A DNA stretch of 64,000 bases, from positions 653,181 through 717,180 of the forward strand of contig CAVYIE010000007.1 in the NCBI GenBank assembly GCA_963768615.1, written 5' to 3'. This DNA comes from Candidatus Eiseniibacteriota bacterium. Its GTDB lineage: Bacteria > Eisenbacteria > RBG-16-71-46 > JABDJR01. Each line of letters begins with the position of its first letter. Position 1 is the first letter of the stretch. The notes under the pieces were generated by a model that made no database searches, was not told the origin of the DNA, and saw only the letters and a list, made by a program, of their open reading frames with translations. A program made the position numbers and the translations under genes. Below are positions 1 through 64,000 of this stretch, piece after piece.

Positions 1-1202
1 ACCGCGGTGGGATCCAGCGCCCCCAGGGCCCGGCGCATTCCGGCCAGGCCCTCGCGCCGTGCCCTCACCGCCACCGCGGCCGCCCGGACCAGCCGCATCC
101 TATCGGCGGCGACCACCGCCCGCGCCCCCGCCGTCCGGGCCCGGGGATCGAAGGGGGCCAAGCGCCGGGCCAGGGACTCCACCGCCCGCCGCCTCCCGGC
201 GGTCCGCTCCCCCGCCCCCCGGCGCAGGCGTGAGGCCAGATCGTCCACCCGCTGCTCTTCCCGGTGGAGGAAGAGTTCCGGCCGGCGGAACCCGTAGGCC
301 CCGGTCAGCCGTTCCAGACGCGTCCGCCGCCGGTCGAGATCGCCCCGAACCCGGCGCTCCAGGCGCTCGGCCAGGTGCCGGATCCCCGCCGCCACCTCCC
401 GCCGGTCCGGGGCCACGATCTCCGCCGCCGCCGACGGGGTGGCCGCGCGCACGTCGGCGGCGAGGTCGGCGATGGTCACGTCGATCTCGTGTCCCACCGC
501 GGAGACGACGGGGGTACGGCAGGCAGCCAGGGCCCGGGCCACCCGCTCCTCGTTGAAGGCCCACAGGTCCTCCAGCGACCCGCCTCCCCGGCCCACGATG
601 AGGACGTCGGCCCCGCCCCAGCGGTCCAGCCGCTCGACGGCCCGGGCGATCTCCTCCGCCGCCCCCTCCCCCTGCACCCGCGCCGGGGCCAGCACCACCG
701 CCGCCGCCGGCCAGCGGCGGGAGAGCACGTGGAGCAGGTCGCGCACCGCGGCCCCGGTGGGCGAGGTGACCACCCCGATGGTCCAGGGGTAGGCGGGCAA
801 CGGCCGCTTCCGCTCCGGGTCGAACAGCCCCTCCGCGGCCAGGCGCCGCTTCAGGGCCTCGAAGGCCTGCATGAGCGCGCCCACGCCGGAAGGTGCCATG
901 CGGCGCACGATGAGCTGGAGATCGCCCCGGGGCTCGTAGAGGGAGATCTCCCCCTCCGCCTCCACCTCCACCCCGTCCGCGGGAAGGAACCGAAGGCCGG
1001 CGGCCGCGCCCCGGAACATGACCGTGCGGAGCTGGGCCGAGCCGTCCTTGAGGGCGAAGTAGAGATGCCCGGAGGCGGGGCGGCGGAAGCCGCTGATCTC
1101 GCCCCGCACCCGCACCCGCCCGTAGGCGGCCTCCAGGGTGCGCTTGACCGCGCCGGTGATCTCGGAAACGGTGAACAGGGGAAGCTCGCCGGTCAGCGCC
1201 AT
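1..1202 (-). CDS. xseA: Exodeoxyribonuclease VII large subunit (5' part; continues beyond window start)
   Basis: Manual reverse-strand translation starts MALTGELPLFTVSEITGAVKRTLE...IWAFNEERVARALAACRTPVVSAVGHEIDVTIAD, typical XseA OB-fold plus catalytic core. ATG at 1202-1200. Not in the ORF track because it runs off the window edge. Confidence 0.85.
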   Translation of the reverse strand, partial: MALTGELPLFTVSEITGAVKRTLEAAYGRVRVRGEISGFRRPASGHLYFALKDGSAQLRTVMFRGAAAGLRFLPADGVEVEAEGEISLYEPRGDLQLIVRRMAPSGVGALMQAFEALKRRLAAEGLFDPERKRPLPAYPWTIGVVTSPTGAAVRDLLHVLSRRWPAAAVVLAPARVQGEGAAEEIARAVERLDRWGGADVLIVGRGGGSLEDLWAFNEERVARALAACRTPVVSAVGHEIDVTIADLAADVRAATPSAAAEIVAPDRREVAAGIRHLAERLERRVRGDLDRRRTRLERLTGAYGFRRPELFLHREEQRVDDLASRLRRGAGERTAGRRRAVESLARRLAPFDPRARTAGARAVVAADRMRLVRAAAVAVRARREGLAGMRRALGALDPTA

Positions 1203-1233
1203 CGGACCCGCATCCCGCCGGGACCGGCGCCGC

Positions 1234-2034
1234 TCACGCCCCCGGGCCTTCCCGGTCCAGCCGCTTGACGATCCGGCGCACCGAGCGCGCGTGCCCGGTC
1301 TCCTCGTCCAGTTCGATGAGGAGCGCGTAGAGGCGGATGTCGTTCTGGGCGGGCTGGAAACGATGATAGAGGCCGGTCTTGAAGTTCCCCAGCACCGCCT
1401 CCTTCTGCATGCCGATCACCGAGTCGTAGGGACCGGTCATGCCCAGGTCGGTGAGGTAGGCGGTCCCTCCGGGCAGGATCTCCTCGTCCCCGGTGGGAAC
1501 GTGGGTGTGGGTCCCCACCACCACCGAGGCGCGGCCGGCCAGGTGCCACCCCATGGCCCGCTTCTCCGAGGTCGCCTCGGCGTGCATGTCCACCACCAGG
1601 TACCGCGCTCCCCGCTCCCGGGCCCGGGCCACCAGGTCGTCCGCGGCCCGGAAGGGGTCGTCGAGGGCGCGCATGAACACCCGGCCCAGGAGGCAGCCCG
1701 CAACCAGCAGCCCTCCCGGGACCTCGGCCTCGACCCAGGTGCGGCCGGGGGCCCCGGGGGGATAGTTGGCGGGACGGCAGAGGCGGCTCTCGGACTCGAT
1801 GTAGGCGTGACCCTCGCGCTTGTCGTAGAGGTGGTTCCCTCCGGTGATGAGATCCACCCCGGCCTTGAACAGCTCCTCGGCGGTGTCCTTGGTGAGCCCC
1901 GCCCCGCCGGCCAGGTTCTCACCGTTGGCCAGCACCACCGAGATTCCCAGTTCCTCCCGCAGGCCGGGAAGGAAGGTCTCCACCGCCCGGCGGCCGGGAC
2001 GGCCCACCACGTCGCCGATGAAAAGTAGATTCAT
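1234..2034 (-). CDS. YmdB-family metallophosphoesterase (2',3'-cyclic-nucleotide phosphodiesterase-like, TIGR00282)
   Basis: 266-aa ORF MNLLFIGDVVGRPGRR...ANGENLAGGAGLT...GGNHLYDKRE. Conserved GDxxG / GNH metallophosphatase motifs match the YmdB family. Confidence 0.85.
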   Translation of the reverse strand: MNLLFIGDVVGRPGRRAVETFLPGLREELGISVVLANGENLAGGAGLTKDTAEELFKAGVDLITGGNHLYDKREGHAYIESESRLCRPANYPPGAPGRTWVEAEVPGGLLVAGCLLGRVFMRALDDPFRAADDLVARARERGARYLVVDMHAEATSEKRAMGWHLAGRASVVVGTHTHVPTGDEEILPGGTAYLTDLGMTGPYDSVIGMQKEAVLGNFKTGLYHRFQPAQNDIRLYALLIELDEETGHARSVRRIVKRLDREGPGA

Positions 2035-2061
2035 GAGGTTCGGCCGGTGCCCTCCACGAGC

Positions 2062-2262
2062 GTGTTCGCGCTAAAGAAAATTCCCCGCCGGGTGCCGTGT
2101 GATTCGGGTTTTTGAACCTAAACCATCCAAGGGGGCGCCCTATTCCGGAGTTCGCGTCTTCCGCGCGTGGCGGACGTCACTCCGTCCGGCTTTCCGGCTC
2201 CCGAAGTCTAGGTGTTGGCTCAAAAATACCTGGAATCATCACGGACAGGGCAGGGAATCTTC
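2062..2262 (-). ncRNA. ssrS: Candidate 6S RNA (ssrS-like) immediately downstream of zapA
   Basis: A 285-nt non-coding gap lies 3' of zapA; zapA-ssrS is the conserved context for 6S RNA. Transcript segments around 2236-2262 and 2068-2098 can form a roughly 27-bp imperfect closing helix (gaagauucccugcccuguccgugaugauu pairs with gaaucacacggcacccggcggggaauuuuc), enclosing about 140 nt as in 6S RNA. GC content is lower than the flanks. No covariance model was run. Confidence 0.35.
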
Positions 2263-2318
2263 AAACCCTTCTGTTCGTGCTGTCGGGGGCCGCGCCCGTG
2301 CGCGACCGCCCCTTGATG

Positions 2319-2612
2319 TTAGCGACCGCCGAGCGCCTCGTCCAGAAGTTCCTCCAGACGTTCCAGCCGGGTGCGCAGCTGCAGGCGTTCGTCCCGGCGC
2401 TGCTCGCGTTCGTCGAGCAGCTCGCCGGCGATGGAGAGCGAGGTCAGCACCGACACCTTGGCCGGCGGCAACGCCGCCCGCGGATCCAGCTCCCGCATCT
2501 TCCCGTCCACGTACGCCGCGATGCGCACCATCGTGTCCGGGTTCAGGTCGGTGCGGAGCTGGTAGGACGCTCCGCGGATCTGCACCGTGGTCTCGTTCAC
2601 CGGTTTGGCCAT
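2319..2612 (-). CDS. zapA: Cell division protein ZapA
   Basis: 97 aa starting MAKPVNETTVQIRGASYQLRTDLNPDTMVRIAAYVDGKMRELD... with a C-terminal coiled coil, as in ZapA. The long ORF 2319..2759 begins at an upstream GTG; the internal ATG at about 2612 fits ZapA length. Confidence 0.75.
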   Translation of the reverse strand: MAKPVNETTVQIRGASYQLRTDLNPDTMVRIAAYVDGKMRELDPRAALPPAKVSVLTSLSIAGELLDEREQRRDERLQLRTRLERLEELLDEALGGR

Positions 2613-2673
2613 GTTCGATCCTCGCCCGAAGCGGTGCGCGCCCGTCCCGGTCCGTCCGGTGGGCGTGCCTCCG

Positions 2674-2997
2674 CTACTCGCGCTCCATGGACTCCAGGCG
2701 TTCCAGGATGGCCTGGACGCGCTGGGCGGTGGCGGCCCGCGAGCGGAGCAGGTCGTCACGTTCCTTCTCCAGCCGCGTCACCTGGTCCCGTTCCGCCCCC
2801 GCCTCGGCCAGCCCCGCCTCCAGCTCGCCCACCCGCGCCTCGCGCTCGGCCAGCTGCTCCCGGAGACGATCCCGCTCGACCCGCAGGTCCCGGATGAGGG
2901 CCGCCGCCTCCTCCACCCGCCGCTCCAGCTGCTCCAGCGCGGCCAGCTCCTCCCCCGCCGCCTCCACCACGTCCGTCTCCGTCGTGCTCGTGCTCAT
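2674..2997 (-). CDS. Small coiled-coil protein, ZapB-like (cell-division associated)
   Basis: 107 aa that is almost entirely heptad-repeat coiled coil (LEQLERRVEEAAALIRDLRVERDRLREQLAERE...). Lies directly upstream of zapA. Confidence 0.4.
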   Translation of the reverse strand: MSTSTTETDVVEAAGEELAALEQLERRVEEAAALIRDLRVERDRLREQLAEREARVGELEAGLAEAGAERDQVTRLEKERDDLLRSRAATAQRVQAILERLESMERE

Positions 2998-3027
2998 GCT
3001 CTTCCCTTCTTCGCCGCGGGCGCCCTC

Positions 3028-5433
3028 TCAGCTCTCGCGACGCGTGATGCCGTGCCCTGCCAGCGCGCCGACGATGCCCTCCATCGCGGCGTCCACCTCC
3101 CCCTCCTCCAACGTGCGGTCGGAGGCGCGGAAGGTCAAACTGAAGCCGAGCCCCACGTGCCCGGCGGGAATGTGCTTGCCCCGGTAGTGGTCGAACAGCT
3201 CCAGCCCGGCGAGATGGGCGCCGGCCGCCGCCCGGACGATCTCCCGCACCGCGTCCTGGCTCGTTCCCTCGGGAACGACCAGGGCCAGGTCCCGGCGCAC
3301 CGCCGGGTACCGGGACGGCTCGCGGTAGACCACGGGGGTTCCGGTGTCGGGAGGCAGGGCGTCGAGGCGGATCTGGGCCAGGAACACCGGCCGGTTGAGA
3401 TCCCACCGCGCGGCGGCGGCTTCGTCCACCGTCCAGGCGAAACCGAGGCTCCGGTCGCCCGCGGCCGCTTCGATCACGCCCGCCGGAACCGGATCGGGGC
3501 CAGTATAGGAGCGCCATCGGGGAGCGTCAATTTTGAACGCGGCCAGCAGCGCTTCCACGCAGCCCTTGAACTCGGTGAAGCTGAAGCTCCGCTGGGCGCG
3601 CTCCAGGGAAGGGGCGAACTCGCCGCCCGCCGCGGCCAGGCCCACCCACTCCGTCTCCTCGGGCAGCTCGCCCGGACCGCGACGGCGGAAGGTCTTCCCC
3701 AGCTCGTAGAACCTGGCCTCGGGAACCCCGTGGCGCAGGTTGTGCCCCACCGCGTCCAGGAGGGAGGGGAGGAGGCTGATGCGGAGCCCTTCCTCCTCGC
3801 GGGTGGGCGGGTCCAGGAGGAGCAGGGTGTCCGTCTCCGCGCGGGCCGGGTCCGCCCCCACCCGCACCGCGGCCTCCCGCGACACCAGGACCTTGGTCAC
3901 CGCCTCGTGGAACCCGATCCCCCTGAGGATCTCCCCCACCCGGCGCCGGCGGCGTTCCGCGGGCTGGAGAGGCGCGTCGACGGCGCTGGCGTTCAGGTGG
4001 CGGATCCCGATCGCGTCGTACCCGCGGTGCCGGGCCACCTCCTCCACCAGATCGCATTCCTCGAACACGTCGCGCCGCCAGCTGGGCACGGCCACCGGCC
4101 AGGGGACCGCGCTCCGGTCCACCGGGAAGCCGAAGGCGGCCAGCCGTTCGGCGATCTCCTCCTCGGGCACCGGATCGCCCAGGGTTTCCCCCACCTTGGC
4201 CGGGCGCAGGGACACCGTGCGCGGCTGGAGGAGCTCGGGAGCGAGGGCCTCGGCCATGCCCGGCGCCACCTCCCCGCCCGCGGTCCCGGCCAGGAGCGCG
4301 GCCGCCCGCCGGGCGGCGTCGTCCACTCCGGCGGGATCGATGCCCCGGCGGAAGCGGATGGCGGCGTCGGTGTCCAGGCGCAGGAAGCGGGAGCCCCGGA
4401 GGATGCGCTCCGGCTTGAAGAAGGCGGCCTCGAGCAGGATGTTGGTGGTGCCCTCGTGGACCTCGGTGTTGGCCCCCCCCATCACTCCCCCCGCGGCGAT
4501 GGGCCGCTCCCCGTCGGTGATGAGGAGCACCGAGTCGTCCAGGGCGCGGTCCACGTCGTCCAGGGTGGTGAGACGCTCCCCGGCCCGGGCCCGCCGGACC
4601 AGGATGCGGCCGGTGCCCAGGCGGTCGAGATCGAAGGCGTGCAGGGGCTGGCCCAGCTCCTGCATCACGTAGTTGGTCACGTCCACCACGTTGTTGATGC
4701 TGCGCTGGCCCACCGCCTCCAGGCGCCGGACCAGCCACTCCGGGGAGGGGCCCACGGTCACACCCCGGATCACGTGGGCGGTGAAGCGGGGACAGTCCTC
4801 CGGGTCCTCCACCGCGACCCGGAACTGCTCCGTCGCGGGCGGGCCGGAGCGGGGCGCCTCGGCGGCGGGACGGCGGCAGGCGGCCCCGGTGAGGGCGGCG
4901 ATCTCCCGCGCCAGCCCCAGGTGGCTCAGGCAGTCCCCCCGGTTGGAGGGCACGTCGATGTCCAGGATCACGTCGCGCTCACCCAGCACGCGGTTGAGGG
5001 GCGTGCCGGGCGCCGCGGGCGCGAGTTCCATGATCCCGGAGGCGTCCTCCCCCAGGCCGAGCTCCACCTCGGAGCAGAGCATCCCGTTCGAGACCTCGCC
5101 CCGGATCCTGGCCCGCTTCAGGGTGAGGCCGTTGGGGAGGGTGGCCCCCACCGGGGCCAGGGGGCTGTAGAGCCCTTCCCGGGCGTTGGGGGCGCCGCAC
5201 ACCACCTCCACCGGGCTCCCCTCCCCCACCTCCACCCGGCACAGGCGCAGGCGGTCGGCGTTGGGATGGGGGCGCACTTCCACCACCTTCCCCACCACCA
5301 CCGTGTCGGGAATCACCACCGGCCGCTCCACCCGGTCCACGGGGAGTCCGGCCAGGGTCAGGCGATGGGCCAGGGCCTCGGGCTCCTCGGCCACCTCCAC
5401 GAAATCTCGGATCCAGTTCAGGCTGAAGCGCAC
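3028..5433 (-). CDS. pheT: Phenylalanine--tRNA ligase beta subunit
   Basis: ORF 3028..5532; the conserved N-terminus begins [14 protein letters not shown] at a GTG near 5433. The sequence contains B3/B4, tRNA-binding and B5 domains typical of PheT (...[24 protein letters not shown]...). Confidence 0.9.
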
Positions 5434-5678
5434 GTCGTCTCTCCGGGAACGGCCCCCGCGCCGCGGTCGCCGCCCGGCACCTTGCGGCTCTCCGTGCGGA
5501 CGGGGGCGAATGGGAAGCGGCAATCCTACCACGGTCCGAGGGGGGCGGGAGGGGGTCCGGGGCCGCTTCCCGGGAGGCGTTCGAGACGCTAGACTCGCGG
5601 TTCCATGTCATGCGTCGCCGATCATCGCCGTCCCCCGTTCCCTGCTCCCGCCGGCCGCTCCCAGGAGGCGGCACGGCG

Positions 5679-6803
5679 GTGAAGGTGTGCCTGATCAGCC
5701 TGAGCGGCCTCCCCCTGCAGCTCGAGAACCCGCGCACGACCGCCGGTGGTTCCGAGCGCCAGGTCACCCTTCTCGCCCAGGCCCTGGCCGGGCGGGGCCA
5801 CGAGGTGATCCTGGTCGTCACCGACTACGACCGGGCCGCGCGCCGGGAACCGCGCGCCACCCCGTTCCCCCTGGAGAACGCCTACCGGGTCCGGGCCGGC
5901 ATCCCCGGCCTGCGCTTCCTCCATCCCCGCTGGGCCGGCCTCGATCGCGCCCTGGGGCGGGCGGATGCGGAGGTGATCTTCCAGCGGGGGGCCGGGGCGG
6001 TGACCGGCCAGGCGGCCTGGTTCGCCCGGCGGCGGGGACTCCCCTTCGTGTTCGGCCTGGCCAGCGACACCGACGCCGATCCGGACCGGGTGCGCCTGGG
6101 GTTCCGCGATCGCCGGCTCTACCGCTACGGGCTCCGCCGGGCCCGCCGGGTGGTGGCTCAGCACCGGCACCAGGCCGAGGCCCTTCGCGCCGGCTACGGG
6201 GTGGAGTCCACGGTGATCGGCAGCATCGCCCCCCACCTTCCCGAGCGGGTGGAGGAGCCGGCCTCCCCCCCGGTGGTGGCCTGGCTGGGCAACTTCCGCG
6301 CCCTCAAGCGTCCGGAGCTGTTCCTGGCCATGGCCCACCGCTTCCCCGACGTCCGCTTCCAAATGATGGGGGGGCCGGTGCGGAGCGAGCCCGGTTGCCT
6401 CGACACCGTGCGTTCCGAGGCCGCCTCGCTCCCCAACGTGGAGTTCCTCGGCCCCACGCCCGATCCCGGACCCCGGCTGGCCCGGGCCTGGGTGCTGCTC
6501 AACACCTCGGAGCTGGAAGGATACCCGTCCAGCTTCGTGGAGGCTTGGGGCCACGGCGTTCCCACCGTCTCCTTCGTGGATCCGGGCGGGGTGATCGCCG
6601 CCCGCGGGCTGGGCCTGGTGGCGTCGGAACCGGGGGACCTGGGCCGGGTACTGGAGAGCGTGCTGGGTGCGCGGACGCTCCGCGACGAGCTGGGAACGCG
6701 CGCCCGCGCCTACGCCCGGAGCGAGCACGCCCCGGACGCGGTGGCCGCCCGCTACGAGACCCTCTTCGCCGAGGCCGCGGACGCGGCCCGGAGGCGTTCA
6801 TGA
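5679..6803 (+). CDS. Glycosyltransferase family 4 (GT-B, GT1 superfamily)
   Basis: ORF 5610..6803; the likely start is a GTG (VKVCLISLSG...) preceded by GGAGG. Features of retaining GT4 enzymes are present: an N-terminal Gly-rich sugar-acceptor domain and the C-terminal motif ...NTSELEGYPSSFVEAWGHGVPTV... (E-x7-E). Confidence 0.8.
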   Translation: MKVCLISLSGLPLQLENPRTTAGGSERQVTLLAQALAGRGHEVILVVTDYDRAARREPRATPFPLENAYRVRAGIPGLRFLHPRWAGLDRALGRADAEVIFQRGAGAVTGQAAWFARRRGLPFVFGLASDTDADPDRVRLGFRDRRLYRYGLRRARRVVAQHRHQAEALRAGYGVESTVIGSIAPHLPERVEEPASPPVVAWLGNFRALKRPELFLAMAHRFPDVRFQMMGGPVRSEPGCLDTVRSEAASLPNVEFLGPTPDPGPRLARAWVLLNTSELEGYPSSFVEAWGHGVPTVSFVDPGGVIAARGLGLVASEPGDLGRVLESVLGARTLRDELGTRARAYARSEHAPDAVAARYETLFAEAADAARRRS

Positions 6804-8857
6804 ACCCGATCGATCCCGTGACCGCAGGCGGGGACCCGGGCACGGAACGGCCGGGGCTGTTCCTCTCCCCCATCCTGCTCCTGGTGGTGGTGGCCTACGG
6901 CCTGGCCGCCCTCGGCTGGGGAGGCACCCTGTTCCTGGCGGCGGCGGGCTCGGCGGCCGCGCTGCTCCTGCCCGGGAACGCCCTTCTCCTCGCCTTCTCC
7001 TATCCCCGGACCCGGGCCCGGGACCTGGTCCTGGGAGCCGCGCTATCCCCGGTGGTCCTGGGAGCCACGGTAGCCGCCGCCCTTCTCACCGGTTCCCCGG
7101 TCCTGGTCTGGGTGCGGGGCCTGCTTCTCGGCTGCGGTCTGGGCATGCTGGTGCTGCGAGTGGCGGGAGACGGGACCGCGGCCGGGGACGACGAGGAGAT
7201 TCCCGCCGCGGCCTGGCTGGTGGGGCTGCTGGCCCTGGCCGCGGTGGCCCTCATCCTCCTGCCCGAACCCTGGCGGAGGAGCAACTCCGACGCCTGGTTC
7301 CACACCGCGGTGGTGTTCGAGATGGCCCGGGCCGGGGTGCCCCCCCAGGATCCCTACTTCGCCGGACTCACCCTCCAGTACTTCTGGTTCTATCACGCGG
7401 TGGTCCTGGGGCTGGGGGCCGCGGCCGGCCTCTCCCCTCCCGACGCCATGACCCTGCTCAACCTGGCCGCGGCGCTCCTGACCCCTCCCGCGGCGAGCCG
7501 GGTGGCCCGGGCCCTCGGCTTCTCCCCCGCCGCCGGCACCTGGGCCGGGGTGCTCGTTCTCCTCGGGATGGGAGGCCTCTCCTGGCTCTTCTTCCCCCTC
7601 AAGCTGGTCGGGGTCCTGATCGGCGACGTGCGCGGCTACCAGGCCCTCCACGACATCATCTCCCTGGGAGCGACGAACCCGTCCAACACATCCCGGCTGG
7701 TCCAGTTCCTGAGCAGCTCCAGCTTCATGATGCGGAAGTACGTGATCGGCACCGCGGTCCCCTGGTCGTTGCTCCTGGTGCTCGTCGCCGCCGACGCCGC
7801 GTTGCGCTTCGTCCGCGACCTGCGTCCGGCCGACGCCGCCCTCCTCGTCGCCGCCGGGGCGGGAGCCTTCCTCTTCCACGTGGTCCTGGGCGGCGCCCTC
7901 ATCGCCGGCCTGGCCGCGGGGGCGGGCATCCTCTTCCTGGCCGGGCGGGGCATGCGGGGCCGCGCCCTGGGAGTGGCGGTCCTGGCCGCGGCCGCCCTCG
8001 CCCTCTGCCTGCCCTACCTGCTGACCCTGGTCGGCGGCCGGGGGGGCGCTTCCGCGCTTCCCTTCGGGCTCAGCCTGCGGCTGTGGGTCTCCATCCCCTT
8101 CACCCTGGCCGGGGTGGCGCTCCTCTCCGTTCCCGCCTGGCGCCGGCTGGCCCGGGCCGGAACCCCGGCCGCCCGGCTCTACATGGCCTGGTTCGCGGCC
8201 GTCACCCTCTACGCCCTCATCGCCCGGCTTCCCGGGGCCAACCAGTACGACAAGCCCCCCATCCTCATCTACCTCCCCCTGTCCCTCGCCGCGGGCATGG
8301 CCGTCCCCGGGATCTGGCGCGCCCTGGCCGGACGCCCCCGGACCCGGGTGGCCTTCGCGCTGCTCCTGGTGCTGTTCCTGCTCCCCGAGAACGCCTTCCG
8401 GTGGTGGGGGTTCTACGGGGAAGCGGCACCCCCCGCGCTCACCGCCGCCGAGCACGACCTGTACTCCTGGGTGAGGGACGACACGCCCCGCGACGCGGTG
8501 TTCGTGGACTCGGCCGACCGCATGGAGGTGGTGGTGCGCGGACCCCGCCGCCAGTACTGGGGCATCCCCGCCTACGCCGAGCAGTGGGGCTACGATCCGG
8601 CGGAAATGGCCCTCCGGCAGGCGGTGCGGGATTCGGTCTACGCCTCGGGGCGGATCGGTCCCGCGGGAAAGGCGGACCTGGCCTCGCTCCACGCCCCGGT
8701 CTACGTGATCGTGAGGGACGAGGACACCCCGGGGGCGGCCGACCGACTCCTGGCCCTCCCCCGGCGCTACCGCCCCCTCTTCCACGAGGACGGGATCCGG
8801 GTGTTCCGGATCGTGCTCCCGGACACCACGGTGAAGCAGCCGGCTAGAACTGGGTGA
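6800..8857 (+). CDS. Polytopic membrane protein, putative GT-C-type glycosyltransferase (paralog of 18594..21152)
   Basis: The ATG at 6800 overlaps the GT4 stop (ATGA). The protein is 685 aa with more than 11 predicted TM helices. A periplasmic-loop motif SDAWFHTAVVFEMARAGVPPQDPYFAG resembles GT-C catalytic loop motifs (ArnT REMLASG, STT3 DPYF). A C-terminal soluble domain follows. The upstream part of ORF 5186..8857 is an antisense artefact. Confidence 0.6.
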   Translation: MNPIDPVTAGGDPGTERPGLFLSPILLLVVVAYGLAALGWGGTLFLAAAGSAAALLLPGNALLLAFSYPRTRARDLVLGAALSPVVLGATVAAALLTGSPVLVWVRGLLLGCGLGMLVLRVAGDGTAAGDDEEIPAAAWLVGLLALAAVALILLPEPWRRSNSDAWFHTAVVFEMARAGVPPQDPYFAGLTLQYFWFYHAVVLGLGAAAGLSPPDAMTLLNLAAALLTPPAASRVARALGFSPAAGTWAGVLVLLGMGGLSWLFFPLKLVGVLIGDVRGYQALHDIISLGATNPSNTSRLVQFLSSSSFMMRKYVIGTAVPWSLLLVLVAADAALRFVRDLRPADAALLVAAGAGAFLFHVVLGGALIAGLAAGAGILFLAGRGMRGRALGVAVLAAAALALCLPYLLTLVGGRGGASALPFGLSLRLWVSIPFTLAGVALLSVPAWRRLARAGTPAARLYMAWFAAVTLYALIARLPGANQYDKPPILIYLPLSLAAGMAVPGIWRALAGRPRTRVAFALLLVLFLLPENAFRWWGFYGEAAPPALTAAEHDLYSWVRDDTPRDAVFVDSADRMEVVVRGPRRQYWGIPAYAEQWGYDPAEMALRQAVRDSVYASGRIGPAGKADLASLHAPVYVIVRDEDTPGAADRLLALPRRYRPLFHEDGIRVFRIVLPDTTVKQPARTG

Positions 8858-9866
8858 GGAACCGGAGGTCGTTCTCCAGGAAGAGGCGGATGTCCGGAAC
8901 GCCGTGGCGGAGAATCGCGATGCGCTCGACCCCCATTCCCGCCGCGTAGCCCGAGACCTCCTCGGGGTCGTAGCCCGCGTTCCGGAGCACCTGGGGATGC
9001 ACCATGCCCGCGCCCAGGATCTCGATCCAGCCCGTCTGCTTGCACAGCCGGCAGCCCGAGCCCAGGCACTGGAAACAGGTGATGTCCACCTCCGCCCCCG
9101 GTTCCACGAAGGGGAAGTAGGAGGGGCGGAAGCGCACGTCGAGGCTCCGTCCGAACATCTCCCGGGCGAAGGTGGTGAGGGTCCCCCGGAGGTCCTTCAT
9201 GGTCACCCCCCGGTCCACGTAGAGCACCTCCACCTGGTGGAACTCCGAGGAATGGGTGGCGTCCTGGGTCTCGTTCCGGTAGACGCGGCCGGGGAACACC
9301 TTCCGCACCGGCGGAGGCTGGCTCTCCATCACCCGAATCTGCACCGGGGAGGTGTGGGTGCGCAGCACCACCGACTCGGAGATGAAGAAGGTGTCCTGCA
9401 TGTCCCGGGCGGGGTGGCCGGGAGGCATGTTGAGGGCCTGGAAGTTGTGGTAGTCGTCCTCGACGTCCGGCCCCCGGGCCACGGAGAAACCCATACCCCG
9501 GAAGATGTCGAGGATCCGCTCCTCGGTCTGGGTGAGGAGGTGGGCCACTCCCAGGGGGGGCCGGATTCCGGGCAGGGTGGGATCCTCGGCCGGACCCGTC
9601 CGGCCCGCTCCGAGGGCCCGCTCCCGCTCGGCGTAGGCCGACTCCAGGGTCTGCCTGGCCTGGTTGGCCGCCTGCCCCACCGCCCCCCGCTCCTCCGCGG
9701 GCACGTCCTTGAGCCCCCGGAGCACCCCGGTCAGGGGCGACTTCCGAGCCAGGTGCCGGACCCGGGCCGCCTCCAGGGCACCCGGATCCGGGGCCCCGGT
9801 GATCTCGGCCAGGGCCTCCTCCCGGATGCGGTGGATCTGGTTGAGGAGCTCGGCGGCGGCGGGCAC
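8844..9866 (-). CDS. pheS: Phenylalanine--tRNA ligase alpha subunit
   Basis: 340 aa with class II aaRS motifs (...FPGRVYRNETQDATHSSEFHQVEVLYVD...GWIEILGAGMVHPQVL...). Confidence 0.95.
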   Translation of the reverse strand: MPAAAELLNQIHRIREEALAEITGAPDPGALEAARVRHLARKSPLTGVLRGLKDVPAEERGAVGQAANQARQTLESAYAERERALGAGRTGPAEDPTLPGIRPPLGVAHLLTQTEERILDIFRGMGFSVARGPDVEDDYHNFQALNMPPGHPARDMQDTFFISESVVLRTHTSPVQIRVMESQPPPVRKVFPGRVYRNETQDATHSSEFHQVEVLYVDRGVTMKDLRGTLTTFAREMFGRSLDVRFRPSYFPFVEPGAEVDITCFQCLGSGCRLCKQTGWIEILGAGMVHPQVLRNAGYDPEEVSGYAAGMGVERIAILRHGVPDIRLFLENDLRFLTQF

Positions 9867-9869
9867 GGC

Positions 9870-10229
9870 CTAGGCGCTCACCGCCTCCCGGGCCACCGTG
9901 GCCAGCTCCTTGAACGCCTCGGCGTCCCGCACCGCCAGCTCGGCCAGGAGCTTGCGGTCGATGTCCACGCTGGCCCGCTTCAAGCCGTTGATGAGGGTGC
10001 TGTAGGACATCCCGTTCTGGCGGGCGGCGGCGTTGATCCGGGTGATCCACAGCCGGCGGAAGTCCCGCTTCTTGCGGCGGCGATGCTCGTAGGCGAACTG
10101 GAGGCCGCGCATGACGGTCTCGTTGGCGCTCTTGAACAGGCGGGACCGGCCGCCGACGTTGCCTTTGGCCGCGGCCAGGACCTTCTTTCGCCGGGCGCGT
10201 CCCGGCACCACTCCACGTGCGCGTGGCAT
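9870..10229 (-). CDS. rplT: 50S ribosomal protein L20
   Basis: 119 aa MPRARGVVPGRARRKKVLAAAKG...FKSANETVMRGLQFAYEHRR. Confidence 0.95.
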   Translation of the reverse strand: MPRARGVVPGRARRKKVLAAAKGNVGGRSRLFKSANETVMRGLQFAYEHRRRKKRDFRRLWITRINAAARQNGMSYSTLINGLKRASVDIDRKLLAELAVRDAEAFKELATVAREAVSA

Positions 10230-10313
10230 ATTCGTTCCTCCCGCCCCCTCGATCGGGGGCCTGACTCGCCGGCTCCCGCCTCCCGGCGGGTTCCGGATGG
10301 GACCCCTGCGGTC

Positions 10314-10511
10314 CTAGCTGTAGGGCAGCATCCTCTTGACGTGACCCTCGTCGGCCTTGTCCACCATGGTGGCCTGGCGGAGGTTCCGCTTCCGCTTGGT
10401 GTCCTTCTTGGTGAGGATGTGGCTGTGATACGCCTTCCCGCGCTTCATGCGGCCGGACGCGGTGACCTTGAAGCGCTTGGCCGCGCCCCGCTTGGTCTTC
10501 ATCTTGGGCAT
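10314..10511 (-). CDS. rpmI: 50S ribosomal protein L35
   Basis: 65 aa [36 protein letters not shown]. Confidence 0.95.
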
Positions 10512-10540
10512 CGTCTCTCCTCGTTCCGGAGCGCCGCGGC

Positions 10541-11107
10541 CTAGGCCGGAGCCTCCTCGTCGTCCTTGCCGGTCTTCCCCCGGTCCTTGCGGGGCATCAT
10601 GTACATGGTCATGGTGTAGCCCTCCATGCGGGGAGGGTTCTCCACCTGCGCGATGTCGTCGAGGTCGACCGCGGCCCGGTCCAGCAGGGCCCGGCCCAGT
10701 TCCGAGTGGGCCATCTCCCGGCCCCGGAACATGACCGTGAACTTGACCTTGTTCTTCTCCTCGAGGAAGTTGCGGGCGTGGTTGACCTTGAAGTCGAAAT
10801 CGTGGTCGTCGATCTTGGGCCGGAACTTGACTTCCTTGACCTGGATCCGGTGCTGGACCTTCTTGGCCTTGGCCGCCCGCTTGCTCAGCTCGTATTTGTA
10901 CTTGCCGAAGTCCATGACCCGGCAGACCGGCGGGGACGCCTGCGGCGACACCTCGACCAGGTCCAATCCCCGCTCGCGAGCGAGCTTGAGCGCCTCGTAG
11001 GAGGACATCACCCCGATCTGGCTGCCGTCCTCGTCCACCACCCGCACGGTGGGAATACGAATGCGCTCGTTGACCCGAACTTGGTCCTCTTTCTTGGCTA
11101 TGCCCAT
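10541..11107 (-). CDS. infC: Translation initiation factor IF-3
   Basis: 188 aa ...[53 protein letters not shown]... Confidence 0.95.
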
Positions 11108-11219
11108 AACCTCCTGGATCTTCCCGGGCCCCTCCGCCGGTCGCGCGTCCGCGCGCCGGGGGGTCCGGGCATGTTCATCGCTGGTGCGGCCCTTGCGAAC
11201 CGGCCCTCCGCCCCCAACG

Positions 11220-11259
11220 AAAAAGAGCGGAGCCGCGCCGGGGGCGTCCGCTCCGCTCT
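11220..11259 (-). terminator. Rho-independent terminator between thrS and infC
   Basis: On the minus strand: agagcggagc-ggacgcccccggcgcg-gctccgctct (10-bp perfect stem) followed by UUUUU (plus-strand AAAAA at 11220-11224). Confidence 0.45.
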
Positions 11260-11433
11260 CTCTCCCTCCGGGGACAAAAGCCCGTGCCGTCGGTCCTGGA
11301 CCGCGGCGTCCCCGGGCGGTAGTGAGCGCCCCCCTCTGGGGGAACCCGGTGAGCAGTCGGGCCGCGGCCGGAGACCACGGAACCCCGCCCCGGGTGAGAA
11401 GCGTCCGCCTCTGCTTGGCGCAAGTCGTGTAGT

Positions 11434-13346
11434 TTATTGCCGGGACTGGATCTCGGCAAGAATTTTCTCGGTGAACCCGGCCCGGGGGCTGGCCCCCAGA
11501 TCCCCGTCCCCCCGGTGGCGGACGGACACCGTTCCCGCCTCCTGGTCCCGCCGGCCCACCACCAGCATGTAGGGAACCTTGAGCAGCTCCGCATCGCGGA
11601 TCTTGGCCCCTATCTTCTCGTTACGCTCGTCAACCTCCACCCGGACCCCGGCCTCGAAGAGCTCCCGCCGGACCTCCTCGGCATAGTCCAGGTTCTGGGG
11701 GCTGATGGGGAGCACCTTGACCTGGGTGGGGGCCAGCCAGAGGGGAAAGTCCCCGGCGTAGTGCTCGATCAGGACCCCGAAGAACCGCTCGATGGACCCC
11801 AGGAGCGCCCGATGGATCATGTACGGCCGGTGTTTCTCCCCGTCGTCCCCGATGTAGTACAGGTCGAAGCGCTCCGGCTCGTTGAAGTCGAACTGGATCG
11901 TGCTGCACTGCCAGGAACGGCCGATGGCATCCTGGATCTTGATGTCGATCTTGGGCCCGTAGAAGGCGCCCCCTCCCTGGTCCACCTGGAAGGGGAGCCC
12001 CACCGCCTCCAGGGCCTTCCGCAGGGCGGCCTCCGCCGCCTCCCAGTCGCCGGACTCCCCCACCGCCTTTTCGGGCCGGGTGGAGAGGTAGAGGTCGAAC
12101 TCCTTGAACCCGAACGCGCGAAGCATGTCCAGGCAGAAGCGGAGCACCCGCTCGATCTCCTCCTCCATCTGCTCCGGACGCACGAAGAGGTGGGCGTCGT
12201 CCTGGGTGAAGCCGCGGACCCGCATGAGGCCGTGCAGCACCCCCGGCATCTCGTAGCGATACACGGTGCCCAGCTCCGCCCAGCGCATGGGCAGATCCCG
12301 GTAGGAGTGCAGGCTGTTCTGGTACATCTTGATGTGGAACGGGCAATTCATCGGCTTCACGTAGAATTCCTGGTCGTCCATCTCCATGGGCGGATACATG
12401 AACTCCCGGTAGAAGCCGAGATGGCCGGAGGTCTCCCACAGGTTGGCCCGGCCCACGTGGGGCGAGTACACGATCTCGTATCCGTTCTTCAGGTGCTCGT
12501 CGCGCCAGAAGTCCTCGATCACCTTGCGGATCCGGCCGCCGCGGGGATGCCAGAACACCAGTCCCCCGCCCACGTCCTCGTGGAGGGAGAAGAGGTCCAT
12601 CTCCTTGCCGATCTTCCGGTGGTCGCGCTTCTTGGCCTCCTCCAGCCGGTGGAGGTAGTCGTCGAGCTGATCCTGGGAGTACCAGGAGGTGCCGTAGATG
12701 CGCTGCAGCCGGTCCCGGTCCGAGTCCCCGCGCCAGTAGGAGCCGGCCACCGAGAGCAGCTTGACCGCGTGGAGCCGGCCGGTGGAGGGCAGGTGGGGCC
12801 CGGTGCAGAGATCCACGAAGTCCCCGTGGCGGAAGAGGGTCACCTGGGGATCGGTGATCCCCTCCAGGATCTCCACCTTGAACTTGTCCCGGCGCTGCTT
12901 GAAGTACTCGACGGCCTCTTCCCGCTTCATCCAGCTCTTCTCGAAGGGGACGTCGCGGCGGGCGATCTCGCGCATCCGGTCCTCGATCCGGGCCAGGTCC
13001 TCCTCGGTGAAAGGGCGCTCGGTCTCGAAGTCGTAGAAGAACCCGTCCTCGATGGCCGGCCCGATGGCGTACTTGGTGCCGGGGAACAGCTCCTCCACCG
13101 CCGAGGCCATGATGTGGGCGGAGCTGTGACGGTAGAGGTCGCGGGCGGCGGGATCGTCGAAGCCGAGCAGGCGGACCTCGGCCCCGTCCCGGACCGGTTC
13201 GTAGAGTCCCTTGAGGACCCCGTCCTCCTGGACGGCGAGGATCTCCTCCCCCCCCCCGCCGCACGAACCAGGTCGGAGTAGACGGCGTTCTCCGCCACCT
13301 CAACCGGACGCCGGGCGCTGTCTTCGATCACCGTGACCTTGGGCAT
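11434..13346 (-). CDS. thrS: Threonine--tRNA ligase (apparent frameshift at a C10 homopolymer)
   Basis: ORF 11434..13110 encodes the catalytic and anticodon-binding domains (RHSSAHIMASAVEEL...HRDLPMRWAELGTVYRYE...). The TGS-domain N-terminus (MPKVTVIEDSARRPVEVAENAVYSDLVRAAGGG) lies in a different frame, in ORF 12927..13346. The two frames would join if the C10 run at 13250-13259 were C11 (giving ...AAGGGEEILAVQEDG...). Confidence 0.85.
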
Positions 13347-13394
13347 GACCGCTCCTCGGGGCTCCCGGGCCGGTCCTCGGGGACCGGTCCCGGA

Positions 13395-13427
13395 GCCGAA
13401 ACAGAGACGCAGGCCGGGGGCCTGCGT
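13395..13427 (-). terminator. Putative terminator downstream of tRNA-Val
   Basis: Minus strand: acgcaggcc-ccc-ggcctgcgt (9-bp stem) followed by cucuguuucgg. Confidence 0.3.
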
Positions 13428-13533
13428 TCGGGGAACCGCTGGTTCTTCGGCCGGGGAATGGGAACCCGTGCCCGGCCGGTTCCGGATCCGCTCCGGAGGC
13501 CGTCCCGACGCGGGGGGCCGCTTCCCTTGGCCA

Positions 13534-13610
13534 TGGTGGGCGATAGTGGACTTGAACCACTGACCTCTTGCATGTCAAGCAAGCACTCTAACCAACTGAG
13601 CTAATCGCCC
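13534..13610 (-). tRNA. tRNA-Val (anticodon GAC)
   Basis: Manual cloverleaf: acceptor GGGCGAT/ATCGCCC, D-arm GCTC-AGTTGGTTA-GAGT, anticodon arm CTTGC-TTGACAT-GCAAG, T-arm AGTGG-TTCAAGT-CCACT, encoded 3' CCA. Confidence 0.9.
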
Positions 13611-13628
13611 GCGAAACTTGGGGATGGG

Positions 13629-13656
13629 AGCATACCAGAGGGGGCGTCCCTGTCAA
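13629..13656 (-). promoter_or_regulatory. Putative sigma70-type promoter for tRNA-Val
   Basis: Minus strand: TTGACA (13656-13651), 16-nt spacer, TATGCT (13634-13629), then about 18 nt to the tRNA 5' end. Overlaps a 9-bp hairpin (gggcgtccc/gggacgccc) downstream of the preceding gene. Confidence 0.3.
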
Positions 13657-13678
13657 GACGCGGGACGCCCTCCCGCGC

Positions 13679-13969
13679 CTACCATTCCGCCTCGTCTTCC
13701 TCCTCTTCCTCCTCTTCCTCGAAGTCCTCGTCCTCGTCGTCGTCGTCGTCCCAGTCCTCGTCGTCGTCGTCGAAGTCCTCGTCGTCTTCGTCTTCTTCTT
13801 CTTCGTCGTCGTAGAGCTCGTCGTCTTCTTCTTCGTCGATCATATACACCTCATCGCTGCCGCATTCGGGACAATAGCGGATCACCTCGTCGGGGTTTTC
13901 CTCGGAGGCCTCCTCGTCGAAGGTCGTGCCGTCCTCGTCCGTGTACCCGCAGTTGTCGCACTGCCACAT
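13679..13969 (-). CDS. Small zinc-ribbon protein with a poly-acidic C-terminal tail
   Basis: ATG at 13969 preceded by GGAGGT. MWQCDNCGYTDEDG...RYCPECGSDEVYMIDEEEDDELYDDEEEEDEDDEDFDDDDEDWDDDDDEDEDFEEEEEEEEDEAEW has CxxC...CxxC followed by about 60 residues of D/E. ORF 13679..14107 as listed runs into the tRNA; the internal start is preferred. Confidence 0.6.
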   Translation of the reverse strand: MWQCDNCGYTDEDGTTFDEEASEENPDEVIRYCPECGSDEVYMIDEEEDDELYDDEEEEDEDDEDFDDDDEDWDDDDDEDEDFEEEEEEEEDEAEW

Positions 13970-14074
13970 GCCAGTACCTCCAGCTCTCGCCAAGTCCCAC
14001 AGTTCTGCACCGGGGGCCATGAGGGTACAACACACCCTCCGCACCGGTTCCACCCTTTTTCTGCCGGGAAGTGA

Positions 14075-14151
14075 TGGTGCCCCCGGGGTGACTCGAACAC
14101 CCGGCACGCGGTTTAGGAAACCGCTGCTCTATCCGCCTGAGCTACGGGGGC
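14075..14151 (-). tRNA. tRNA-Arg (anticodon CCT)
   Basis: Manual cloverleaf: GCCCCCG-TA-GCTC-AGGCGGATA-GAGC-A-GCGGT-TTCCTAA-ACCGC-GTGCC-GGGTG-TTCGAGT-CACCC-CGGGGGC-A-CCA. Confidence 0.9.
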
Positions 14152-14354
14152 CAAGAGGTTAAGTGACTGTTTGGCAACAAGATCAAGGAGTCTAGCAGAT
14201 TCCGCGACGGCTCCGCTACCCGGTCGCGACGCCATCTTGGGCCCGCCTCGGGCCGGGGTCAAGCGCACCCCGTGCGCACCCTCCCCGGCCGGCCACGAAA
14301 CCGGGCCCCCGGGGCATCCGGGGGCCCGGCCGAACCCGCGCGCCGTCCGCTCGC

Positions 14355-15593
14355 TCAGGCGGCGTTCTTCACGTAGAGCTTCCGCAGTTCCACCCCGTCC
14401 ACGGAGGCCTTCCCGATGACCAGGCCGGTGGGCGAGGCCGCGGGCTGGAGCCGCAGGTACCAGGTCATGCGCTGGCGATTCAGGTCCAGTCGGTCCTGGG
14501 CCTTGAGCTTGCCCTCGGCCAGGGCCTGCACCTGGTCCTCGGGCACCACCAGGTCCTCGAGGAGGGCGCGGGGTCCGGGAGCCAGGGAGGCGGGATCCAG
14601 GGCCACGGCCACGTTCTCCGCCCGCAGCCGGAAGCCTTCGCCGTCCCTGACCACGAAGGCGTGCAGCGCCACCCGCTCCACCCCGCGCCAGGTCGCGCCC
14701 CGGTCGGCCCGGAACCCGCTGGCGTCGAGGTAGCCGGACCCGTCCCGCTCCTGGGTCATGGGTGGGCTCGCGCCCAGGGCCAGGGGAATGACGTCGACGT
14801 CCAGGTCGTCGTTTCCGCTCTCCTGAACGTCGCGGAGGATGGAGTCGAGGTGGTAGCGCGTCCCCTCGGTGCGGCTGAGATCGAAGCGCAGGGTGAGGGG
14901 CGCCGCCCCCCGGTCCCCTTTCACCAGGTCCTCGATGGATGCCTGGCGCAGCCCGGGAACACGAAGGTAGTAGTTCTCGACGATCGCGTTCCGGCCGATC
15001 CAGTGGGGCCAGCTGACCACGTTCACGGCCACGTAGCGGGAGTCGTCGGGGTTGACCAGCGCCGCCAGTCCGCCCGCGGCGGGGGGCGGGTTCCCGGCCC
15101 GGGCCACCACCTGGGCCAGGGACGCCTGCTGGGAATAGGAGCGGGTCATGTGATCCCGCGCCACTCCCACCACCGCCGCCAGCACCGCCAGCACGCCCAG
15201 GAACACGAAGGGGAGCACCACCTTCTGCTTCCGGGAGGGGGTCAGGGAGTGTTCGTGGAGCGCCGAGATGGTGCTCCCCGCCCCTGGCCCCGCCCCCCCG
15301 CCCGCCGCGGGAGAGGCGGCCTTGGCGTGCAGGGCCTCCATGTCGGCGACGTCCTTGACCGTGAGACCGGCGGCGGCGGCCTTCTCCCGGACCGCGGCCA
15401 CCTCCCCGGCGGTCATGGGGTCGGACCGGACCACCGAGTGCATGAAGTTGACCGCGTGGTAGCCCTTGATACCCAGATCCTGGATCAGCTTGCGGGCCTC
15501 GGTCTCCCCGCGCCCCATACCCGCCAGCTCCACCAGGCCCTTGCTGTCGATCCGCACCTCGACCGGATGGGTCTTCACAACCATCGTCATCAC
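14355..15593 (-). CDS. Hypothetical single-pass membrane protein (cytoplasmic N-domain of about 120 aa, one TM, periplasmic C-domain of about 270 aa)
   Basis: 412-aa ORF with ordinary, non-PGR-rich composition. TM segment VVLPFVFLGVLAVLAAVVGVA. No recognisable family. Transcribed divergently from the flippase/GT operon. Confidence 0.6.
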   Translation of the reverse strand: MMTMVVKTHPVEVRIDSKGLVELAGMGRGETEARKLIQDLGIKGYHAVNFMHSVVRSDPMTAGEVAAVREKAAAAGLTVKDVADMEALHAKAASPAAGGGAGPGAGSTISALHEHSLTPSRKQKVVLPFVFLGVLAVLAAVVGVARDHMTRSYSQQASLAQVVARAGNPPPAAGGLAALVNPDDSRYVAVNVVSWPHWIGRNAIVENYYLRVPGLRQASIEDLVKGDRGAAPLTLRFDLSRTEGTRYHLDSILRDVQESGNDDLDVDVIPLALGASPPMTQERDGSGYLDASGFRADRGATWRGVERVALHAFVVRDGEGFRLRAENVAVALDPASLAPGPRALLEDLVVPEDQVQALAEGKLKAQDRLDLNRQRMTWYLRLQPAASPTGLVIGKASVDGVELRKLYVKNAA

Positions 15594-15750
15594 CTGCCCT
15601 GTTCGATCCGGGACCGGAGCGGGCGGCTCCCGCGCCGGCTCGCGGATTCCTCCGATCCAACCTTCCCACCCGGTGGCGGGTTGCCCCTCCCCTCAAAATT
15701 CGAATTCACTTATGCTTCCCTCCGCAGGTCGACGGCCGCCGGTCCCCGCC

Positions 15751-15780
15751 TTGACACCGGACGGCTAAAAGGCGGAAAAT
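15751..15780 (+). promoter_or_regulatory. Putative promoter for the wzx-GT4-membrane-GT operon
   Basis: TTGACA at 15751-15756, 18-nt spacer, GAAAAT at 15775-15780. A 10-bp perfect palindrome AATTCGAATT lies at 15697-15706 in the divergent intergenic region. Confidence 0.25.
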
Positions 15781-15872
15781 TGTGCGCTTATGCGCGCCGG
15801 AGTTCTCCGGTGCGAGCCCGGGCCCGAAGCGGCCGGGGTGTCCGGACCCCCCGGGCCGGGCCGAAGGCGCGC

Positions 15873-17378
15873 GTGAGGCCCAACCCGAGACCCGATCGCC
15901 ACTTGAGCCAGAACAACTCCGAGTTCCTCCGCGGACTGCTCACCCTCACCCTCAGCCGCTACTTCGTCCGGGGCTTGAGCCTGCTCAAGGGCCTGGTGGT
16001 GGCCCGCGTCCTGGGCCCCAGCCTGTACGGGATGCTGGGGATCCTGGCCGTGTTCATGGGCTACAGCGCCTACGCCGACCTCGGCATCTTCGGCGGGCTC
16101 ACCAAGACCCTCCCCGTCCACCTCTCCCGCGAGGAGCGCGAGGAGATGGCCCGCCAGGAGGGAATCGGCTTCACCTCGGTCACCCTCCTCACCGTGCTCT
16201 TCGCGGCGGTGGTCATGGGGGTCATGTGGGAACGGGGGGCGGTGGTGAAGCGCGCCCTCCCCGCCCTGGCCTTCGCCATGATCGCCCAGCAGTTCTTCAA
16301 GTACTGCACGGTGCTGCTCCGGGCCCGGAGCCGGTTCGGCGAGACCGCCTTCGCGTGGAGCTTCCTCCAGATCCTGGACATGCTCTTCGTGCTCGCCCTG
16401 GTCTTCCCCCTCAACCTCACCGGGGTGTTCCTCGGCCAGGGGCTGGCCTTCACCGTGGCCGCGGCGGTCATCGCCCGCCGTAACCGGCTCGTCCCCCGCC
16501 TCATTCTCGACCCCCGCTTCTCCGCCGTGCTCATCCGGGCGGGCATCCCCCTGGTGGTCTCCACCCTCACCTTCCTCCTCCTGCAGACCGTGGACCGCTT
16601 CCTTATCGTGGGTTTCCTCAGCGCGGAGGCCCTGGGCCACTACATGATCGGGGTGTTCTGCGCCAACTTCATCTACTTCATCCCCCAGAGCCTGGGCTAC
16701 GTGCTGTTTCCCAACTTCCGGGAACGGCTGGCCGGCCTCGCCGAGGGCGAGCGCCCGCCGCTCCGGTACATCGAGCTTCCCACCCGGATGCTCTCCTATG
16801 TGCTCCCTCCCTTCACCGCCATGGTGTTCCTGGGCATTCCCGTCATCGGGCTCCTCCTGCCCGCCTACGTGCCGGGGTTGGAGAGCGCCCGCATCCTGGT
16901 CATGGGGACCTTCTTCCTCTCCCTGGTCACCAGCATCACCAGCTTCCTCATCGCCGCCGACCGCCACTGGTCTTTGATGGGGGTGCAGGTGGCGGCGGTG
17001 CTGATGGACTTGGGGCTCAACTACTTCGCCCTCCGGACCGGCCGCGGCATCGAGGGGGTGGCCCTGGCCACCGCCCTCTCCTACGTGTTCTACGCCACCG
17101 CCTCCCTGGCCCTGGCCTACCGCTACCTGCGCTTCCGCTGGGAGGCGATGACGCCCCGCCTGGGCCGGCTCTACGCCCCCTACCTGTACACCCTCGCCGC
17201 CGCGCTCCTGGTGGCCTCCTGGAGCCCCCTCGGGAACCCGGGTCCGGTGATCCTCACCGTGGTCCTGCGCGAGGTCGTCTTCCTGCTCGCCCTGCTCCCG
17301 GGAGTGTGGCTGCTCCAGCGCACCACCGGAGCGGTGGGCGAGGTGGCGGGCATGATCCGGAAGGCGGTGCGGACGTGA
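15873..17378 (+). CDS. Polysaccharide/oligosaccharide flippase, Wzx-like (MOP superfamily)
   Basis: About 500 aa with 12-14 TM helices. The N-terminus ...LLTLTLSRYFVRGLSLLKGLVVARVLGPSLYGMLGIL is typical of Wzx/RfbX-type polysaccharide biosynthesis proteins. Start at GTG 15873 or TTG 15903. Confidence 0.8.
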   Translation: MRPNPRPDRHLSQNNSEFLRGLLTLTLSRYFVRGLSLLKGLVVARVLGPSLYGMLGILAVFMGYSAYADLGIFGGLTKTLPVHLSREEREEMARQEGIGFTSVTLLTVLFAAVVMGVMWERGAVVKRALPALAFAMIAQQFFKYCTVLLRARSRFGETAFAWSFLQILDMLFVLALVFPLNLTGVFLGQGLAFTVAAAVIARRNRLVPRLILDPRFSAVLIRAGIPLVVSTLTFLLLQTVDRFLIVGFLSAEALGHYMIGVFCANFIYFIPQSLGYVLFPNFRERLAGLAEGERPPLRYIELPTRMLSYVLPPFTAMVFLGIPVIGLLLPAYVPGLESARILVMGTFFLSLVTSITSFLIAADRHWSLMGVQVAAVLMDLGLNYFALRTGRGIEGVALATALSYVFYATASLALAYRYLRFRWEAMTPRLGRLYAPYLYTLAAALLVASWSPLGNPGPVILTVVLREVVFLLALLPGVWLLQRTTGAVGEVAGMIRKAVRT

Positions 17379-18607
17379 GCGCCCCCCGCGTGCTCATGGT
17401 CATCCAGCGCTTCCGGCCCACCTTCACCGGGCACGGCATCCAGGTGGAGACCCTGGCCCGGGAGCTGGGCGCCCTGGGCGTCCGCACCGAGATCGTGACC
17501 CGGGCCCTGCCCGGGTCGCCGGAGCGGGAGGACGGTCCGGTGCCGGTGCGCCGCTTCCCCATGACCCCCACCCGGAATCCGGTCCGGCTCTGGTGGGAGC
17601 ACCGCCCGCTCCTGAACTACATCCGCGGCTCCGGGGACCGGTTCGACATCCTGCACGTGCACGGAGCGCCTCCCGGCCTCCCCTACCTGCTCGACGCCGG
17701 CCGCAAGGCGGGGCTTCGGACCGTGGTCACCAGCACCCTGCTCACCGCCGACGATCCCCTCTCCATCAAGGGACGGGGACGGCTGGCCGCGTGGCGGTTC
17801 AAGTCCTTGCGGGGGGCGGACCGGTTCGTGGCCATCTGCCCCGCCCTGCTCGACACCTACCCCGCCGCCGGCATCGACCCCGCCCGGGTCTCCCACATCC
17901 CGGTGGGCGTCTCGGTCCGGCGCTTCCACCCCCCCACCGACCGGGAGGCGGAGGCCGAGGCCCTGGGCTGGCCCCGGGACGTCCCCCGCGCGCTCTTCGT
18001 GGGAGGGGTGCTCCGGCGGAAGGGCGTGGACGTGCTGCTCAGCGCCTGGGAGCGGGTCCTGGCCCGTCTTCCCGAGGCCCGGCTGTACGTGGCCGGGCCC
18101 CTGGACTTCCCCCATGCCGCCGGGCCCGACGCCGAGGCCTTCGCCGAGGCCTGCCGCGAGCGGGCGGGGCGCCCGCCCCTGGCCGGGCGGGTGTTCCTGC
18201 TCGGCACCCGGGACGACACCGCCGCCCTCTACCGGGCCGCCCACGTGTTCGTGTTCCCCTCCCGGGTGGAGGGGTTCCCCAACGTGCTCCTGGAAACCCT
18301 GGCCTCGGCCACCCCGGCGGTGACCGCCCGCATTCCCGGCTCCACCGACGTGAGCGTGCGCGACGGGGAGAACGGCTTCGTGGTTCCCCAGGAGGATCCC
18401 GGGGCCCTGGCCGGCCGCGCGGTGCAGCTCCTCACCGACTCCGCCCTCCGGGACCGCTTCGCCGCCGCCGCCCGGGCCGACGCCGAGGCCCGCTTCGCCT
18501 TCCCGGTGGTGGCCCGCGCCCACCTGGAGCTCTACCGCCGCCTGCTGGACCCGGCCTCGCCGCCTCCGGCCGGCCCCGCGCCGGGAGCGAGCCGTGCCCA
18601 CCGCTGA
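17375..18607 (+). CDS. Glycosyltransferase family 4 (GT-B)
   Basis: The GTG start overlaps the flippase stop (GTGA). Contains ...VFVFPSRVEGFPNVLLETLASATPAV..., the E-x7-E motif of retaining GT4 enzymes. Confidence 0.85.
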   Translation: MSAPRVLMVIQRFRPTFTGHGIQVETLARELGALGVRTEIVTRALPGSPEREDGPVPVRRFPMTPTRNPVRLWWEHRPLLNYIRGSGDRFDILHVHGAPPGLPYLLDAGRKAGLRTVVTSTLLTADDPLSIKGRGRLAAWRFKSLRGADRFVAICPALLDTYPAAGIDPARVSHIPVGVSVRRFHPPTDREAEAEALGWPRDVPRALFVGGVLRRKGVDVLLSAWERVLARLPEARLYVAGPLDFPHAAGPDAEAFAEACRERAGRPPLAGRVFLLGTRDDTAALYRAAHVFVFPSRVEGFPNVLLETLASATPAVTARIPGSTDVSVRDGENGFVVPQEDPGALAGRAVQLLTDSALRDRFAAAARADAEARFAFPVVARAHLELYRRLLDPASPPPAGPAPGASRAHR

Positions 18608-21152
18608 GGCCGGCGGCGGACTCGGCGCCCTGCTTCGGTTCGCGCTCGCGGCCGGGGTATGGGTCCTTCCCGGTTTCGCTCTCCACCGCCTGGTCCATCG
18701 CCGCCGGGACGGGGATCCGCTCCTCGCCGTGGCCTTCGCCCCCGCCCTGGCCGCCTTCGCCACCACCGTGGCCGCCTTCCTCGCCCTGGCCACGGGCATT
18801 CCCGTGGTCCGCTTTCCCTGGGTGCTGCTGGTCCTGGCCGCGGCGGCGGCGGCGATCCTGGTGCTGGTGCGCTCCCGGCCCCCGGCCGGGGAACTCCCGG
18901 ACGCCCCTGGAGCCGCGGCCCGCTGGGTGGGTTTCCTGTCGGTGGCCCTGCTCGTTCTCGGCGGGGCCTGGGTGGGGGGAACGCTGCGGTTCACCACCGA
19001 CGCGCCCGACCACGTGGGCACCCTGCGGGAGATCCTGGCCTCGGGCCGGTACTTCCCCACCGAGGCCTTCCACCTCGGGGCGGGGATCCTCGGCGCCGAC
19101 CCCCGCAAGGGGCTCCTCCACCCGGTCTACGCCGCCCTGAGCCGGCTCGCCGGCCTGGACCCGGCCGCGTTCTGGCGCTGGCTGCCCGCCCTCACCGGCG
19201 CCTTCCCCTTCCTGGCCGGATACGGCTTCCTGCGGTCGGCGGGGTATCGGGCCGGCTGGGCCCTGGCCGGAGCCTGGGTCCTGACCCTGAGCTGGAACGG
19301 GGGTCCGGGGGGCGACCTCCTGGGCATCTCCGGCTATCCCAACCAGGTCGGGGCGGCCCTGTTCTGGCTCGGTTTCGGGGCCTCGATCGGCGCCCTCCGG
19401 CGGCCGGGGACGGGCGCGGTGGCCGCCGCGGCCATGGTGCTCGCGGCCGCGGTCACCGTCCATCCCATGTACGTGGTCTTCGTGGCCCTGCTCGGCGGGA
19501 TGCTCCTGCTCTACGCCCTGGGCCCCGCCCGGCCCCGGGGCCCCGCGCTCCGGGTGGTGGTGATCCTGGGCGCGGCCCTGGCCGTGGTCCTGGTCCCCTA
19601 CCTCCTCTATCGCTATACCCAGTACCGCCCCGGGAACCCCATTCACACCGCCGTCCAGGGGATGCTCTTCCTGGGCGACCGCACCTTCATCGCCGATCCC
19701 GGCCTCCTCTGGCGCCACCTGGGCTGGGCGGGGCTGGTGGGCTTCCCCGCCGCGGCGGTGGTGTTCCTGCCCCGCTGGCGTCGCGGAGCGGCCCCGTTCC
19801 TGATCGCGCTCGCCCTGGTGGCCATGGCCCTCCTCACCCTGAACCCGCTCTTCGTCCCCGTCCTCCAGGAGCGGCTCACCTACCTGGTGTTCCGGAGCCT
19901 GTGGATCCTCCCCGCCGGGCTGGCCGCGGGGGCGGCCCTGGGCCTGCTCGCCGCCGGGGAACGCGGGGCGCTGGGGGCGGGAGACTTCGCACCCGGGGCC
20001 CCGGCTTCCCCGGCCCCCGGGCCCGGGCGCCCGGCCCGGGCGGGGGCGCTCCTGGTCGCAGCCGCGGTGATCCTCCCCGCGGCCCTCTCGCTCCCCCGCT
20101 GGACGGAGCAGGCCCCGGCCCGGGACGGCATCGCGAACCCCCGGATCTGGCGGGCCGACCTGGCCGCGGTGGACGCCGCCCTTCCTCCACGCTCCACCGT
20201 GCTCTCGGACCCGGTGACGTCCTACCTGCTCCCCGCCTTCACCACCCAGCGCACCGTGGCCCCCTACGACCAGCACTCCTCCCCCAACGACTCCCTGGCC
20301 CTGGGCCGGATCCTGGCCGCCCGCGACGTGCTGAGCCCGGGGGTGCCGCTCCTCACCGCCTGGGAGACCGCCCGCCGCTGGGGCGCGGACTACGTGCTGG
20401 TCAACACCGCCTTTCCCGGGCCGGTCCGCACCGACTACTGGAGCTTCGACCGGAACGCGCTCCGGGCCCGGGAGCGCGCCTTCCGGGGCTCGCCGCTCTT
20501 CCGGCCGCTCCTGGACCGGGACGGGTTCGCGCTGTTCGCGGTGGCCCCCACCCTTCCCGATTCGCTGCCGCCCGAGGACCTGCGGAGCCCGGTCCTCACC
20601 GTGCCCGCGCCCCCGGGACCTCCGATCCTGGACCGCGAGGGCCTGGCCCTGGTCGGTGCCTCGGCCGGCCCCGACACCCTGAGCTGCCGGGACACCCTGG
20701 CCGTGCGGCTCACCTGGACCCCGACCCGGGCCGGGCTCCCTCCCGAACCGCTCCGGGCCTCGCTGCGACTGGACGCCCTCGACGCCCCCGGCCGAGGCCG
20801 TCCGGCGGAGAAGCTCCTCCGCAAGCTCGCCGCCGCCGCCACCGGGACCCGGTATCGCGCCCGCACCGACTGGATCCCTTCCGGGGGCCGTTTGGCCTTC
20901 GACCGCTGGACCCCGGGGCGGGCGATCACGGACACGGTGCGGATCCGCCCTCCCTGCGCCCTGGCCCCCGGGCGCTACGCGGTCACGGTGACGGTGAACC
21001 GCATCCCCCACATGCCCAACTACCGCCTGCGGGACTACCTGAGCAACCGGGACCTCTACGCCGGCCCCGCGGTGGACACGGTGACCGTGGTCCCGCGCCC
21101 GCTGACCGCCGCTAGCCGGCGGCGGTGTCCGCCGGCGACGAGGCCTCGGTGA
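18594..21152 (+). CDS. Polytopic membrane protein, putative GT-C-type glycosyltransferase with a C-terminal periplasmic domain (paralog of 6800..8857)
   Basis: 852 aa with more than 11 TM helices. The loop motif TTDAPDHVGTLREILASGRYFPTEAFHLGAG is close to the E. coli ArnT sequence [22 protein letters not shown]. A roughly 300-aa soluble C-terminus is present. The start overlaps the upstream GT4 stop. Confidence 0.65.
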   Translation: MPTAEAGGGLGALLRFALAAGVWVLPGFALHRLVHRRRDGDPLLAVAFAPALAAFATTVAAFLALATGIPVVRFPWVLLVLAAAAAAILVLVRSRPPAGELPDAPGAAARWVGFLSVALLVLGGAWVGGTLRFTTDAPDHVGTLREILASGRYFPTEAFHLGAGILGADPRKGLLHPVYAALSRLAGLDPAAFWRWLPALTGAFPFLAGYGFLRSAGYRAGWALAGAWVLTLSWNGGPGGDLLGISGYPNQVGAALFWLGFGASIGALRRPGTGAVAAAAMVLAAAVTVHPMYVVFVALLGGMLLLYALGPARPRGPALRVVVILGAALAVVLVPYLLYRYTQYRPGNPIHTAVQGMLFLGDRTFIADPGLLWRHLGWAGLVGFPAAAVVFLPRWRRGAAPFLIALALVAMALLTLNPLFVPVLQERLTYLVFRSLWILPAGLAAGAALGLLAAGERGALGAGDFAPGAPASPAPGPGRPARAGALLVAAAVILPAALSLPRWTEQAPARDGIANPRIWRADLAAVDAALPPRSTVLSDPVTSYLLPAFTTQRTVAPYDQHSSPNDSLALGRILAARDVLSPGVPLLTAWETARRWGADYVLVNTAFPGPVRTDYWSFDRNALRARERAFRGSPLFRPLLDRDGFALFAVAPTLPDSLPPEDLRSPVLTVPAPPGPPILDREGLALVGASAGPDTLSCRDTLAVRLTWTPTRAGLPPEPLRASLRLDALDAPGRGRPAEKLLRKLAAAATGTRYRARTDWIPSGGRLAFDRWTPGRAITDTVRIRPPCALAPGRYAVTVTVNRIPHMPNYRLRDYLSNRDLYAGPAVDTVTVVPRPLTAASRRRCPPATRPR

Positions 21153-22425
21153 CGGCGAGGCGGGCCAGGAGCAGATAGAGCAGGACGGCCCCGAAGAGCG
21201 GCAGCGAGACCAGGAGGTTGAACACCCGGCCGTGCCCGCCGCCCCCCACCCGGTAGTAGGCGTCGAAGAGGAAGAGGCCGCCCCAGGAGGCGGTCCAGAC
21301 CAGGAACCCGCCCACCGGCGCACCGGACCGCGCCCCCAGCCAGGCCGCGGCCACCGCGAAGGGCAGGGCCAGTCCCACCAGGTGATGGAGCCAGACGTTG
21401 GAGGCCCCCGAGAACACCCACACCGTGGCCAGGGCCAGGGCCAGCGGCTCGCCCCACTCCCCGCCGCGGCGGCGGAGCCGGTCGGCCAGGACCAGGGTGA
21501 CCGCCATCCAGGCCAGGAGCACCGCCCGGGCCGCCCAGGCCGTCGCGGTGGGAATGGGCAGTACCGACCAGTGGCGGGGGCTGGTGGCGTCCATCCACCG
21601 GAGGATGAGGCCGGTGACCGACTGGTTGGAGGAGAGGGTGGTGCTCAGTTTCACGTAGTCGAGCATGAGGTGGAGGTAGCGGAGGTGGGCCTCCCAGCCC
21701 GCCGCGGCCAGGCTCACCCCGAGGAGCAGCGCTCCGCCGAGCGCGAAGGCGGCCAGCGCCCGCCACCGGCGCATGACCAGGAGGTAGGGCACGAAGAGGA
21801 TGGGAAAGAGCTTCATCCCGGTCACGAAGGCCAGCCACAGCCCGGCCTGGATGTCCCGCCGGCGCCACAGCGCGTGGGCGAAGAGCACGATCAGGAGCAG
21901 CACCGGCACGCTGGCCTGCCCGGCGCGGATGGCCTGGAGGAACGGGGTGGTGTGGATGAGGAGCGCGAAGGAGCCGGCGGCGGCGGGCCAGCCCCATCCG
22001 GGGAGGGACCTGGCGAGGAGGAAGAGGGCGGCCAGGGCCAGGATCCAGTTCACCAGGTAGACCACGACCAGGGCCCGGTACGGGGAGAGGCCGGCCACGG
22101 GGACGTAGAGGAGGCCGACCCAGGGCGGATAGATGTAGTAGCTGGTGTCCTCGATGCCCGCCCCGGCGCCGATGGCGGCGAATCGGCTCCCGGGGAAGCG
22201 CCGGGTGGTGAGCCCGGTCATGATGTCGGTGAAGTAGAGGGCATCGGGCTCGCGCTCCATGAGCACCCGCGCGGCGATGTAGTACTGGGCGAAGTCCTTG
22301 GGGACCGGCTTGGAGGGGCCGGGAAACTCGCGCAGGAAGACCATCAGGCCCTGCAGGGCCAGGACCGACGCCACCAGGAGCAGCAGGGGCCGGCCCAGGG
22401 CCGGCGTCCGGACTCGAGCGTGCAT
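21112..22425 (-). CDS. DUF2029/GT87-like membrane glycosyltransferase (PimE-like, polyprenyl-phosphate-sugar dependent)
   Basis: True start MHARVRTPALGRPLLLLVASVLALQ... at ATG 22425. An N-terminal TM is followed by KDFAQYYIAARVLMEREPDALYF, the characteristic loop-1 motif of the family. Roughly 10 TM helices. The upstream part of ORF 21112..22719 is an artefact. Confidence 0.6.
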   Translation of the reverse strand: MHARVRTPALGRPLLLLVASVLALQGLMVFLREFPGPSKPVPKDFAQYYIAARVLMEREPDALYFTDIMTGLTTRRFPGSRFAAIGAGAGIEDTSYYIYPPWVGLLYVPVAGLSPYRALVVVYLVNWILALAALFLLARSLPGWGWPAAAGSFALLIHTTPFLQAIRAGQASVPVLLLIVLFAHALWRRRDIQAGLWLAFVTGMKLFPILFVPYLLVMRRWRALAAFALGGALLLGVSLAAAGWEAHLRYLHLMLDYVKLSTTLSSNQSVTGLILRWMDATSPRHWSVLPIPTATAWAARAVLLAWMAVTLVLADRLRRRGGEWGEPLALALATVWVFSGASNVWLHHLVGLALPFAVAAAWLGARSGAPVGGFLVWTASWGGLFLFDAYYRVGGGGHGRVFNLLVSLPLFGAVLLYLLLARLAVTEASSPADTAAG

Positions 22426-22648
22426 GAAGGGACACTCCGTTCCGGGGGACTGGGGGCGGGCCGCCCCGCCGGCGAGCCCGGGCCCGCGCCGGCGCCGTTC
22501 GAGGTCCCGTTTATAGGCGAGGGACGGGCCGCGGTCAACCGGCGGCGTGGGGCCGGGGCGGCGCGAACCCGCCCGGAGCGATGGCTGCGCGTACCGGCGG
22601 CATCCCCGGCACGGGGTCATTTTTCCCCGTCCCCGGCCTCTGGCGCTC

Positions 22649-22657
22649 TGGTAGAAT
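22649..22657 (+). promoter_or_regulatory. Extended -10 element (TGgTAGAAT) about 10 nt upstream of the gmd ATG
   Basis: TG at 22649-22650 and TAGAAT at 22652-22657; the gmd start is at 22667. Implies a very short or leaderless 5' UTR. Confidence 0.3.
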
Positions 22658-22666
22658 ATTCGCCCT

Positions 22667-23692
22667 ATGAACGACTCCCCCCCCTCGCCACGCAAGAAGG
22701 CGCTGATCACCGGCGTCACCGGACAGGACGGCTCCTACCTCGCCGAGCTGCTGCTGGAGAAGGGCTACGACGTCCACGGCGTGGTACGCCGGGTGAGCGT
22801 GTTCAACCGGCAGCGGATCGACGCCCTCTATCCCGGGCCCCAGGCCTCGGGATCCCACTTCCAGCTCTACTACGGGGACCTGGCCGACTCCAACGTCCTC
22901 ATCTCCCTGGTGGCCAAGCTCCAGCCGGACGAGATCTACCACCTCGCCGCCCAGAGCCACGTGCGGGTGAGCTTCGACATCCCGGAGTACACCGCCAACG
23001 TCACCGCCATCGGCACCCTGAGGATGCTGGAGGCCATCCGCCTGGAGAGCCCGAAGTCCAAGCTCTACCAGGCCTCCTCCTCGGAGATGTTCGGGGCCGC
23101 GCCGCCGCCCCAGAACGAGAAGACCCCCTTCGAGCCCCAGAGCCCCTACGGGGCGGCCAAGGTCTTCGCCCACCACGTGGGCAAGAACTACCGCGAGGGG
23201 TACGGGTTGTGGGTGTGCTCGGGGATCCTCTTCAACCACGAGTCCCCCCGCCGGGGCGAGGCTTTCGTCTCCCGCAAGATCACCCGCTCGGTGGCCCGCA
23301 TCGCCAACGGGCTCCAGGACTACCTCTACCTGGGGAACCTGGACGCCAAACGCGACTGGGGCTACGCTCCCGAGTACGTGGAGGCGATGTGGCGAATGGT
23401 GCAAATCGGGGAGCCCGACGACTTCGTGATCGCCACCGGCGAGGCCCACACCGTACGCGAGTTCCTCATCGAGGCCTTCAACCACGTGAACCTCGACTGG
23501 GAGAAGTACGTGCGCATCGACAAGCGCTACCTCCGCCCCTCCGACGTCTGGCACCTGGAGGGGGACGCCTCCAAGGCGGAGAAGGCACTGGGCTGGAAGC
23601 CCGCCACCACCTTCAAGGACCTGGTCCGGATCATGATGGAGGCCGATCTCCGCGCCGCCCGCAAGGAGAGAGCGGCCAAGGAGACGGACTGA
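22667..23692 (+). CDS. gmd: GDP-mannose 4,6-dehydratase
   Basis: 341 aa [28 protein letters not shown]...[37 protein letters not shown]. Confidence 0.95.
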
Positions 23693-23699
23693 GCCGCCG

Positions 23700-24650
23700 G
23701 TGATGGCCTCCGGATTCTGGCGCGAGCGGACGGTGCTGATCACCGGGGGCGGAGGCTTCCTGGGCTCCCACCTGGTCCGCGCCCTGCGCGCCCACGGGGT
23801 GGACGCCGCCCGCCTCCGCGCCCCCTCCTCCTCCGAGGCCGATCTCCGGGACCGGGCCGCCTGCGCCCGGGCGGTGCGCGGGGCCCAGGTGGTGATCCAC
23901 GCCGCGGGCCGCATCGGGGGTATCGGGCTCAACCGCGAACGCCCCGGTGAGCTCTTCTTCGAGAACGCCCTCATGGGCATCCAGCTCATGGACGAGGCCC
24001 GGCGGGCCGGGGTGGAGCGCTTCGTGACCGTGGGCACCACCTGCGAGTACCCCAAGATCACCCCCGTCCCCTTCCGGGAGGACGCCCTCTGGGACGGCTA
24101 CCCGGACGAGGTCACCGGCCCCTACGGCCTGGCCAAGAAGATGCTCCTGGTCCAGGGGCGGACCTACCGGGACCAGTACGGCTTCCGCTCCGTTCACCTC
24201 ATTCCCACCAACCTCTACGGGCCCGGGGACCATTTCGACGAGGTCCACGGCCACGTCATCCCCTCCCTCATCAAGCGGTTCTCCGAGGCCGCCGACCGGG
24301 GCGACGAGGCGGTGACGGTGTGGGGCACGGGCCGGGCCACCCGGGAGTTCCTCTACGTGGAGGATGCGGCGCGGGGCATCGTGCTCGCCGCCGAGCGCTA
24401 CGACCACCCCGACCCGGTGAACCTGGGCTCGGGGATCGAGACCCCCATCCGCGACCTGGCCGCCCGCATCGCCGCCCTCACCGGGTTCGGCGGGGAGATC
24501 CGCTGGGACGCGGACAAACCCGACGGCCAGCCCCGGCGGAGCCTGGACGTCTCCCGGGCGCGGGAGGCCTTCGGGTTCACCGCCGAAACCGGCCTGGACC
24601 AGGGCCTGGCCCGCACCGTGGACTGGTACCGGGAGCACCGGAATCAATGA
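23700..24650 (+). CDS. fcl: GDP-L-fucose synthase (GDP-4-keto-6-deoxy-D-mannose 3,5-epimerase/4-reductase)
   Basis: 316 aa VLITGGGGFLGSHLV...YGLAKKMLLVQGRTYRDQYGFRSVHLIPTNLYGPGDHFD. Lies immediately after gmd. Confidence 0.9.
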   Translation: MMASGFWRERTVLITGGGGFLGSHLVRALRAHGVDAARLRAPSSSEADLRDRAACARAVRGAQVVIHAAGRIGGIGLNRERPGELFFENALMGIQLMDEARRAGVERFVTVGTTCEYPKITPVPFREDALWDGYPDEVTGPYGLAKKMLLVQGRTYRDQYGFRSVHLIPTNLYGPGDHFDEVHGHVIPSLIKRFSEAADRGDEAVTVWGTGRATREFLYVEDAARGIVLAAERYDHPDPVNLGSGIETPIRDLAARIAALTGFGGEIRWDADKPDGQPRRSLDVSRAREAFGFTAETGLDQGLARTVDWYREHRNQ

Positions 24651-25432
24651 GCGACACCCACTCCCGCCGCCCCACCCTGACCCTGGTCATCCCCACCCGG
24701 GACGAGAAGGGGAACATCGAGCCCGCGGTGGCCCGCTGCCCGGACTTCGGCACCGAGGTGGAGCTCCTCTTCGTGGACGGCAACTCCACCGATGGGACCC
24801 TGGAGGAGCTGGCCCGGGTGGCCGCGGCCTATCCCGACCGGCGGATCAGCTACTTCACCCAGGAGGGGAAGGGCAAGCGGATCGCGGTGTGGCAGGGCTT
24901 CGAGCGGGCCCGGGGAGAGGTGGTGATGATCCTGGACGGGGACATTACCGTGCCCCCGGAGGAGCTTCCCGCCCTCTACGAGATCCTGACCGGCGGGCCC
25001 CACCTCTTCGTCAACGCCACCCGGTTCCGGTACCCCATGGAGCCGGGAGCGATGCAGCTCCCCAACCACCTGGCCAACCGGTTCTTCGCCCTCTTCGTGA
25101 GCCTGATCACCGGACAGTGGTTCTCGGACACCCTCTGCGGCACCAAGGGGCTCTGGAAGAGCGCCTTCCTGCGGCTCCGGGACGAGGGGTTCCTGGCCGG
25201 CATGGACCGCTACGGGGATCACGAGCTCATCCTGGGGGCCTGGAACCTGGGCATGACCATCGTGGAGGCGCCGGTCCACTACCGGGCCCGCCTCTACGGA
25301 GAGGCCAAGATCGCCAACCAGAAGTTCTCCGGGGGAACCGCGTTCCTGAAGCTGGACCTGGCCGCGCTCAAACATCGATTCCTGGGCCGGCGCCGCCGCC
25401 GGACCTTCGCGCCCCTGACCCCGACCGACTGA
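24647..25432 (+). CDS. Glycosyltransferase family 2, DPM1-like polyprenyl-phosphate glycosyltransferase
   Basis: ATG at 24647 overlaps the fcl stop (ATGA). 261 aa LTLVIPTRDEKGNIEPAV...ELLFVDGNSTDGT...ILDGDITVPPEELP (DxD). Confidence 0.85.
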   Translation: MSDTHSRRPTLTLVIPTRDEKGNIEPAVARCPDFGTEVELLFVDGNSTDGTLEELARVAAAYPDRRISYFTQEGKGKRIAVWQGFERARGEVVMILDGDITVPPEELPALYEILTGGPHLFVNATRFRYPMEPGAMQLPNHLANRFFALFVSLITGQWFSDTLCGTKGLWKSAFLRLRDEGFLAGMDRYGDHELILGAWNLGMTIVEAPVHYRARLYGEAKIANQKFSGGTAFLKLDLAALKHRFLGRRRRRTFAPLTPTD

Positions 25433-25503
25433 GCCGGAGGGCGGACCGTCCGGAGCCGTCCGGGCTCCCCCCGCCGATCCCCCCCGGCGGCCGAGGAGAG
25501 CCC

Positions 25504-27046
25504 ATGTCCGATTCACGCCCCGCCGCCGAAACCACCCGCCGCGCCCCCCTGGAGATGGATCCCGAGACCTTCCGCGCCCTGGGCCGGGCCGCGGTGGACC
25601 GGATCGCCGACTTCCTGGCCGCCATGCCCCGGGGCCCGGTGACCCGGGGGGAGTCCCCCAGCGCGGTCCGCGAGGCGCTGGGCACCGGCGCCCTCCCCGC
25701 CGAGGGGACGCCGCCGGATGCGCTCCTGGAGGACACCGCGCGGCTTCTGTTCGAGCACTCGCTCTTCAACGGACACCCCCGCTTCCTGGGCTACATCACC
25801 GCCTCGGCGGCGCCGATCGGGGCCCTGGGGGACCTCCTGGCCGCGGCGGTGAACCCCAACGCCGGGGCCTCGATCCTCTCCCCCGCCGCCACCGAGATCG
25901 AAGCCCAGACCGTGCGCTGGATCGCCGAGCTGATCGGATTCCCCGCCCGGGGCGCGGGCGGGCTCATGGTGAGCGGGGGGAACCTGGCCAACATCGTCCC
26001 CTTCCTGGCCGCCCGCCGGGCCAAGGCGGACTGGGACCTGCGCTCCGAGGGGGTCGCCGCCGGCCCCCCCATGACCTGCTACGCCTCCGAGCGCACCCAC
26101 ACCTGGATCCAGAAGGCGGCCGACCTGGCCGGACTGGGCACCGAGGCGATACGGTGGATCCGGGTCGACCGCGACCACCGCATGGAGCCGGACGGCCCTG
26201 GCCGAGGCGGTGGCGCGGGACCGGGCGGCGGGGGCCCGTCCCTTCCTGGTGGTGGGGGCCGGGGGCACGGTGGAGGTGGGGGCGGTGGACCCCCTGCCCA
26301 CCCTGGCCGCCTTCTGCCGGGAGCAGGACCTGTGGTTCCACGTGGACGGGGCCTACGGCGCCATCGCGGCCGCGCTCCCCGAGGCCCCGGCCGACCTGAA
26401 GGGGCTGGCCGAGGCCGACTCGGTGGCGGTGGACCCCCACAAGTGGCTCTACGCCCCCCTGGAGGCGGGCTGCGTGCTCGTCCGCGATCCCGCCACCCTC
26501 CTGGACGCGTTCAGCTTCCACCCCGAGTACTACCGGATGGAGGTGCCCGGCCAGGAGCCGCGGCTGAACTACTTCGACTTCGGGCTCCAGAACTCGCGGG
26601 GGTTCCGGGCGCTCAAGGTGTGGCTGGCCCTGCGGCAGGTCGGCCGGGCCGGGTACCAGCGCATGCTCCGGGAGGACATCGAGCTGGCCGAACGCCTGTT
26701 CCGGAACGCCGCCGACCACCCCGAGCTGGAGGCGTTCACCCGGAACCTCTCCATCACCACCTTCCGCTTCGTGCCCCGGGATCTGCGCGGGCGTGCGGCG
26801 GAGCCGCCGGTCGCGGACTACCTGAACGGGCTCAACCAGGAGCTCCTGGACCGGCTCCAGGCCGGGGGCGAGGTGTTCGTCTCCAACGCGGTGCTGGAGG
26901 AGCGCTACGCCCTCCGCTCCTGCGTGGTCAACTTCCGCACCTCGGGAGGGGACATGGACGCCATTCCGGGGATCGTGGTCCGGATCGGGCGGGAGGTCGA
27001 CCGGGAGCGGCGTCCGGCCTCGCTGCGGGCGGACCGTTCCCGGTGA
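25504..27046 (+). CDS. Group II PLP-dependent decarboxylase (aromatic-L-amino-acid/glutamate decarboxylase family), with an apparent +1 frameshift near 26194
   Basis: The N-terminal half is in the 24889..27612 frame (MSDSRPAAETTRR...HPRFLGYITASAAPIGALGDLL...RVDRDHRMEPD). The C-terminal half is ORF 26210..27046 (HVDGAYGAIAAALPE...DSVAVDPHKWLYAPLEAGCVLVRD, with the PLP lysine in DPHKW). The frames join if one G is removed from gacGgcc at 26191-26196. Confidence 0.75.
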
Positions 27047-30000
27047 CCGGCCGCAGGCGGGCACCGTTCCGCCGCCGGCCGGTCAGGCCTGGGGGCTCCC
27101 GGCCGGGGTTCCAGGACGCCCGGATGAACTCGGCCGCGTCGGCCCCCTTGGGCACGAACGCCACCGCCCCCGCCTTCCGCATCCGGTCCGCCGTGGCCCT
27201 GGTTTCCTGGATGGACATGCCGATCACCCGGATCTCCGGGCGGCGCCGGAGGATCTCCCGGGTGGCCTCGGTCCCTCCCATGCGGGGCATGTTGACGTCC
27301 ATGAGCACCACGTCCGGACGCTCCCGCTCGACGACGGCGATCGCTTCCGTACCGTCCGCCGCCTCGGCGACCACCCGGATCCCGGGCTCCTCCTGCAGCA
27401 TCCTGCAGATTCCCTGCCGCACGACGGCATGGTCGTCCACGACCAGCACCCGGATCTGCCCCTCCGCCTGGGAGAGCATCGGCAGCGCGTCCGCCGGCGC
27501 CCGGCGGTCCGGATGGGTTGGCTCCGCGGCGACGTGGATCGGCAGCTCCAGGGAAACCCGGGTTCCCTTCCCCGGAGCCGAATCCACCTGCATGCGACCC
27601 CCCAGTCCGTAGATCCGCTCGCGGAGATGGTGGAGCCCGAACCCGGCGGGCGAAGCCTCGGGCTGGTTCGAGTCCGGATCGAAGCCCACCCCCCCGTCCG
27701 CCACCGTGATCCGGATCCAGCTCCCCACCGTCTCCACCCGCACCTCGGCCCGGTCGACCGAGGCGTGCTTCACCACGTTGAACAGGAGCTCGCGAACGCC
27801 CTGGAAGAGGAAGCTCGCGACCTCGTCCCGGGGGATGACCGGATTCTCGCCGGCGTGGAGCGCCACCTCCAACCGGAGCAGGCGGGTCATATCCCGGCCG
27901 AGCCAGCGGAGGGCGGGGACCAGTCCCTCCTCGAACAGCACCGGCGGATGCAGCTCCTGGGCCAGTTCCCGGGAGCAGGCCACCGCCCGGTCCATCATCT
28001 CCGCAGCCTCCCTCCGGGCATCCTCGACCGCCTGCGCCCCCTGCGACGGATCCAGGTCGCTCAACCGCATCTTGGCCCCCACCAGCCACTGCTGGAGATC
28101 GTCGTGGAGGATCGAGGCCAGCCGCCGGCGTTCGCGTTGTTCGGCGGAAGCGAGCTCGCGGGCCAATTTCCGGAGCCGGGAGGCCTGATTCTCGAGTTCC
28201 CGGGTGCGCTCCAACACCCGCCGCTCGAGATCGTCCCGGGTCTCGCGCAGATCGTCCTCCATCCGCCTCCGTTCGGAGATGTCGACGAAGGTGATGACCA
28301 CCCCGTCGATCCGGTCCTCGGCGGTCCGGTAGGGCAGGACCCGGGTCAGATACCATCCCCGTTCTCGCTCTGGATCTCGCGTTCCACCGGGACCAGCCGG
28401 TCGAGCACCGCCCGGGCGTCGTCCTGGAGATCCCGCGGACCCAGCCGGTGGGTAAGATCCCCGAGGGGCCGGCCCCGGTCGGCGACCCGGATGCTGAACA
28501 GGTCGGCCACCCGGGGGGTGAACCGCACGATGTGCAGGTTCCGGTCCAGGAACAGGGTGGCGATATCGATGGCGGTGAGGAGGTTCTGCAGGTCGGCGCT
28601 GACGCTGAGCCAGCTCCACCAGCCGGTGGCGGTTCTCCTGGTTGACCGTGCTCAACTCCTCGTTGACGCTCTGCAGCTCTTCCTTGCTGGTCTCCAGCTC
28701 CTCCAGGGTGGACCGGAGCTCCTCGTTGGTGCTCTGCAGCTCCTCGAAGGAGGTCTGCATCTCCTCCTGGGAGGTCTCGTAGTCCTCGATCGCCGTCCGC
28801 AGCCGCTCCCGGGTGTGCTCCAGCTCAAGCTCCAGCTCGCGGATGGTGGCGTCGGACTTGGGCCGGTCCGCTTCCGGAGTGGATTCCGGGAAGTTCGAAG
28901 CCTCCTCGAACATGACCAGGAACAGGTCGTCCTGATCCGGTTCCTCCACCCGCCGGGCCCGGACCGTCACCTTCCGGGCCTCTCCTCCGATCTCCATCCG
29001 CACCGGGTTCCCCTTCACCGTGCCCGGATTCTCCCGGGCGGCGTGGAGCACGGCACGGACCTCGGCCCGGAGAGGATTCCGGACCACCTTCAGGAGGCTG
29101 TTGGTCGGCTCCCCCCCGGGGAGATGCAGGTACCGCCCCGCCCCGCTCGAGGAGTGGAGGATCCGGAGATCATCGGTGACGAGCACGCTCGGCGGGGCAT
29201 AGCGCTCAACCAGCCGTTCGTGCAGGGCGCCGTGTTCCCGGGGCCGGGGGCGGGACCGGGCCGGACCCAGCTCCGGCTTCCCCGGCGGCCCGAACACGCT
29301 CCGGGCGGTCATGGGGAGGTGCAGCTCCCGCGCCGGCACGTTGCGCCGCCGGTACAACCGGTGCTCCTTGTTCTCGGGCAGGAACAGGTTGGATCGGTCC
29401 ACGGACTCGCTGGAACCCAGGAGGAGGAGGCCGTCGGGATTGAGCGCGTAGTGGAGAAGGGTGAGCACTTCGCCCTGGGCCTCACGTTCGAGGTAGATGA
29501 GCAGGTTCCGGCAGCTGACGAGGTCGATGTGGGCGAAGGGCGGATCCCGGAGCAGGTTGTGGGGGGCGAAGACGATCGCCTCCCGGAGGTTCTTCCGGAC
29601 CCGGTAGGTGCTGTCCTCCTTGGCGAAGAACCGGCGCAGCCGTTCGGGGCCCACGCTCTCCCGGATCGACTCCGGATAGACGCCCTCCCGGGCCTTGCGG
29701 AGGGAGAGATCGTGCAGATCGCTGGCGAAGATCTGGATCCGGGGAGAGTCGTTCCTCCGGGTCGCCGCTTCCAGGAGAACCATGGCCAGGGAGTAGGCCT
29801 CCTCCCCGGTCGCACAGCCGATGGACCAGATCCGGATGTGGTCCTCCGACCCCTTGCCCTGGAAGAGGCGGGGGAGGACGTCCTGCTCGAGGAACTCGTA
29901 GGTGGAGGGATCCCGGAAGAACTGGGTCACGGTGATCAGGAGGTCGTCGGCCAGATTCCCGGCCTCCTCCCGGTGCTCGCGGACGATCTCGAGGTAGGCG

Positions 30001-30805
30001 CCGAAATCCTCCACGTGGTGGATCTGCATCCGGCGCCGGATCCGGCGCATGAGGGTCGAGCGCTTGTAGTCGCTGAAGTCGCGCCCGGTCACCAGCCTGA
30101 TCTGGGCGAAGATCGCGGAAAGGAGGCGCTCCGGGGCCTCCTGTTCCGCCTCCCTCCGTTCCCGGACGGGGACCCGGGGCTCGGTACCCGCGAACTTCAC
30201 GATCGGGTCCACCATCTCCTCGAGCCGCAGCACCAGGTCCACCGCCCCTCCGGCGATGGCGCTGCGGGGCATCCCGTCGTACTCCGCCTCCTCCGGATCC
30301 TGGACGATGGCGAGCCCCCCTGCTCCCGGATCTCCCGGAGGCCCAGGGTGCCGTCCGAGCCGGAGCCCGTGAGAACCACCCCGATCGACCGTCCGTCGTG
30401 GGACGCGGCCAGGGTGCGGAAGAAATGGTCGATGGTCGCCCGCTCGGTGCGTTTCTCCTCCAGGGCCGACAGCCGCAGGTGGGTGTCGATGGCGTTGAGG
30501 TTGGCTCCGGGAGGGATGACGTACACCCGGTCCGGTTCCAGGAGCCGGGTGTCGCTGACCTGCTCCACCGGCATCGGACAACCCGGTTGGAGGAGATCGG
30601 CCAGATGGCTCTCGTGCTCCGGAGAGAGATGGACCACGATCACGTAGGCCAGCCCGGAGTCCGGCGGCAGGCTTCCCAGGAACCGAGTGAGGGCCTTGAG
30701 CCCTCCGGCCGACGCCCCGATCCCCACCACGGACACGGCCGGCTTGCGGTCCTTCTCCTTCGGCGGCCCTTTCCGGGGGCTTTTCGGGCCCTTCGACCCA
30801 CCCAT
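26928..30805 (-). pseudogene. CheB methylesterase - CheR methyltransferase - coiled coil - PAS - HisKA_3/HATPase - receiver fusion protein with at least three frame disruptions (a pseudogene or sequencing errors)
   Basis: CheB domain in ORF 30197..30853 (VVGIGASAGGLKALTRFLGSL...VLTGSGSDGTLG). The frame changes at the C6 run at 30315-30320. CheR follows (FFRDPSTYEFL...IWSIGCATGEEAYSLAM), then a coiled coil (EELQSTNEELRSTLEELETSKEELQSVNEEL). The PAS N-half lies in another frame (ORF 28346..28528), with shifts near 28600 and at the C4 run 28357-28360. Next come the HK (LHDDLQQWLVGAKMRL, HATPase) and REC (IRVLVVDDH...VLMDVNMP) domains. Start ATG 30805 is preceded by GAGGAGG. Confidence 0.7.
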
Positions 30806-30883
30806 GGCACCTCCTCGTTCCCGGCGCGGGGAAAATTCCCCCCCCCCGGACAATTTGAGATTACCACCGATACCGGAATCGGG

Positions 30884-31381
30884 TCACGGGGCCGGCCGGC
30901 CCCGGTAGGTCTCGGTGTCCTCGCCCCTCCAGGCCAGGATGGCCTGCCGGGCGGCGGCCACCCTCCAGCTTCCGTCCACGCTCCGCGCCATCCGGTACCG
31001 GGTCCAGACCCCGGCCACGGCGTCGTCCGGCAGCCGGTCCATGATCACGGTCACGGTGGAGCTGTCCGGGGACTCGACCCGGTTGTCCGCGCGGTACAGG
31101 CGGACCCGCGGCGCCTCCGCGGTGCGGGAGATCCGCAACGCGACCTCCCCCGGATCGCCGACCCAGGCCTCGCCGCGCCGCGCCGCCGCCCCGATCTCCA
31201 GATTGAAGGGGGCGGGCTCGACCGGACTCGAGGAGATCATCATCGGCGTGTCGGCGAAATCGGCCGGCACCGCCGACACCGGGACCGGCGCTTCCGGCAC
31301 CCGAACCTCCGGCTTGCTACCGGCACAACCCATCGCGGCCGGGATCAGGGCGGCGAGCATGCATGCGATCGAGGTCTTCAT
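30884..31381 (-). CDS. Hypothetical lipoprotein
   Basis: ATG at 31381 with an AGGAGG RBS. Signal peptide plus lipobox MKTSIACMLAALIPAAMGCAG. 165 aa, no recognised family. The upstream part of ORF 30884..32545 is an artefact. Confidence 0.6.
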   Translation of the reverse strand: MKTSIACMLAALIPAAMGCAGSKPEVRVPEAPVPVSAVPADFADTPMMISSSPVEPAPFNLEIGAAARRGEAWVGDPGEVALRISRTAEAPRVRLYRADNRVESPDSSTVTVIMDRLPDDAVAGVWTRYRMARSVDGSWRVAAARQAILAWRGEDTETYRGRPAP

Positions 31382-31419
31382 CGGTCCTCCTGGTTCGGTT
31401 TCCAGCCTCCGGCGGCCCA

Positions 31420-32628
31420 TTACCTCCTGGGAGCGAGCCCCACCGCCCGGCCGTACCGGTCGAGCGCGGTCCGCACCGCCTCCCGGTCCGCCGCCGGCGG
31501 CTTCGCCGCCTCGTAGTGCAGCGACAATACCCGAAGCCGCCCCGCGGCACGGTCGGCCTTCAGGTCCACCCGGCCCACCAGGCGATCCCCGGCCAGGACG
31601 GGAAGGCAATAGTAGCCGTAAATCCGTTTCGACGCCGGTTTGAAGATCTCCAGCGTCGCCTCGAAGCCGAAGAGCCGGCTCACCCGGCGGCGGTCCCAGA
31701 GGAGCGGATCGAAGGGCGAGAGGAGCACCCCCCGGTCGGAGCGCGGCCGTACCGGGCGCAGCCGCTCGGCCAGCTCCAGGTCCGCTGGGCGGATCCAGCC
31801 CCGCACCCGCCGGCCGTCGAGGGCAAGCTCGCAGGGGACGATCTCCCCCGCCTCGGCCAGGACGGACACCGCCCCCTCCAGCGCCCGGCGGTGCGCGGAG
31901 AGGCGCCAGGTCGCGGCCACCGTCCCGGTGTCGGCCCAGCCGTGCCCCTCCAGCGCCTTGAAGACCAGGGTTCGCAGCGCCGCCCCCTCCCCCATCCGCC
32001 GCCGGCGAAGCTCCGCCGGGATCACCCGCTCGGCCAGGTCGTAGCTCCGCTGGAAGGCCCGGCGCTCCCGGATGGCCAGCTCCCCCGAGGACCACAGCGC
32101 CACCGCCACCTTCTTGGCCGGGCGGTGGCCCCACCAGGGGCCGTGGTCGGTCCCCTCCAGGTCGGCGGACCGCACCGGCCCTTCGTCGCGGATCCGGCGG
32201 AGCAGGTCCCGGGCCAGGTCCCGGTGCCGGCCCAGGATATCCCCCCACCAGGGATGGAGGCGGAACCGCTTCCGCCGGAAGGCGAATACCGGGTAGAGGT
32301 CCAGGGGGAGCCAGCTCGCCTCGTGGCCCCAGTACTCGTAGAGCGGCTCCCCGGGCCGGAGCAGGTCCTCGGCCAGCGCGGCCGGGAAGCCGGAGAGGCG
32401 GGAGGCGAGCACGATGGCGTGGCTGCGGGCTCCGGCCACCGAGACCGTGTCGAGCTGGAGGTAGCCGAAGCGCGCGACCACCGCGTGGGCCCGGGCGCGG
32501 CGCCGGGCCTCTCCCCGGCCCGCCGAAGACGGAAAGCCGGTCCACTCCGGCTTGAGGAGCCCCGCCCGGGCCAGGGCCAGCCGGCGAACGGCGGGGACGT
32601 CCAGGCTCGCGGGCCGGCGGGAAGGCAC
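31420..32628 (-). CDS. Winged-helix DNA glycosylase, YcaQ/AlkZ family (DUF1006)
   Basis: 402-aa ORF with ordinary composition. ...RFGYLQLDTVSVAGARSHAIVLASRL...YEYWGHEASWLP... resembles the YcaQ family. Confidence 0.65.
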   Translation of the reverse strand: MPSRRPASLDVPAVRRLALARAGLLKPEWTGFPSSAGRGEARRRARAHAVVARFGYLQLDTVSVAGARSHAIVLASRLSGFPAALAEDLLRPGEPLYEYWGHEASWLPLDLYPVFAFRRKRFRLHPWWGDILGRHRDLARDLLRRIRDEGPVRSADLEGTDHGPWWGHRPAKKVAVALWSSGELAIRERRAFQRSYDLAERVIPAELRRRRMGEGAALRTLVFKALEGHGWADTGTVAATWRLSAHRRALEGAVSVLAEAGEIVPCELALDGRRVRGWIRPADLELAERLRPVRPRSDRGVLLSPFDPLLWDRRRVSRLFGFEATLEIFKPASKRIYGYYCLPVLAGDRLVGRVDLKADRAAGRLRVLSLHYEAAKPPAADREAVRTALDRYGRAVGLAPRR

Positions 32629-32634
32629 CGTCGC

Positions 32635-33156
32635 CTACTCCCCGTCGTAGTCGATCAGGGCGGCGATACGGCGTCCCTCCAGGAGCTTCCGCCCCCCCAG
32701 GAAGGAGAGCTCGACCACGAAGGCCAGCCCGGCCACCTCGGCCCCCAGGCGCTCGATCAGCCGGGCGGCGGCGGCGGCGGTGCCCCCGGTGGCCAGGAGG
32801 TCGTCCACCACCAGCACCCGTTCCCCCGCCCGCACCGCGTCGCGGTGCAGCTCGAGCACCCCTTCCCCGTACTCCAGGGCGTAGGTCTCGGAGAGGCGGT
32901 CGAAGGGGAGCTTGCCCTCCTTGCGCACGGGAACGAATCCCACCCCCAGCCGCCGGGCCACGGCGATGCCGAAGATGAACCCCCGGCTCTCGATCCCCGC
33001 CACCACCTGCACGCCGGCGCCGGTGAAGGCCGCCACCAGCCGGTCCTCGGCCTCCCGGAACGCGGCCGGATCCCGGAGCATGGGCGTGATGTCGCGGAAC
33101 AGGATCCCCGGCTTGGGGAAGTCGGGCACGTCGCGGATGAAGTCCTTCAGGTCCAC
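32635..33156 (-). CDS. apt: Adenine phosphoribosyltransferase
   Basis: 173 aa ...FRDITPMLRDPAAFREA...VAGIESRGFIFG...VLVVDDLLATGGTAAAAARLIERLGAEV. Confidence 0.95.
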   Translation of the reverse strand: MDLKDFIRDVPDFPKPGILFRDITPMLRDPAAFREAEDRLVAAFTGAGVQVVAGIESRGFIFGIAVARRLGVGFVPVRKEGKLPFDRLSETYALEYGEGVLELHRDAVRAGERVLVVDDLLATGGTAAAAARLIERLGAEVAGLAFVVELSFLGGRKLLEGRRIAALIDYDGE

Positions 33157-33184
33157 CGATCCACCTCCTCGCCGGCCGTCCCGG

Positions 33185-34255
33185 CTACTTCAGCTCGTCG
33201 AGCTTCACCCCCTGTTCGGTGAGCTCGATGTACCGCTTGAGCCGCTGCAGCGCCACCTTCTCGATCTGGCGCACCCGTTCGCGGCTCACCCCCAGGCGTT
33301 CCCCGGTCCGGGCCAGGGACCGGGCCTCGCCGTCCTCGAATCCGTACCGGATGCGCAGCACCAGCTCCTCCCGCGGGCTCAGGCGGCCCAGCAGACGGTT
33401 CAGGCGCTCGTGCTCCAGGATGCGCTCCACCGTGTCCTGGAACCCCTCCGGCGGCTCGGCCAGCTCGGTCTCGGCCAGGGTCCCCATCGCCTCCCAGGAG
33501 CTCTCGTAGTCCAGGTTCTTGATGCTGGAGATCAGGGTCTTCACCCGCTTCAGGCGGGCCGGGGTCTCCCCGATCTCCGCCGCCACCTCCTTGAGGGTGG
33601 GGAGGTGCCCGGTGCGGGCGCGGATCCGGGTCTCCACGGCCAGGTAGCGGTTCACGAGCTGCATCACGTGGAAGGGAATCCGCACCGTGCGGGCCTGGTT
33701 CGCCACCCCCCGGGCCAGGGCCTGCTTGATCCACCACGCGCCGTAGGTGGAGAAGCGGAAGCCGCGCCGGTAGTCGAAGCGGTCCACGGCGGCGATGAGC
33801 CCCAGGTTGCCCTCCTCGATCAGGTCCTGGAAGGGCACCCCCCGGTTGGCGTAGCTCCGGGCCAGCTTCACCACCAGCCGCAGGTTGGACACGATGAGCC
33901 GCTTGCGGGCCTCGGACCGGTTGTGGGGCGTGGTGCCCTCGACCATCTCCCGGCCGTAGCGCTGTTCCTCCTCCGCGGAGAGGAGGGGGTAGCGGCCGAG
34001 GTCCCGGAGGTAGAGCTGGAAGGAGTCCAGGTCCACCGGCGCCTCCGGCCGGGGAGGCGCGGCGGCCTCGTCCACGATCTCCAGGCCGAGCCGGCGGGTG
34101 AGATCCAGGAAGAGGTCGAAGGCGGTGGCGTCGAAGCCGGGATGATCGAGGATCTCGTCCACCTCGGTCTGGAGAAACCGCCCCCGGCGCTTGCCGCGCT
34201 CGAGGAGCCGGTCCAGGCGATGGTCGAAGGACTGGGGTTCCGGGCTCATGGGCAC
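33185..34255 (-). CDS. RNA polymerase sigma-70 family sigma factor (RpoS/RpoD-like, regions 1.2-4.2)
   Basis: 356 aa with [21 protein letters not shown] (region 1.2), [52 protein letters not shown] (region 2) and a C-terminal HTH (region 4). Confidence 0.9.
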
Positions 34256-34261
34256 TCCCGC

Positions 34262-34543
34262 TCAGTGGGCGATCTGGAAGCTCCCCGGGGGCGGGCCTTC
34301 CGTGGCTCCCCACTCCGCGTCCACCCGCTCCACCTGCGCCCCCTCGGGGCCGCGGTGGAGCCAGTCGAGAAGCCGCTGCAGCCGGTCCCGGGGACCCACC
34401 GCCTCCACCTCCACCGTGCCGTCGGGGAGGTTGCGGACGGTGCCGCCCACTCCGATCCGTGACGCCTCCTCGCGGGTGGAAGCGCGGAAGAACACGCCCT
34501 GGACGCGCCCGTGGACGACGGCATGAAGGGTGGGGAGGGGCAT
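34262..34543 (-). CDS. acyP: Acylphosphatase
   Basis: 93 aa [41 protein letters not shown]. Confidence 0.9.
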
Positions 34544-34631
34544 GGCTCGCGCCTCGCGGGGGGCGCCGGGCCGGGAACCCGGGGGGATCCGGGTCCCCCG
34601 GCGGAGGGTGGCCCCGCCGGCGGAAAGGGAA

Positions 34632-34708
<77 letters not shown>

Positions 34709-34826
34709 ACCTGAAAACCGAGCGTCCGGCGGAAAAGCCGCCGGACATGCGAGCGGGTAACTATATCGGTCCGGGTCCGATCCCGCAAGCGTCCATCGCG
34801 GAAAACCGCGCCGCCGTTCCCCCGGC

Positions 34827-35339
34827 CTAGCCCCCCGCCCCCGGGGCCAGGAGCCCCCCCAGGCCGATCACCCCGGTCACGGCCAGGGTCACCACCACCC
34901 CCGCGATCAGCACCCCGGCCACGATGGCCGGGAACGCCCGGTGGAACCGGATCCCCATCACGAAGGCCAGGGCGGCCCCGGTCCAGGCCCCGGTCACGGG
35001 CAGGGGCACGGCCACGAAGAGGGCCAGCCCCCAGGGGCCGTACCGCTCCACCGGCCCGCTCTTCCGGCGGGTGCGGGCGAAGAGCCACTCGAAGAAGCGG
35101 CCGAAGCCGGGCAGGTGGCCCAGGGCCCGGGAGATCGGCCCCAGGAGGAGCAGGATCGGCACCACCGGGACCAGGTTTCCCAGCACCGCGAAGAGATAGG
35201 CCTCAGCCCAGGGGATCCTGGCCACCCCGATGGCGTAGGGAATCGCCCCCCGGAGCTCCACGATGGGGAACATGGAGATGACGAAGGTCGTCCATTCCGG
35301 GGGCAGGAACTGGAAGGCGTGGATGACGGCTTCTTTCAC
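34827..35339 (-). CDS. Small integral membrane protein (COG2426-like putative small exporter)
   Basis: The GTG start at 35339 overlaps the pcm stop (GTGA). About 170 aa with 4 TM helices ([18 protein letters not shown]...). The upstream 250 aa of ORF 34827..36101 is an artefact. Confidence 0.5.
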
Positions 35340-35959
35340 GCGGTGTTCACCTCGAAACCCTCCCGTCCGAGGAGGGGCACGAAGACGCAGCGGCAGATCG
35401 CCTCTTCCCGGACCGTCTCCCCCTCCCGGGTCACCCGGATCAGGGTCTGCTCCAGCCGGTCTCCCACCGGGGCGACCAGGATGCCCTCCCCGGTGAGCTG
35501 GTCCAGGAGGGTGCGGGGCACCCGGGGAGCGGCGGCGGTGACCACGATCCGCTCGTAGGGGGCGGCGTCCCGGTAGCCGAGGCTCCCGTCCCCCACCTTG
35601 ACCACGATCCCGTCCAGGCCCAGCTCCCGGAACAGGGTCTGGGCCCGTCGGGCCAGCTCCGGCACCCGCTCCACGGTGATGACCCGGCAGCCCATCCGGG
35701 CCAGCACCGCGGCCTGGTAGCCGGACCCGGTGCCGACCTCCAGCACCTTGGTGCCCCGGGAGCACTGCAGGGCCTCGGTCATCAGGGCCACCATCTGGGG
35801 GGCGCTGATGGTCTGCCCCCCGCCGATGGGGAGCGCCGACGGCCCGTAGGCCTCGTGCTCCATGGCCTCGGGAACGAAGCGGTGCCGGGGGACGGCGCCC
35901 ATGGCCTCGATCACCGCGGGATCGGAGATCCCGCGGCCCACCACCTCGTCCCGCACCAT
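35336..35959 (-). CDS. pcm: Protein-L-isoaspartate O-methyltransferase
   Basis: ISAPQMVALMTEAL...VLEVGTGSGYQAAVLARMG...ERIVVTAAAPRVPRTLLDQLTGEGILVAPVG. The start is uncertain and may be a few codons upstream. Confidence 0.9.
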   Translation of the reverse strand: MVRDEVVGRGISDPAVIEAMGAVPRHRFVPEAMEHEAYGPSALPIGGGQTISAPQMVALMTEALQCSRGTKVLEVGTGSGYQAAVLARMGCRVITVERVPELARRAQTLFRELGLDGIVVKVGDGSLGYRDAAPYERIVVTAAAPRVPRTLLDQLTGEGILVAPVGDRLEQTLIRVTREGETVREEAICRCVFVPLLGREGFEVNTA

Positions 35960-35994
35960 CCGTTCCCGGGCCTGGGGGAAGTCCTTCCGCCCGC

Positions 35995-36747
35995 TCACGG
36001 CAGGGAGAGCTCCAGCCCCCGGAGGAAGTCGAAGCCGGCGGCGTCGGTGAGGTCGAGGAGCAGCGGGGTGAGGGACACGTACCCCTCCTCCACCGCGGCA
36101 AAGTCGGTCTCGGGATTGGGTTCCCAGGTGGGGGCGGCGCCGCCGATCCAGTAGTAGTCGCGGCCCCGGGGATCGGTCTTCCTGACGATGGCGTCGTTGT
36201 AGACCCGGGTGCCGAGGCGGGTCACCCGCACCCCCTTGATGTTGGCCCGATCGAGGGGGGGGACGTTCACGTTGACCAGGAACCGGGAGGGGGGGGACGC
36301 GGCCAGCATGCGCGCGGCCAGGGTCCGGGCGATCTCCACCGCGGGGGCGAAGTCCCGGTGCTGCCAGGAGGCCAGGCTCACGGCCAGGGAGGGAATGCCG
36401 AGGATGGCCCCCTCCATGGCCGCGGCCACCGTCCCCGAGTAGATGACGTCCTCGCCCATGTTGGGGCCCTGGTTGATCCCGCTCACCACCAGGTCGGGGC
36501 GGGCGCCGAGGAACTCGCGCACGGCCAGGAGCACGCAATCGGTGGGGGTGCCCTCCACCCCGAAGGTGCGGGGGCCGATCTCCTTCACCCGCAGGGGGTG
36601 GTGGAGGGTGAGGGAATGCGAGGTGGCGCTCTGCTCGGTGAGGGGGGCCATCACCGAGACCTCCCCCACCGTACCCAGGCCCTCGGCCAGGGCCCGGATG
36701 CCGGGAGCGTGGATGCCGTCGTCGTTGCTGACCAGAATGCGCGTCAT
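35995..36747 (-). CDS. surE: 5'/3'-nucleotidase SurE
   Basis: 250 aa MTRILVSNDDGIHAPGIRALAE...GINQGPNMGEDVIYSGTVAAAMEGAILGIPSLAVS. ATG at 36747. Confidence 0.95.
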   Translation of the reverse strand: MTRILVSNDDGIHAPGIRALAEGLGTVGEVSVMAPLTEQSATSHSLTLHHPLRVKEIGPRTFGVEGTPTDCVLLAVREFLGARPDLVVSGINQGPNMGEDVIYSGTVAAAMEGAILGIPSLAVSLASWQHRDFAPAVEIARTLAARMLAASPPSRFLVNVNVPPLDRANIKGVRVTRLGTRVYNDAIVRKTDPRGRDYYWIGGAAPTWEPNPETDFAAVEEGYVSLTPLLLDLTDAAGFDFLRGLELSLP

Positions 36748-37433
36748 GCCTGTGCTCCGCGCCGGGGACGGCGCCTGGATTCCCGCACCCACCGGAGGCT
36801 CCGGCCCACCAGCCGCAGGAACCGGGCGGTGTCCCGGAAGGGGTGCACCTTGCTCACCTCGTCGCCGTAGACCGCGGGCATCGGGATCTCCCTCACCCGG
36901 AAGCCCCGGCGGGCGGCCTTGATCAGGATCTCGGACTCCGCGTCGAACCGTTCCGACTCCAGGGGGATCTCGCGCAGGACCTCGGCCGCGATCCAGCGGA
37001 ATCCGGACTGGCTGTCGGTGATCCGCACCCCGGCCAGGGCGCTCACCACCGCGGAGGTGAAACGGTTCACCGCCACCCGGAGCCACGGCATGGGCCCCGG
37101 CGCCCGCATCCTCGACCCTACCACCAGGTCCGCGCCCGGGGCCGCGGCCAGGAAGTCCGGGATCCAGGCCGGATCGTGCTGGCCGTCCGCGTCCAGGGTG
37201 ATCACCCCCGCCGCCCCTCCGGCCAGCGCGGCCTCGAACCCGGTGCGGAGCGCCGCCCCCTTCCCCCGGTTCGCCGGATGGACGATCACCCGCGCCCCCG
37301 CCGCCCGGGCCCGCTCCGGGGCCCCGTCGGTGGACCCGTCGTCCACCACCAGCACCCGCCCGGGATCCAGGCGGCGGCCCGCCTCCGCGGCCACGACGGC
37401 GAGCGGCTCCCCGGCGTTGTAGGCCGGGATCAC
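36744..37433 (-). CDS. Glycosyltransferase family 2 (polyprenyl-phosphate/dolichyl-phosphate sugar transferase-like)
   Basis: VIPAYNAGE...VLVVDDGSTDGAPERARAAGARVIVHPANRGKGAAL...ITLDADGQHDP. The stop overlaps the surE start. The reading frame stays open upstream with no ATG/GTG/TTG, so the real start may be a CTG near 37478 or lie beyond a frameshift at the G6 run. Confidence 0.75.
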   Translation of the reverse strand: MIPAYNAGEPLAVVAAEAGRRLDPGRVLVVDDGSTDGAPERARAAGARVIVHPANRGKGAALRTGFEAALAGGAAGVITLDADGQHDPAWIPDFLAAAPGADLVVGSRMRAPGPMPWLRVAVNRFTSAVVSALAGVRITDSQSGFRWIAAEVLREIPLESERFDAESEILIKAARRGFRVREIPMPAVYGDEVSKVHPFRDTARFLRLVGRSLRWVRESRRRPRRGAQA

Positions 37434-37591
37434 CGCCCAGGTCCTCGCGCCGATACCGGCCGGGGACGGCGGGGACAGCTCCCCCCGCGATCGTTCAAGC
37501 GGATCGCGCTCCCTTCCGCGGACCGGGCGCCCGGACCCGGTACCCGCCTTCGGGGCCGGTTTCCGGGCTCGGGAAAGCCCTCCCGGCGCTC

Positions 37592-37630
37592 AAAAAAAAG
37601 AGCCCGCCGGTCCGGGGCGGTCCCGCGGGC
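37592..37630 (-). terminator. Putative terminator downstream of tRNA-Pro(GGG)
   Basis: Minus strand: gcccg-(18-nt loop)-cgggc followed by UC+U8 (plus-strand A8 at 37592-37599). Confidence 0.3.
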
Positions 37631-37684
37631 GAAGGCGGTGGAGCGGGGCGGCGGACCGGCCCGGCGCTCCCGCCGGCGACGAAC

Positions 37685-37761
37685 TGGTCGGGGCGACTGG
37701 ATTTGAACCAGCGACCACTTGCACCCCAAGCAAGTGCGCTACCAGGCTGCGCCACGCCCCG
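37685..37761 (-). tRNA. tRNA-Pro (anticodon GGG)
   Basis: Manual cloverleaf: CGGGGCG-TG-GCGC-AGCCTGGTA-GCGC-A-CTTGC-TTGGGGT-GCAAG-TGGTC-GCTGG-TTCAAAT-CCAGT-CGCCCCG-A-CCA. Confidence 0.9.
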
Positions 37762-37812
37762 ACCTAAAACCTCTTTTTGGGGTCGGAAGAGGATACACGA
37801 GGGGAAACGCGG

Positions 37813-38202
37813 CTACAACCCCCCCGCGCCGTCGGGGCGCTCACGCAGGTCCTTGAGCACCAGCTTGAGCTCGCGCTTCACCTCCAGCAGGAGAGCGGCC
37901 CGGTCCACGTCGTTGAAGGTCAGCTCGAGCTGGGACCGGATGGCGTCCTTCTCCGAGGTCAGTTTCTTCTTGGCCCCGGCGATGGTGAACCCCTTGTCGT
38001 AGAGGAGTTCCTTGATGAGGCCGATGAGCTTCAGGTCCTCGTGGGTGTACATGCGGTTCCCGGCCTTGTTCTTCCGGGGGCGAAGCATGCGGAACTGGCT
38101 CTCCCAGTAGCGGAGGACGTGGGGCTTGACCCGGGTGATGCCGGACGCTTCGCTGATGGAGTAGTACTTCTTGGTGTCCGCCGCCTTGGCCTTCTTCTTC
38201 AT
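37813..38202 (-). CDS. MerR-family transcriptional regulator
   Basis: 129 aa with an N-terminal HTH (YYSISEASGITRVKPHVLRYWESQF) and a C-terminal coiled coil. Confidence 0.85.
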   Translation of the reverse strand: MKKKAKAADTKKYYSISEASGITRVKPHVLRYWESQFRMLRPRKNKAGNRMYTHEDLKLIGLIKELLYDKGFTIAGAKKKLTSEKDAIRSQLELTFNDVDRAALLLEVKRELKLVLKDLRERPDGAGGL

Positions 38203-39221
38203 GCGCTCCCCCTCGGTGTCCCGGCGGAAGCCGGATCCTCGGCCTTGGGCTCCCGCGTCATCAGGGTGCGGATGGCCCCAGACGGATCCTCTCCCTCGAA
38301 CAACACCGCGTACACGCGATCCACGATCGGCATCTCCGTCCCCAGGCGCCGGGCCAGGTCCCGGGCCGCGCGGACGGTGGTGACCCCTTCGGCCACCATG
38401 CTCATTCCCGCCAGCACCGACTCCAGCGATTCCCCCCGGCCCACCGCCTCCCCCACCCGGCGGTTCCGGCTGTGGCGGCTGGCGCAGGTGGTGACCAGGT
38501 CCCCCACCCCGGCCAGGCCGTAGAAGGTCTCCGGCCGGGCGCCTCGGGCCGCCCCCAGCCGGGTCATCTCGGCCAGGCCCCGGGTGACCAGCGCCCCCAG
38601 GGTGTTGTCCCCCAGGCCCAGGCCGGCGGCGATCCCCGCGGCCAGGGCGATCACGTTCTTGAGCGAGACGGCCAGCTCCACCCCGACCACGTCGTCGTTG
38701 GTGTAGACCCGGAGCGTCTCGTCCGAGAAGAGGTCCTGGGCGGTGCGGGCCGCGTCGGGGCTCACCGAGGCCGCCACCAGCGCGGTCGGCATCTGCCGGG
38801 CCACCTCCTCGGCGTGGCTGGGCCCGACCAGGGACACGGCCGGCTGCTCCGGCCCCAGCTCCTCACTCAGGACCTGAAGCATAAGCTCCAAGGTGCCGAC
38901 TTCCAAGCCCTTGGCCGCATTGATGACCGGGACGGGCAGGAGCTCCGGGGCCAGTCCCCGGGCCACCTCCCGAACCGCGAAGCTGGGCACGGCCAGCACC
39001 ACCGCCTCGGCTTCCCGCACCGCCTCCGTGGGGGTGTCCACGATCCGGACCGACTCCGGCAGGGCCAGGCCGGGAAGGTACTTCCGGTTCTCCCGGTCCC
39101 GGGCCAGCGCGGCCCGCTGGCCGGGGTCGTGGGTCCATCCCCGCACCGCGTGGCCGTTCCCGGCCAGCCGCGCGGCCAGGGCGGTGCCCCAGGAGCCCAG
39201 TCCCACCACCGCCGTCCTCAT
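38199..39221 (-). CDS. gpsA: Glycerol-3-phosphate dehydrogenase [NAD(P)+]
   Basis: MRTAVVGLGSWGTALA...SLKNVIALAAGIAAGLGLGDNTLGALVTRGLAEM. ATG at 39221. Confidence 0.95.
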   Translation of the reverse strand: MRTAVVGLGSWGTALAARLAGNGHAVRGWTHDPGQRAALARDRENRKYLPGLALPESVRIVDTPTEAVREAEAVVLAVPSFAVREVARGLAPELLPVPVINAAKGLEVGTLELMLQVLSEELGPEQPAVSLVGPSHAEEVARQMPTALVAASVSPDAARTAQDLFSDETLRVYTNDDVVGVELAVSLKNVIALAAGIAAGLGLGDNTLGALVTRGLAEMTRLGAARGARPETFYGLAGVGDLVTTCASRHSRNRRVGEAVGRGESLESVLAGMSMVAEGVTTVRAARDLARRLGTEMPIVDRVYAVLFEGEDPSGAIRTLMTREPKAEDPASAGTPRGSA

Positions 39222-39886
39222 CGGCCGTCCTCCTTCCCCTCCGGGGCCGCGCCTCCCCCGGGGGTCTCGGGGCGGTGCTCCCACAGGGCCTGCTCGCGTC
39301 CCTCGGCCACCCGCCGCCAGTTAGAGCGGTGCCGGACGAGCACCAGCGCGGCCAGGAGGAGGGAGAGGGCCAGGACCCAGGGGTAGCGGGGCCCGAGATC
39401 GTCCCGGGTCAGCACCACCATGACCGGAAGCAGGGCGGCCGCGATCCCCGAGGCCACCGAGACCCATCCCCCGAGGACCAGGGCCCCGAACCAGGCCGCG
39501 AAGGCAAGGAGGGCGGCCTCGGGGGCCAGGCCGAGGAAGATCCCCAGGCCGGTGGCCACGCCCTTCCCCCCCTTCATGCCCGCGAAGGGGGTGAACATGT
39601 GCCCGGCCACCGCGGCCAGGCCGGCCAGGGCGGGAAGCGCGCCGGCGGCCTGGGGCGGGGCCAGGGCCCGGGCCAGGACCACGGCCAGGGTGCCCTTGCC
39701 GATGTCCAGGAGGAGCACCCCCACCCCCCATTTCCAACCCAACACCCGGTAGACGTTGGTGGCACCGAGATTCCCGCTGCCGTGGCGCCGGAGATCGGTG
39801 CCGTGGAGTCGTCCCACCCACAGGCTCCAGGCCAGCGACCCCAGGAGATAGCCCAGGACCAGGACCAGGACCGCGCGGAGGATCAT
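39218..39886 (-). CDS. plsY: Glycerol-3-phosphate acyltransferase PlsY
   Basis: 222 aa MILRAVLVLVLGYLLGS...GSGNLGATNVYRVLG...FKGGKGVATG. Confidence 0.9.
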   Translation of the reverse strand: MILRAVLVLVLGYLLGSLAWSLWVGRLHGTDLRRHGSGNLGATNVYRVLGWKWGVGVLLLDIGKGTLAVVLARALAPPQAAGALPALAGLAAVAGHMFTPFAGMKGGKGVATGLGIFLGLAPEAALLAFAAWFGALVLGGWVSVASGIAAALLPVMVVLTRDDLGPRYPWVLALSLLLAALVLVRHRSNWRRVAEGREQALWEHRPETPGGGAAPEGKEDGR

Positions 39887-41208
39887 CGCCGGGCCCGGAA
39901 GTCCAGCCGGAGCGGGGCGGCGCGGAATTCCAGCCGCTCCCGGAAGAGGTTGCGAAGGTAGCTGCGGTAGGCGGCGGGAATCTCCTCCGGTTCGTTGACG
40001 AAGACGGCGAAGGTGGGGGGCGAGTCCGCGGTCTGGGTCATGTAGTAGAGCTTGAGCGGCTTGCCGTTCTTCCGCATGGGGGGCTGGAGCCGGTCGGTGG
40101 CCTCCTTGAGGAGGTCGTTGAGCACGCTGGTGGTGATGCGCCGGCGGCGCTCCTCGTAGAGCTCGCGAACCAGGGGGGGAATGCGGCTCACCCGCTGCCC
40201 GGTGACCGCGGATACGAACAGGACCGGGGATTCCGCCATGAGCGGGAACTTCTCCCGCACCAGCTTCATGAAGGTCCCGGTGGTGTGGGTGTCCTTGTCC
40301 ACCAGGTCCCACTTGTTGAAGAGGATCACCGCCGACTTCCCCAGATCCAGGATCATGGAGGCGATGCGGGCGTCCTGGGCGGTGATGGGATCGATCGCGT
40401 CGATGACCAGCAGCGCCACGTCGCTCCGCTCCAGGCTCCGCCGGGTCCGCACCGCGGAGTAGTATTCCACCCCCTTGGCCACGTGGCTCCGGCGGCGGAG
40501 GCCGGCGGTATCCACGAGCAGGAACTCGCTCCCGTCGTAGCGGAAGGGAACGTCCACCGCGTCCCGGGTGGTTCCGGCCTCGTGGTGCACGATCAGGCGG
40601 GACTCGCCGAGGAGCCGGTTGGCCAGGCTGGACTTGCCCACGTTGGGCCGGCCGACCAGGGTGACGTGGATGACGTCCCCGTCCTCCTCCTGGGGATCGC
40701 GACGGGGCAGGCGCTCCACCACCGCGTCCAGGAGATCCCCCACCCCGCGGCCGTGCTGGCCGGAGAGCATGAGCGGGGTGCCGAAGCCCAGCTCGGCCCC
40801 CTCCGCCGCGGCCAGCTCCTGCTTGGGAGCCTCGACCTTGTTGGCGACCAGGAGCACCTTCTCCGCGTGGGGGCGGAGCTCGGCGGCGATCTCCCGGTCG
40901 AGGGCGGTGACCCCTTCCCGGGCGTCGATGAGGAAGAGGATGAGGGCGGCCTCCCCGAGGGCCATCCCGGCCTGCTCGCGAATGGCCGCCTCCATGGCGT
41001 CCCGGGTGTCGGGCACCAGGCCCCCGGTGTCCATGAGCCGGAAAGGAACCGCGTTCCAGGAGGACTCCGCCTCCCGGCGGTCGCGGGTCACCCCGGGGAG
41101 GTCGTCCACCACCGCCTCGGCGCCGCCCACGATGCGGTTGAACAGGGTGGACTTCCCCACGTTGGGACGCCCCACCACCGCCACCAGGGGGAGCCGCTGC
41201 CGCCTCAC
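39883..41208 (-). CDS. der: Ribosome-associated GTPase Der (EngA), tandem GTPase domains
   Basis: GTG start at 41208 after GGAG. Two G domains (VAVVGRPNVGKSTLFN... and VTLVGRPNVGKSSLAN...) plus a KH-like C-terminus. The upstream 360 aa of ORF 39883..42291 is an artefact. Confidence 0.95.
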   Translation of the reverse strand: MRRQRLPLVAVVGRPNVGKSTLFNRIVGGAEAVVDDLPGVTRDRREAESSWNAVPFRLMDTGGLVPDTRDAMEAAIREQAGMALGEAALILFLIDAREGVTALDREIAAELRPHAEKVLLVANKVEAPKQELAAAEGAELGFGTPLMLSGQHGRGVGDLLDAVVERLPRRDPQEEDGDVIHVTLVGRPNVGKSSLANRLLGESRLIVHHEAGTTRDAVDVPFRYDGSEFLLVDTAGLRRRSHVAKGVEYYSAVRTRRSLERSDVALLVIDAIDPITAQDARIASMILDLGKSAVILFNKWDLVDKDTHTTGTFMKLVREKFPLMAESPVLFVSAVTGQRVSRIPPLVRELYEERRRRITTSVLNDLLKEATDRLQPPMRKNGKPLKLYYMTQTADSPPTFAVFVNEPEEIPAAYRSYLRNLFRERLEFRAAPLRLDFRARR

Positions 41209-42575
41209 GGGGAGTACTCCGCGACCAGGGCGGCGATGCCGGGGTCCTCGAAGGCGTCCTCCGGGTCCTCGGCCACGGCGAACAGGGGGTGCCAGCCGGG
41301 CACGACCCCGACCCCCAGCTCGCCGGCCAGGTCCTCCGGGGAGAGATCGTCCAGGAACACCCCGTCCTCGTTCACCGATTCGTCGGGGACCAGGACCAGG
41401 TCCCCGGGGGCCACCCGGGGACGGGCCGCCTCCAGGAGGTCCCGGCCGCCCAGGAGGCCGGCCACGGTGGTGGGGCGGCCGAAGAGCCGGTTCTCCACCG
41501 GGATCATCTCCAGGTCGATCCCGGGGAGGCGGCGTCCGAGGCGGGGAAGCGCGTTGCGGAGCACCGGGGCGAAGCTCTCCCCGGTCAGGATCCACACCCG
41601 GCGGATGCCCCGCCCGGCGAGTTCCGCGCCCCGCGGTTCGGCCCCCTCCAGGAAGTCCAGGGTGCTCCGGACCAGGCCCACCCCGTTCTCGCGCTGGCCG
41701 AAGCCCTCGTAGTAGCTCGCGGGAGGGATGGGCTTTCCGGCCTGGATGACCAGCTCGTCGGCCACGAAGCAGAAGCGGGTGCCCAGCCGGCGCTGCATGG
41801 CCCGTCCGTAGCGGCGGACCTCCTCGGCGATGCGGCGGGCCTCGGCCCGGTCGAAGGTGCGCATCTCGGGAAGGTCGGTGCGGTGGGCGGTGAGGCCCAC
41901 CGGCACCACCGACACCGAGCGGACCCCGGGGTGGTACCCGGCGAGACCGAACACCGTCTCCCGCAGCACCTCGCCGTCGTTGATCCCCGGCACGGCCACG
42001 ATCTGGGTGTGGATCTCGATGCCTCCGGCGATGAGCTGCTCCAGGCGGCGGCGGATCTCCCCCGCCCGCTTGCTGACCAGGAGGCGCGCGCGCACCTCGG
42101 GGTCCAGGGCGTGCACCGAGACGTACAGCGGCGAGAGCTCCTGTTCGATGATCCGTTCGAACTCCCACTCCTTGAGATTGGTGAGGGTCACGAAGTGACC
42201 GTGGAGATAGGAGTAGCGATAGTCGTCGTCGCGGTAGTAGAGGCTGCGGCGGAGCCCCTGGGGAAGCTGGTCCACGAAGCAGAACGGACAATCGTTGCCG
42301 CAGATCCGGATCCGCGGCTCGGCGAAGCGGAGGCCGAGGGGCCGGCCGTAGACGCGGTGGATGTGCACCCGGTGGGGATTGCCGAAGGCCCGGGGACGGT
42401 CGGGGAGCGGCTCCTCCACGGTGAGGTCCAGCTCCTCCTCCCCCAGCCAGAGATGGAGGTCGAGGAAGTCCCGGACCTCGCGGCCGTTGACCGCGGCCAC
42501 CCGGGCGCCGGGTGCCAGCCCGGCCTCGTCGGCCAGGGACCCGGGGGCGACGGAGAGGATTTCCACGACGGCGAC
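41205..42575 (-). CDS. DUF512 protein: N-terminal PDZ domain plus radical-SAM-like domain (COG1625)
   Basis: PDZ domain (VAVVEILSVAPGSLADEAGLAPGARVAAVNGREV) followed by CGNDCPFC (CxxxCxxC). The start is uncertain: the ORF begins at TTG 42638, and a GTG near 42575 is also plausible. Confidence 0.7.
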   Translation of the reverse strand, partial: VAVVEILSVAPGSLADEAGLAPGARVAAVNGREVRDFLDLHLWLGEEELDLTVEEPLPDRPRAFGNPHRVHIHRVYGRPLGLRFAEPRIRICGNDCPFCFVDQLPQGLRRSLYYRDDDYRYSYLHGHFVTLTNLKEWEFERIIEQELSPLYVSVHALDPEVRARLLVSKRAGEIRRRLEQLIAGGIEIHTQIVAVPGINDGEVLRETVFGLAGYHPGVRSVSVVPVGLTAHRTDLPEMRTFDRAEARRIAEEVRRYGRAMQRRLGTRFCFVADELVIQAGKPIPPASYYEGFGQRENGVGLVRSTLDFLEGAEPRGAELAGRGIRRVWILTGESFAPVLRNALPRLGRRLPGIDLEMIPVENRLFGRPTTVAGLLGGRDLLEAARPRVAPGDLVLVPDESVNEDGVFLDDLSPEDLAGELGVGVVPGWHPLFAVAEDPEDAFEDPGIAALVAEYSP

Positions 42576-42760
42576 TCCGATCCGAGGAGCCGGCGGGCCC
42601 GGCTCCTCCGGGAAACGGCCGGAGGACAACTTGACCAAGCGATTAAGTGCAAGTAGTCAAAAAGATTACGGCCGCCCTGTCAAGTGGTATCTCGCCACCG
42701 GGAGCCGGCCGGGCTGCGGGGGAACCCCGGGGGGCCGGACCGGCTTCCAGGGGGGAGGAT

Positions 42761-42836
42761 TGGAGCGGGCGACCGGGTTCGAACCGGCGACATTCAGCTT
42801 GGGAAGCTGACACTCTACCAACTGAGTTACGCCCGC
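42761..42836 (-). tRNA. tRNA-Gly (anticodon CCC)
   Basis: Manual cloverleaf: GCGGGCG-TA-ACTC-AGTTGGTA-GAGT-G-TCAGC-TTCCCAA-GCTGA-ATGTC-GCCGG-TTCGAAC-CCGGT-CGCCCGC-T-CCA. Confidence 0.9.
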
Positions 42837-42944
42837 CCAGTCGTTCGGCAGGGAGAGATTGAACCCGATACCGGGAGCCGGTGTCAAGCATCCTCGCGCG
42901 GAGAGCCCTCCGCTCCCCCCCCGCCCTCCCCCGGACGGCCGCGT

Positions 42945-43874
42945 CTAGGCCGGCCCGCGGCCCCACACCGTGAGCGCGCGCTCGGCGGTGGTCTCCGCGG
43001 GTTCGTCCGGGGCCACGTGGAGCCAGTGGGCGTCGGTGAGGCTCCGGAACCAGGTGCGCTGGCGCTTGGTGAAGCGGCGGGTGTTGACCACCACCTCCTC
43101 GATCCACGCGCCCCGGGCCATCTCCCCGCGCAGGTAGCGGAGGGTCTCGGCGTAGCCCACGCTCTTCAGGGCCATGGTTCCGGCATCGAGCCCCCGGTCG
43201 AGGAGCGCCTGCACCTCCGCCTCCAGCCCGGCATGGACCATGGCCTCCACCCGGACCCGGATCCGGCTCTCCAGGTCCGCCCGGTCCCGGTCCAGGATCA
43301 CGATCTTCGCCGGGATCTCGGTCTCTCGTCCCCTGGTCCGGAGCTCGCTGGTGGGGCGCCCGCTCAGGGTCATGATCTCCAGCGCCCGCAGGATGCGCTG
43401 GCCGTCCCGGGGCGAGACCCCCTCCGCGGTCTCGGGGTCCAGACGGGCCAGCTCCACGTAGAGCGCCTCCACCCCCTCCCGGTCCAGCCGGTCCCGCAGC
43501 TCCCCCCGGAGACGTTCGTCGTGAGGCAGCTCCTCGTCGAGGCCGCCGAGGGCGGCCCGGAGGTAGAGCCCGGAGCCCCCGACCAGGAGCGGCACCTTCC
43601 CCGCGGAGACGATGTGCTCCACCGCGGCCCGGGCCCTCCGCCCGAACTCCCCCGCGGTCATGGTCTCCTCCGGCGGCACCTCCCCCACCAGGTGGTGCGG
43701 GATCCGGGCCCGTTCCTCGAGGGTGGGGGCGGCGCTTCCGATCTCCAGTCCCTGGTAGATCTGGCGCGAATCCACGGAAACGATCTCGGCGTCGAGGGCG
43801 GCGGCCAGGGGCAGGCTGACTGCGGTCTTTCCCGAGGCGGTGGGGCCCAGGAGCGCGAACAGCGGCTCGGTCAT
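42945..43874 (-). CDS. miaA: tRNA dimethylallyltransferase
   Basis: 309 aa LLGPTASGKTAVSLPLAAALDAEIVSVDSRQIYQGLEIGSAAPT. Confidence 0.95.
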   Translation of the reverse strand: MTEPLFALLGPTASGKTAVSLPLAAALDAEIVSVDSRQIYQGLEIGSAAPTLEERARIPHHLVGEVPPEETMTAGEFGRRARAAVEHIVSAGKVPLLVGGSGLYLRAALGGLDEELPHDERLRGELRDRLDREGVEALYVELARLDPETAEGVSPRDGQRILRALEIMTLSGRPTSELRTRGRETEIPAKIVILDRDRADLESRIRVRVEAMVHAGLEAEVQALLDRGLDAGTMALKSVGYAETLRYLRGEMARGAWIEEVVVNTRRFTKRQRTWFRSLTDAHWLHVAPDEPAETTAERALTVWGRGPA

Positions 43875-43989
43875 GGCGATCCCTCCCGGAGGGTGGGGCT
43901 ACCCATCCATCCTGCCCCAAGCGGGAAGGAAGTGCAATCGGGGGGGGCGGTCCGTCCGGGCCTCCCCCGGGCGGGCCGGCCCGCGGGCC

Positions 43990-45801
43990 TCAGCCCGAGC
44001 GGCCGAACCGGCGGTGGAGATCGGTGAGCGGCACCCGGAGGAAGACCGGGCGTCCGTGGGGATCGCCCTGGGGCTTGTGGGTGGCGAAGAGCTGGTCCAC
44101 CAGGCCGTTCATCTCCTCCAGGGTCAACCGCTGCCCCGCCTTGACCGCGCCCTGGCAGGCCACCGCCCGCGCCACCCGCTCGGTGACGTCGAGATGGGTG
44201 GGGAGATCGGCCACGTGGTCGAGCACGTCCCGGAGCAGCGCCCCGTGGCGCCACTCCCGCAGCCCGGCGGGGATGGCGTGGACCAGCACCGTGGTCCCGC
44301 CGAAGACCTCCAGGTGGAAACCCAGCTTCTCCAGCACCGCGTGGGCCTCGAGGAGCAGGGAGAACTCGTCGTGGGTGAGATCCACGGTGAGGGGGAACAG
44401 GAGCTCCTGGCTGGGAGCGGCCGAGCCTTCCAGCCGCAGCATGGCCTGCTCGAAGAGGACCCGCTCGTGGGCCGCATGCTGGTCGATGACGAGGAGCGCC
44501 CCCTCGATCGCGGCCAGGATGTAGGTGCGGTGGAGCTGCCAGAGATTGGCCAGGACCGGGGCTTCCTCCTCCAGGTCCCCGGACACGCCCTCGCCCTCCG
44601 GGGCCGGGGCGGCTGCGCCCAGGGGGGGCATGGGGAGCACCCGCGCCGGGCCGTCCGGCCGCTCCCCGGCCTCGGCCACCCGGCCCCCGCCGCCCAGCGG
44701 CGGGACGGGAAACTGCATCAAGCCCTGGGGCGAGGCTCCCGGACCGGCCTCGCCGGAACCGGGCGCGCTCTCCGTCCCCCGCCGCCCCAGTTCCAGGGCG
44801 GGGAAGTGCCCTTCCACCCGGTCGCGCAGGAGCCGGATGAGCCGCGGATAGAGGTCACGCTCGCGCAGGAGCCGCACCTCGCGCTTGGTGGGATGGACGT
44901 TCACGTCCACCTCCTCCGGAGGGAGGCGCAGGTGCAGCACGCCCTCGGGATGGCGCGTCGGCGGAATGAGGTCGGAGTAGGCCTCGCGCACCGCCACCTT
45001 GAGCACCGGACTCTGGATCCAGCGTCCATTCAACAGGAAGATCTGGTGGGTACCCCGGGCCCGCGAATCCTCCGGGGCGCCCAGGAACCCCTCCAGGGCC
45101 AGGTCCGCGGACTCCTCCAGCACCGGGACCATGCGCGCGGTCTTCTCCCGGCCCAGCACCTGGGCCGTCCGTTCGTGGAGATCGGCGGCGGGGGGGAGGT
45201 TCAGGGACTCCCGGCCCTCCAGGGTGAGCACCAGGTGCACCTCGGGGCGGGCCAGGGCGTAGGCCTGCAGGAGCTGGGAGATGTAGCGGATCTCGTAGGG
45301 CTCGCTCTTCTGGTAGCGGCGGCGGACGGGGGTGTTGAAGAAGAGGTCGCGCACCTCCACCGTGGTCCCGGTGGCGCGGGCGGCGGGGCGCACGGCCCCG
45401 ATCCGGCCCCCTTCCACCGCGATCTCGGCCCCGGTCTCGGCGTCGGCGGTCCGGCTGAGGATGCGGAGCCGCGACACCGCGCCGACGGCGGCCAGCCCCT
45501 CGCCGCGGAACCCGAGGGAGGCGATGTGGACCAGGTCGTCGGAGTCCCCGATCTTGCTGGTGGCGTGGCGCTGCACGGCCAAAGCGAGCTGGTCGGCGGG
45601 GATGCCCGCCCCGTCGTCGGAGACCCGGATCAGCCCGCCCAGCTTCCCCTCCACCGCCACCTCCACCCGGCCCGCGCCGGCGTCGAGGGCGTTCTCCAGG
45701 AGCTCCTTCACCACCGATCCCGGACGCTCCACCACCTCCCCGGCCGCGATCCGTCCTACCAGGTCGTCGGGCAGGACCCGGATCGTTCCCGCACCTACCA
45801 A
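43990..45801 (-). CDS. mutL: DNA mismatch repair protein MutL
   Basis: The N-terminus GTIRVLPDDLVGRIAAGEVVERPGSVVKELLENALDAGA is the GHKL ATPase. The C-terminal dimerisation domain includes ...QHAAHERVLFEQ.... Likely TTG start at 45801 after GGAGGA. The upstream part of ORF 43990..46380 is an artefact. Confidence 0.9.
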   Translation of the reverse strand: MVGAGTIRVLPDDLVGRIAAGEVVERPGSVVKELLENALDAGAGRVEVAVEGKLGGLIRVSDDGAGIPADQLALAVQRHATSKIGDSDDLVHIASLGFRGEGLAAVGAVSRLRILSRTADAETGAEIAVEGGRIGAVRPAARATGTTVEVRDLFFNTPVRRRYQKSEPYEIRYISQLLQAYALARPEVHLVLTLEGRESLNLPPAADLHERTAQVLGREKTARMVPVLEESADLALEGFLGAPEDSRARGTHQIFLLNGRWIQSPVLKVAVREAYSDLIPPTRHPEGVLHLRLPPEEVDVNVHPTKREVRLLRERDLYPRLIRLLRDRVEGHFPALELGRRGTESAPGSGEAGPGASPQGLMQFPVPPLGGGGRVAEAGERPDGPARVLPMPPLGAAAPAPEGEGVSGDLEEEAPVLANLWQLHRTYILAAIEGALLVIDQHAAHERVLFEQAMLRLEGSAAPSQELLFPLTVDLTHDEFSLLLEAHAVLEKLGFHLEVFGGTTVLVHAIPAGLREWRHGALLRDVLDHVADLPTHLDVTERVARAVACQGAVKAGQRLTLEEMNGLVDQLFATHKPQGDPHGRPVFLRVPLTDLHRRFGRSG

Positions 45802-47189
45802 GAGAGTTCCTCCCCGGCCAGGGCCAGCTCCACCCGACGCAGGGTCAGGGGCCAATGAGGATCGTCCCCGCCGCCGGCGAGATGGAGCCGGACCCCGGGG
45901 GTGGGTTCCCAGCGCCGCCAGGGGGAGCCTTCGCCCTCGAAGGTGGCGGCGAAGAGCGCCGAGGGCAGGATGAAGCTCCCGGTGAATCCGACCCCGGTCC
46001 CCCGGGCCTCCACCAGCTTCCAGCCCGCCCCTTCCCGGCGCCAGAAGAGGGCGGTCTCCGCGCCCAGGGCGGCCAGGACCGGACGGGCCCAGGCGGCCAG
46101 CCCGGCGCCGTCGGCGTGGGGATCGGGCAGGCCGTGGGCGGCCAGCTCGTGGGCCTGCCGGCGCCAGCGCATGAGATCGCGGAGCGCCATGTCCTCGGCC
46201 ACCCGGGTGAGGGCGGCCACGGGAAGCCGGGCCGCGCCCTCCCCGGCGCCGGTGAGCCGGAAACGGCCCCAGCTCGCGGGCACGTCGATGCCTTCCCCCG
46301 GCCCCTCCTTCCCCCGCTCCGCCGGAGCCACCCCGGTCCACACCCAGGGGACCCACACGTCGGTGGTGCCGTTCCACCACAGGGTGACCGCCCGGTCACG
46401 CCCCAGGGCGCTCTCGACCAGGTAGCGGAAGGAGGCCTCGGGGTGCTCCCACACCTCCACCCCGGCCCGCCCGGGTGCGGTGGATCGCGAGGCGTCGCCC
46501 GGGGCGCCGGGAGTTCCGGGGGGCGCCCCGGCCGGCGGCGCCGCGGGCGCCGCTCCGGCGGCGGGGCTCGTCGGCGCGGCGGGGGGGGTCGGCGCGGCCG
46601 GAGGGGTCGGCGCGGCGGGAGGGGCGGGCGCGGACCCGGCCGGCCGATCGTCGGCTCCCGGCTCCGCGGCTCGTCCCTCCGAGGCCCCCCGGCCCGGCCT
46701 CGGGCCTCCGCCTCCCTGCTCGACGGCATCGCCGTCGTGCATTGCCGCCACGTAAGTTTCCGCGTGGACTTCATGTCCGTTCGAGTGCTCCGAGATCGCG
46801 GCGGCGACCCCCGCCTCGGCGGGGGCGGGCGTTTCCGCGGCCGCGCTCCGGGCCCGGGCCACCCGCGCCCGCTCCAGGATCTCCTCCAGACCCTGCCCCT
46901 CCCGGCCCAGGGCGGTGGGGAGAATCAGCGTCGCCCCCGCCTTGCGGAAGGGATCGATCCACTCGGCCAGGGCGGCCACGTTCCCCGGCGGGACCACCAC
47001 CACGTCCTCGGGCCGGGGACGGGGGGCCTCGGTCAGGGCCGGGTACTGGGCCACCGCGGCCAGGCGGAGGAGAAGGGCCTCCGGATCCGGGTGCACGGCC
47101 AGCACTTCGGGCCGGGGGTTCATGCGGGATATGCGGGAGAGAACGTCCACGTCCCGGTCGCCGAGGCCGAGCAGGATGAGTCTGGGCAT
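45795..47189 (-). CDS. Hypothetical protein with a Pro/Ala-rich repeat linker
   Basis: ATG at 47189 (MPRLILLGLGDRDVDVLSRI...). 464 aa: an N-domain of about 130 aa, a low-complexity linker PAPPAAPTPPAAPTPPAAPTSPAAGAAPAAPPAGAPPGTPGAPG, and a C-domain of about 220 aa. No recognised family. Confidence 0.55.
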   Translation of the reverse strand: MPRLILLGLGDRDVDVLSRISRMNPRPEVLAVHPDPEALLLRLAAVAQYPALTEAPRPRPEDVVVVPPGNVAALAEWIDPFRKAGATLILPTALGREGQGLEEILERARVARARSAAAETPAPAEAGVAAAISEHSNGHEVHAETYVAAMHDGDAVEQGGGGPRPGRGASEGRAAEPGADDRPAGSAPAPPAAPTPPAAPTPPAAPTSPAAGAAPAAPPAGAPPGTPGAPGDASRSTAPGRAGVEVWEHPEASFRYLVESALGRDRAVTLWWNGTTDVWVPWVWTGVAPAERGKEGPGEGIDVPASWGRFRLTGAGEGAARLPVAALTRVAEDMALRDLMRWRRQAHELAAHGLPDPHADGAGLAAWARPVLAALGAETALFWRREGAGWKLVEARGTGVGFTGSFILPSALFAATFEGEGSPWRRWEPTPGVRLHLAGGGDDPHWPLTLRRVELALAGEELSW

Positions 47190-47212
47190 GGTTGCATCTC
47201 CAGGGTGCGGAA

Positions 47213-48259
47213 TCACGGCGAGACGGCGCGCCGTCCGGCGGGACGGGGCGGCGCCGAGGCCAGCGCCCGGACCACCCGGTCCGGGGAAATGTCCAGCATG
47301 CAGCGAAAGTGACCCTTCGGGCAGTGCGGGCCCCCGTGGAGGGAGCACGGGCGGCAGGAGAGCGAGTCGACCTCCAGGACGCGGTGGTCCGGGCCCGCGG
47401 GAGCGAAGCCAAAGGATCGCACGGTCGGGCCGAACAATGCCACCACCGGGACGCCCATGGCCGCGGCCACGTGCATGAGCCCGGTGTCGTTGACCGCCAC
47501 CGCGGCCAGGCGCTCCAGGACGGCCGCGGCCTCCAGGACCGGAGCCCGGACCGGGAACCAGCCTTCCTCCCCGGGCCAGAGGCGCGTCCACGCGGCCAGG
47601 AGCGCGTTCTCCTCCGGGTCGCTCCCGGGGCCGAAGAAGACCGGCACCGGACCGCGCCCGGCGGCGGCCAGGGCGCGACCCACCTCCACGAACCGCTCCA
47701 CCGGCCATCGCTTGGTGGCGTGGCGGGCGCCGGGCACCAGCCCCACCCGTTCTCCCGCTTCCGGCACCCGTTCCCGGGCCCGTTCCCGGGCCCCGGGCCC
47801 CGGGTGGAGGGCGGGCAGCGCCTCCGAGCCGGGATCCACGGCGGCGGTGAAGGTCCGGAGCACCGAGAACCCCGGCTCCGGGCCGCCCCGGTGGAGATGG
47901 ACCAGGAGCCGCCGCCGGAGATGGCGCCGCCGGGGACGCCGGACCCGGACCAGGCCGGCCAGCCGGGTCAGCACCCGGGTCCGGGGGGAGGCCTGGAGGT
48001 CGAAGGTCTCCACGTACCCCTCACCCCGGAGCCTGCGGGCCCAGGCCCGCACCCCCCGGGGTCCGCGTTCCGAGGCCGGCCAGACCCACACCCGGCGCAC
48101 CGCCGGATGCCCCTCCCAGAGGGGAGCCCAGGCCGCCTTGACCAGGACGTCCACCGCTCCCGGCCCCCAGCGCTCGCGGGCCGCCTCGGCGGCGGCGGTG
48201 GCCAGGACCACGTCCCCCAGGGAGCCCAGCCGGATGAGGAGGCGGGGCTCCGGGCTCAC
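47213..48259 (-). CDS. ADP-heptose:LPS heptosyltransferase (GT9, WaaF/WaaC family)
   Basis: 348 aa ...LLIRLGSLGDVVLATAA...VNDTGLMHVAAAMGVPVVALFGPT..., characteristic of GT9. Confidence 0.8.
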   Translation of the reverse strand: MSPEPRLLIRLGSLGDVVLATAAAEAARERWGPGAVDVLVKAAWAPLWEGHPAVRRVWVWPASERGPRGVRAWARRLRGEGYVETFDLQASPRTRVLTRLAGLVRVRRPRRRHLRRRLLVHLHRGGPEPGFSVLRTFTAAVDPGSEALPALHPGPGARERARERVPEAGERVGLVPGARHATKRWPVERFVEVGRALAAAGRGPVPVFFGPGSDPEENALLAAWTRLWPGEEGWFPVRAPVLEAAAVLERLAAVAVNDTGLMHVAAAMGVPVVALFGPTVRSFGFAPAGPDHRVLEVDSLSCRPCSLHGGPHCPKGHFRCMLDISPDRVVRALASAPPRPAGRRAVSP

Positions 48260-50868
48260 CCCCGCCCCGTCGACCGTTTCGGCTTCTTCCCCCGGCCCGT
48301 GGAACCGGTGGAGCGGCGGGAGACCGGCTTGTTCTTCGCCTTCTTCTTCGTCGCCTTCTTCTTCGTCTTCTTGCCGGACCTCCGCCCCGGGCCCGGGGCC
48401 TTGAGGGCGGCATCGAGCACGTCCTGGATGTTCGCCGCGGTCACGAACTCCATGCTCGCCCGCACGTCCTCGGGCACCTCGTCCAGATCGGGCCGGTTGG
48501 CCTCGGGGAGGATGATCCGCTTGATCCCGGCCCGGCGGGCCCCCAGCACCTTCTGCTTCAACCCGCCGATGGGGAGCACGTTCCCCCGCAGGGAGATCTC
48601 GCCGGTCATGGCCGTGTCGGAGCGTACGGCCCGGTCGGAGAGGAGCGAGGCCACCGCGGTGACCATGGCCACCCCCGCCGAGGGGCCGTCCTTGGGCATG
48701 GCCCCGGCGGGCACGTGGATGTGCAGGTCGTGCTTCTCGAACTGGGGATCCTCGACCCCCAGCTCGGCGGCGTGGGACCGGACGTAGGAGATGGCGGCCA
48801 CCGCCGATTCCCGCATCACGTCCCCCAGCTGGCCGGTGAGGGTCAGGTTCCCCCGGCCCGGCATCCGGGTGGCCTCCACGAAGAGGATCTCGCCTCCGTA
48901 GGGGGTCCAGGCCAGCCCGGTGACCACCCCCACCCGGTTCCTCCGCTCCCGGCGCTCCCGGAACACCTTGGGCTTCCCCAGGTAGTCGGCGAGGTTCTTC
49001 CTCCCCACCCTGGCCTTCACCTTCTTCCCCCGCGCCACCCGGGTGGCCACCTTGCGGGCCACCCGGTTGATCTGGCGCTCCAGCTCCCGGACCCCGGCCT
49101 CGTGGGTGTACTCGTTGGCGATGGCGGTCAGCGCCGACTTGAGGATGGAGAGGTTGCCGGAGGCGATCCCGTTGTCGCTCAGGGCCCGGGGCACCAGGTA
49201 GCGCCGGGCGATCTCCACCTTGTCCCCGGTGGTGTAGCCGGGCAGCTCGATCACCTCCATCCGGTCCCGGAGCGGCCCGGGAATGGAGTAGAGCACGTTG
49301 GCGGTGGTGATGAAGAGGACCGAGGACAGGTCGTAGGGCACGTTCAGGTAGTTGTCCTGGAAGCTGTTGTTCTGGGCCGGATCCAGCACCTCGAGCAGGG
49401 CCGAGGTCGGGTCCCCCCGGAAGTCGGCCCCCACCTTGTCCACCTCGTCGAGCATGAACACCGGATCCGGGGCCTTGGCGGTGGCCACCCCCTGCACGAT
49501 CCGGCCCGGCATGGCCCCGATGTAGGTACGCCGGTGGCCGCGGATCTCCGCCTCGTCGTGGAGGCCGCCCAGGGACAGGCGCACGAAGGGACGGTCCAGG
49601 GCGCGCGCGATGGACTGGCCGAGGGAGGTCTTCCCCACCCCGGGGGGGCCGGAGAGGCAGAGGATGGGGCTCCGGGGGTGGTCGGTGAGCTTGCGCACGG
49701 CCAGGTACTCGAGGATCCGCTCCTTGACCTGCTGGAGGTCGAAGTGGTCCTCGTTGAGGATCCGCTCCGCCCGGCCGATGTCGATGGGGGGGCGCTCGGG
49801 CCGCTTCCAGGGTAGCTGGAGCATCCAGTCGATGTAGGTGCGGGCCACGGTGTATTCCGCCGCCTGGGGCGGCATCACCTTCATGCGGTCGAACTCCTTC
49901 ATGACCGCGTCCAGGACCGCCTCCGGCATCTCCGCATCCTCGATCCGCTGCTTCAGGTCGGCCAGCTCGGGGTTCTCCTCCTCCCCCCCCAGCTCCTTCT
50001 GGATGGCCTTGAGCTGCTGGCGAAGGTAGAACTCCCGCTGGGTCTTCTCCATCTCCGTCTGGACCTGGTCCTGGATCCGCCGGCCCAGGGCGAGGATGTC
50101 CAGCTCGCGGACCATGTAGGCGGTCACCCGCTCCAGCCGGCGCTCCGGATTCCTCTCCTCGAGGAGGGCGAGCTTGTCCTCCAGCTTCAGGTTCAGGTTG
50201 GCGCCCAGGAAGTCGGCCAGGCGGCCCACCCCCTCCACGTTCAGGGCCACCACCTTGAGCTCGTCGGAGAGGTAGCCGGTGGCGTCCACCAGCTTCTGGA
50301 ACAGCTCCAGCGCGTTCCGGCGGAGTGCTTCCCCCCGCCGGGAGACCGGCTTCTCGGTGGGGACCATCTCCACCTCGCCCTTGAGGTACGGCTGCTCCTG
50401 CACCGTGCGGACGAGACGGATCCGCGCCACCCCCTGGACCAGGAGCCGCATGCCCCCGTCGGGGAAGCGCAGCATCTTGTGGATGATGGCCGCGGTGCCG
50501 GTGCCGGCCAGCTCCCGGTGCGAGGCCACGCTGCGGGCCCGGGCGCCGCCGTCGGAGGCCCGGTTGGCCTCGCCCCCGTCATCCCCCTCCTCTCCTTCGT
50601 TCCCCCCGCCGTCGGCGGAGGCGCCCGAAGGGACGGTGTCCCCGTCCCCGTCCTCCCCCTCCGGGGAACGCACGGTGAACAGCCCGATCATCTTGCTGCC
50701 GGCCAGGGCCTCGTCCACCAGGTCCAGGAGCTCCCGCTCGCTGACCACCAGCGGGAACATCATGTACGGGAACGCCACCAGGTCCGTGAGGGGGACCAGG
50801 GGGAGCACGGTGGGAATCTTGAGGGTCTGACCGGAGTCGGTTTCCACGGTCATCGTCGTTTCGGCCAT
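48256..50868 (-). CDS. lon: ATP-dependent protease Lon, with an acidic insertion in the N-domain and a Lys-rich C-terminal extension
   Basis: 870 aa with a Lon N-domain, AAA+ domain (LCLSGPPGVGKTSLGQSIARAL) and protease domain (DGPSAGVAMVTAVASLL...K). The C-terminus is ...RRSGKKTKKKATKKKAKNKPVSRRSTGSTGRGKKPKRSTGRG. Confidence 0.95.
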   Translation of the reverse strand: MAETTMTVETDSGQTLKIPTVLPLVPLTDLVAFPYMMFPLVVSERELLDLVDEALAGSKMIGLFTVRSPEGEDGDGDTVPSGASADGGGNEGEEGDDGGEANRASDGGARARSVASHRELAGTGTAAIIHKMLRFPDGGMRLLVQGVARIRLVRTVQEQPYLKGEVEMVPTEKPVSRRGEALRRNALELFQKLVDATGYLSDELKVVALNVEGVGRLADFLGANLNLKLEDKLALLEERNPERRLERVTAYMVRELDILALGRRIQDQVQTEMEKTQREFYLRQQLKAIQKELGGEEENPELADLKQRIEDAEMPEAVLDAVMKEFDRMKVMPPQAAEYTVARTYIDWMLQLPWKRPERPPIDIGRAERILNEDHFDLQQVKERILEYLAVRKLTDHPRSPILCLSGPPGVGKTSLGQSIARALDRPFVRLSLGGLHDEAEIRGHRRTYIGAMPGRIVQGVATAKAPDPVFMLDEVDKVGADFRGDPTSALLEVLDPAQNNSFQDNYLNVPYDLSSVLFITTANVLYSIPGPLRDRMEVIELPGYTTGDKVEIARRYLVPRALSDNGIASGNLSILKSALTAIANEYTHEAGVRELERQINRVARKVATRVARGKKVKARVGRKNLADYLGKPKVFRERRERRNRVGVVTGLAWTPYGGEILFVEATRMPGRGNLTLTGQLGDVMRESAVAAISYVRSHAAELGVEDPQFEKHDLHIHVPAGAMPKDGPSAGVAMVTAVASLLSDRAVRSDTAMTGEISLRGNVLPIGGLKQKVLGARRAGIKRIILPEANRPDLDEVPEDVRASMEFVTAANIQDVLDAALKAPGPGRRSGKKTKKKATKKKAKNKPVSRRSTGSTGRGKKPKRSTGRG

Positions 50869-50873
50869 CGTCC

Positions 50874-51302
50874 CTATTCCACCTCGATCTTGAATTCCTC
50901 GGCCCGGGGCCGGGGTTCGGACTTGAGCCGGATCTCCAGCACCCCGTCGCGGTAGCAGGCGGCGGCACCCGACCGGGCGAACCGCTCCGGGACCTGCACG
51001 CTCCGGGCGAAGGGGCCCATGGCGATTTCCATCTTGTGGAAGGTCTTCCGGCCGGGGGGGGTGGCGTCCCGGCGCAGACCCCGCACGTGGACGATCCGTC
51101 CCCGCATGAGGATCTGCACGTCCTTCCGGTCCACCCCGGAGAGATCCATCCTGATCACGAACTCGTCCTCGGTCTCATAGGCATCGGTGGCCGGATACCA
51201 CACCACGTCCGCTTCCACGCTGCTCCGGCCGGGCTCCAGGAACAGGTGCTCGACCAGGTCCCGGAAGTTGCCCCATCGTTCTTCGAAATCTCCGGCTGCC
51301 AC
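50874..51302 (-). CDS. Hsp20/alpha-crystallin family small heat-shock protein
   Basis: 142 aa ...PATDAYETEDEFVIRMDLSGVDRKDVQILMRGRIVHVRGLRRD...GVLEIRL. Confidence 0.9.
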   Translation of the reverse strand: MAAGDFEERWGNFRDLVEHLFLEPGRSSVEADVVWYPATDAYETEDEFVIRMDLSGVDRKDVQILMRGRIVHVRGLRRDATPPGRKTFHKMEIAMGPFARSVQVPERFARSGAAACYRDGVLEIRLKSEPRPRAEEFKIEVE

Positions 51303-51312
51303 CTTCGGCCTC

Positions 51313-51693
51313 CTACCAGGACGTCTCCTCGTCCATTGTCTCGTCGAACGCCATCACCCCGGCGAAGTCCTCCTTGCGGTCCTCGTCGGTCTTGGACATC
51401 AGTCCCACTCCGATCAGGTTGTACACCACCTCGCCCACGTCCTCCCCCCGCCTGAGCCCCCAGTAGTTCAGCACCGACCGGGCCAGGGGGCCGTACTCGC
51501 GCCGAGCCAGCTCCCGCACCCCCTCCAGCACCTGGGGGCCGCTGAGATGGGTGCGCTCCTCGGCCTTCCGGTGCAGGCGCTGGTAGAAGTCCAGGGCGGC
51601 CTGGACGAACAGGTACGCCGCCCGCGCGTAACGGTCGTCCTTCTCCAGCACCCGGTCCAGGGTGTCCTCGTATTCCTCGTCGGGCATGCTCAT
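51313..51693 (-). CDS. Hypothetical acidic protein (about 126 aa) adjacent to hsp20
   Basis: ORF 51313..51732; the start at MSMPDEEYED (ATG about 51693) avoids overlap with nadB. Ordinary composition, no recognised family. Confidence 0.5.
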   Translation of the reverse strand: MSMPDEEYEDTLDRVLEKDDRYARAAYLFVQAALDFYQRLHRKAEERTHLSGPQVLEGVRELARREYGPLARSVLNYWGLRRGEDVGEVVYNLIGVGLMSKTDEDRKEDFAGVMAFDETMDEETSW

Positions 51694-51694
51694 G

Positions 51695-53350
51695 TCAACT
51701 GCCCACCGTCTCCCCTTCGGGGATGGTATCACTCCAGCTCACTTCGCCCATGCGGCCCAGCACCGAATCGCGCCGGTAGCGCGCGTCGTCGGGGGTGGGG
51801 TAGTCCCGGTTGAAGTGGAGGCCCCGGCTCTCCTTCCGGGCCGTGGCCAGGCGGAGGATGATCTCGGCCAGCAGGGTGATGTTGCGCAGCTCCAGCAGGT
51901 CGGGGTCCACCGCGAACCGCCGGTAGAACCGCTCCACCTCCTCCCGGATCAGGGCCAGGCGCGAGGCGGCCGCGGCCAGCCGTTCGTCCGAGCGCACGAT
52001 GCCCACGTAGTCCCACATCAGCCGCCGCACCGCGTCCCAGTTGTGGTTGATGATCACGTCCTCCCGGGGGTGCCCGGAACTGGGCACCAGCCAGGGGTCG
52101 GCCCCGGGAGGCGGCGCTCCCTCCGTCCACGGACGCAGGTCCCGGGCCGCCCGGTCGGAGAAGACCAGGGCTTCCAGGAGGGAGTTGGAGGCGAGCCGGT
52201 TGGCCCCGTGTAGCCCGGTGTGCGCCACCTCCCCCACCGCGTAGAGGCGGGGGATATCGGTGGCCCCGCTGGGCCGGGTGCGCACCCCTCCGCACAGGTA
52301 GTGGGCCGCGGGCACCACCGGGATCGGCTCGGCGGCGGGATCGATGCCGAAGGCCCGGCATCCCTCCATGACCTGGGGAAACCGCTCGCGCAGGAAGGAG
52401 GCCCCCAGCGCGGTGGCGTCCAGCCACACGTGGTCCTGGCCCCGGGTCTTCATCTCGCGGTCGATGGCCCGGGCCACCACGTCCCGGGGGGCGAGATCGC
52501 CCCGGGGATCGTGCTCCTTCATGAACGCGGTACCGTCCAGGTTCCGGAGCACCGCCCCCTCGCCGCGCAGCGCCTCGGTGATGAGGAACCGCTTGGCCCG
52601 GGGGTGGTAGAGGCAGGTGGGGTGGAACTGGACGAATTCCAGGTTGGAGACCCGGGCCCCGGCCCGGAAGGCCATGGCCATGCCGTCCCCGGTGGCGATG
52701 TCCGGATTCGAGGTGTAGAGGTACACCTTGCCCGCCCCCCCCGAGGCGAGGACGGTGGCCTTGGCCTGGTAGGGAATGACCGCGCGGAAGTCGGGGGTGA
52801 GCACGTAGGCCCCCCAGCAGGCCTCGCCGTTCTCCGAGCTTCCCCGGGACATGCGCGAGGCCAGGATCAGGTCCACGGCGAAGAAGTGCTCGAGCACGGT
52901 GATGCGCGGCTCGGCGGCCACCGCGGCCAGGAGCGCCCGCTCCACCGCGAAGCCGGTCCGGTCGGCGGCGTGAACGATGCGCCGGCGCGAGTGTCCCCCT
53001 TCCCGCCCCAGCTCCAGGTCCCCGTTGCGGGCCCGGCTGAAGTCCACCCCCATCTCCATGAGCCTGCGCACCAGCGGCGCCCCCTCCTCCACCACCATGC
53101 GCACGGTGTCGGGATGGCAGAGCCCGGCCCCGGCCACCAGAGTGTCCCGGACGTGGAGGTCGGGGTGGTCCTCCGGATCGAGGACGGCAGCGATGCCGCC
53201 CTGAGCGTAGTTGGTGTTGGACTCGGCCCGCTCCTTCTTGGTGACCAGGGTCACCGCGCCCCACCGGCTGGCCTGCAGGGCGCACCAGAGACCGGCCAGG
53301 CCGCTCCCGATGACGAGGGTGTCGGTGAAGCGAGGAGATTCGGCAACCAT
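51695..53350 (-). CDS. nadB: L-aspartate oxidase
   Basis: 551 aa starting MVAESPRFTDTLVIGSGLAGLWCAL (FAD-binding) ...HYLCGGVRTRPSGATDIPRLYAVGEVAHTGLHGANRLASNSLLE. The upstream part of ORF 51695..54505 is an artefact. Confidence 0.95.
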   Translation of the reverse strand: MVAESPRFTDTLVIGSGLAGLWCALQASRWGAVTLVTKKERAESNTNYAQGGIAAVLDPEDHPDLHVRDTLVAGAGLCHPDTVRMVVEEGAPLVRRLMEMGVDFSRARNGDLELGREGGHSRRRIVHAADRTGFAVERALLAAVAAEPRITVLEHFFAVDLILASRMSRGSSENGEACWGAYVLTPDFRAVIPYQAKATVLASGGAGKVYLYTSNPDIATGDGMAMAFRAGARVSNLEFVQFHPTCLYHPRAKRFLITEALRGEGAVLRNLDGTAFMKEHDPRGDLAPRDVVARAIDREMKTRGQDHVWLDATALGASFLRERFPQVMEGCRAFGIDPAAEPIPVVPAAHYLCGGVRTRPSGATDIPRLYAVGEVAHTGLHGANRLASNSLLEALVFSDRAARDLRPWTEGAPPPGADPWLVPSSGHPREDVIINHNWDAVRRLMWDYVGIVRSDERLAAAASRLALIREEVERFYRRFAVDPDLLELRNITLLAEIILRLATARKESRGLHFNRDYPTPDDARYRRDSVLGRMGEVSWSDTIPEGETVGS

Positions 53351-53680
53351 TTGTCTTTCCGTGGGTTTGGGCTCCAGATCCCCAAAGTGCTTGAAAAGGG
53401 AATGATAGCCCATGCACCGGCCGCCCTCAAGCGAGGGGGGAAATGCCCCAGGCGGTCGGGACTCCCCCGCCGGGGGGTCATGCCGCCGGACCCCGGGTCC
53501 GATACCGGGAAGTGATCGAGGCGTCCGCCGTCCGGGACCGCACGCGCCCCTGCACGGCCGACACGTCGCCTTCCGGTAGAGGCGGGTCGGACCATGCTCC
53601 GCCGCCGGACCGCGGAACGCCACCGCGGTCACGCACTCGCGCGGTGGACCCGGAGGCCTGATCGATAAGGAGGAGAGAGG

Positions 53681-54328
53681 ATGCATACCTATCGTCGTCT
53701 GCCCTGGGCGGCCGCGCTCGTCATCGTCTTCGGCGCCGGCCTCACCGGCGTGGGCCTGCTCGGCTGCCAGGAGGAAGGCGGAGACACCCGCAACATCGTG
53801 GAGGTCGTCTCCCTGAACCAGAACCAGCCCCTCATGAGCGACGTCTACGACCTCGGGGACAAGGCGGAGGACCCCGCCGACGACTTCATTCCCGTGGACG
53901 TGGTCGAGGTCACCTTCAAGAGCCGGGTTCACGACAGCGCCCTGAGCATCCAGCCCGACGAGCCCTTCGGTTCGGTCAAGTTCACCAGCTATGACCTGGT
54001 GTTCGAGGATGCGAACCACAGCGACGGCGTGGACCTGGACGGCAACGGGACCGTGGATCTCAAGAACCGGAGCCACCAGCCCATGAACGCGGTGGTGCCC
54101 ATCGGCGGCACCGGCTCGGCCGGGATCGTGATCGTGAGCGGCGGGGACAAGATCGTGCCCCCCATCTCCTGCCTGGGTCCGCTGGGCGGCGATTGCGGGA
54201 GCGTGGATGCGGCCGAGTTCTCGGTCAACGCCTCCATCACCTTCCACGGCATCGAGGAGACCAGCGGGGACGACGTGACGGTGAAGCGGGGTCTCACTGT
54301 TCGCATCGGCCAGTTCGCCGACAAGTAG
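53681..54328 (+). CDS. Hypothetical lipoprotein
   Basis: Strong RBS AAGGAGGAGAG before the ATG. Signal peptide plus lipobox ...AGLTGVGLLGCQEEGG. 215 aa, Asp/Gly-rich, possible beta-sandwich fold. The only plus-strand gene in the lipid A/nadB region. Confidence 0.65.
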   Translation: MHTYRRLPWAAALVIVFGAGLTGVGLLGCQEEGGDTRNIVEVVSLNQNQPLMSDVYDLGDKAEDPADDFIPVDVVEVTFKSRVHDSALSIQPDEPFGSVKFTSYDLVFEDANHSDGVDLDGNGTVDLKNRSHQPMNAVVPIGGTGSAGIVIVSGGDKIVPPISCLGPLGGDCGSVDAAEFSVNASITFHGIEETSGDDVTVKRGLTVRIGQFADK

Positions 54329-54358
54329 GCGGTCCGGGGATTCCCGGACGTGGATCGG

Positions 54359-54395
54359 GGCGGGGGCGGCCGAAGGCCGTCCCCGCCTCTTCGTA
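54359..54395 (+). terminator. Putative terminator after the lipoprotein gene (between convergent genes)
   Basis: ggcgggg-gcggccgaaggccgt-ccccgcc (7-bp stem with a nested cggcc/ggccg mini-hairpin) followed by tcttcgtat. A second hairpin gtccggg-gatt-cccggac lies at 54331-54348. Confidence 0.3.
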
Positions 54396-54417
54396 TCCGG
54401 CGCGCGCCGGGAGGCGG

Positions 54418-55470
54418 TCAGTCGCGGGCGGAGAGACCGAGAAGGGCGCGGAGCAGCCGTTCCCATCCCCCCTCCACCTCCAGCTCCACCTCCAGCACCG
54501 CCCACCCCGCCCCCGGGGAGAGCCGCGGCTCGAGGCGCACCGCGTCCTTGGCCGTGGTCACCGGCACCGCTCCCACCCGGCGCGCCGCCTCCTCCTCCCG
54601 GCGCACGTCGGCGGCGGTGAAGCGGTGGTGGTCGCGATAGGTGGAGAACCCGCGCACCTCGGCCCCCGCCTCCTCCAGCGCGGCCCGGAACCGTTCCGGC
54701 CGGGCGATTCCCGCCACCCCGCGCACGGCTAGTCCCCGCAGGGAGGGCCCGGCCGAGGCGCTCCCCTCCCAGAGGCGCACCCGGGCCGGGGTCAGCCAGG
54801 CCCGGGTGAAGGGTACGCCGGGGGCGTAGCGGGCGAGAACGGCGTGGGTGGATCCGGGGACCGGCTCCCCCTCGTCGCCCCCGGTGAGGAGCAGGTGATC
54901 GGCCCGCCCCAGGGCGTCCGGCTCCTCCCGGAGCGGCCCGGCGGGGAGAAGCTCCCCGTTCCCCAGGGGACGCCTCAGATCCAGGAGCACCAGGTCCGCG
55001 CTCCGCTGCAGCCGGCGGTGCTGGAATCCGTCGTCCAGGAGGAACAGGTCCACCACCGAGCCCGCGTCCAGGAACTCCCGCGCCCGGCGCGACCGGTCGG
55101 CGCCCACCACCACCGGCACCCCGGGTAGCGAGCGGCTGAGGAGGAGGGGCTCATCCCCCGCCTCCTCCGCCGTGGCCGCCCCTCCCGGGTCCCAGGCGCC
55201 GTCGCGGAGCACCCCCGCCCGCCGCCCGCCGTAGCCGCGGGTGAGCACCGCGGGGCGGCGCCCCAGGGCGGCGGCGGCCGCGGCCAGGGCCCGGACCGAC
55301 GGGGTCTTCCCCGTCCCCCCCGCGGTCAGGTTCCCCACCGAGACCACCGGCACCGGGAGCCGGTCCGTGCCCAGCACGCCCCGGTCGTAGAGGCCGTGAT
55401 AAACCCCCGCGCCCAGCCGGTAGAGCCCGGCCGCGGCCCGGAGCCACGCCGCCGCCCGGCGTTCAGTCAT
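54418..55470 (-). CDS. lpxK: Tetraacyldisaccharide 4'-kinase
   Basis: 350 aa ...PVVSVGNLTAGGTGKTPSVRAL... (P-loop) ...FLLDDGFQH. Confidence 0.9.
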   Translation of the reverse strand: MTERRAAAWLRAAAGLYRLGAGVYHGLYDRGVLGTDRLPVPVVSVGNLTAGGTGKTPSVRALAAAAAALGRRPAVLTRGYGGRRAGVLRDGAWDPGGAATAEEAGDEPLLLSRSLPGVPVVVGADRSRRAREFLDAGSVVDLFLLDDGFQHRRLQRSADLVLLDLRRPLGNGELLPAGPLREEPDALGRADHLLLTGGDEGEPVPGSTHAVLARYAPGVPFTRAWLTPARVRLWEGSASAGPSLRGLAVRGVAGIARPERFRAALEEAGAEVRGFSTYRDHHRFTAADVRREEEAARRVGAVPVTTAKDAVRLEPRLSPGAGWAVLEVELEVEGGWERLLRALLGLSARD

Positions 55471-56719
55471 GGCGCGTCTTCGGGGGAAGCACGCCCCGTT
55501 CCACCAACCAGTCGAGGGCCCGGTCCGAGGCGCCGCGCAGCGCCTCCACCGCGGCCCCGGCGGCCGCCGCCGCCTCGGCCCGCGCGCGGGGGCGGTCCAG
55601 CCAGCCGGCGAGGGTCGAGGCCAGGGCTTCGGCGCCGTCCACCCGCACCGCTCCCCCGCCGGCGAGGAGGGCCTCGGCGTCCCCGGCCACGTTGGCGGTG
55701 TGGGGCCCGAAGAGGACCGGGACCCCCGCCGCCGCCGCCTCCAACACGTTGTGGCCCCCGACCGGGACCAGGGTGCCGCCCACGAAGGCCGCGGTGGCCG
55801 CGGCGTAAAGTGCGGGCAGCTCGCCCAGGGTGTCGGCGATGAGCACCGCGGCCGCGCCGTCCTCCGGCGCCGGGCGGCTCCGCCGGGCGGCGGGCAGGCC
55901 CCGCTCGGCCAGGAGCCGCTCCAGGCCGGGCCAGTCCCGGGGATGGCGCAGGGCCAGGACCAGGCGCAGGTCGGGGTGGCGGGCGCGGACCGAGGCGAAG
56001 GCGGCCAGCACCGGCTCCTCCTCCCCGGGGCGGAGGCTGCCCACCGTCCACACCGGGCCCTCCGGCCAGGGGAGGGCGGCCGGGGCGGCCCCGGCCAGCC
56101 GGTCGTGCTTGGTGTTCCCGGTCACCCGGACCGCCTCGGCGGGGACCCCGAGAGTCCGGAAGCGGGCGGCGTCCAGCTCGGAACGGGCGGCCACCGCCTG
56201 CACCCCGGCCAGGAGCGGCCGGAAGAGGAGACGCAGGCGGGCGTAGCGGGGCAGGGAGCGGTCGGAGAGGCGGCCGTTCACCACCGCCACCGCCGTCCCC
56301 CGCCGCCGGCACTCGGCCAGCCAGTTGGGCCAGAGCTCGGTTTCCACCAGGATCAGGCTCCCGGGATCGCGGGCCCCGAAGGCGCGCCGGACCGCCCCCG
56401 GAAAGTCCAGGGGCCCCAGGGTGACCGCCTCCCCCCACAACCGCCGCGCGGCGGAGCGTCCGGTCACGGTGGTGGTGGTCACGGCGATCCGGCCGGCCAC
56501 CATCCGGCGCCGCGCCCGCTCCAGGACCGGTTCCAGGGCCGCCACCTCGCCCAGGGACGCGGCGTGCCACCAGGTGTCCACGGTCCGCGTCCCCACCAGG
56601 CCGCGGCGCTCGGCATGGAACGCCCCCGGCTCCTCGCGCGCTCCCAGGCGGAGCACCGCTCCGGCCAGGGGCTCGGTCACCCCGGTGAGGGCGCGATAGA
56701 GCCCCAGGGCCGCGTTCAC
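55463..56719 (-). CDS. waaA: 3-deoxy-D-manno-octulosonic acid (Kdo) transferase (GT30)
   Basis: ...TWWHAASLGEVAALEPVLERAR...TETELWPNWLAECRRRG...GGHNVLEAAAAGVPVLFGPH. The start is probably GTG at about 56719; M1 at 56791 would overlap the upstream gene. Confidence 0.9.
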   Translation of the reverse strand: MNAALGLYRALTGVTEPLAGAVLRLGAREEPGAFHAERRGLVGTRTVDTWWHAASLGEVAALEPVLERARRRMVAGRIAVTTTTVTGRSAARRLWGEAVTLGPLDFPGAVRRAFGARDPGSLILVETELWPNWLAECRRRGTAVAVVNGRLSDRSLPRYARLRLLFRPLLAGVQAVAARSELDAARFRTLGVPAEAVRVTGNTKHDRLAGAAPAALPWPEGPVWTVGSLRPGEEEPVLAAFASVRARHPDLRLVLALRHPRDWPGLERLLAERGLPAARRSRPAPEDGAAAVLIADTLGELPALYAAATAAFVGGTLVPVGGHNVLEAAAAGVPVLFGPHTANVAGDAEALLAGGGAVRVDGAEALASTLAGWLDRPRARAEAAAAAGAAVEALRGASDRALDWLVERGVLPPKTRHD

Positions 56720-57423
56720 GCGCCATCCCCTACCGCGCGGTCGGCCTCGGCCTCGACGGCGTTCAGGGCCGCCTCCAGGCGCTTCCGCCACGGTTCCAGG
56801 TCGGAGGCCGGCGGCACCTCGATCGGGTCCCCGTAGACCAGGGCCCCCCGCGCCCCGGGCCGGGGCACCTGGAACCGGTCCCAGGAGCCGAAGGTCCAGG
56901 CCGGCCGGGCGGCCGCGCCCAGGGGCACCAGCGGCCGGCCGGTGCGCGCGGCCAGGAGCACCGCCCCCATCTGGGCCACGTGGCGGGGCCCCCGGGGACC
57001 ATCGGGGGTGAGGGCGGCCGAGACCCCCTCGGTGAGGAGCGCTTCCAGGGCCACCAGGCCCTCCCGCCCTCCCCGGCTGGAGGAGCCTCGCACCGCCCGG
57101 TAGCCCATCCGCTCGGCGGCTCGGGCGATGATCTCGCCGTCCTCGGAGAGGCTGACCAGGACCGCGGTGCCGGGCCGGCCGGCCCGGGCTGCGGCCAGCC
57201 AGAAGCGGCCATGCCAGAAGGCGTAAATCACAGCTCCGCTTTTTTTTAACGCGGCTTCTTCACGTTCACGGTGAAGGTATCGGACCCGGGTCAGCCGGCC
57301 CGAGAGCCGGAGCAGGGTGGCTCCCGCCGCCGCCCCCGCCCGGCGCAGGAGCTTCCGGCCCGGGCGCGGGCGGGCACGGGACCCGGATTCGCGAGCGGAG
57401 GCCGGAGCCGGGGCGGGGCTCAC
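56716..57423 (-). CDS. DUF374 lysophospholipid-acyltransferase-like protein (lipid A/Kdo cluster associated)
   Basis: GTG at 57423 ...LLRRAGAAAGATLLRLSGRLTRVRYLHREREEAALKKSGAVIYAFWHGRFWLAAARAG...ALTPDGPRGPRH. The upstream part of ORF 56716..57819 is an artefact. Confidence 0.7.
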   Translation of the reverse strand: MSPAPAPASARESGSRARPRPGRKLLRRAGAAAGATLLRLSGRLTRVRYLHREREEAALKKSGAVIYAFWHGRFWLAAARAGRPGTAVLVSLSEDGEIIARAAERMGYRAVRGSSSRGGREGLVALEALLTEGVSAALTPDGPRGPRHVAQMGAVLLAARTGRPLVPLGAAARPAWTFGSWDRFQVPRPGARGALVYGDPIEVPPASDLEPWRKRLEAALNAVEAEADRAVGDGA

Positions 57424-58553
57424 GGGGCCGCCTCCACCCCCAGGATCCGGAGGATCTCCTCCGCGGCCCGGGAGGCCGCCCCACCACCCCCCAGCCGCTC
57501 CCGGAGAGGGGCCAGAAAGGCCTTCTGCTCTCGCCTCTCGGCGGGGTCGAAGAGGAGCCTCCGCGCCGTCGCCGCCACCGCCGCCGGGGTCAGGGCGTCC
57601 TGGAGCAGCTCGGGCACCCGGGAGCCGCCCCCGGCGATGTTGACCAGGCCCACGGTGCGGATCCGGACCAGGGCCCGGGCCAGGTGCCAGTTCAAGGGCG
57701 CAGTGCGGTAGACCACGGCCAGGGGCGTGCCCTGGAGCCCGGTCTCCAGGGTGGCGGTGCCGCTGGCCACCAGGGCGGCGTCGGCGGCCCGGGCCAGGGC
57801 GGGGCCCGCACCCGGCCACAAGGGCATCCCCGCCTCCAGGGCGGGGCGGTAGTGCGACTCCGGCACCCCCGGCGCCCGACTCACCGCTACCCGCACCCCC
57901 TCCCCGGCCAGGGCGGCCGCCCCCGCGGCCAGGGGGGGCAGGATGCGGCGCACCTCCTGGGACCGGCTCCCCGGCAACAGGGCGAGGAGCGGAGCGTCCT
58001 CCGGCACGGCCAGTCTCGATCGCACCGCCTGGGGGGAGGCGAGCTCCCGCTCCTCGTCCAGGAGCGGGTGCCCCACGAACCGGGCGTCGATGCCCGCCTC
58101 GCGGAAGAGGGGTTCCTCGAAGGGGAAGACGACGAGGAGATGGTCCACCGCACGGCCGATGCCCGGCCGGCGCTCCCGCCGCCAGGCCCAGACCTGGGGG
58201 GCGATATAGTAGATCACCCGGAAGCCGCGGGCCCGGGCCCGCCGGGCCAGGCGGAGGTTGAAGCCGGGATAATCCACCGGGATCACCGCGTGGGGACGGA
58301 ACCGCTCCAGGGCCTCGGTGGCGCGGTGCATGAGGCGGCGGAAGTAGGGCAGGCGCTGGAGGACCTCGGCGAAACCGAGCACCGAGAGGTCCTCGACCCG
58401 GGCCAGGAGCTCCGCCCCCTCGGCGGCCAGCTCGTCACCGCCGAGGCCCAGGACCTCCACCGGTCCCGCCCGGCGCTTGAGCTCGCGCACCACCGCCGCC
58501 GCGTGGCGGTCCCCCGAGGTCTCCCCCGCGGAGACGAACAGCCGGAGGCTCAT
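57420..58553 (-). CDS. lpxB: Lipid-A-disaccharide synthase
   Basis: 377 aa MSLRLFVSAGETSGDRHAAAVVRELKRR...VIYYIAPQVWAWRRERRPGIGRAVDHLLVVFPFEEPLF. Confidence 0.95.
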   Translation of the reverse strand: MSLRLFVSAGETSGDRHAAAVVRELKRRAGPVEVLGLGGDELAAEGAELLARVEDLSVLGFAEVLQRLPYFRRLMHRATEALERFRPHAVIPVDYPGFNLRLARRARARGFRVIYYIAPQVWAWRRERRPGIGRAVDHLLVVFPFEEPLFREAGIDARFVGHPLLDEERELASPQAVRSRLAVPEDAPLLALLPGSRSQEVRRILPPLAAGAAALAGEGVRVAVSRAPGVPESHYRPALEAGMPLWPGAGPALARAADAALVASGTATLETGLQGTPLAVVYRTAPLNWHLARALVRIRTVGLVNIAGGGSRVPELLQDALTPAAVAATARRLLFDPAERREQKAFLAPLRERLGGGGAASRAAEEILRILGVEAAP

Positions 58554-59542
58554 CAGCGCCTCCCCAGGTGCGCGGCGACCGCCTCCTCCACCGCCACCAT
58601 GGCGCGCAGGGTCCGGAGCGCCTGCTCCCCGCTCACCCCCTCCCCCGGTTCCCCGGTCACGGCGCGGTGGAAGGCGGCGTGTTCGGCGGTGAGGGGGTCC
58701 TCCCCCTCCGGGCCCTCGGTGCGGGATTCCAGGAAGCTCAGCATCTCCACCGCCCCCCCGGTGCGGAAGGCCTCGCGGAGGAGGTCCTCGCGCCCCTCCT
58801 TGAGCCGGTAGACCCGCCCGGTGCGGGCGGCGCAGTCGGCGGAGACGTAGGCCCCGGGAAGGAACATGCGGAACTTGCGCACCCGTTCCAGGGAGACCCG
58901 GCTCGCGGTGAGATTGGCCACCGCGCCTCCGGGGAAGCGGAGCCGGGCGTTGGCGATGTCCACCCGGTCGGTGAGCACGGCCACCCCGGCCGCCTCCACC
59001 GACTCCGGCTCCTCGCCCACGAAGGCGATGGCCAGGTCCAGGTCGTGGACCATGAGGTCCTGGACGACGTCGAGGTCCAGGTTGCGGGGCACCAGGGGGG
59101 CCAGGCGGTGGCTCTCCACGAAGAGCGGGGCCGGGAGCCGGCCGAACAGGTTCCGGAGCGCGGGATTGAAGCGCTCCACGTGGCCGACCTGGAGGACCAG
59201 GCCGCGGTCCCGGGCCTTGGCCACCAGGACCTCGGCGTCCGCGGGCCGGCCGGTGAGGGGCTTCTCGACCAGGACCGGCTTCCCCGCGTCCAGCGCCGCC
59301 TCCGCGGCGATCCGGTGGGCGGAGGTGCTGGTGGCCACCACCGCGGCGTCGGCCCCGGCCAGGGCCTCGGCCAGGCCCAGGGCCCGGCACCCGAAGCGTT
59401 CCGCCGCCGCCCGGGCCCGTTCGGGGTCGCGATCGTGGACCGCGGTGAGGGTGAACCGGTCGGAGCCGGCCAGCTTCTCCGCGTGGCGGGTGCCGAGGTA
59501 TCCCACTCCGAGCACGGCCACCCGGAGACGCCCGTCGCTCAC
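58553..59542 (-). CDS. Gfo/Idh/MocA-family NAD-dependent oxidoreductase (GnnA-like UDP-GlcNAc 3-dehydrogenase candidate)
   Basis: 329 aa LRVAVLGVGYLGTRHAEKLAGSDRFTLTAVHDRDPERARAAAERFG...KPVLVEKPLTGRPADAEVLV...GHVERFNPA. Lies between lpxB and lpxA. Confidence 0.85.
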   Translation of the reverse strand: MSDGRLRVAVLGVGYLGTRHAEKLAGSDRFTLTAVHDRDPERARAAAERFGCRALGLAEALAGADAAVVATSTSAHRIAAEAALDAGKPVLVEKPLTGRPADAEVLVAKARDRGLVLQVGHVERFNPALRNLFGRLPAPLFVESHRLAPLVPRNLDLDVVQDLMVHDLDLAIAFVGEEPESVEAAGVAVLTDRVDIANARLRFPGGAVANLTASRVSLERVRKFRMFLPGAYVSADCAARTGRVYRLKEGREDLLREAFRTGGAVEMLSFLESRTEGPEGEDPLTAEHAAFHRAVTGEPGEGVSGEQALRTLRAMVAVEEAVAAHLGRR

Positions 59543-60312
59543 CGGGTCACGCCCCGCTCCGAGGTGAGCACGAAGTCCATCAGGATTCGCACCTCGGGCA
59601 GGAGGGGCACCTCCTCGCGCACCCGGGCGGCCGCGTCGGCGACCCCGAGCTTGCTGCGGAAGAAGATCCGGTAGGCCTGCTTGAGCGCGGCCAGGGTCTC
59701 GGGGGTGAAACCCCGGCGGGCCAGCCCCACCGCGTTCAGCCCGAAGGCCTCCGGCGGATTGCCCGCGACCTTGACGTAGGGAGCCACGTCCTGGGGGATG
59801 CGTGAGCCGCCCCCGACGAAGGCGTGGGCGCCGATGCGCACGAACTGGTGGACCGGGGTGACCCCGCCGATGATGGCGTAGTCCCCCACGGTGACGTGGC
59901 CGGCCAGGTTGACCGCGTTGGCCATGATCACGAAGTCCCCCAGGACACAGTTGTGGGCCACGTGGGAGTAGGCCATGAGGAGGCAGTCGGAGCCGACCAC
60001 GGTGGCCTGCCCCTCGGCGGTGGCCGGGTTCAGGGTGGCGAACTCGCGGATCACGGTGCGGTCCCCGATCCGGAGCAAGCTCCGTTCCCCCCGGTATTTC
60101 AGGTCCTGGGGAGGGGTCCCCACCACCGCGTGGGGAAAGACGCGGCAGTCCCGTCCGATCTCGGTGTACCCGTCGAGGTAGGCGTGGGCGCCCACGGTGG
60201 AGCCGGCTCCGATCCGGACGTTGGGCCCGATGATGGCGTAGGGGCCGACCTCGACGTCGGCGGCCAGCTCCGCCCGGTGATCCACCACCGCGGTCGCGGC
60301 GATCTCTGCCAT
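59539..60312 (-). CDS. lpxA: Acyl-ACP--UDP-N-acetylglucosamine O-acyltransferase
   Basis: 257 aa with left-handed beta-helix hexapeptide repeats ...IGPNVRIGAGSTVGAHAYL...MAYSHVAHNCVLGDFVIMANAVNLAGHVTVGDYAIIGG. Confidence 0.95.
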   Translation of the reverse strand: MAEIAATAVVDHRAELAADVEVGPYAIIGPNVRIGAGSTVGAHAYLDGYTEIGRDCRVFPHAVVGTPPQDLKYRGERSLLRIGDRTVIREFATLNPATAEGQATVVGSDCLLMAYSHVAHNCVLGDFVIMANAVNLAGHVTVGDYAIIGGVTPVHQFVRIGAHAFVGGGSRIPQDVAPYVKVAGNPPEAFGLNAVGLARRGFTPETLAALKQAYRIFFRSKLGVADAAARVREEVPLLPEVRILMDFVLTSERGVTR

Positions 60313-60322
60313 GTCTTCCTCC

Positions 60323-61645
60323 TCAGCGGTCCACGACGGTGGAGAGCAGCTCCGCCTCGGCCACCAGGTGGCCGTCCACGTAGGCCTTTCCGGACATCTT
60401 GCAGATCCGGCCCTTGAGTTTGCGCATTTCCAGCTCGAAGCGGAGCTGGTCGCCGGGGCGGACGGGGCGCCGGAACTTGGCCCCGTCGATGCCCATGAAG
60501 TAGACCAGCTTCTCGCGGGGCCGTTCCACCTTGTTGAGGAGGAGCACGCCCCCGGTCTGGGCCATGGCCTCGATGATCAGCACCGCGGGCATGATCGGGT
60601 GGCCGGGGAAATGGCCCATGAAGAAGGGTTCGTTCAGGGTGACGTTCTTGATCCCCACCACCCGGTCGTCGGTGAGTTCCAGGATCCGGTCCACCAGGAG
60701 CAGCGGATAGCGGTGGGGCATGATCTGGGAGATGGCCTCCACGTCCCAGAAGTGATCCTTGCCGTCGGGAAGCGGCGGCAGGTCGAAGCCGGTGGCCCGG
60801 CGCTCCGCCTCGGCCAGCGACTTCACGAACTCCACGTGGCTCTCGTGGCCCGAGCGCCAGGCCATCACGTGCCCCCGGAGGGGACGGCCGAGCAGGGTCA
60901 GGTCACCGAGAAGATCCAGCACCTTGTGGCGCACGAACTCGTCCCGCCAGCGGAGCCCCTCGGTGTTGGCCACCCCGTCGTCGTTGACCACCACCGCGTT
61001 GTCCAGGGTGCCCCCGCGGATCATCCCCGCCTGGCGGAGGAGCTCCACGTCGCGCCGGAGCACGAAAGTCCGGGCGGGAGCGATCTCGGACACGAAGGTC
61101 TCGGGGACGATCTCGAAGGTGGCGTACTGGGTGCCGATGGTGGCGTTGTCGTACTGGATGGTGAAGGAGACGCGGAGCCCGTCGTGGGGAAGGCCCAGGA
61201 GCTCCGCGCCCCGGTGCTGGAATCTCACCGGGTGGGGGATCTCGAAGTACCGCCGCTCGGCCTCCTGGGAGACCACCCCCGCGTCCCGGAACATCTCCAC
61301 GTAGAGGGCGGCGCTGCCGTCCCCCGGCTCCCCGGGCTCGCGGGCGTCGAGCTCGATCCGCAGGTTGTCGAGCCCCACCCCGGTCACCGCGGCCAGGAGG
61401 TGCTCCACGGTGTGGACCTCGGCCGATCCCGAGCGGAGGATGGTGCGGCGACCCTGTTCGGCGTCGTACACCGCGTTCCCCGGGGCCACCCGGACCTCCG
61501 GCTGGCCGGGAAGGTCGGTGCGCACGAAGCTGATCCCGCTTCCCGGAGGGGCGGGGAGGAAGGTGACCCGGCAGGATTCCCCGGTGTGGAGCCCGACCCC
61601 CTCGTAGGAGATCTCGCCGCCGAGGGTGGTCTGTCGGTCGTTCAC
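60323..61645 (-). CDS. lpxC/fabZ: Bifunctional UDP-3-O-acyl-GlcNAc deacetylase / (3R)-hydroxyacyl-ACP dehydratase (LpxC-FabZ fusion)
   Basis: 440 aa. The N-terminal 280 aa is LpxC (...[18 protein letters not shown]...[14 protein letters not shown]...). The C-terminal 150 aa is FabZ (...[15 protein letters not shown]...[20 protein letters not shown]). Confidence 0.9.
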
Positions 61646-62736
61646 AGGAAGTTTTCCTTCTCCCCCTGCCGGGGGCCCTCTCCCGGGGAGGCATCGGAGG
61701 CGCCGTCCGGTCCCGCTTCCAGGCGGCGGAGGCGGGCCTCCAGGTCCTTGATCTGCCGGTGGAGGTCCGGAAGCCTCCGGTTCAGTGCGTTCAGCCGCCG
61801 CGCGCGGTCGTGCTGCATGGCCGGATACCCCGAGACCCGGGTGTCGGGGGGAACCGACTTGGTCACCCCGGCCTGGGCGCCGACCACGGCCCGGTCCCCG
61901 ATCCTGATGTGGCCGGCCAGCCCGGCCTGGCCGGCCAGGGTCACGTCCCGGCCCACCTGGGTGGATCCCGAGATGCCCACCTGGGCCACCACCAGACTGT
62001 GCTCCCCGATGACCACGTTATGGGCCACGTGGACCAGGTTGTCGATCTTCACCCCCCGGCCGATGCGGGTGACCCCCATGGTCGCCCGGTCCACGGCCAC
62101 GTTGGCGCCGATCTCCACGTCGTCCTCCACCACCACCGTGCCCACCTGGGGGATCTTCTCGTGGACCCCCTCGACGCGAGCGTAGCCGAATCCGTCCGAT
62201 CCCAGCACCGTCCCGGAGTGGATCGTCACCCGGCGGCCCAGGGTCACCTTCTCGCGCACGGTGACGTTGGGATAGAGGTAGCAGCCTTCGCCCAGGACCG
62301 CTTCCCGGCCCACGAAGACCCCGGGACAGAGCACGGTGCCGTCCCCCAGCTCGGCCCCGGCCTCCACCACGCACAAGGGGCCGATCGAGACCCCCCGGCC
62401 CAGGCGGGCTTCGGGATCGACCACCGCGGTGGGGTGGACCCCGGCCGGCCGGACCCGGTCCTCGGCGCTGTAGAGCCGTAGGACCTGGACGAAGCCGTGG
62501 TAGGGCTCGGGAACCCGGAGCAGGGCCGCCCGCACCGGGCCCGGGTAGTCCCGGGGAACGATCACCGCCGCCGCCCGGGTGCCCGGCACCTCGGAGGCGT
62601 ACTTGGGGTTGGCGAAGAAGGTGATCTGGCCGGGACCGGCCTCGCTCAGCCCGGCCACGCCGGTGATGCGGATCTCGGGATCCCCGTCCAGCTCCGCCCC
62701 CAGGCGGCGGGCGATCTCTCCTAGCTTGAGGTCCAT
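61642..62736 (-). CDS. lpxD: UDP-3-O-(3-hydroxyacyl)glucosamine N-acyltransferase
   Basis: 364 aa with hexapeptide repeats ...[15 protein letters not shown]...[51 protein letters not shown]. Confidence 0.95.
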
Positions 62737-62815
62737 GCGTCGTCCTTGGCCGAGAACAAGGGGACCCGGCCCGGGCCGCGCACCCCCCTTGATGATTCGC
62801 CGCCGGGCGCCCGGG

Positions 62816-63406
62816 TCAGTTCTGACCCTGGGGCTGCGTTCCCGGCTGGGGCTGGGTTCCCGCCGGGACGGGCTGATCCTCGTTCAGGATGGCCAGTACC
62901 CGGTCGGTGAGATCGAAAGCGTCGTTGGCGTAGACCACGTTGCCGTCGGTGGCGTCGAAGATGATCGAGTAGCCTTCGCTCTGGCCGATGTTGGTCAGGA
63001 CCTCGCGGATCTTGTCCACGATGGGCCGGGTGAGCTCCTCGTTCCTCTTGGATACCTTCCCCGTCGGGCCCCAGATCTCCTGGGTGAAGGCGTCCAGTTC
63101 GCTGCGCTTCTTCTGGATCTCCTCTTCCCGTTCCCGCCGCTTGGGCTCGCTCAGGATCAGAGACTGGTTCTCGTAATCCTGCTGCATCTTCTGGAGCTCC
63201 TGCTTCTTGGCGTCCAGCTCCTTGTTCCACTGTTCGACCTGGCTGTTGAACTCGGCCTGGGCGTCCTTGGTGCCGTGGAATTCGGCGAAGATGCGCTCCG
63301 AGTCGATGAAACCCAGCTTCAAATCGGCAGCCCTCGCCGGAACGGCGGGAAATACTAGCAAGAACACGGCCAGAAAGATAGCTCCGTGAACGATGCGACG
63401 AAGCAC
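62816..63406 (-). CDS. skp: Periplasmic chaperone Skp (OmpH)
   Basis: GTG at 63406 after GAGGAGGAGG. Signal peptide VLRRIVHGAIFLAVFLLVFPAVPARA, then a coiled-coil OmpH domain (KLGFIDSERIFAEF...QQDYENQS...) and a Q/P-rich tail. Confidence 0.85.
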   Translation of the reverse strand: MLRRIVHGAIFLAVFLLVFPAVPARAADLKLGFIDSERIFAEFHGTKDAQAEFNSQVEQWNKELDAKKQELQKMQQDYENQSLILSEPKRREREEEIQKKRSELDAFTQEIWGPTGKVSKRNEELTRPIVDKIREVLTNIGQSEGYSIIFDATDGNVVYANDAFDLTDRVLAILNEDQPVPAGTQPQPGTQPQGQN

Positions 63407-63528
63407 GTTCCTCCTCCTCTCGACGCGCGGGGACCGGACGGTCCGCCGCGGATGACTGGAATGCCCGAACCGGAGGGGCCCCCTACCCCGGGCCCGCGGG
63501 GCGGGACCGGGCCGGGAGCGGCCGGGGG

Positions 63529-64000
63529 TCAGAAGATCCGCCCGAACTGGATGTGCGGCTGCCACCCCCCCCGATCGTACCGCCCGGTGGTGCGATCCAG
63601 GCGATCGAACCCGTAACCGTAGTCGAACCCGATCAGACCCAGCAGGGGCACCTCCATGCGCAACCCGAAGCCCACGCTCTTGTGAATGCTGTCCCAGCGG
63701 AAGTCCGAGACCTCGTTCCAGGTCCCCCCCCAGTCGGTGAACAGCAGCCCGTGCAGGGGGTCGGCGATCGGGAACTGCCACTCCAGGGTGAACGCGGCCA
63801 TGTACCGCCCGCCGGGGTAGTAGATGGCCGAGGAGCTCACGCTGTAGGTGGTGTCGGCGACCACGCTGCTGTCGGCCAGGACCCGCTGTTCCACCGAGCG
63901 CTGGACCACGAACCGCCGGCTCACGTTGTCCTGGGGCACGATCTCGTAGTCGTCGTAGCCGCGGAGGGCGTCGATGGTGGTGCCGCCCATCCGGAAGAGC
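63529..64000 (-). CDS. bamA: Outer membrane protein assembly factor BamA (3' end only; gene continues beyond window)
   Basis: C-terminal beta-barrel strands ...GGRYMAAFTLEWQFPIADPLHGLLFTDWGGTWN...LRMEVPLLGLIGFDYGYGF... ending with the aromatic-rich C-terminal signature HIQFGRIF. The listed ORF start (M at 63990) is internal. Confidence 0.9.
   Translation of the reverse strand, partial: LFRMGGTTIDALRGYDDYEIVPQDNVSRRFVVQRSVEQRVLADSSVVADTTYSVSSSAIYYPGGRYMAAFTLEWQFPIADPLHGLLFTDWGGTWNEVSDFRWDSIHKSVGFGLRMEVPLLGLIGFDYGYGFDRLDRTTGRYDRGGWQPHIQFGRIF

What the first reader, a model, noticed from the sequence alone, without database searches (positions are those of the whole stretch)
18594..21152. Paralogous polytopic membrane proteins carry an ArnT/PMT-like catalytic-loop motif after about 4-5 N-terminal TM helices
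Both large membrane proteins (6800..8857 and 18594..21152) contain a loop sequence similar to the ArnT REMLASG and STT3 DPYF loop-1 motifs: TTDAPDHVGTLREILASGRYFPTE in one and SDAWFHTAVVFEMARAGVPPQDPYF in the other. In both, the motif sits after several predicted TM helices rather than after TM1 as in ArnT, PMT and STT3.

This points to either an N-terminal membrane extension on a GT-C fold or an undescribed GT-C-like family. The acidic residue pattern also differs: DA/DAP instead of the DE of ArnT and PMT.
Basis: partly seen in the sequence, partly recalled or inferred. Interest (0 to 1): 0.6.

Follow-up and report, generated by a model that had tools for sequence, protein, structure and literature searches.

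The report
Uncharacterised GT-C membrane glycosyltransferase pair
Two large membrane proteins in this window are distant relatives of each other. Both are predicted to be lipid-sugar-dependent (GT-C) glycosyltransferases from a large unstudied family, whose catalytic loop follows four or five extra membrane helices instead of one.

Summary
Both ORFs and both motifs are at the stated places, and the motif follows 4 (protein A, 18594..21152) or 5 (protein B, 6800..8857) hydrophobic helices.

The motif is conserved: Asp136 in 138/139 and His140 in 136/139 aligned relatives.

A and B show no BLASTP similarity, but their family profiles align over 571 columns (98.9%).

AlphaFold2 models are confident (pLDDT 90 and 89, pTM 0.92). 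Every significant Foldseek PDB hit is a GT-C_A enzyme: STT3, PglB, AglB, DPY19, ArnT or AftA.

- Asp136 caps the first juxtamembrane helix, where GT-C_A enzymes carry their catalytic Asp.
- D-x8-REILASG matches E. coli ArnT D-x8-REMLASG in spacing.
- Arg434 aligns with DPY19 Arg471, which binds the donor phosphate.

Neither protein hits Pfam. Both are remote relatives of DUF6541, within a superfamily of about 5,000 clusters.

Four genomes conserve the neighbourhood: MOP flippase, GT4, A, B, GT87, Gmd, Fcl-like reductase and a polyprenyl-phosphate-sugar-synthase-like GT2.

Best reading: periplasm-facing, polyprenyl-phosphate-sugar-dependent glycosyltransferases of a surface-glycan pathway. This is a new variant of a known kind. 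Emb proteins already set a precedent for extra helices before the catalytic loop. Substrates are unknown.

The parts
18594..21152 (+). Protein A (852 aa): long-form GT-C_A-fold membrane glycosyltransferase of a DUF6541-related superfamily
   Evidence: ORF. No Pfam or NCBIfam hit. AF2 pLDDT 90.4, pTM 0.92. Top 19 Foldseek PDB hits are all GT-C_A.
18621..18866 (+). N-terminal extension of A: three TM helices (aa 10-34, 42-66, 71-91) that precede the helix equivalent to canonical GT-C TM1; contains the conserved Pro26-Gly27
   Evidence: AF2 helices. Positive-inside count of 17 K+R inside versus 6 outside supports N-terminus-out topology. P26 is 95% and G27 93% conserved.
18912..18974 (+). TM4 of A (aa 107-127), inferred equivalent of canonical GT-C TM1
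   Evidence: hhalign registers against ArnT: A 107/111/114 aligns with ArnT 2/7/7 and A 128 with ArnT 23. Weak statistics but a consistent register.
18993..19064 (+). Catalytic-loop motif TTDAPDHVGTLREILASGRYFPTE (aa 134-157). Asp136 (18999..19001) N-caps juxtamembrane helix 137-150; His140 is four residues later
   Evidence: Translation. D in 138/139 and H in 136/139. Helix start. Same spacing as E. coli ArnT D31...REMLASG. GT-C_A rule of a catalytic Asp at the tip of JM1 (PMC12041299).
19461..19463 (+). His290 codon, the most conserved residue after Asp136, in the 3-residue periplasmic turn between TM8 and TM9
   Evidence: 99% conserved in 142 sequences. Invariant across the A+B alignment. 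Topology.
19845..19913 (+). Conserved amphipathic external helix PLFVPVLQERLTYLVFRSLWILP (aa 418-440) carrying Arg434, the inferred donor-phosphate ligand
   Evidence: Translation. R434 is 99% conserved in long forms. The A6 profile aligns YLVFR434 with CeDPY19 FLIMR471 (E 0.0035). Arg471 binds the Dol-P-Man phosphate and R471A/Q abolish activity (PMC10154233).
20106..20549 (+). Periplasmic alpha/beta domain of A (aa ~505-652), with conserved SDPxTS (Asp539) and DQHSSPND motifs; probable 'luminal dome' equivalent
   Evidence: AF2 secondary structure. D539 96% and D566 83% conserved. The DPY19 alignment runs into this domain. The dome is described as conserved in GT-Cs (PMC10154233).
20556..21098 (+). 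C-terminal beta-sandwich of A (aa ~655-835), absent from B; possible carbohydrate- or lipid-binding module with many conserved Arg/Lys
   Evidence: AF2 strands. Weak Foldseek hits to the Wzt carbohydrate-binding domain, NPC2, GM2 activator and GH3 C-terminal domains (E 0.02-0.07). R725, K740, R743, R755 and W772 are >=92% conserved.
6800..8857 (+). Protein B (685 aa): short-form remote homologue of A with the same fold and no C-terminal beta-sandwich
   Evidence: ORF. hhalign of A versus B families 98.9%. AF2 pLDDT 88.9, pTM 0.92. Top 21 Foldseek hits are all GT-C_A.
7286..7360 (+). Motif of B, SDAWFHTAVVFEMARAGVPPQDPYF (aa 163-187); Asp164 and His168 align with Asp136 and His140 of A
   Evidence: Translation. 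Alignments.
17306..18607 (+). GT4 (GT-B fold) glycosyltransferase; its last 14 nt overlap the start of A
   Evidence: Pfam Glyco_trans_1_4 E 1.3e-30 and Glycos_transf_1 E 1.1e-28. A GT4 also sits immediately upstream of A orthologues in L002, L005 and L076.
5610..6803 (+). Second GT4 glycosyltransferase; overlaps the start of B by 4 nt (ATGA)
   Evidence: Pfam. Only distantly related to the other GT4 (27% over 115 aa).
15900..17378 (+). MOP/Wzx-type flippase (start codon uncertain)
   Evidence: Pfam Polysacc_synt E 9e-10. 8 hydrophobic segments. 490-aa orthologues sit directly upstream of GT4-A in L002, L005 and L076.
21112..22719 (-). GT87 (PimE-type) GT-C mannosyltransferase-family protein. 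The real start is probably the Met at aa 99 of this ORF. Its 3' end overlaps A's by 41 nt, convergent
   Evidence: Pfam GT87 E 2.6e-26. Sequence. Conserved next to A or B in L002, L003, L005 and L076.
22667..23692 (+). GDP-mannose 4,6-dehydratase (Gmd)
   Evidence: NCBIfam TIGR01472, 479.6 bits against a cutoff of 415.
23700..24650 (+). GDP-L-fucose-synthase-like epimerase/reductase
   Evidence: NCBIfam GDPFucSynFcl E 3.6e-74, 250 bits, below the equivalog cutoff of 500.
24650..25432 (+). GT2 resembling polyprenyl-phosphate sugar synthases (start approximate)
   Evidence: Best NCBIfam hits are AglJ, PgfS, ArnC and dolichyl-phosphate hexose transferase, all below cutoffs. Conserved after Gmd and the Fcl-like gene in L002, L005 and L076.
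14355..15593 (-). Conserved 412-aa single-pass membrane protein of unknown function, divergent from the flippase
   Evidence: No Pfam or NCBIfam hit. One TM at about aa 125-145. 413-421-aa counterparts occupy the same position in L002, L005 and L076.

Best explanation
Proteins A and B are periplasm-facing, inverting-type GT-C_A glycosyltransferases that take a sugar from a polyprenyl-phosphate-linked donor and add it to a cell-surface glycan or glycolipid.

Proposed pathway:
1. The cytoplasmic GT4 enzymes build a lipid-linked or glycolipid acceptor from nucleotide sugars.
2. Gmd and the Fcl-like reductase supply a GDP-6-deoxyhexose, alongside GDP-mannose.
3. The GT2 loads a sugar onto polyprenyl phosphate.
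4. The MOP flippase moves lipid-linked material across the membrane.
5. Three GT-C enzymes (A, B and GT87) each add residues on the outer face.

Within A:
- Asp136, at the N-cap of the first juxtamembrane helix, acts as the general base on the acceptor hydroxyl.
- Arg434, probably with His290, His176 and the DPRKG segment, holds the leaving phosphate.
- The alpha/beta periplasmic domain covers the site.
- The extra C-terminal beta-sandwich binds the acceptor polymer.

The three (A) or four (B) additional N-terminal helices are a family-specific addition in front of the canonical seven-helix core. Their role is unknown.

Shown here: the fold, motif conservation, topology bias and conserved gene neighbourhood. 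Inferred: catalytic roles, donor type, acceptor and stereochemistry.
For: **Fold:** AF2 pLDDT 90.4 and 88.9, pTM 0.92. All Foldseek PDB hits with E<=1e-3 are GT-C_A enzymes: STT3, DPY19, PglB, AglB, AftA and ArnT. TM-score normalised to the target reaches 0.59.

**Catalytic Asp:**
- D136/D164 is 99% conserved and sits at the start of helix 137-150 / 164-178.
- PMC12041299 states that all GT-CA enzymes carry the essential Asp at the tip of JM1.
- The spacing matches ArnT.
- hhalign of A6 against an ArnT alignment gives E 8.5e-4 with D136=D31.

**Phosphate ligand:** the only PDB sequence hit below E 0.01 is DPY19, aligning R434 with R471. Arg471 binds the Dol-P-Man phosphate (PMC10154233).

**Topology:** the K+R count is 17 versus 6, placing the motif, H290, the R434 helix and the C-terminal domains outside.

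**Context:** MOP flippase, GT4, A, GT87, Gmd, Fcl-like and polyprenyl-P-sugar-synthase-like GT2 are conserved in the window and in L002/L003, L005 and L076. B lies in the same cluster in L003 and L076. This matches the synthase + flippase + GT-C logic of three-component systems (PMC11127046). It also resembles the GT4 + GT87 + GT-C logic of mycobacterial PIM/LM synthesis (PMC12041525).
Against: - No experiment exists for any family member; DUF6541 returns zero papers.
- Sequence links to characterised GT-Cs are weak (hhalign probability 24%; HMMER E 0.0035).
- The GT2 and the Fcl-like protein score below their NCBIfam equivalog cutoffs.
- The flippase is of the Wzx type usually tied to diphosphate-linked oligosaccharides. 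The best structural neighbours include oligosaccharyltransferases, so a diphosphate-linked donor is not excluded.
- Distant relatives such as Kribbella P0043 lack any glycan-gene neighbourhood.
Confidence: 0.6

Rival explanations
1. A and/or B are oligosaccharyltransferase- or ligase/polymerase-like enzymes. They would take a flipped polyprenyl-diphosphate-linked oligosaccharide, built by the GT4s and exported by the Wzx-type flippase, and transfer it en bloc to a protein, lipid or growing polymer. In this cluster they would replace Wzy/WaaL/PglB-type enzymes.
For: - The best Foldseek hits for A are STT3 subunits (E 3.4e-7). PglB and AglB are also hit for A and/or B, and DPY19 is a peptide-modifying enzyme.
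- A Wzx-type flippase lies in the same operon as GT4-A.
- No Wzy, WaaL or initiating phosphoglycosyltransferase was recognised among the annotated cluster genes.
- A large C-terminal periplasmic domain is present, as in OSTs.
Against: - The WWDxG motif that defines STT3/PglB/AglB is absent from A and B, and no DxD lies in the membrane domain.
- No Pfam STT3 hit.
- The sequence-level signals point to monophosphate-sugar users: the ArnT EL1 motif and DPY19 Arg471.
- A polyprenyl-P-sugar-synthase-like GT2 and a GT87 are conserved in the cluster.
- MOP-superfamily flippases also serve monophosphate donors (PMC11127046).
Confidence: 0.2
2. A and B are protein O- or C-glycosyltransferases of the PMT/TMTC/DPY19 type. 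They would mannosylate or fucosylate secreted or envelope proteins from a polyprenyl-phosphate sugar.
For: - DPY19 is the top structural hit for B and the only PDB sequence hit for the family profile.
- The ArnT/PMT-like juxtamembrane motif is present.
- The context supplies GDP-mannose-derived sugars and a polyprenyl-P-sugar-synthase-like GT2.
Against: - No PMT, PMT_2, MIR or TPR domains.
- The DE dipeptide of PMTs is replaced by DA.
- The conserved neighbourhood of two GT4s, a flippase and GT87 looks like polymer or glycolipid assembly rather than a stand-alone protein-glycosylation pair.
- A's beta-sandwich weakly resembles carbohydrate- or lipid-binding modules rather than peptide-binding ones.
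Confidence: 0.12
3. A and B keep the GT-C fold but are not transferases. They would be, for example, scaffolds or lipid-linked-sugar carriers, as PIGU is a GT-C-like non-enzyme.
For: The PimE paper notes that PIGU shares the fold without being a glycosyltransferase (PMC12041525). B's Foldseek list includes a GPI-transamidase subunit at E 0.21.
Against: Conservation is near-invariant at exactly the positions used for catalysis and phosphate binding in active GT-Cs: D136 99%, H140 98%, H290 99%, R434 99%. All strong structural hits are active enzymes.
Confidence: 0.05

Closest known systems
DPY19 tryptophan C-mannosyltransferase (GT98; CeDPY19, PDB 7ZLG/7ZLH/7ZLI)
   Same: - GT-C_A fold; it is the top Foldseek hit for B (E 1.3e-7) and a strong hit for A.
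- It is the only solved protein that the family profile finds by sequence (E 0.0035), aligning Arg434 with the phosphate-binding Arg471 (PMC10154233).
- It has a C-terminal luminal/periplasmic alpha/beta domain after the last TM.
- No obvious metal-binding DxD.
   Different: - DPY19 is eukaryotic, has 13 TMs and carries its catalytic Glu71 in the loop after TM1.
- A and B have an Asp-x3-His signature after 4-5 TMs.
- About 10% identity.
- The DPY19 acceptor is a WxxW peptide, and nothing here suggests that.
ArnT (GT83; E. coli b2257, C. metallidurans PDB 5EZM/5F15) and the PMT_2 family
   Same: - GT-C_A fold; the highest target-normalised TM-score (0.59 for A, 0.51 for B).
- Juxtamembrane helix 1 motif with identical spacing: D-x3-[Y/H]-x4-RE[MI]LASG.
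- The profile register puts D136 on ArnT D31.
- Uses a polyprenyl-monophosphate sugar donor made by a GT2 (ArnC), a type that the cluster's GT2 resembles.
   Different: - ArnT's motif follows TM1; here 3-4 extra helices come first.
- DE becomes DA.
- No Pfam PMT_2 hit.
- ArnT lacks A's beta-sandwich.
- The profile similarity is weak (probability 24%).
Pfam DUF6541 (PF20176), uncharacterised, with hits here from Kribbella, Pilimelia and metagenomes
   Same: - Remote but clear homology: hhalign 99.45%, E 4e-22 over 599 columns for A's family; 97.2%, E 4.5e-11 for B's.
- Same N-terminal helices with the LPG motif and the same Asp-x3-His.
- The model covers the whole membrane domain, including the extra helices.
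   Different: - A and B do not reach any Pfam score for DUF6541, even at E<=1.
- About 20% identity.
- DUF6541 has no assigned function or literature.
- The Kribbella relative lacks the glycan-gene context.
Mycobacterial Emb arabinosyltransferases (GT53; EmbB PDB 7BX8/6X0O) and the PimE/Mpt lipoglycan GT-Cs
   Same: - GT-C enzymes using polyprenyl-phosphate sugars on the periplasmic face.
- EmbB's catalytic DDx lies in periplasmic loop 2, after TMH3, so extra helices precede the catalytic loop (PMC7305291).
- Emb and AftD carry C-terminal carbohydrate-binding modules, as A appears to (PMC11127046).
- The GT4 + GT87 + further GT-C pathway logic is shared (PMC12041525).
   Different: - Emb inserts a periplasmic domain between TMH1 and TMH2 and has 15 TMs; A and B have a compact 3-4-helix bundle and no such domain.
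- Emb proteins are weak Foldseek hits for B only (E 0.05-0.2).
- The organisms here are not Actinobacteria-like in gene order.
Three-component periplasmic glycosylation systems (GtrA/GtrB/GtrC; GT136 ORF12 system)
   Same: The cluster holds the three functional classes: a polyprenyl-phosphate sugar-synthase-like GT2, a MOP-superfamily flippase and GT-C enzyme(s), one of them with a CBM-like C-terminal domain (PMC11127046).
   Different: Here three different GT-Cs (A, B, GT87) and one or two GT4s share one cluster. That suggests assembly of a glycan rather than decoration by a single side-chain residue. No sequence relation to GtrC or GT136 was tested.

Membership tests
GT-C_A structural class | Polytopic membrane domain whose fold matches solved GT-C_A enzymes | tested here: met
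   Foldseek versus PDB. For A, the top 19 hits are all GT-C_A (E 3.4e-7 to 1.6e-3, probability 1.00). For B, the top 21 are all GT-C_A. The models are confident (pTM 0.92).
GT-C_A structural class | Essential Asp/Glu at the tip of juxtamembrane helix 1, in the first external loop of the core module | tested here: met
   D136 immediately precedes helix 137-150, and D164 starts helix 164-178. It is 99% conserved. The loop is predicted outside. The rule is stated in PMC12041299. Catalytic necessity was not tested.
GT-C_A structural class | The catalytic loop directly follows the first TM helix of the protein | tested here: not met
   4 helices precede it in A and 5 in B, and 4-5 do so in 129/138 relatives. 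This feature is typical rather than absolute: EmbB has its motif after TMH3 (PMC7305291).
GT-C_A structural class | Residue-level superposition of the seven-helix core plus JM1/JM2 on a solved member | not testable with these tools
Oligosaccharyltransferases STT3/PglB/AglB (GT66) | WWDxG motif in the C-terminal domain and a DxD/ExD metal site in the membrane domain | tested here: not met
   A regex search finds no WWD or W.D[YWF]G in A or B. The only D.D tripeptides are at aa 39 (cytoplasmic loop) and 641 in A, and 640 in B. No Pfam STT3 hit.
ArnT / PMT_2 (GT83, GT39) | Significant match to the PMT_2/PMT family profile, with a DE dipeptide in loop 1 | tested here: not met
   No Pfam hit at E<=1. 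hhalign against an ArnT alignment gives only 24% probability. The dipeptide is DA. A local motif resemblance is present.
Pfam DUF6541 (PF20176) | Score above the Pfam gathering threshold (29 bits) | tested here: not met
   A and B give no DUF6541 hit at E<=1. 13 of 53 distant relatives do.
Pfam DUF6541 (PF20176) | Profile-level homology and shared architecture (superfamily membership) | tested here: met
   hhalign gives A1 versus DUF6541 members 99.45%, E 4e-22, 599 columns, and A2 97.2%, E 4.5e-11. The LPG and D-x3-H signatures are shared.
Three-component periplasmic glycosylation system | Co-located polyprenyl-phosphate sugar synthase, flippase and GT-C | tested here: inconclusive
   All three gene classes are present and syntenic in four genomes. 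However, the GT2 is below every equivalog cutoff, and the flippase type does not discriminate mono- from diphosphate carriers.
Wzy / WaaL / SEDS-type polymerases and ligases | Fold match to the diphospholipid-sugar-utilising polymerase/ligase families | tested here: not met
   No such structure appears among the hits with E<=1e-3 for either model.

The most novel reading that the evidence does not exclude
The DUF6541-like superfamily (about 5,000 sequence clusters) would be a distinct, uncharacterised branch of GT-C_A. Its conserved 4-5-helix N-terminal module, with an invariant Pro-Gly, would be a functional part of the enzyme, for example a second lipid-binding or partner-docking site. A and B, together with GT87, would assemble a previously unknown lipoglycan-like, 6-deoxyhexose- or mannose-containing envelope polymer in a poorly studied high-GC lineage. 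This would be a non-actinobacterial analogue of the PIM/LM pathway. Alternatively, A would act as a new type of en-bloc glycan transferase replacing Wzy or WaaL.
Probability: 0.2. Interest if true: 0.7.

Novelty: new variant of a known kind. Interest (0 to 1): 0.42.

Why it matters
GT-C enzymes build and decorate cell envelopes, and they include drug targets (Emb, ArnT) and glycoengineering tools (PglB).

This analysis gives a fold, a catalytic-residue hypothesis (Asp136, His140, His290, Arg434) and a pathway context to a large family with no annotation: 5,067 clusters at 50% identity, 561 of them at E<=1e-30. It also links that family to Pfam DUF6541.

It further shows that the rule 'catalytic loop after TM1', used to recognise GT-Cs from sequence, fails for a whole superfamily. 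That bears on automated annotation.

The conserved cluster offers a testable route to an unknown surface glycan. It holds three different GT-Cs, GT4s, a flippase, a GDP-6-deoxyhexose branch and a polyprenyl-P-sugar-synthase-like GT2.

The fold, the chemistry and the idea of extra N-terminal helices all have precedents. This extends a known kind rather than revealing a new principle.

Tried and rejected
1. Direct BLASTP of A against B found no significant match. Recent paralogy is rejected; remote homology was then shown by profiles.
2. Pfam and NCBIfam on A and B returned nothing, apart from a sub-threshold DUF6541-unrelated DUF6798 hit in B.
3. The shallow family profiles A1 and A2 against PDB sequences gave only noise. 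The 143-sequence profile found DPY19.
5. hhalign against a single ArnT sequence was not significant (E 0.07-0.5). An ArnT alignment built from 19 genomes improved this only to E 8.5e-4, probability 24%. I use it as register evidence only.
6. I tested whether the GT4+GT-C pairs arose by duplication of a two-gene module. This is rejected: the two GT4s share only generic similarity (27% over 115 aa).
7. OST membership is rejected for lack of WWDxG.
8. Wzy/WaaL-type polymerase or ligase is rejected on fold.
9. The exact-sequence look-up of A's own contig returned nothing, and cluster names were empty. The source organism stays unidentified. Only distant B-like homologues carry names: Candidatus Krumholzibacteria and Candidatus Eisenbacteria MAGs.
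10. A literature search for DUF6541 found zero papers.

Full report
**1. Observation**

The window is 72% G+C. The ORF 18594..21152 (+) encodes an 852-aa protein (A). The ORF from the ATG at 6800 to 8857 (+) encodes a 685-aa protein (B). The quoted peptides are encoded at 18993..19064 (A, aa 134-157) and 7286..7360 (B, aa 163-187).

Hydropathy and the AlphaFold2 secondary structure agree on the helix count before the motif:
- A has four long hydrophobic helices before it: 10-34, 42-66, 71-91 and 107-127.
- B has five: 24-37, 42-65, 72-96, 101-122 and 136-153.

The factual part of the finding is therefore correct.

**2. Are A and B related, and is the motif conserved?**

BLASTP between A and B finds nothing (E 0.13).

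Each protein has only about a dozen close relatives among 5.8 billion clustered proteins, none with a Pfam domain. The two family alignments nevertheless match each other: hhalign probability 98.9%, E 2.6e-17, over 571 collinear columns. The two motifs are superposed in that alignment. A and B are thus ancient homologues (about 18-20% identity), not recent paralogues.

An exhaustive profile search of 1.84 billion representatives shows the superfamily is large. It has 5,067 clusters at E<=1e-3 and 561 at E<=1e-30, in a long form (about 850 aa, like A) and a short form (about 660 aa, like B).

In a 143-sequence alignment the near-invariant positions are:

| Residue (A numbering) | Conservation |
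|---|---|
| Pro26 / Gly27 | 95% / 93% |
| Asp136 | 99% (138/139) |
| His140 | 98% (136/139) |
| Pro155 | 95% |
| His176 | 96% |
| His290 | 99% |
| Asp539 | 96% |
| Arg434 (long forms only) | 99% |

Four or five hydrophobic segments precede the Asp in 129 of 138 sequences. The motif and its unusual position are family properties, not chance.

**3. Fold**

AlphaFold2 was run on 52-53-sequence alignments. It gave confident models: A pLDDT 90.4 and B 88.9, both pTM 0.92.

Foldseek against the PDB returned only GT-C_A enzymes among significant hits:
- **A:** STT3 of yeast and human OST, CeDPY19, PglB and ArnT. E values run from 3.4e-7 to 1.6e-3, and the target-normalised TM-score reaches 0.59.
- **B:** CeDPY19, STT3, AftA, PglB, AglB and ArnT.

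No Wzy, WaaL or SEDS structure appears.

A's extra C-terminal beta-sandwich (about aa 655-835) gives weak hits to the Wzt carbohydrate-binding domain, NPC2, GM2 activator and GH3 C-terminal domains (E 0.02-0.07). It carries many conserved Arg/Lys residues. I read it as a possible acceptor-binding module; this is inference.

**4. Where the motif sits in the fold**

Published structures state that GT-C_A enzymes share a core of TM1-7 plus two juxtamembrane helices between TM1 and TM2. They also state that all carry the essential Asp at the tip of JM1 (PMC12041299; PMC12041525).

In the models, Asp136 immediately precedes helix 137-150 and Asp164 starts helix 164-178.

I retrieved the real E. coli ArnT sequence. 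It reads [23 protein letters not shown], against A's LRFTTD-APDH-VGTL-REILASG-RY. The Asp, the +4 aromatic/His and the +9 RE[MI]LASG fall in the same register.

Profile comparisons with ArnT are statistically weak but consistent:
- Against single sequences, E is 0.07-0.5.
- Against a 19-genome ArnT alignment, E is 8.5e-4 and probability 24%, with A 128-351 aligned to ArnT 23-235.
- Three of four comparisons place Asp136 (or B's Asp164) on ArnT Asp31, and A's fourth helix on ArnT TM1.

A positive-inside count (17 K+R in inside loops against 6 in outside short loops) supports a specific topology. The N-terminus is outside, and the motif loop, His290, the 418-440 helix and the C-terminal domains are all periplasmic.

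**5. A second functional residue**

The 143-sequence profile finds exactly one solved protein below E 0.01: the C-mannosyltransferase DPY19 (7ZLG, E 0.0035). It aligns A's Y430-L-V-F-R434 with DPY19 F467-L-I-M-R471 and continues into the start of the luminal domain.

[quoted passage not shown] Arg434 is 99% conserved in long forms.

This supports a lipid-phosphate-sugar donor. It also supports the alpha/beta periplasmic domain being the 'luminal dome' described for GT-Cs.

**6. Relation to catalogued families**

A and B hit no Pfam or NCBIfam model.

Distant relatives found with the joint profile carry Pfam DUF6541 (13 of 53). A few weakly match PTPS_related, DUF2298, DUF6077 or DUF6798.

hhalign of A's family against DUF6541 members gives 99.45% (E 4e-22, 599 columns). 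B's family gives 97.2% (E 4.5e-11) over the N-terminal helices and motif. The DUF6541 model spans the N-terminal helices.

The family is therefore a remote, unmodelled branch of a DUF6541-like superfamily. No literature exists for it.

OST membership is excluded by the absence of WWDxG. PMT/ArnT family membership is not met at profile level, and the DE dipeptide is DA.

**7. Genomic context**

- **A's operon.** A starts 14 nt inside the end of a GT4 gene (17306..18607), which follows a MOP/Wzx-type flippase (about 15900..17378).
- **Downstream of A.** A GT87 (PimE-family GT-C) gene lies convergent (21112..22719, -). It is followed by Gmd (TIGR01472 above cutoff), a GDP-fucose-synthase-like reductase, and a GT2. 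The GT2's best matches are polyprenyl/dolichyl-phosphate sugar synthases (AglJ, PgfS, ArnC), all below cutoffs.
- **B's operon.** B overlaps a second GT4 (5610..6803) by 4 nt. That pair sits between pheT and pheS.

The same set recurs in three other assemblies at 45-61% identity:
- Order: unknown 412-421-aa single-pass protein, flippase, GT4, A, GT87, Gmd, reductase, GT2.
- In two of the three assemblies, B lies inside the cluster, next to GT87.
- In P0009's genome, GT4 genes and a sulfotransferase-like gene flank the A-type gene.
- A Krumholzibacteria B-like gene is flanked by GT4s.
- A Kribbella relative has no such context.

The two GT4s in the window are only generically similar, so the GT4+GT-C pairs are not a recent tandem-module duplication.

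**8. Mechanism proposed**

The context matches two known logics. One is the synthase + flippase + GT-C arrangement of periplasmic three-component glycosylation systems (PMC11127046). The other is the GT4 + GT87 + further GT-C arrangement of mycobacterial PIM/lipomannan synthesis (PMC12041525).

I therefore propose that A and B are periplasm-facing transferases using a polyprenyl-phosphate sugar to extend or decorate a surface glycan or glycolipid. The sugar would be mannose or a GDP-mannose-derived 6-deoxyhexose. Asp136 would act as base and Arg434, with His290 and perhaps His176 and Lys172, as phosphate ligands.

- **Shown:** fold, conservation, topology bias and synteny.
- **Inferred:** donor, acceptor, catalytic roles and the role of the N-terminal helices.

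Rivals:
- An OST-, ligase- or polymerase-like enzyme using a diphosphate-linked oligosaccharide. The STT3 hits, the Wzx flippase and the absence of any recognised Wzy/WaaL favour it. The missing WWDxG and the ArnT/DPY19 signals argue against it.
- A protein O- or C-glycosyltransferase.
- A non-catalytic GT-C-like scaffold. This is unlikely given conservation at the catalytic positions.

**9. Novelty and verdict**

The surprise is limited for three reasons. New GT-C families are reported regularly (for example GT136, PMC11127046). The family is linked to an existing Pfam DUF. And EmbB already shows a catalytic loop placed after TMH3 (PMC7305291).

I rate it a new variant of a known kind, with moderate interest. 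Its value lies in a concrete catalytic hypothesis for a family of about 5,000 clusters, and in a conserved cluster of three GT-Cs that is ready for experiment.

Noticed in passing
window 26928..30853 (-): One CheB_methylest domain is split between two overlapping ORFs: 30197..30853 carries profile positions 1-136, and 26928..30581 carries 134-172 followed by CheR, PAS, HATPase and receiver domains. In related contigs the orthologue is a single 1405-aa gene. This suggests a frameshift or assembly error near 30200-30580.
   Followed up: partly
window 26210..27046 (+): This ORF matches only the C-terminal part (profile 191-360 of 375) of the pyridoxal-dependent decarboxylase domain. The N-terminal half is probably upstream in another frame, or the gene is truncated.
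   Followed up: no
window 3028..9866: The GT4+B pair (5610..8857, + strand) lies between pheT (3028..5532, -) and pheS (8844..9866, -), splitting the usual pheST operon. B's 3' end overlaps pheS's by 14 nt. B also abuts pheS in L005, whereas in L003 and L076 B sits next to GT87 instead.
   Followed up: partly
window 14355..15593 (-): A 412-aa protein with one predicted TM helix (about aa 125-145) and no Pfam or NCBIfam match. Counterparts of 413-421 aa occupy the same position, divergent from the flippase, in L002, L005 and L076. It is probably part of the same pathway.
   Followed up: partly
window 21112..21152: The 3' ends of A (+) and the GT87 gene (-) overlap by 41 nt in convergent orientation. 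The GT87 ORF as listed is probably over-extended at its 5' end: a likely start is the Met at aa 99, just before its first hydrophobic helix.
   Followed up: no
L076 3246..5105 (-) and L001 7808..8728 (-): Related clusters carry extra genes absent from the window. L076 has an asparagine-synthase-like amidotransferase next to the flippase, and L001 has a sulfotransferase-like gene between two GT4 genes beside the A-type gene. These hint at variable glycan modifications.
   Followed up: no
window 18669..18674 (A aa 26-27) and 6971..6976 (B aa 58-59): A Pro-Gly pair in the middle of the first conserved N-terminal helix is 95%/93% conserved across the superfamily, including DUF6541 members. That is as strongly conserved as most residues near the predicted active site. 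No explanation was found.
   Followed up: partly

Follow-up and report, generated by a model that had tools for sequence, protein, structure and literature searches.

A CheB/CheR fusion hybrid sensor kinase gene with three single-base frame breaks, probably assembly errors, in Candidatus Eiseniibacteriota

The gene and its domains

The window, by which we mean the whole 64-kb stretch of DNA analyzed, carries one minus-strand gene that runs from an ATG at 30805 to the end of its last domain at 27123, with the domain order CheB_methylest, CheR_N/CheR, coiled coil, PAS_10, HisKA_3/HATPase_c and receiver. Its frame is broken three times as written, and the protein described here (the repaired protein, 1292 residues) joins three frames by single-base edits. 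The features of the gene are as follows.

30838-30847, minus strand: G10 homopolymer, 32 nt upstream of the ATG, in the 77-nt spacer after the upstream lipoprotein gene (stop 30884)
30803-30816, minus strand: ribosome-binding site GAGGAGG (30816-30810, including GGAGG at 30814-30810) and start codon ATG (30805-30803)
30207-30727, minus strand: CheB methylesterase catalytic domain, residues 27-200, triad Ser32/His59/Asp151 invariant in the family alignment
29391-30122, minus strand: CheR_N (29973-30122) and the SAM-binding CheR methyltransferase domain (29391-29930)
28574-28847, minus strand: Glu-rich coiled coil with six Glu-Glu pairs at residues 681, 688, 695, 702, 709 and 716, an exact 7-residue spacing
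28278-28591, minus strand: PAS_10 domain, residues 739-843, in a frame that differs from that of the flanking open reading frame
27537-28133, minus strand: HisKA_3 dimerization/phospho-acceptor domain (27936-28133, H-box HDDLQQ) and HATPase_c (27537-27818, N, G1 and G2 boxes)
27123-27449, minus strand: C-terminal NarL-type receiver with no output domain; DD, D1170, S1198 and K1220 present
26928-27122, minus strand: Pro/Arg/Gly-rich C-terminal tail

The first-pass annotation had read this locus as a CheB-CheR-coiled coil-PAS-HisKA_3/HATPase-receiver fusion and had suggested a domain search, which we ran with Pfam on the repaired protein. The fusion is borne out, all domains passing the Pfam cut-offs: CheB_methylest is matched over model positions 1-172 of 174 (E 1.7e-54), CheR_N at E 1.5e-14, CheR at E 3.5e-52, PAS_10 over model positions 1-105 of 106 (E 2.6e-27), HATPase_c at 50.4 bits and Response_reg at 92.6 bits, with HisKA_3 a weak match (25.6 bits against a cut-off of 24). 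CheR_N/CheR comes immediately after CheB in the chain and keeps the GCATGEEAYSL and CRNLLIYL motifs seen in the family alignment, and a region of about 170 residues between CheR and the coiled coil has no assigned domain. The kinase and receiver residues conserved in the alignment are H901, N1010, D1037/G1039/G1041, D1124/D1125/D1170, S1198 and K1220, and this set of His box, N/G1/G2 boxes and receiver Asp pocket, Ser and Lys is that of a hybrid histidine kinase of the HisKA_3 class.

The stretch from ATG 30805 to a stop at 30197, a 202-aa product, is among the source assembly's own gene calls. At the other end, the tail keeps a coding signature (GC3 0.93) to about 27051, after which GC3 is 0.60 up to the stop at 26928, and the last part of this open reading frame shares about 118 nt with the convergent gene; the stop at 26928 may not be the true end of the kinase gene.

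Frame breaks and constraint on the repaired protein

Three sites break the frame, each by a 1-nt indel.

30315-30320, minus strand (FS1): G6 on the coding strand (a C6 run on the plus strand) that needs one more base, G7
28603-28604, minus strand (FS2): one extra base (C or G) after the Gln734 codon, CAG[C/G]GTCAGC, with no homopolymer
28357-28360, minus strand (FS3): one base missing in or next to a G4 run (C4 on the plus strand)

The earlier claim of three breaks, each repairable by a single nucleotide, is thus upheld, the one placed near 28600 being FS2. Removal of the FS2 base gives ELAQVSADLQNLL, which is collinear with the family consensus ELSQLTxDLQNLL, and repair of FS3 gives SENGGWYLTRVLPYR, against a consensus of SxxGRWYLxRxLPYR. 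A segmentation of the frames by GC3, run on its own, placed the switch points at 28355/6, 28610/1 and 30315/6, the same sites, and the periodicity of GC3 agrees exactly with the repaired frames. The CheB and PAS_10 matches, both full-length, span repaired sites. As written, a 1217-aa open reading frame continues in the wrong frame from FS2 to FS3 without meeting a stop, which is unremarkable in 72% GC sequence, where 87% of 85-codon off-frame windows at the same frame offset are free of stops.

We aligned the repaired protein with ten full-architecture homologues (P0003, P0004, P0008-P0011, P0015, P0016, P0025 and P0057), which share 50-55% identity with it over 91-96% of its length and are collinear with it across FS1-FS3, the alignment being free of gaps at the repaired sites. 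The catalytic and phospho-transfer residues all lie in invariant columns, and 246 of the 257 columns invariant in these intact homologues are kept (95.7%), inside the 90-98% range that the homologues themselves give when each is left out in turn. Because every catalytic motif and this share of family-invariant residues are kept, the repaired protein is free of substitution-level decay. Nor did we find, in the repaired frames, any of the marks of a decaying pseudogene that we looked for (conserved-site substitutions, in-frame stops or loss of codon bias), and there are no larger deletions.

Origin of the breaks

One of the breaks is covered by a second sequence. Contig L001, from the Logan assembly of run ERR11594398 and assembled separately from the source of the window, matches window positions 32743-28717 at 99.93% identity, and the sole indel between the two is at FS1, where L001 has G7 and the window G6. 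The frame of L001 is open through FS1, and the gene call on this contig is an uninterrupted product of 696 aa. Over the 2.1 kb of the kinase gene that L001 covers there are zero SNPs and this one indel, and two nonsynonymous SNPs fall in the adjacent lipoprotein gene; L001 may represent a different strain, with G6/G7 a genuine polymorphism. The disruption is therefore not fixed in the lineage, a comparison that covers FS1 alone, as the species-representative genomes, the JGI metagenomes and the protein collection yielded no near-identical sequence over FS2, FS3 or the break in the neighboring decarboxylase gene described below. It is hardly credible that programmed ribosomal frameshifting decodes the breaks, such that the written sequence yields the full-length protein. 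Each break is indeed a single-base shift and nothing further, but a single gene would have to shift three times, and in both directions, at sites that have no slippery motif in common, the homologues encode the protein in one frame, and L001 reads straight through FS1, where the idea is already contradicted.

Two further genes of the window are frameshifted as written.

13248-13257, minus strand: the window's second G10 tract, inside thrS
25504-27046, plus strand: convergent neighbor of the kinase gene, a PLP-dependent decarboxylase split by one extra base at 26194-26198

With G11 (or G8) in its tract, thrS has an open reading frame from ATG 13346 that encodes a 637-aa ThrRS collinear with residues 8-635 of the E. 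coli enzyme (1qf6). Since this essential gene is broken at G10 as written, it serves as a control, and homopolymer-length errors do exist in the assembly. In the decarboxylase, the Pyridoxal_deC match is split between two frames, with model positions 11-182 in the first and 185-360 in the second; after repair the match is unbroken from 11 to 360, and the product can be aligned over 96-100% of its length with homologues of about 500 residues.

We therefore favor, at a probability of roughly 0.65, a single intact family gene, with the breaks in the kinase, decarboxylase and thrS genes being single-base consensus errors of the deposited assembly, which, given a source contig of 1,938,554 bp, was presumably built from long reads. 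Assembly error was the third alternative of the first-pass annotation and is the best supported, by the G7 of L001 (FS1 being the one break independently covered), the thrS frameshift and the lack of substitution decay. Also in its favor are the single-base split of the neighboring decarboxylase gene, the GC3 periodicity, and the restriction of all lesions to 1-nt indels. The distribution of the frameshifts is uneven, with four of the five inside 4.1 kb (26194-30320) and two of these four, FS2 and the decarboxylase break, outside homopolymers, whereas about 50 other window genes, among them genes that contain G7 and G8 runs, are free of frame breaks. Such clustering is not what random homopolymer error would predict, and it is here that a reading in which the breaks are real draws its strength: the kinase and the decarboxylase would have been recently inactivated by 1-nt indels, at the earliest stage of decay, with L001 a sister strain intact at FS1. 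The four clustered frameshifts lie in two adjoining non-essential genes and the clean genes are mostly housekeeping, as purifying selection gives, and the two SNPs of L001, less than 1 kb from FS1, show that strain-level differences are present. We nevertheless consider real inactivation unlikely. The agreement at invariant columns, the full set of catalytic motifs and the absence of in-frame stops all speak against it; four neutral indels imply many more substitutions than the none seen beside one indel over 2.1 kb; other dispensable genes of the window (several glycosyltransferases and hypothetical proteins) have no frameshifts; and in thrS this assembly contains a demonstrable indel error. 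The earlier suggestion of a decaying gene likewise sits poorly with the intact FS1 of L001, the conserved columns and the intact GC3 periodicity.

The first-pass annotation had also pointed to the G10 tract, placed about 35 nt upstream of the start codon, as a slipped-strand phase-variation element. The tract is present at 30838-30847, the distance being 32 nt, and its role as a switch is not upheld. In a phase-variable contingency locus, slippage at G10 would set the expression level and the coding G6/G7 would act as an ON/OFF switch, so that the kinase is switched reversibly; the position of the tract so close to the start and the G6/G7 length difference between two near-identical sequences speak for it. 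However, G10 has the same length in the two sequences that could be compared (the window and L001), and G10/C10 runs are rarer than chance expects in this composition, the window having 2, where dinucleotide-preserving shuffles average 10.2 and 99 of 100 contain at least 2. A scan for hexamers of the sigma-70 type alone found none in 30700-31000, and the kinase gene begins only 77 nt after the co-directional lipoprotein gene, with which it may be co-transcribed. FS2 lies outside repeats, and with three independent breaks a length change in any one tract would leave the frame disrupted. The G4 and G6 runs are also short for a switch driven by slippage, and the other G10 tract lies in thrS, which cannot be phase-variable. 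Phase variation is thus very improbable, and the G10 tract is nothing unusual in a genome of 72% GC and is not a demonstrated switch. Errors in the deposited consensus remain our preferred explanation of the breaks.

Family relationships and proposed working of the kinase

The domain architecture was already known and is among the commonest annotated multidomain sensor types, so its earlier presentation as notable was overstated. At E<=1e-30 the protein has more than 8000 database matches, many of which carry the name "CheB/CheR fusion protein", and by its sequence the locus appears to be an ordinary member of this very common sensor kinase family; the JGI/IMG name [quoted passage not shown] is one that we take to be KEGG orthologue K13924. 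The family shares the domain order and the invariant catalytic residues of the window protein, although many members have extra PAS/GAF domains or lack the receiver, and the window gene as deposited differs from it in the three single-base frame breaks and a long low-complexity C-terminal tail. As its nearest relatives are only 50-63% identical, it is a new lineage-specific member. Kinases of this input architecture were described in print by 2015 at the latest, in a survey of Azospirillum genomes that listed CheB methylesterase and MeTRC (CheR-type) among the input domains of classic and hybrid histidine kinases (PMC4618731); these belong to different phyla from the window organism and are catalogue entries alone.

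Compared with canonical CheB (PDB 1a2o, 1chd and 6ymz) and CheR (1af7, 1bc5 and 5ftw), the catalytic domains are homologous (E 6.5e-33 to 1e-27), with the Ser-His-Asp triad and the SAM-binding motifs kept. In the window protein, however, the two enzymes are fused in one chain, and the CheB domain lacks the N-terminal receiver, the sole receiver lying far C-terminal, after the kinase. NarX/DesK-class (HisKA_3) hybrid kinases with NarL-type receivers (compared through the receiver structure 3cz5 and VraS, 4gt8) have in common with it the H-box, the N/G1/G2 boxes and the D-D-D-S-K receiver; its input, in contrast, consists of the CheB/CheR enzymes and PAS_10 with no membrane sensor, and its receiver has no HTH output domain. 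The earlier statement that the locus is independent of a canonical che operon stands for the window, as a Pfam scan of the about 55 genes in its 64 kb found no CheA, CheW or MCP genes.

In chemoreceptors the methylation sites follow the consensus Glu-Glu-X-X-Ala-Ser/Thr, and those of Tar/Tsr are spaced 7 residues apart. The EExx[S/T][S/T] heptads of the window protein resemble both this consensus and the heptad spacing, with small or hydroxyl residues coming two positions after each Glu-Glu pair. Of the 120 best homologues, 119 have five or more EE pairs at heptad spacing. Sequence homology to MCPs is not detectable, with no MCPsignal match at E<=0.001, and the protein lacks a transmembrane/HAMP region and a CheW/CheA-binding tip. 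On the strength of the resemblance we predict methylation in cis, in which the presumed substrate, unlike that of the canonical adaptation enzymes, would be an internal coiled coil and not a transmembrane chemoreceptor. As our literature search found no biochemically characterized member of the family, the mechanism is put forward as conjecture. The protein is an orphan hybrid sensor kinase whose PAS/coiled-coil module would set kinase activity, with the EE-heptad helix mimicking the heptad-spaced sites of chemoreceptors. The CheR and CheB domains would methylate and demethylate glutamates of this helix, either their own or that of the dimer partner, and the receiver would accept the phosphoryl group for relay or feedback. 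Such an arrangement would give the kinase a built-in adaptation or memory circuit.

Reading frames and domain architecture of the kinase gene

The kinase gene lies on the minus strand of the window (G+C content of 72.3%), from 30805 to ~27050, and three-frame translation reveals one coherent protein distributed over two frames. Translation begins at ATG 30805, which follows a GAGGAGG, and the first segment ends in '...GLREIREQGG'; the second, one frame over, begins 'LAIVQDPEEAEYDGMPRSA...' and continues through CheR and the coiled coil to '...NQENRHRLVELAQ'; the third ('...SADLQNLLTAIDIATLFLD...EREIQSENG') is back in the first frame, and the last, 'WYLTRVLPYRT...' to the end, is shifted again. 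The three single-base breaks described in the first-pass annotation are thus present in translation, and they are recovered by a homology-free codon-position GC segmentation of the whole window, which switches frame at 30315/6, 28610/1 and 28355/6.

Frame breaks in the minus-strand kinase gene
FS1, C6 run at 30315-30320, one base missing
FS2, 28603-28604, one base too many, 'CAG[C/G]GTCAGC'
FS3, C4 run at 28357-28360, one base missing

A continuous ORF of 1217 aa, which remains open across the mis-framed PAS segment, was given no special meaning, because 87% of 85-codon windows in the window's genes are stop-free at the same offset. Joining the frames by three single-base edits gave a 1292-aa product, and a Pfam search of this repaired protein matched every domain that had been proposed from the sequence, namely CheB, CheR, PAS, HisKA_3/HATPase and receiver.

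Pfam matches of the repaired 1292-aa product
CheB_methylest, E = 1.7e-54, model positions 1-172 of 174
CheR_N, E = 1.5e-14
CheR, E = 3.5e-52
PAS_10, E = 2.6e-27, model positions 1-105 of 106
HisKA_3, E = 1.9e-05, 25.6 bits against a cut-off of 24
HATPase_c, E = 3.5e-13
Response_reg, E = 2.2e-26

The locus is a real gene with an ordinary, previously catalogued architecture. At least 8000 proteins in a 5.8-billion-protein collection match the repaired kinase at E<=1e-30, many carrying the source name 'two-component system, chemotaxis family, CheB/CheR fusion protein', and several homologues among the matches listed have exactly the same architecture, with 50-55% identity over 91-96% of the query. 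CheB-methylesterase and CheR-type ('MeTRC') domains are listed as inputs of classic and hybrid kinases in a published survey (PMC4618731). The architecture is known and common, and the copy in the window is a moderately divergent new member. PDB sequence searches returned separate domains only (CheB, 6ymz/1a2o/1chd; CheR, 5ftw/1af7; and NarL-type receivers) and no solved structure of the whole fusion, and our search for literature on characterised CheB/CheR fusions found a domain catalogue and no biochemical study of the family.

Alignment with ten intact homologues is collinear and runs without a gap through all three repaired junctions, which read REQGGLAIVQDPEEAEYDGMPRSA against the consensus RxIKExGGLTIVQDPxEAEYDGMPRSA at FS1, ELAQVSADLQNLL against ELSQLTxDLQNLL at FS2, and SENGGWYLTRVLPYR against SxxGRWYLxRxLPYR at FS3. 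Invariant or near-invariant columns of this 11-sequence alignment hold the CheB Ser/His/Asp positions (S32, H59 and D151), the CheR GxGCxTGEE and CRNxLIY motifs, the HisKA_3 H-box with the N, G1 and G2 boxes, and receiver residues D1124, D1125, D1170, S1198 and K1220.

The 3' end is less certain. The GC3 of the ORF is 0.93 to ~27051 and 0.60 from there to the stop at 26928, so that the ORF overlaps the convergent decarboxylase gene (stop 27046) by ~118 nt with a Pro/Arg/Gly-rich tail (26928-27122). The aligned homologues end 15-25 residues past the receiver, and one has a long tail. The tail may be natural, or it may mark a further small lesion, and loss or displacement of the true stop is possible; a fourth frameshift here was set aside because GC3 stays in frame to ~27051.

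Other frameshifts, an independent contig and the origin of the breaks

Two further genes of the window are interrupted.

11434 (stop) to 13346 (ATG), minus strand, thrS, containing a G10 tract at 13248-13257, the window's only other G10
25504-27046, plus strand, PLP-dependent decarboxylase gene convergent with the kinase gene, with one extra base at 26194-26198, in 'GACGGCCCTGG'

As written, thrS is a catalytic-domain ORF with no start codon until 13110, and the obvious start, ATG 13346 just downstream of the tRNA-Val gene, is in another frame. One additional G (G11) or two fewer (G8) yields a 637-aa ThrRS whose residues 9-636 align with residues 8-635 of the E. coli enzyme with no gap at the tract; the repaired N terminus had no scoring match to Pfam TGS, and in its place we relied on the collinearity with E. 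coli ThrRS, which begins at residue 8. Because a frameshift in an essential aminoacyl-tRNA synthetase is unexpected, the assembly demonstrably contains at least one homopolymer-length error, and the thrS frameshift is almost certainly that. The decarboxylase as written changes frame between Pyridoxal_deC positions 11-182 and 185-360; once repaired, it carries positions 11-360 in one stretch and matches ~500-aa homologues over 96-100% of its length. Gene calls on the deposited contig (1,938,554 bp) include a 202-aa CheB fragment and a 278-aa C-terminal decarboxylase fragment; the deposited assembly itself carries the frameshifts.

At all other same-strand boundaries, frame switches coincide with stop codons, and domain matches in the other genes are full-length; the window therefore holds five detectable frameshifts. 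Four of the five fall inside 4.1 kb (26194-30320), in two adjacent non-essential genes, with ~50 other genes clean. A uniform homopolymer error model was rejected on two grounds: other genes contain many correctly read runs of G7 and G8, and of the four clustered frameshifts two lie outside homopolymers. The likeliest candidate cause of the cluster is that low coverage or a mixture of strains lowered the consensus quality locally. The same clustering in two non-essential neighbours speaks for the main alternative, namely that the sequenced strain truly holds freshly inactivated copies of two dispensable genes, which we consider improbable; the demonstrable miscall of thrS in the same assembly argues against it.

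Further evidence came from a 4028-bp contig in the Logan assembly of run ERR11594398, obtained by exact-protein look-up of the neighboring AlkZ-like gene. It matches window positions 32743-28717 at 99.93% identity, with two substitutions and a single gap, and this gap is at FS1, where the Logan contig has G7 and the window G6. Its kinase gene is called as continuous for 696 aa before running off the contig end, and over the 2.1 kb of kinase gene shared with the window there is one indel and not a single substitution, a pattern that also counts against real inactivation. Both substitutions, at 31237 and 30912, are nonsynonymous (Ile/Leu and Glu/Gly) and lie in the 165-aa putative lipoprotein gene immediately upstream of the kinase (30884-31381, minus strand). 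Lying less than 1 kb from FS1, they show that strains do differ at this place, which favors real inactivation and suggests strain-level variation around the lipoprotein gene.

We found no independent sequence across FS2, FS3 or the decarboxylase break in metagenomes, species-representative genomes or the protein collection. Protein-guided scans of metagenomes and species-representative genomes gave no near-identical sequence over FS2/FS3 (best ~50-60% identity); the closest relative of the kinase gene in species-representative genomes is likewise only ~50-60% identical, and proteins of the source organism are singletons when clustered at 90% identity. In JGI metagenome contigs, an exact 30-mer taken from the PAS_10 region had no match, exact look-up found none of four repaired decarboxylase variants in the protein collection, and exact-protein look-ups of neighboring genes and the CheB fragment brought no further contig on record. 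A homologue search found nothing near-identical to the C-terminal 605 aa of the kinase and at most 67% identity for the repaired decarboxylase, and because it misses the window's own products that are present in the collection, this absence is weak evidence.

Of the 257 alignment columns in which the ten intact homologues do not vary, the repaired kinase matches 246 (95.7%; leave-one-out agreement of those homologues is 90 to 98%). It has no in-frame stops, and codon-position GC follows its repaired frames. The suggestion that the gene is decaying is not borne out: apart from the indels there is no sign of decay, and an all-indel profile with no substitutions has the look of consensus error, not of neutral decay. 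Taking this profile together with G7 at FS1 in the Logan contig and the thrS miscall, we put the probability that the interruptions are assembly artefacts, as the first-pass annotation had allowed, at about 65-70%.

Were the breaks instead genuine and recent, a population with intact G7 would also carry multiply frameshifted kinase and decarboxylase alleles, generated by a local mutational process in a 4-kb indel hotspot, and a strain-variable 'adaptation module' would be switching off or disappearing in real time; we regard this as doubtful. On the assembly-error reading, the practical value of these results is to flag a low-quality stretch (26.2-30.3 kb) and the thrS homopolymer miscall in the deposited 1.94-Mb contig, which would inflate pseudogene counts for the lineage. 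The discovery value of the locus is small, with an architecture catalogued thousands of times and with frame breaks and G10 best explained by assembly error and composition.

The G10 tract and the genomic setting

A ten-G run on the coding strand, reported upstream of the kinase start, is indeed present at 30838-30847, 32 nt from the ATG. Its proposed role in phase variation of the kinase is not supported, and we consider such switching highly improbable. The tract has the same length in the Logan contig and the window, and it is no statistical anomaly for this composition: the window has two G10/C10 runs, and dinucleotide-preserving shuffles average 10.2. No sigma-70-type hexamer pair surrounds it in a scan covering that promoter type, and since there are three independent breaks, one outside any repeat, no single tract could restore the kinase. 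The upstream lipoprotein gene is co-directional and ends 77 nt away, and this short spacer suggests that co-transcription with the kinase is possible.

Pfam scans of essentially all other genes, together with tRNA scans, gave the following.

Other genes of the window
xseA and ymdB
thrS-infC-rpmI-rplT-pheS-pheT block
several glycosyltransferases, and GDP-mannose dehydratase/epimerase genes
AlkZ-like glycosylase, phosphoribosyltransferase, sigma-70 factor, pcm and surE
gpsA, plsY, der, miaA, mutL, lon and nadB-like genes
54.4-63.5 kb, lipid-A cluster: lpxK, kdtA, lpxB, lpxA, lpxC-fabZ fusion, lpxD and skp
60326-61645, minus strand, the lpxC-fabZ fusion of this cluster, with LpxC and FabZ (FabA-like) domains in a single ORF

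The five tRNA genes, in coordinate order
13534-13610, minus strand, tRNA Val-GAC
14075-14151, minus strand, tRNA Arg-CCT
34632-34708, minus strand, tRNA Pro-CGG
37685-37761, minus strand, tRNA Pro-GGG
42761-42836, minus strand, tRNA Gly-CCC

The tRNA genes explain most stretches that frame segmentation had called non-coding, and the lipid-A cluster marks the organism as a diderm. The kinase was said to stand apart from a canonical che operon, and this holds: the Pfam scans found no cheA, cheW, cheY or MCP gene, so it is an orphan within the 64 kb. The window's only long A/T homopolymers are A8 at 37592-37599 and T8 at 57240-57247, and one of the two immediately precedes a candidate GTG start at 57231.

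A heptad array of Glu-Glu pairs

Between CheR and the coiled coil, repaired residues ~520-650 (window ~28860-29250) belong to a well-conserved region of ~130-170 aa (consensus YGxLHExxVERYAPPSxLV...GGEPTNNxFKLVREPLRxELRAALHAA). It matches no Pfam family, and the CheB/CheR family may have here a second PAS-like module that has gone unrecognised.

The coiled coil itself, between CheR and PAS_10, carries Glu-Glu pairs at residues 681, 688, 695, 702, 709 and 716, a spacing of exactly seven, with Ser/Thr-rich positions two residues after each pair. In the 11-sequence alignment five of these pairs do not vary, and 119 of the 120 best homologues have at least five heptad-spaced pairs. Methylation sites of chemoreceptors are Glu/Gln pairs seven apart on the methylation helix, with the consensus Glu-Glu-X-X-Ala-Ser/Thr. 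The kinase helix resembles that helix in the spacing of its pairs but differs in that the Pfam search of the repaired kinase found no MCPsignal homology. By this analogy, the simplest interpretation is that the fused CheR and CheB domains would act on the kinase's own helix as their substrate, and its methylation would give the kinase a built-in adaptation circuit. This very large family of CheB/CheR fusions with an invariant Glu-Glu array appears still to be without experimental characterisation; its helix may be an in-cis methylation substrate, and if it is methylated in this way, the proteins of the family would be sensory-adaptation circuits in one polypeptide.
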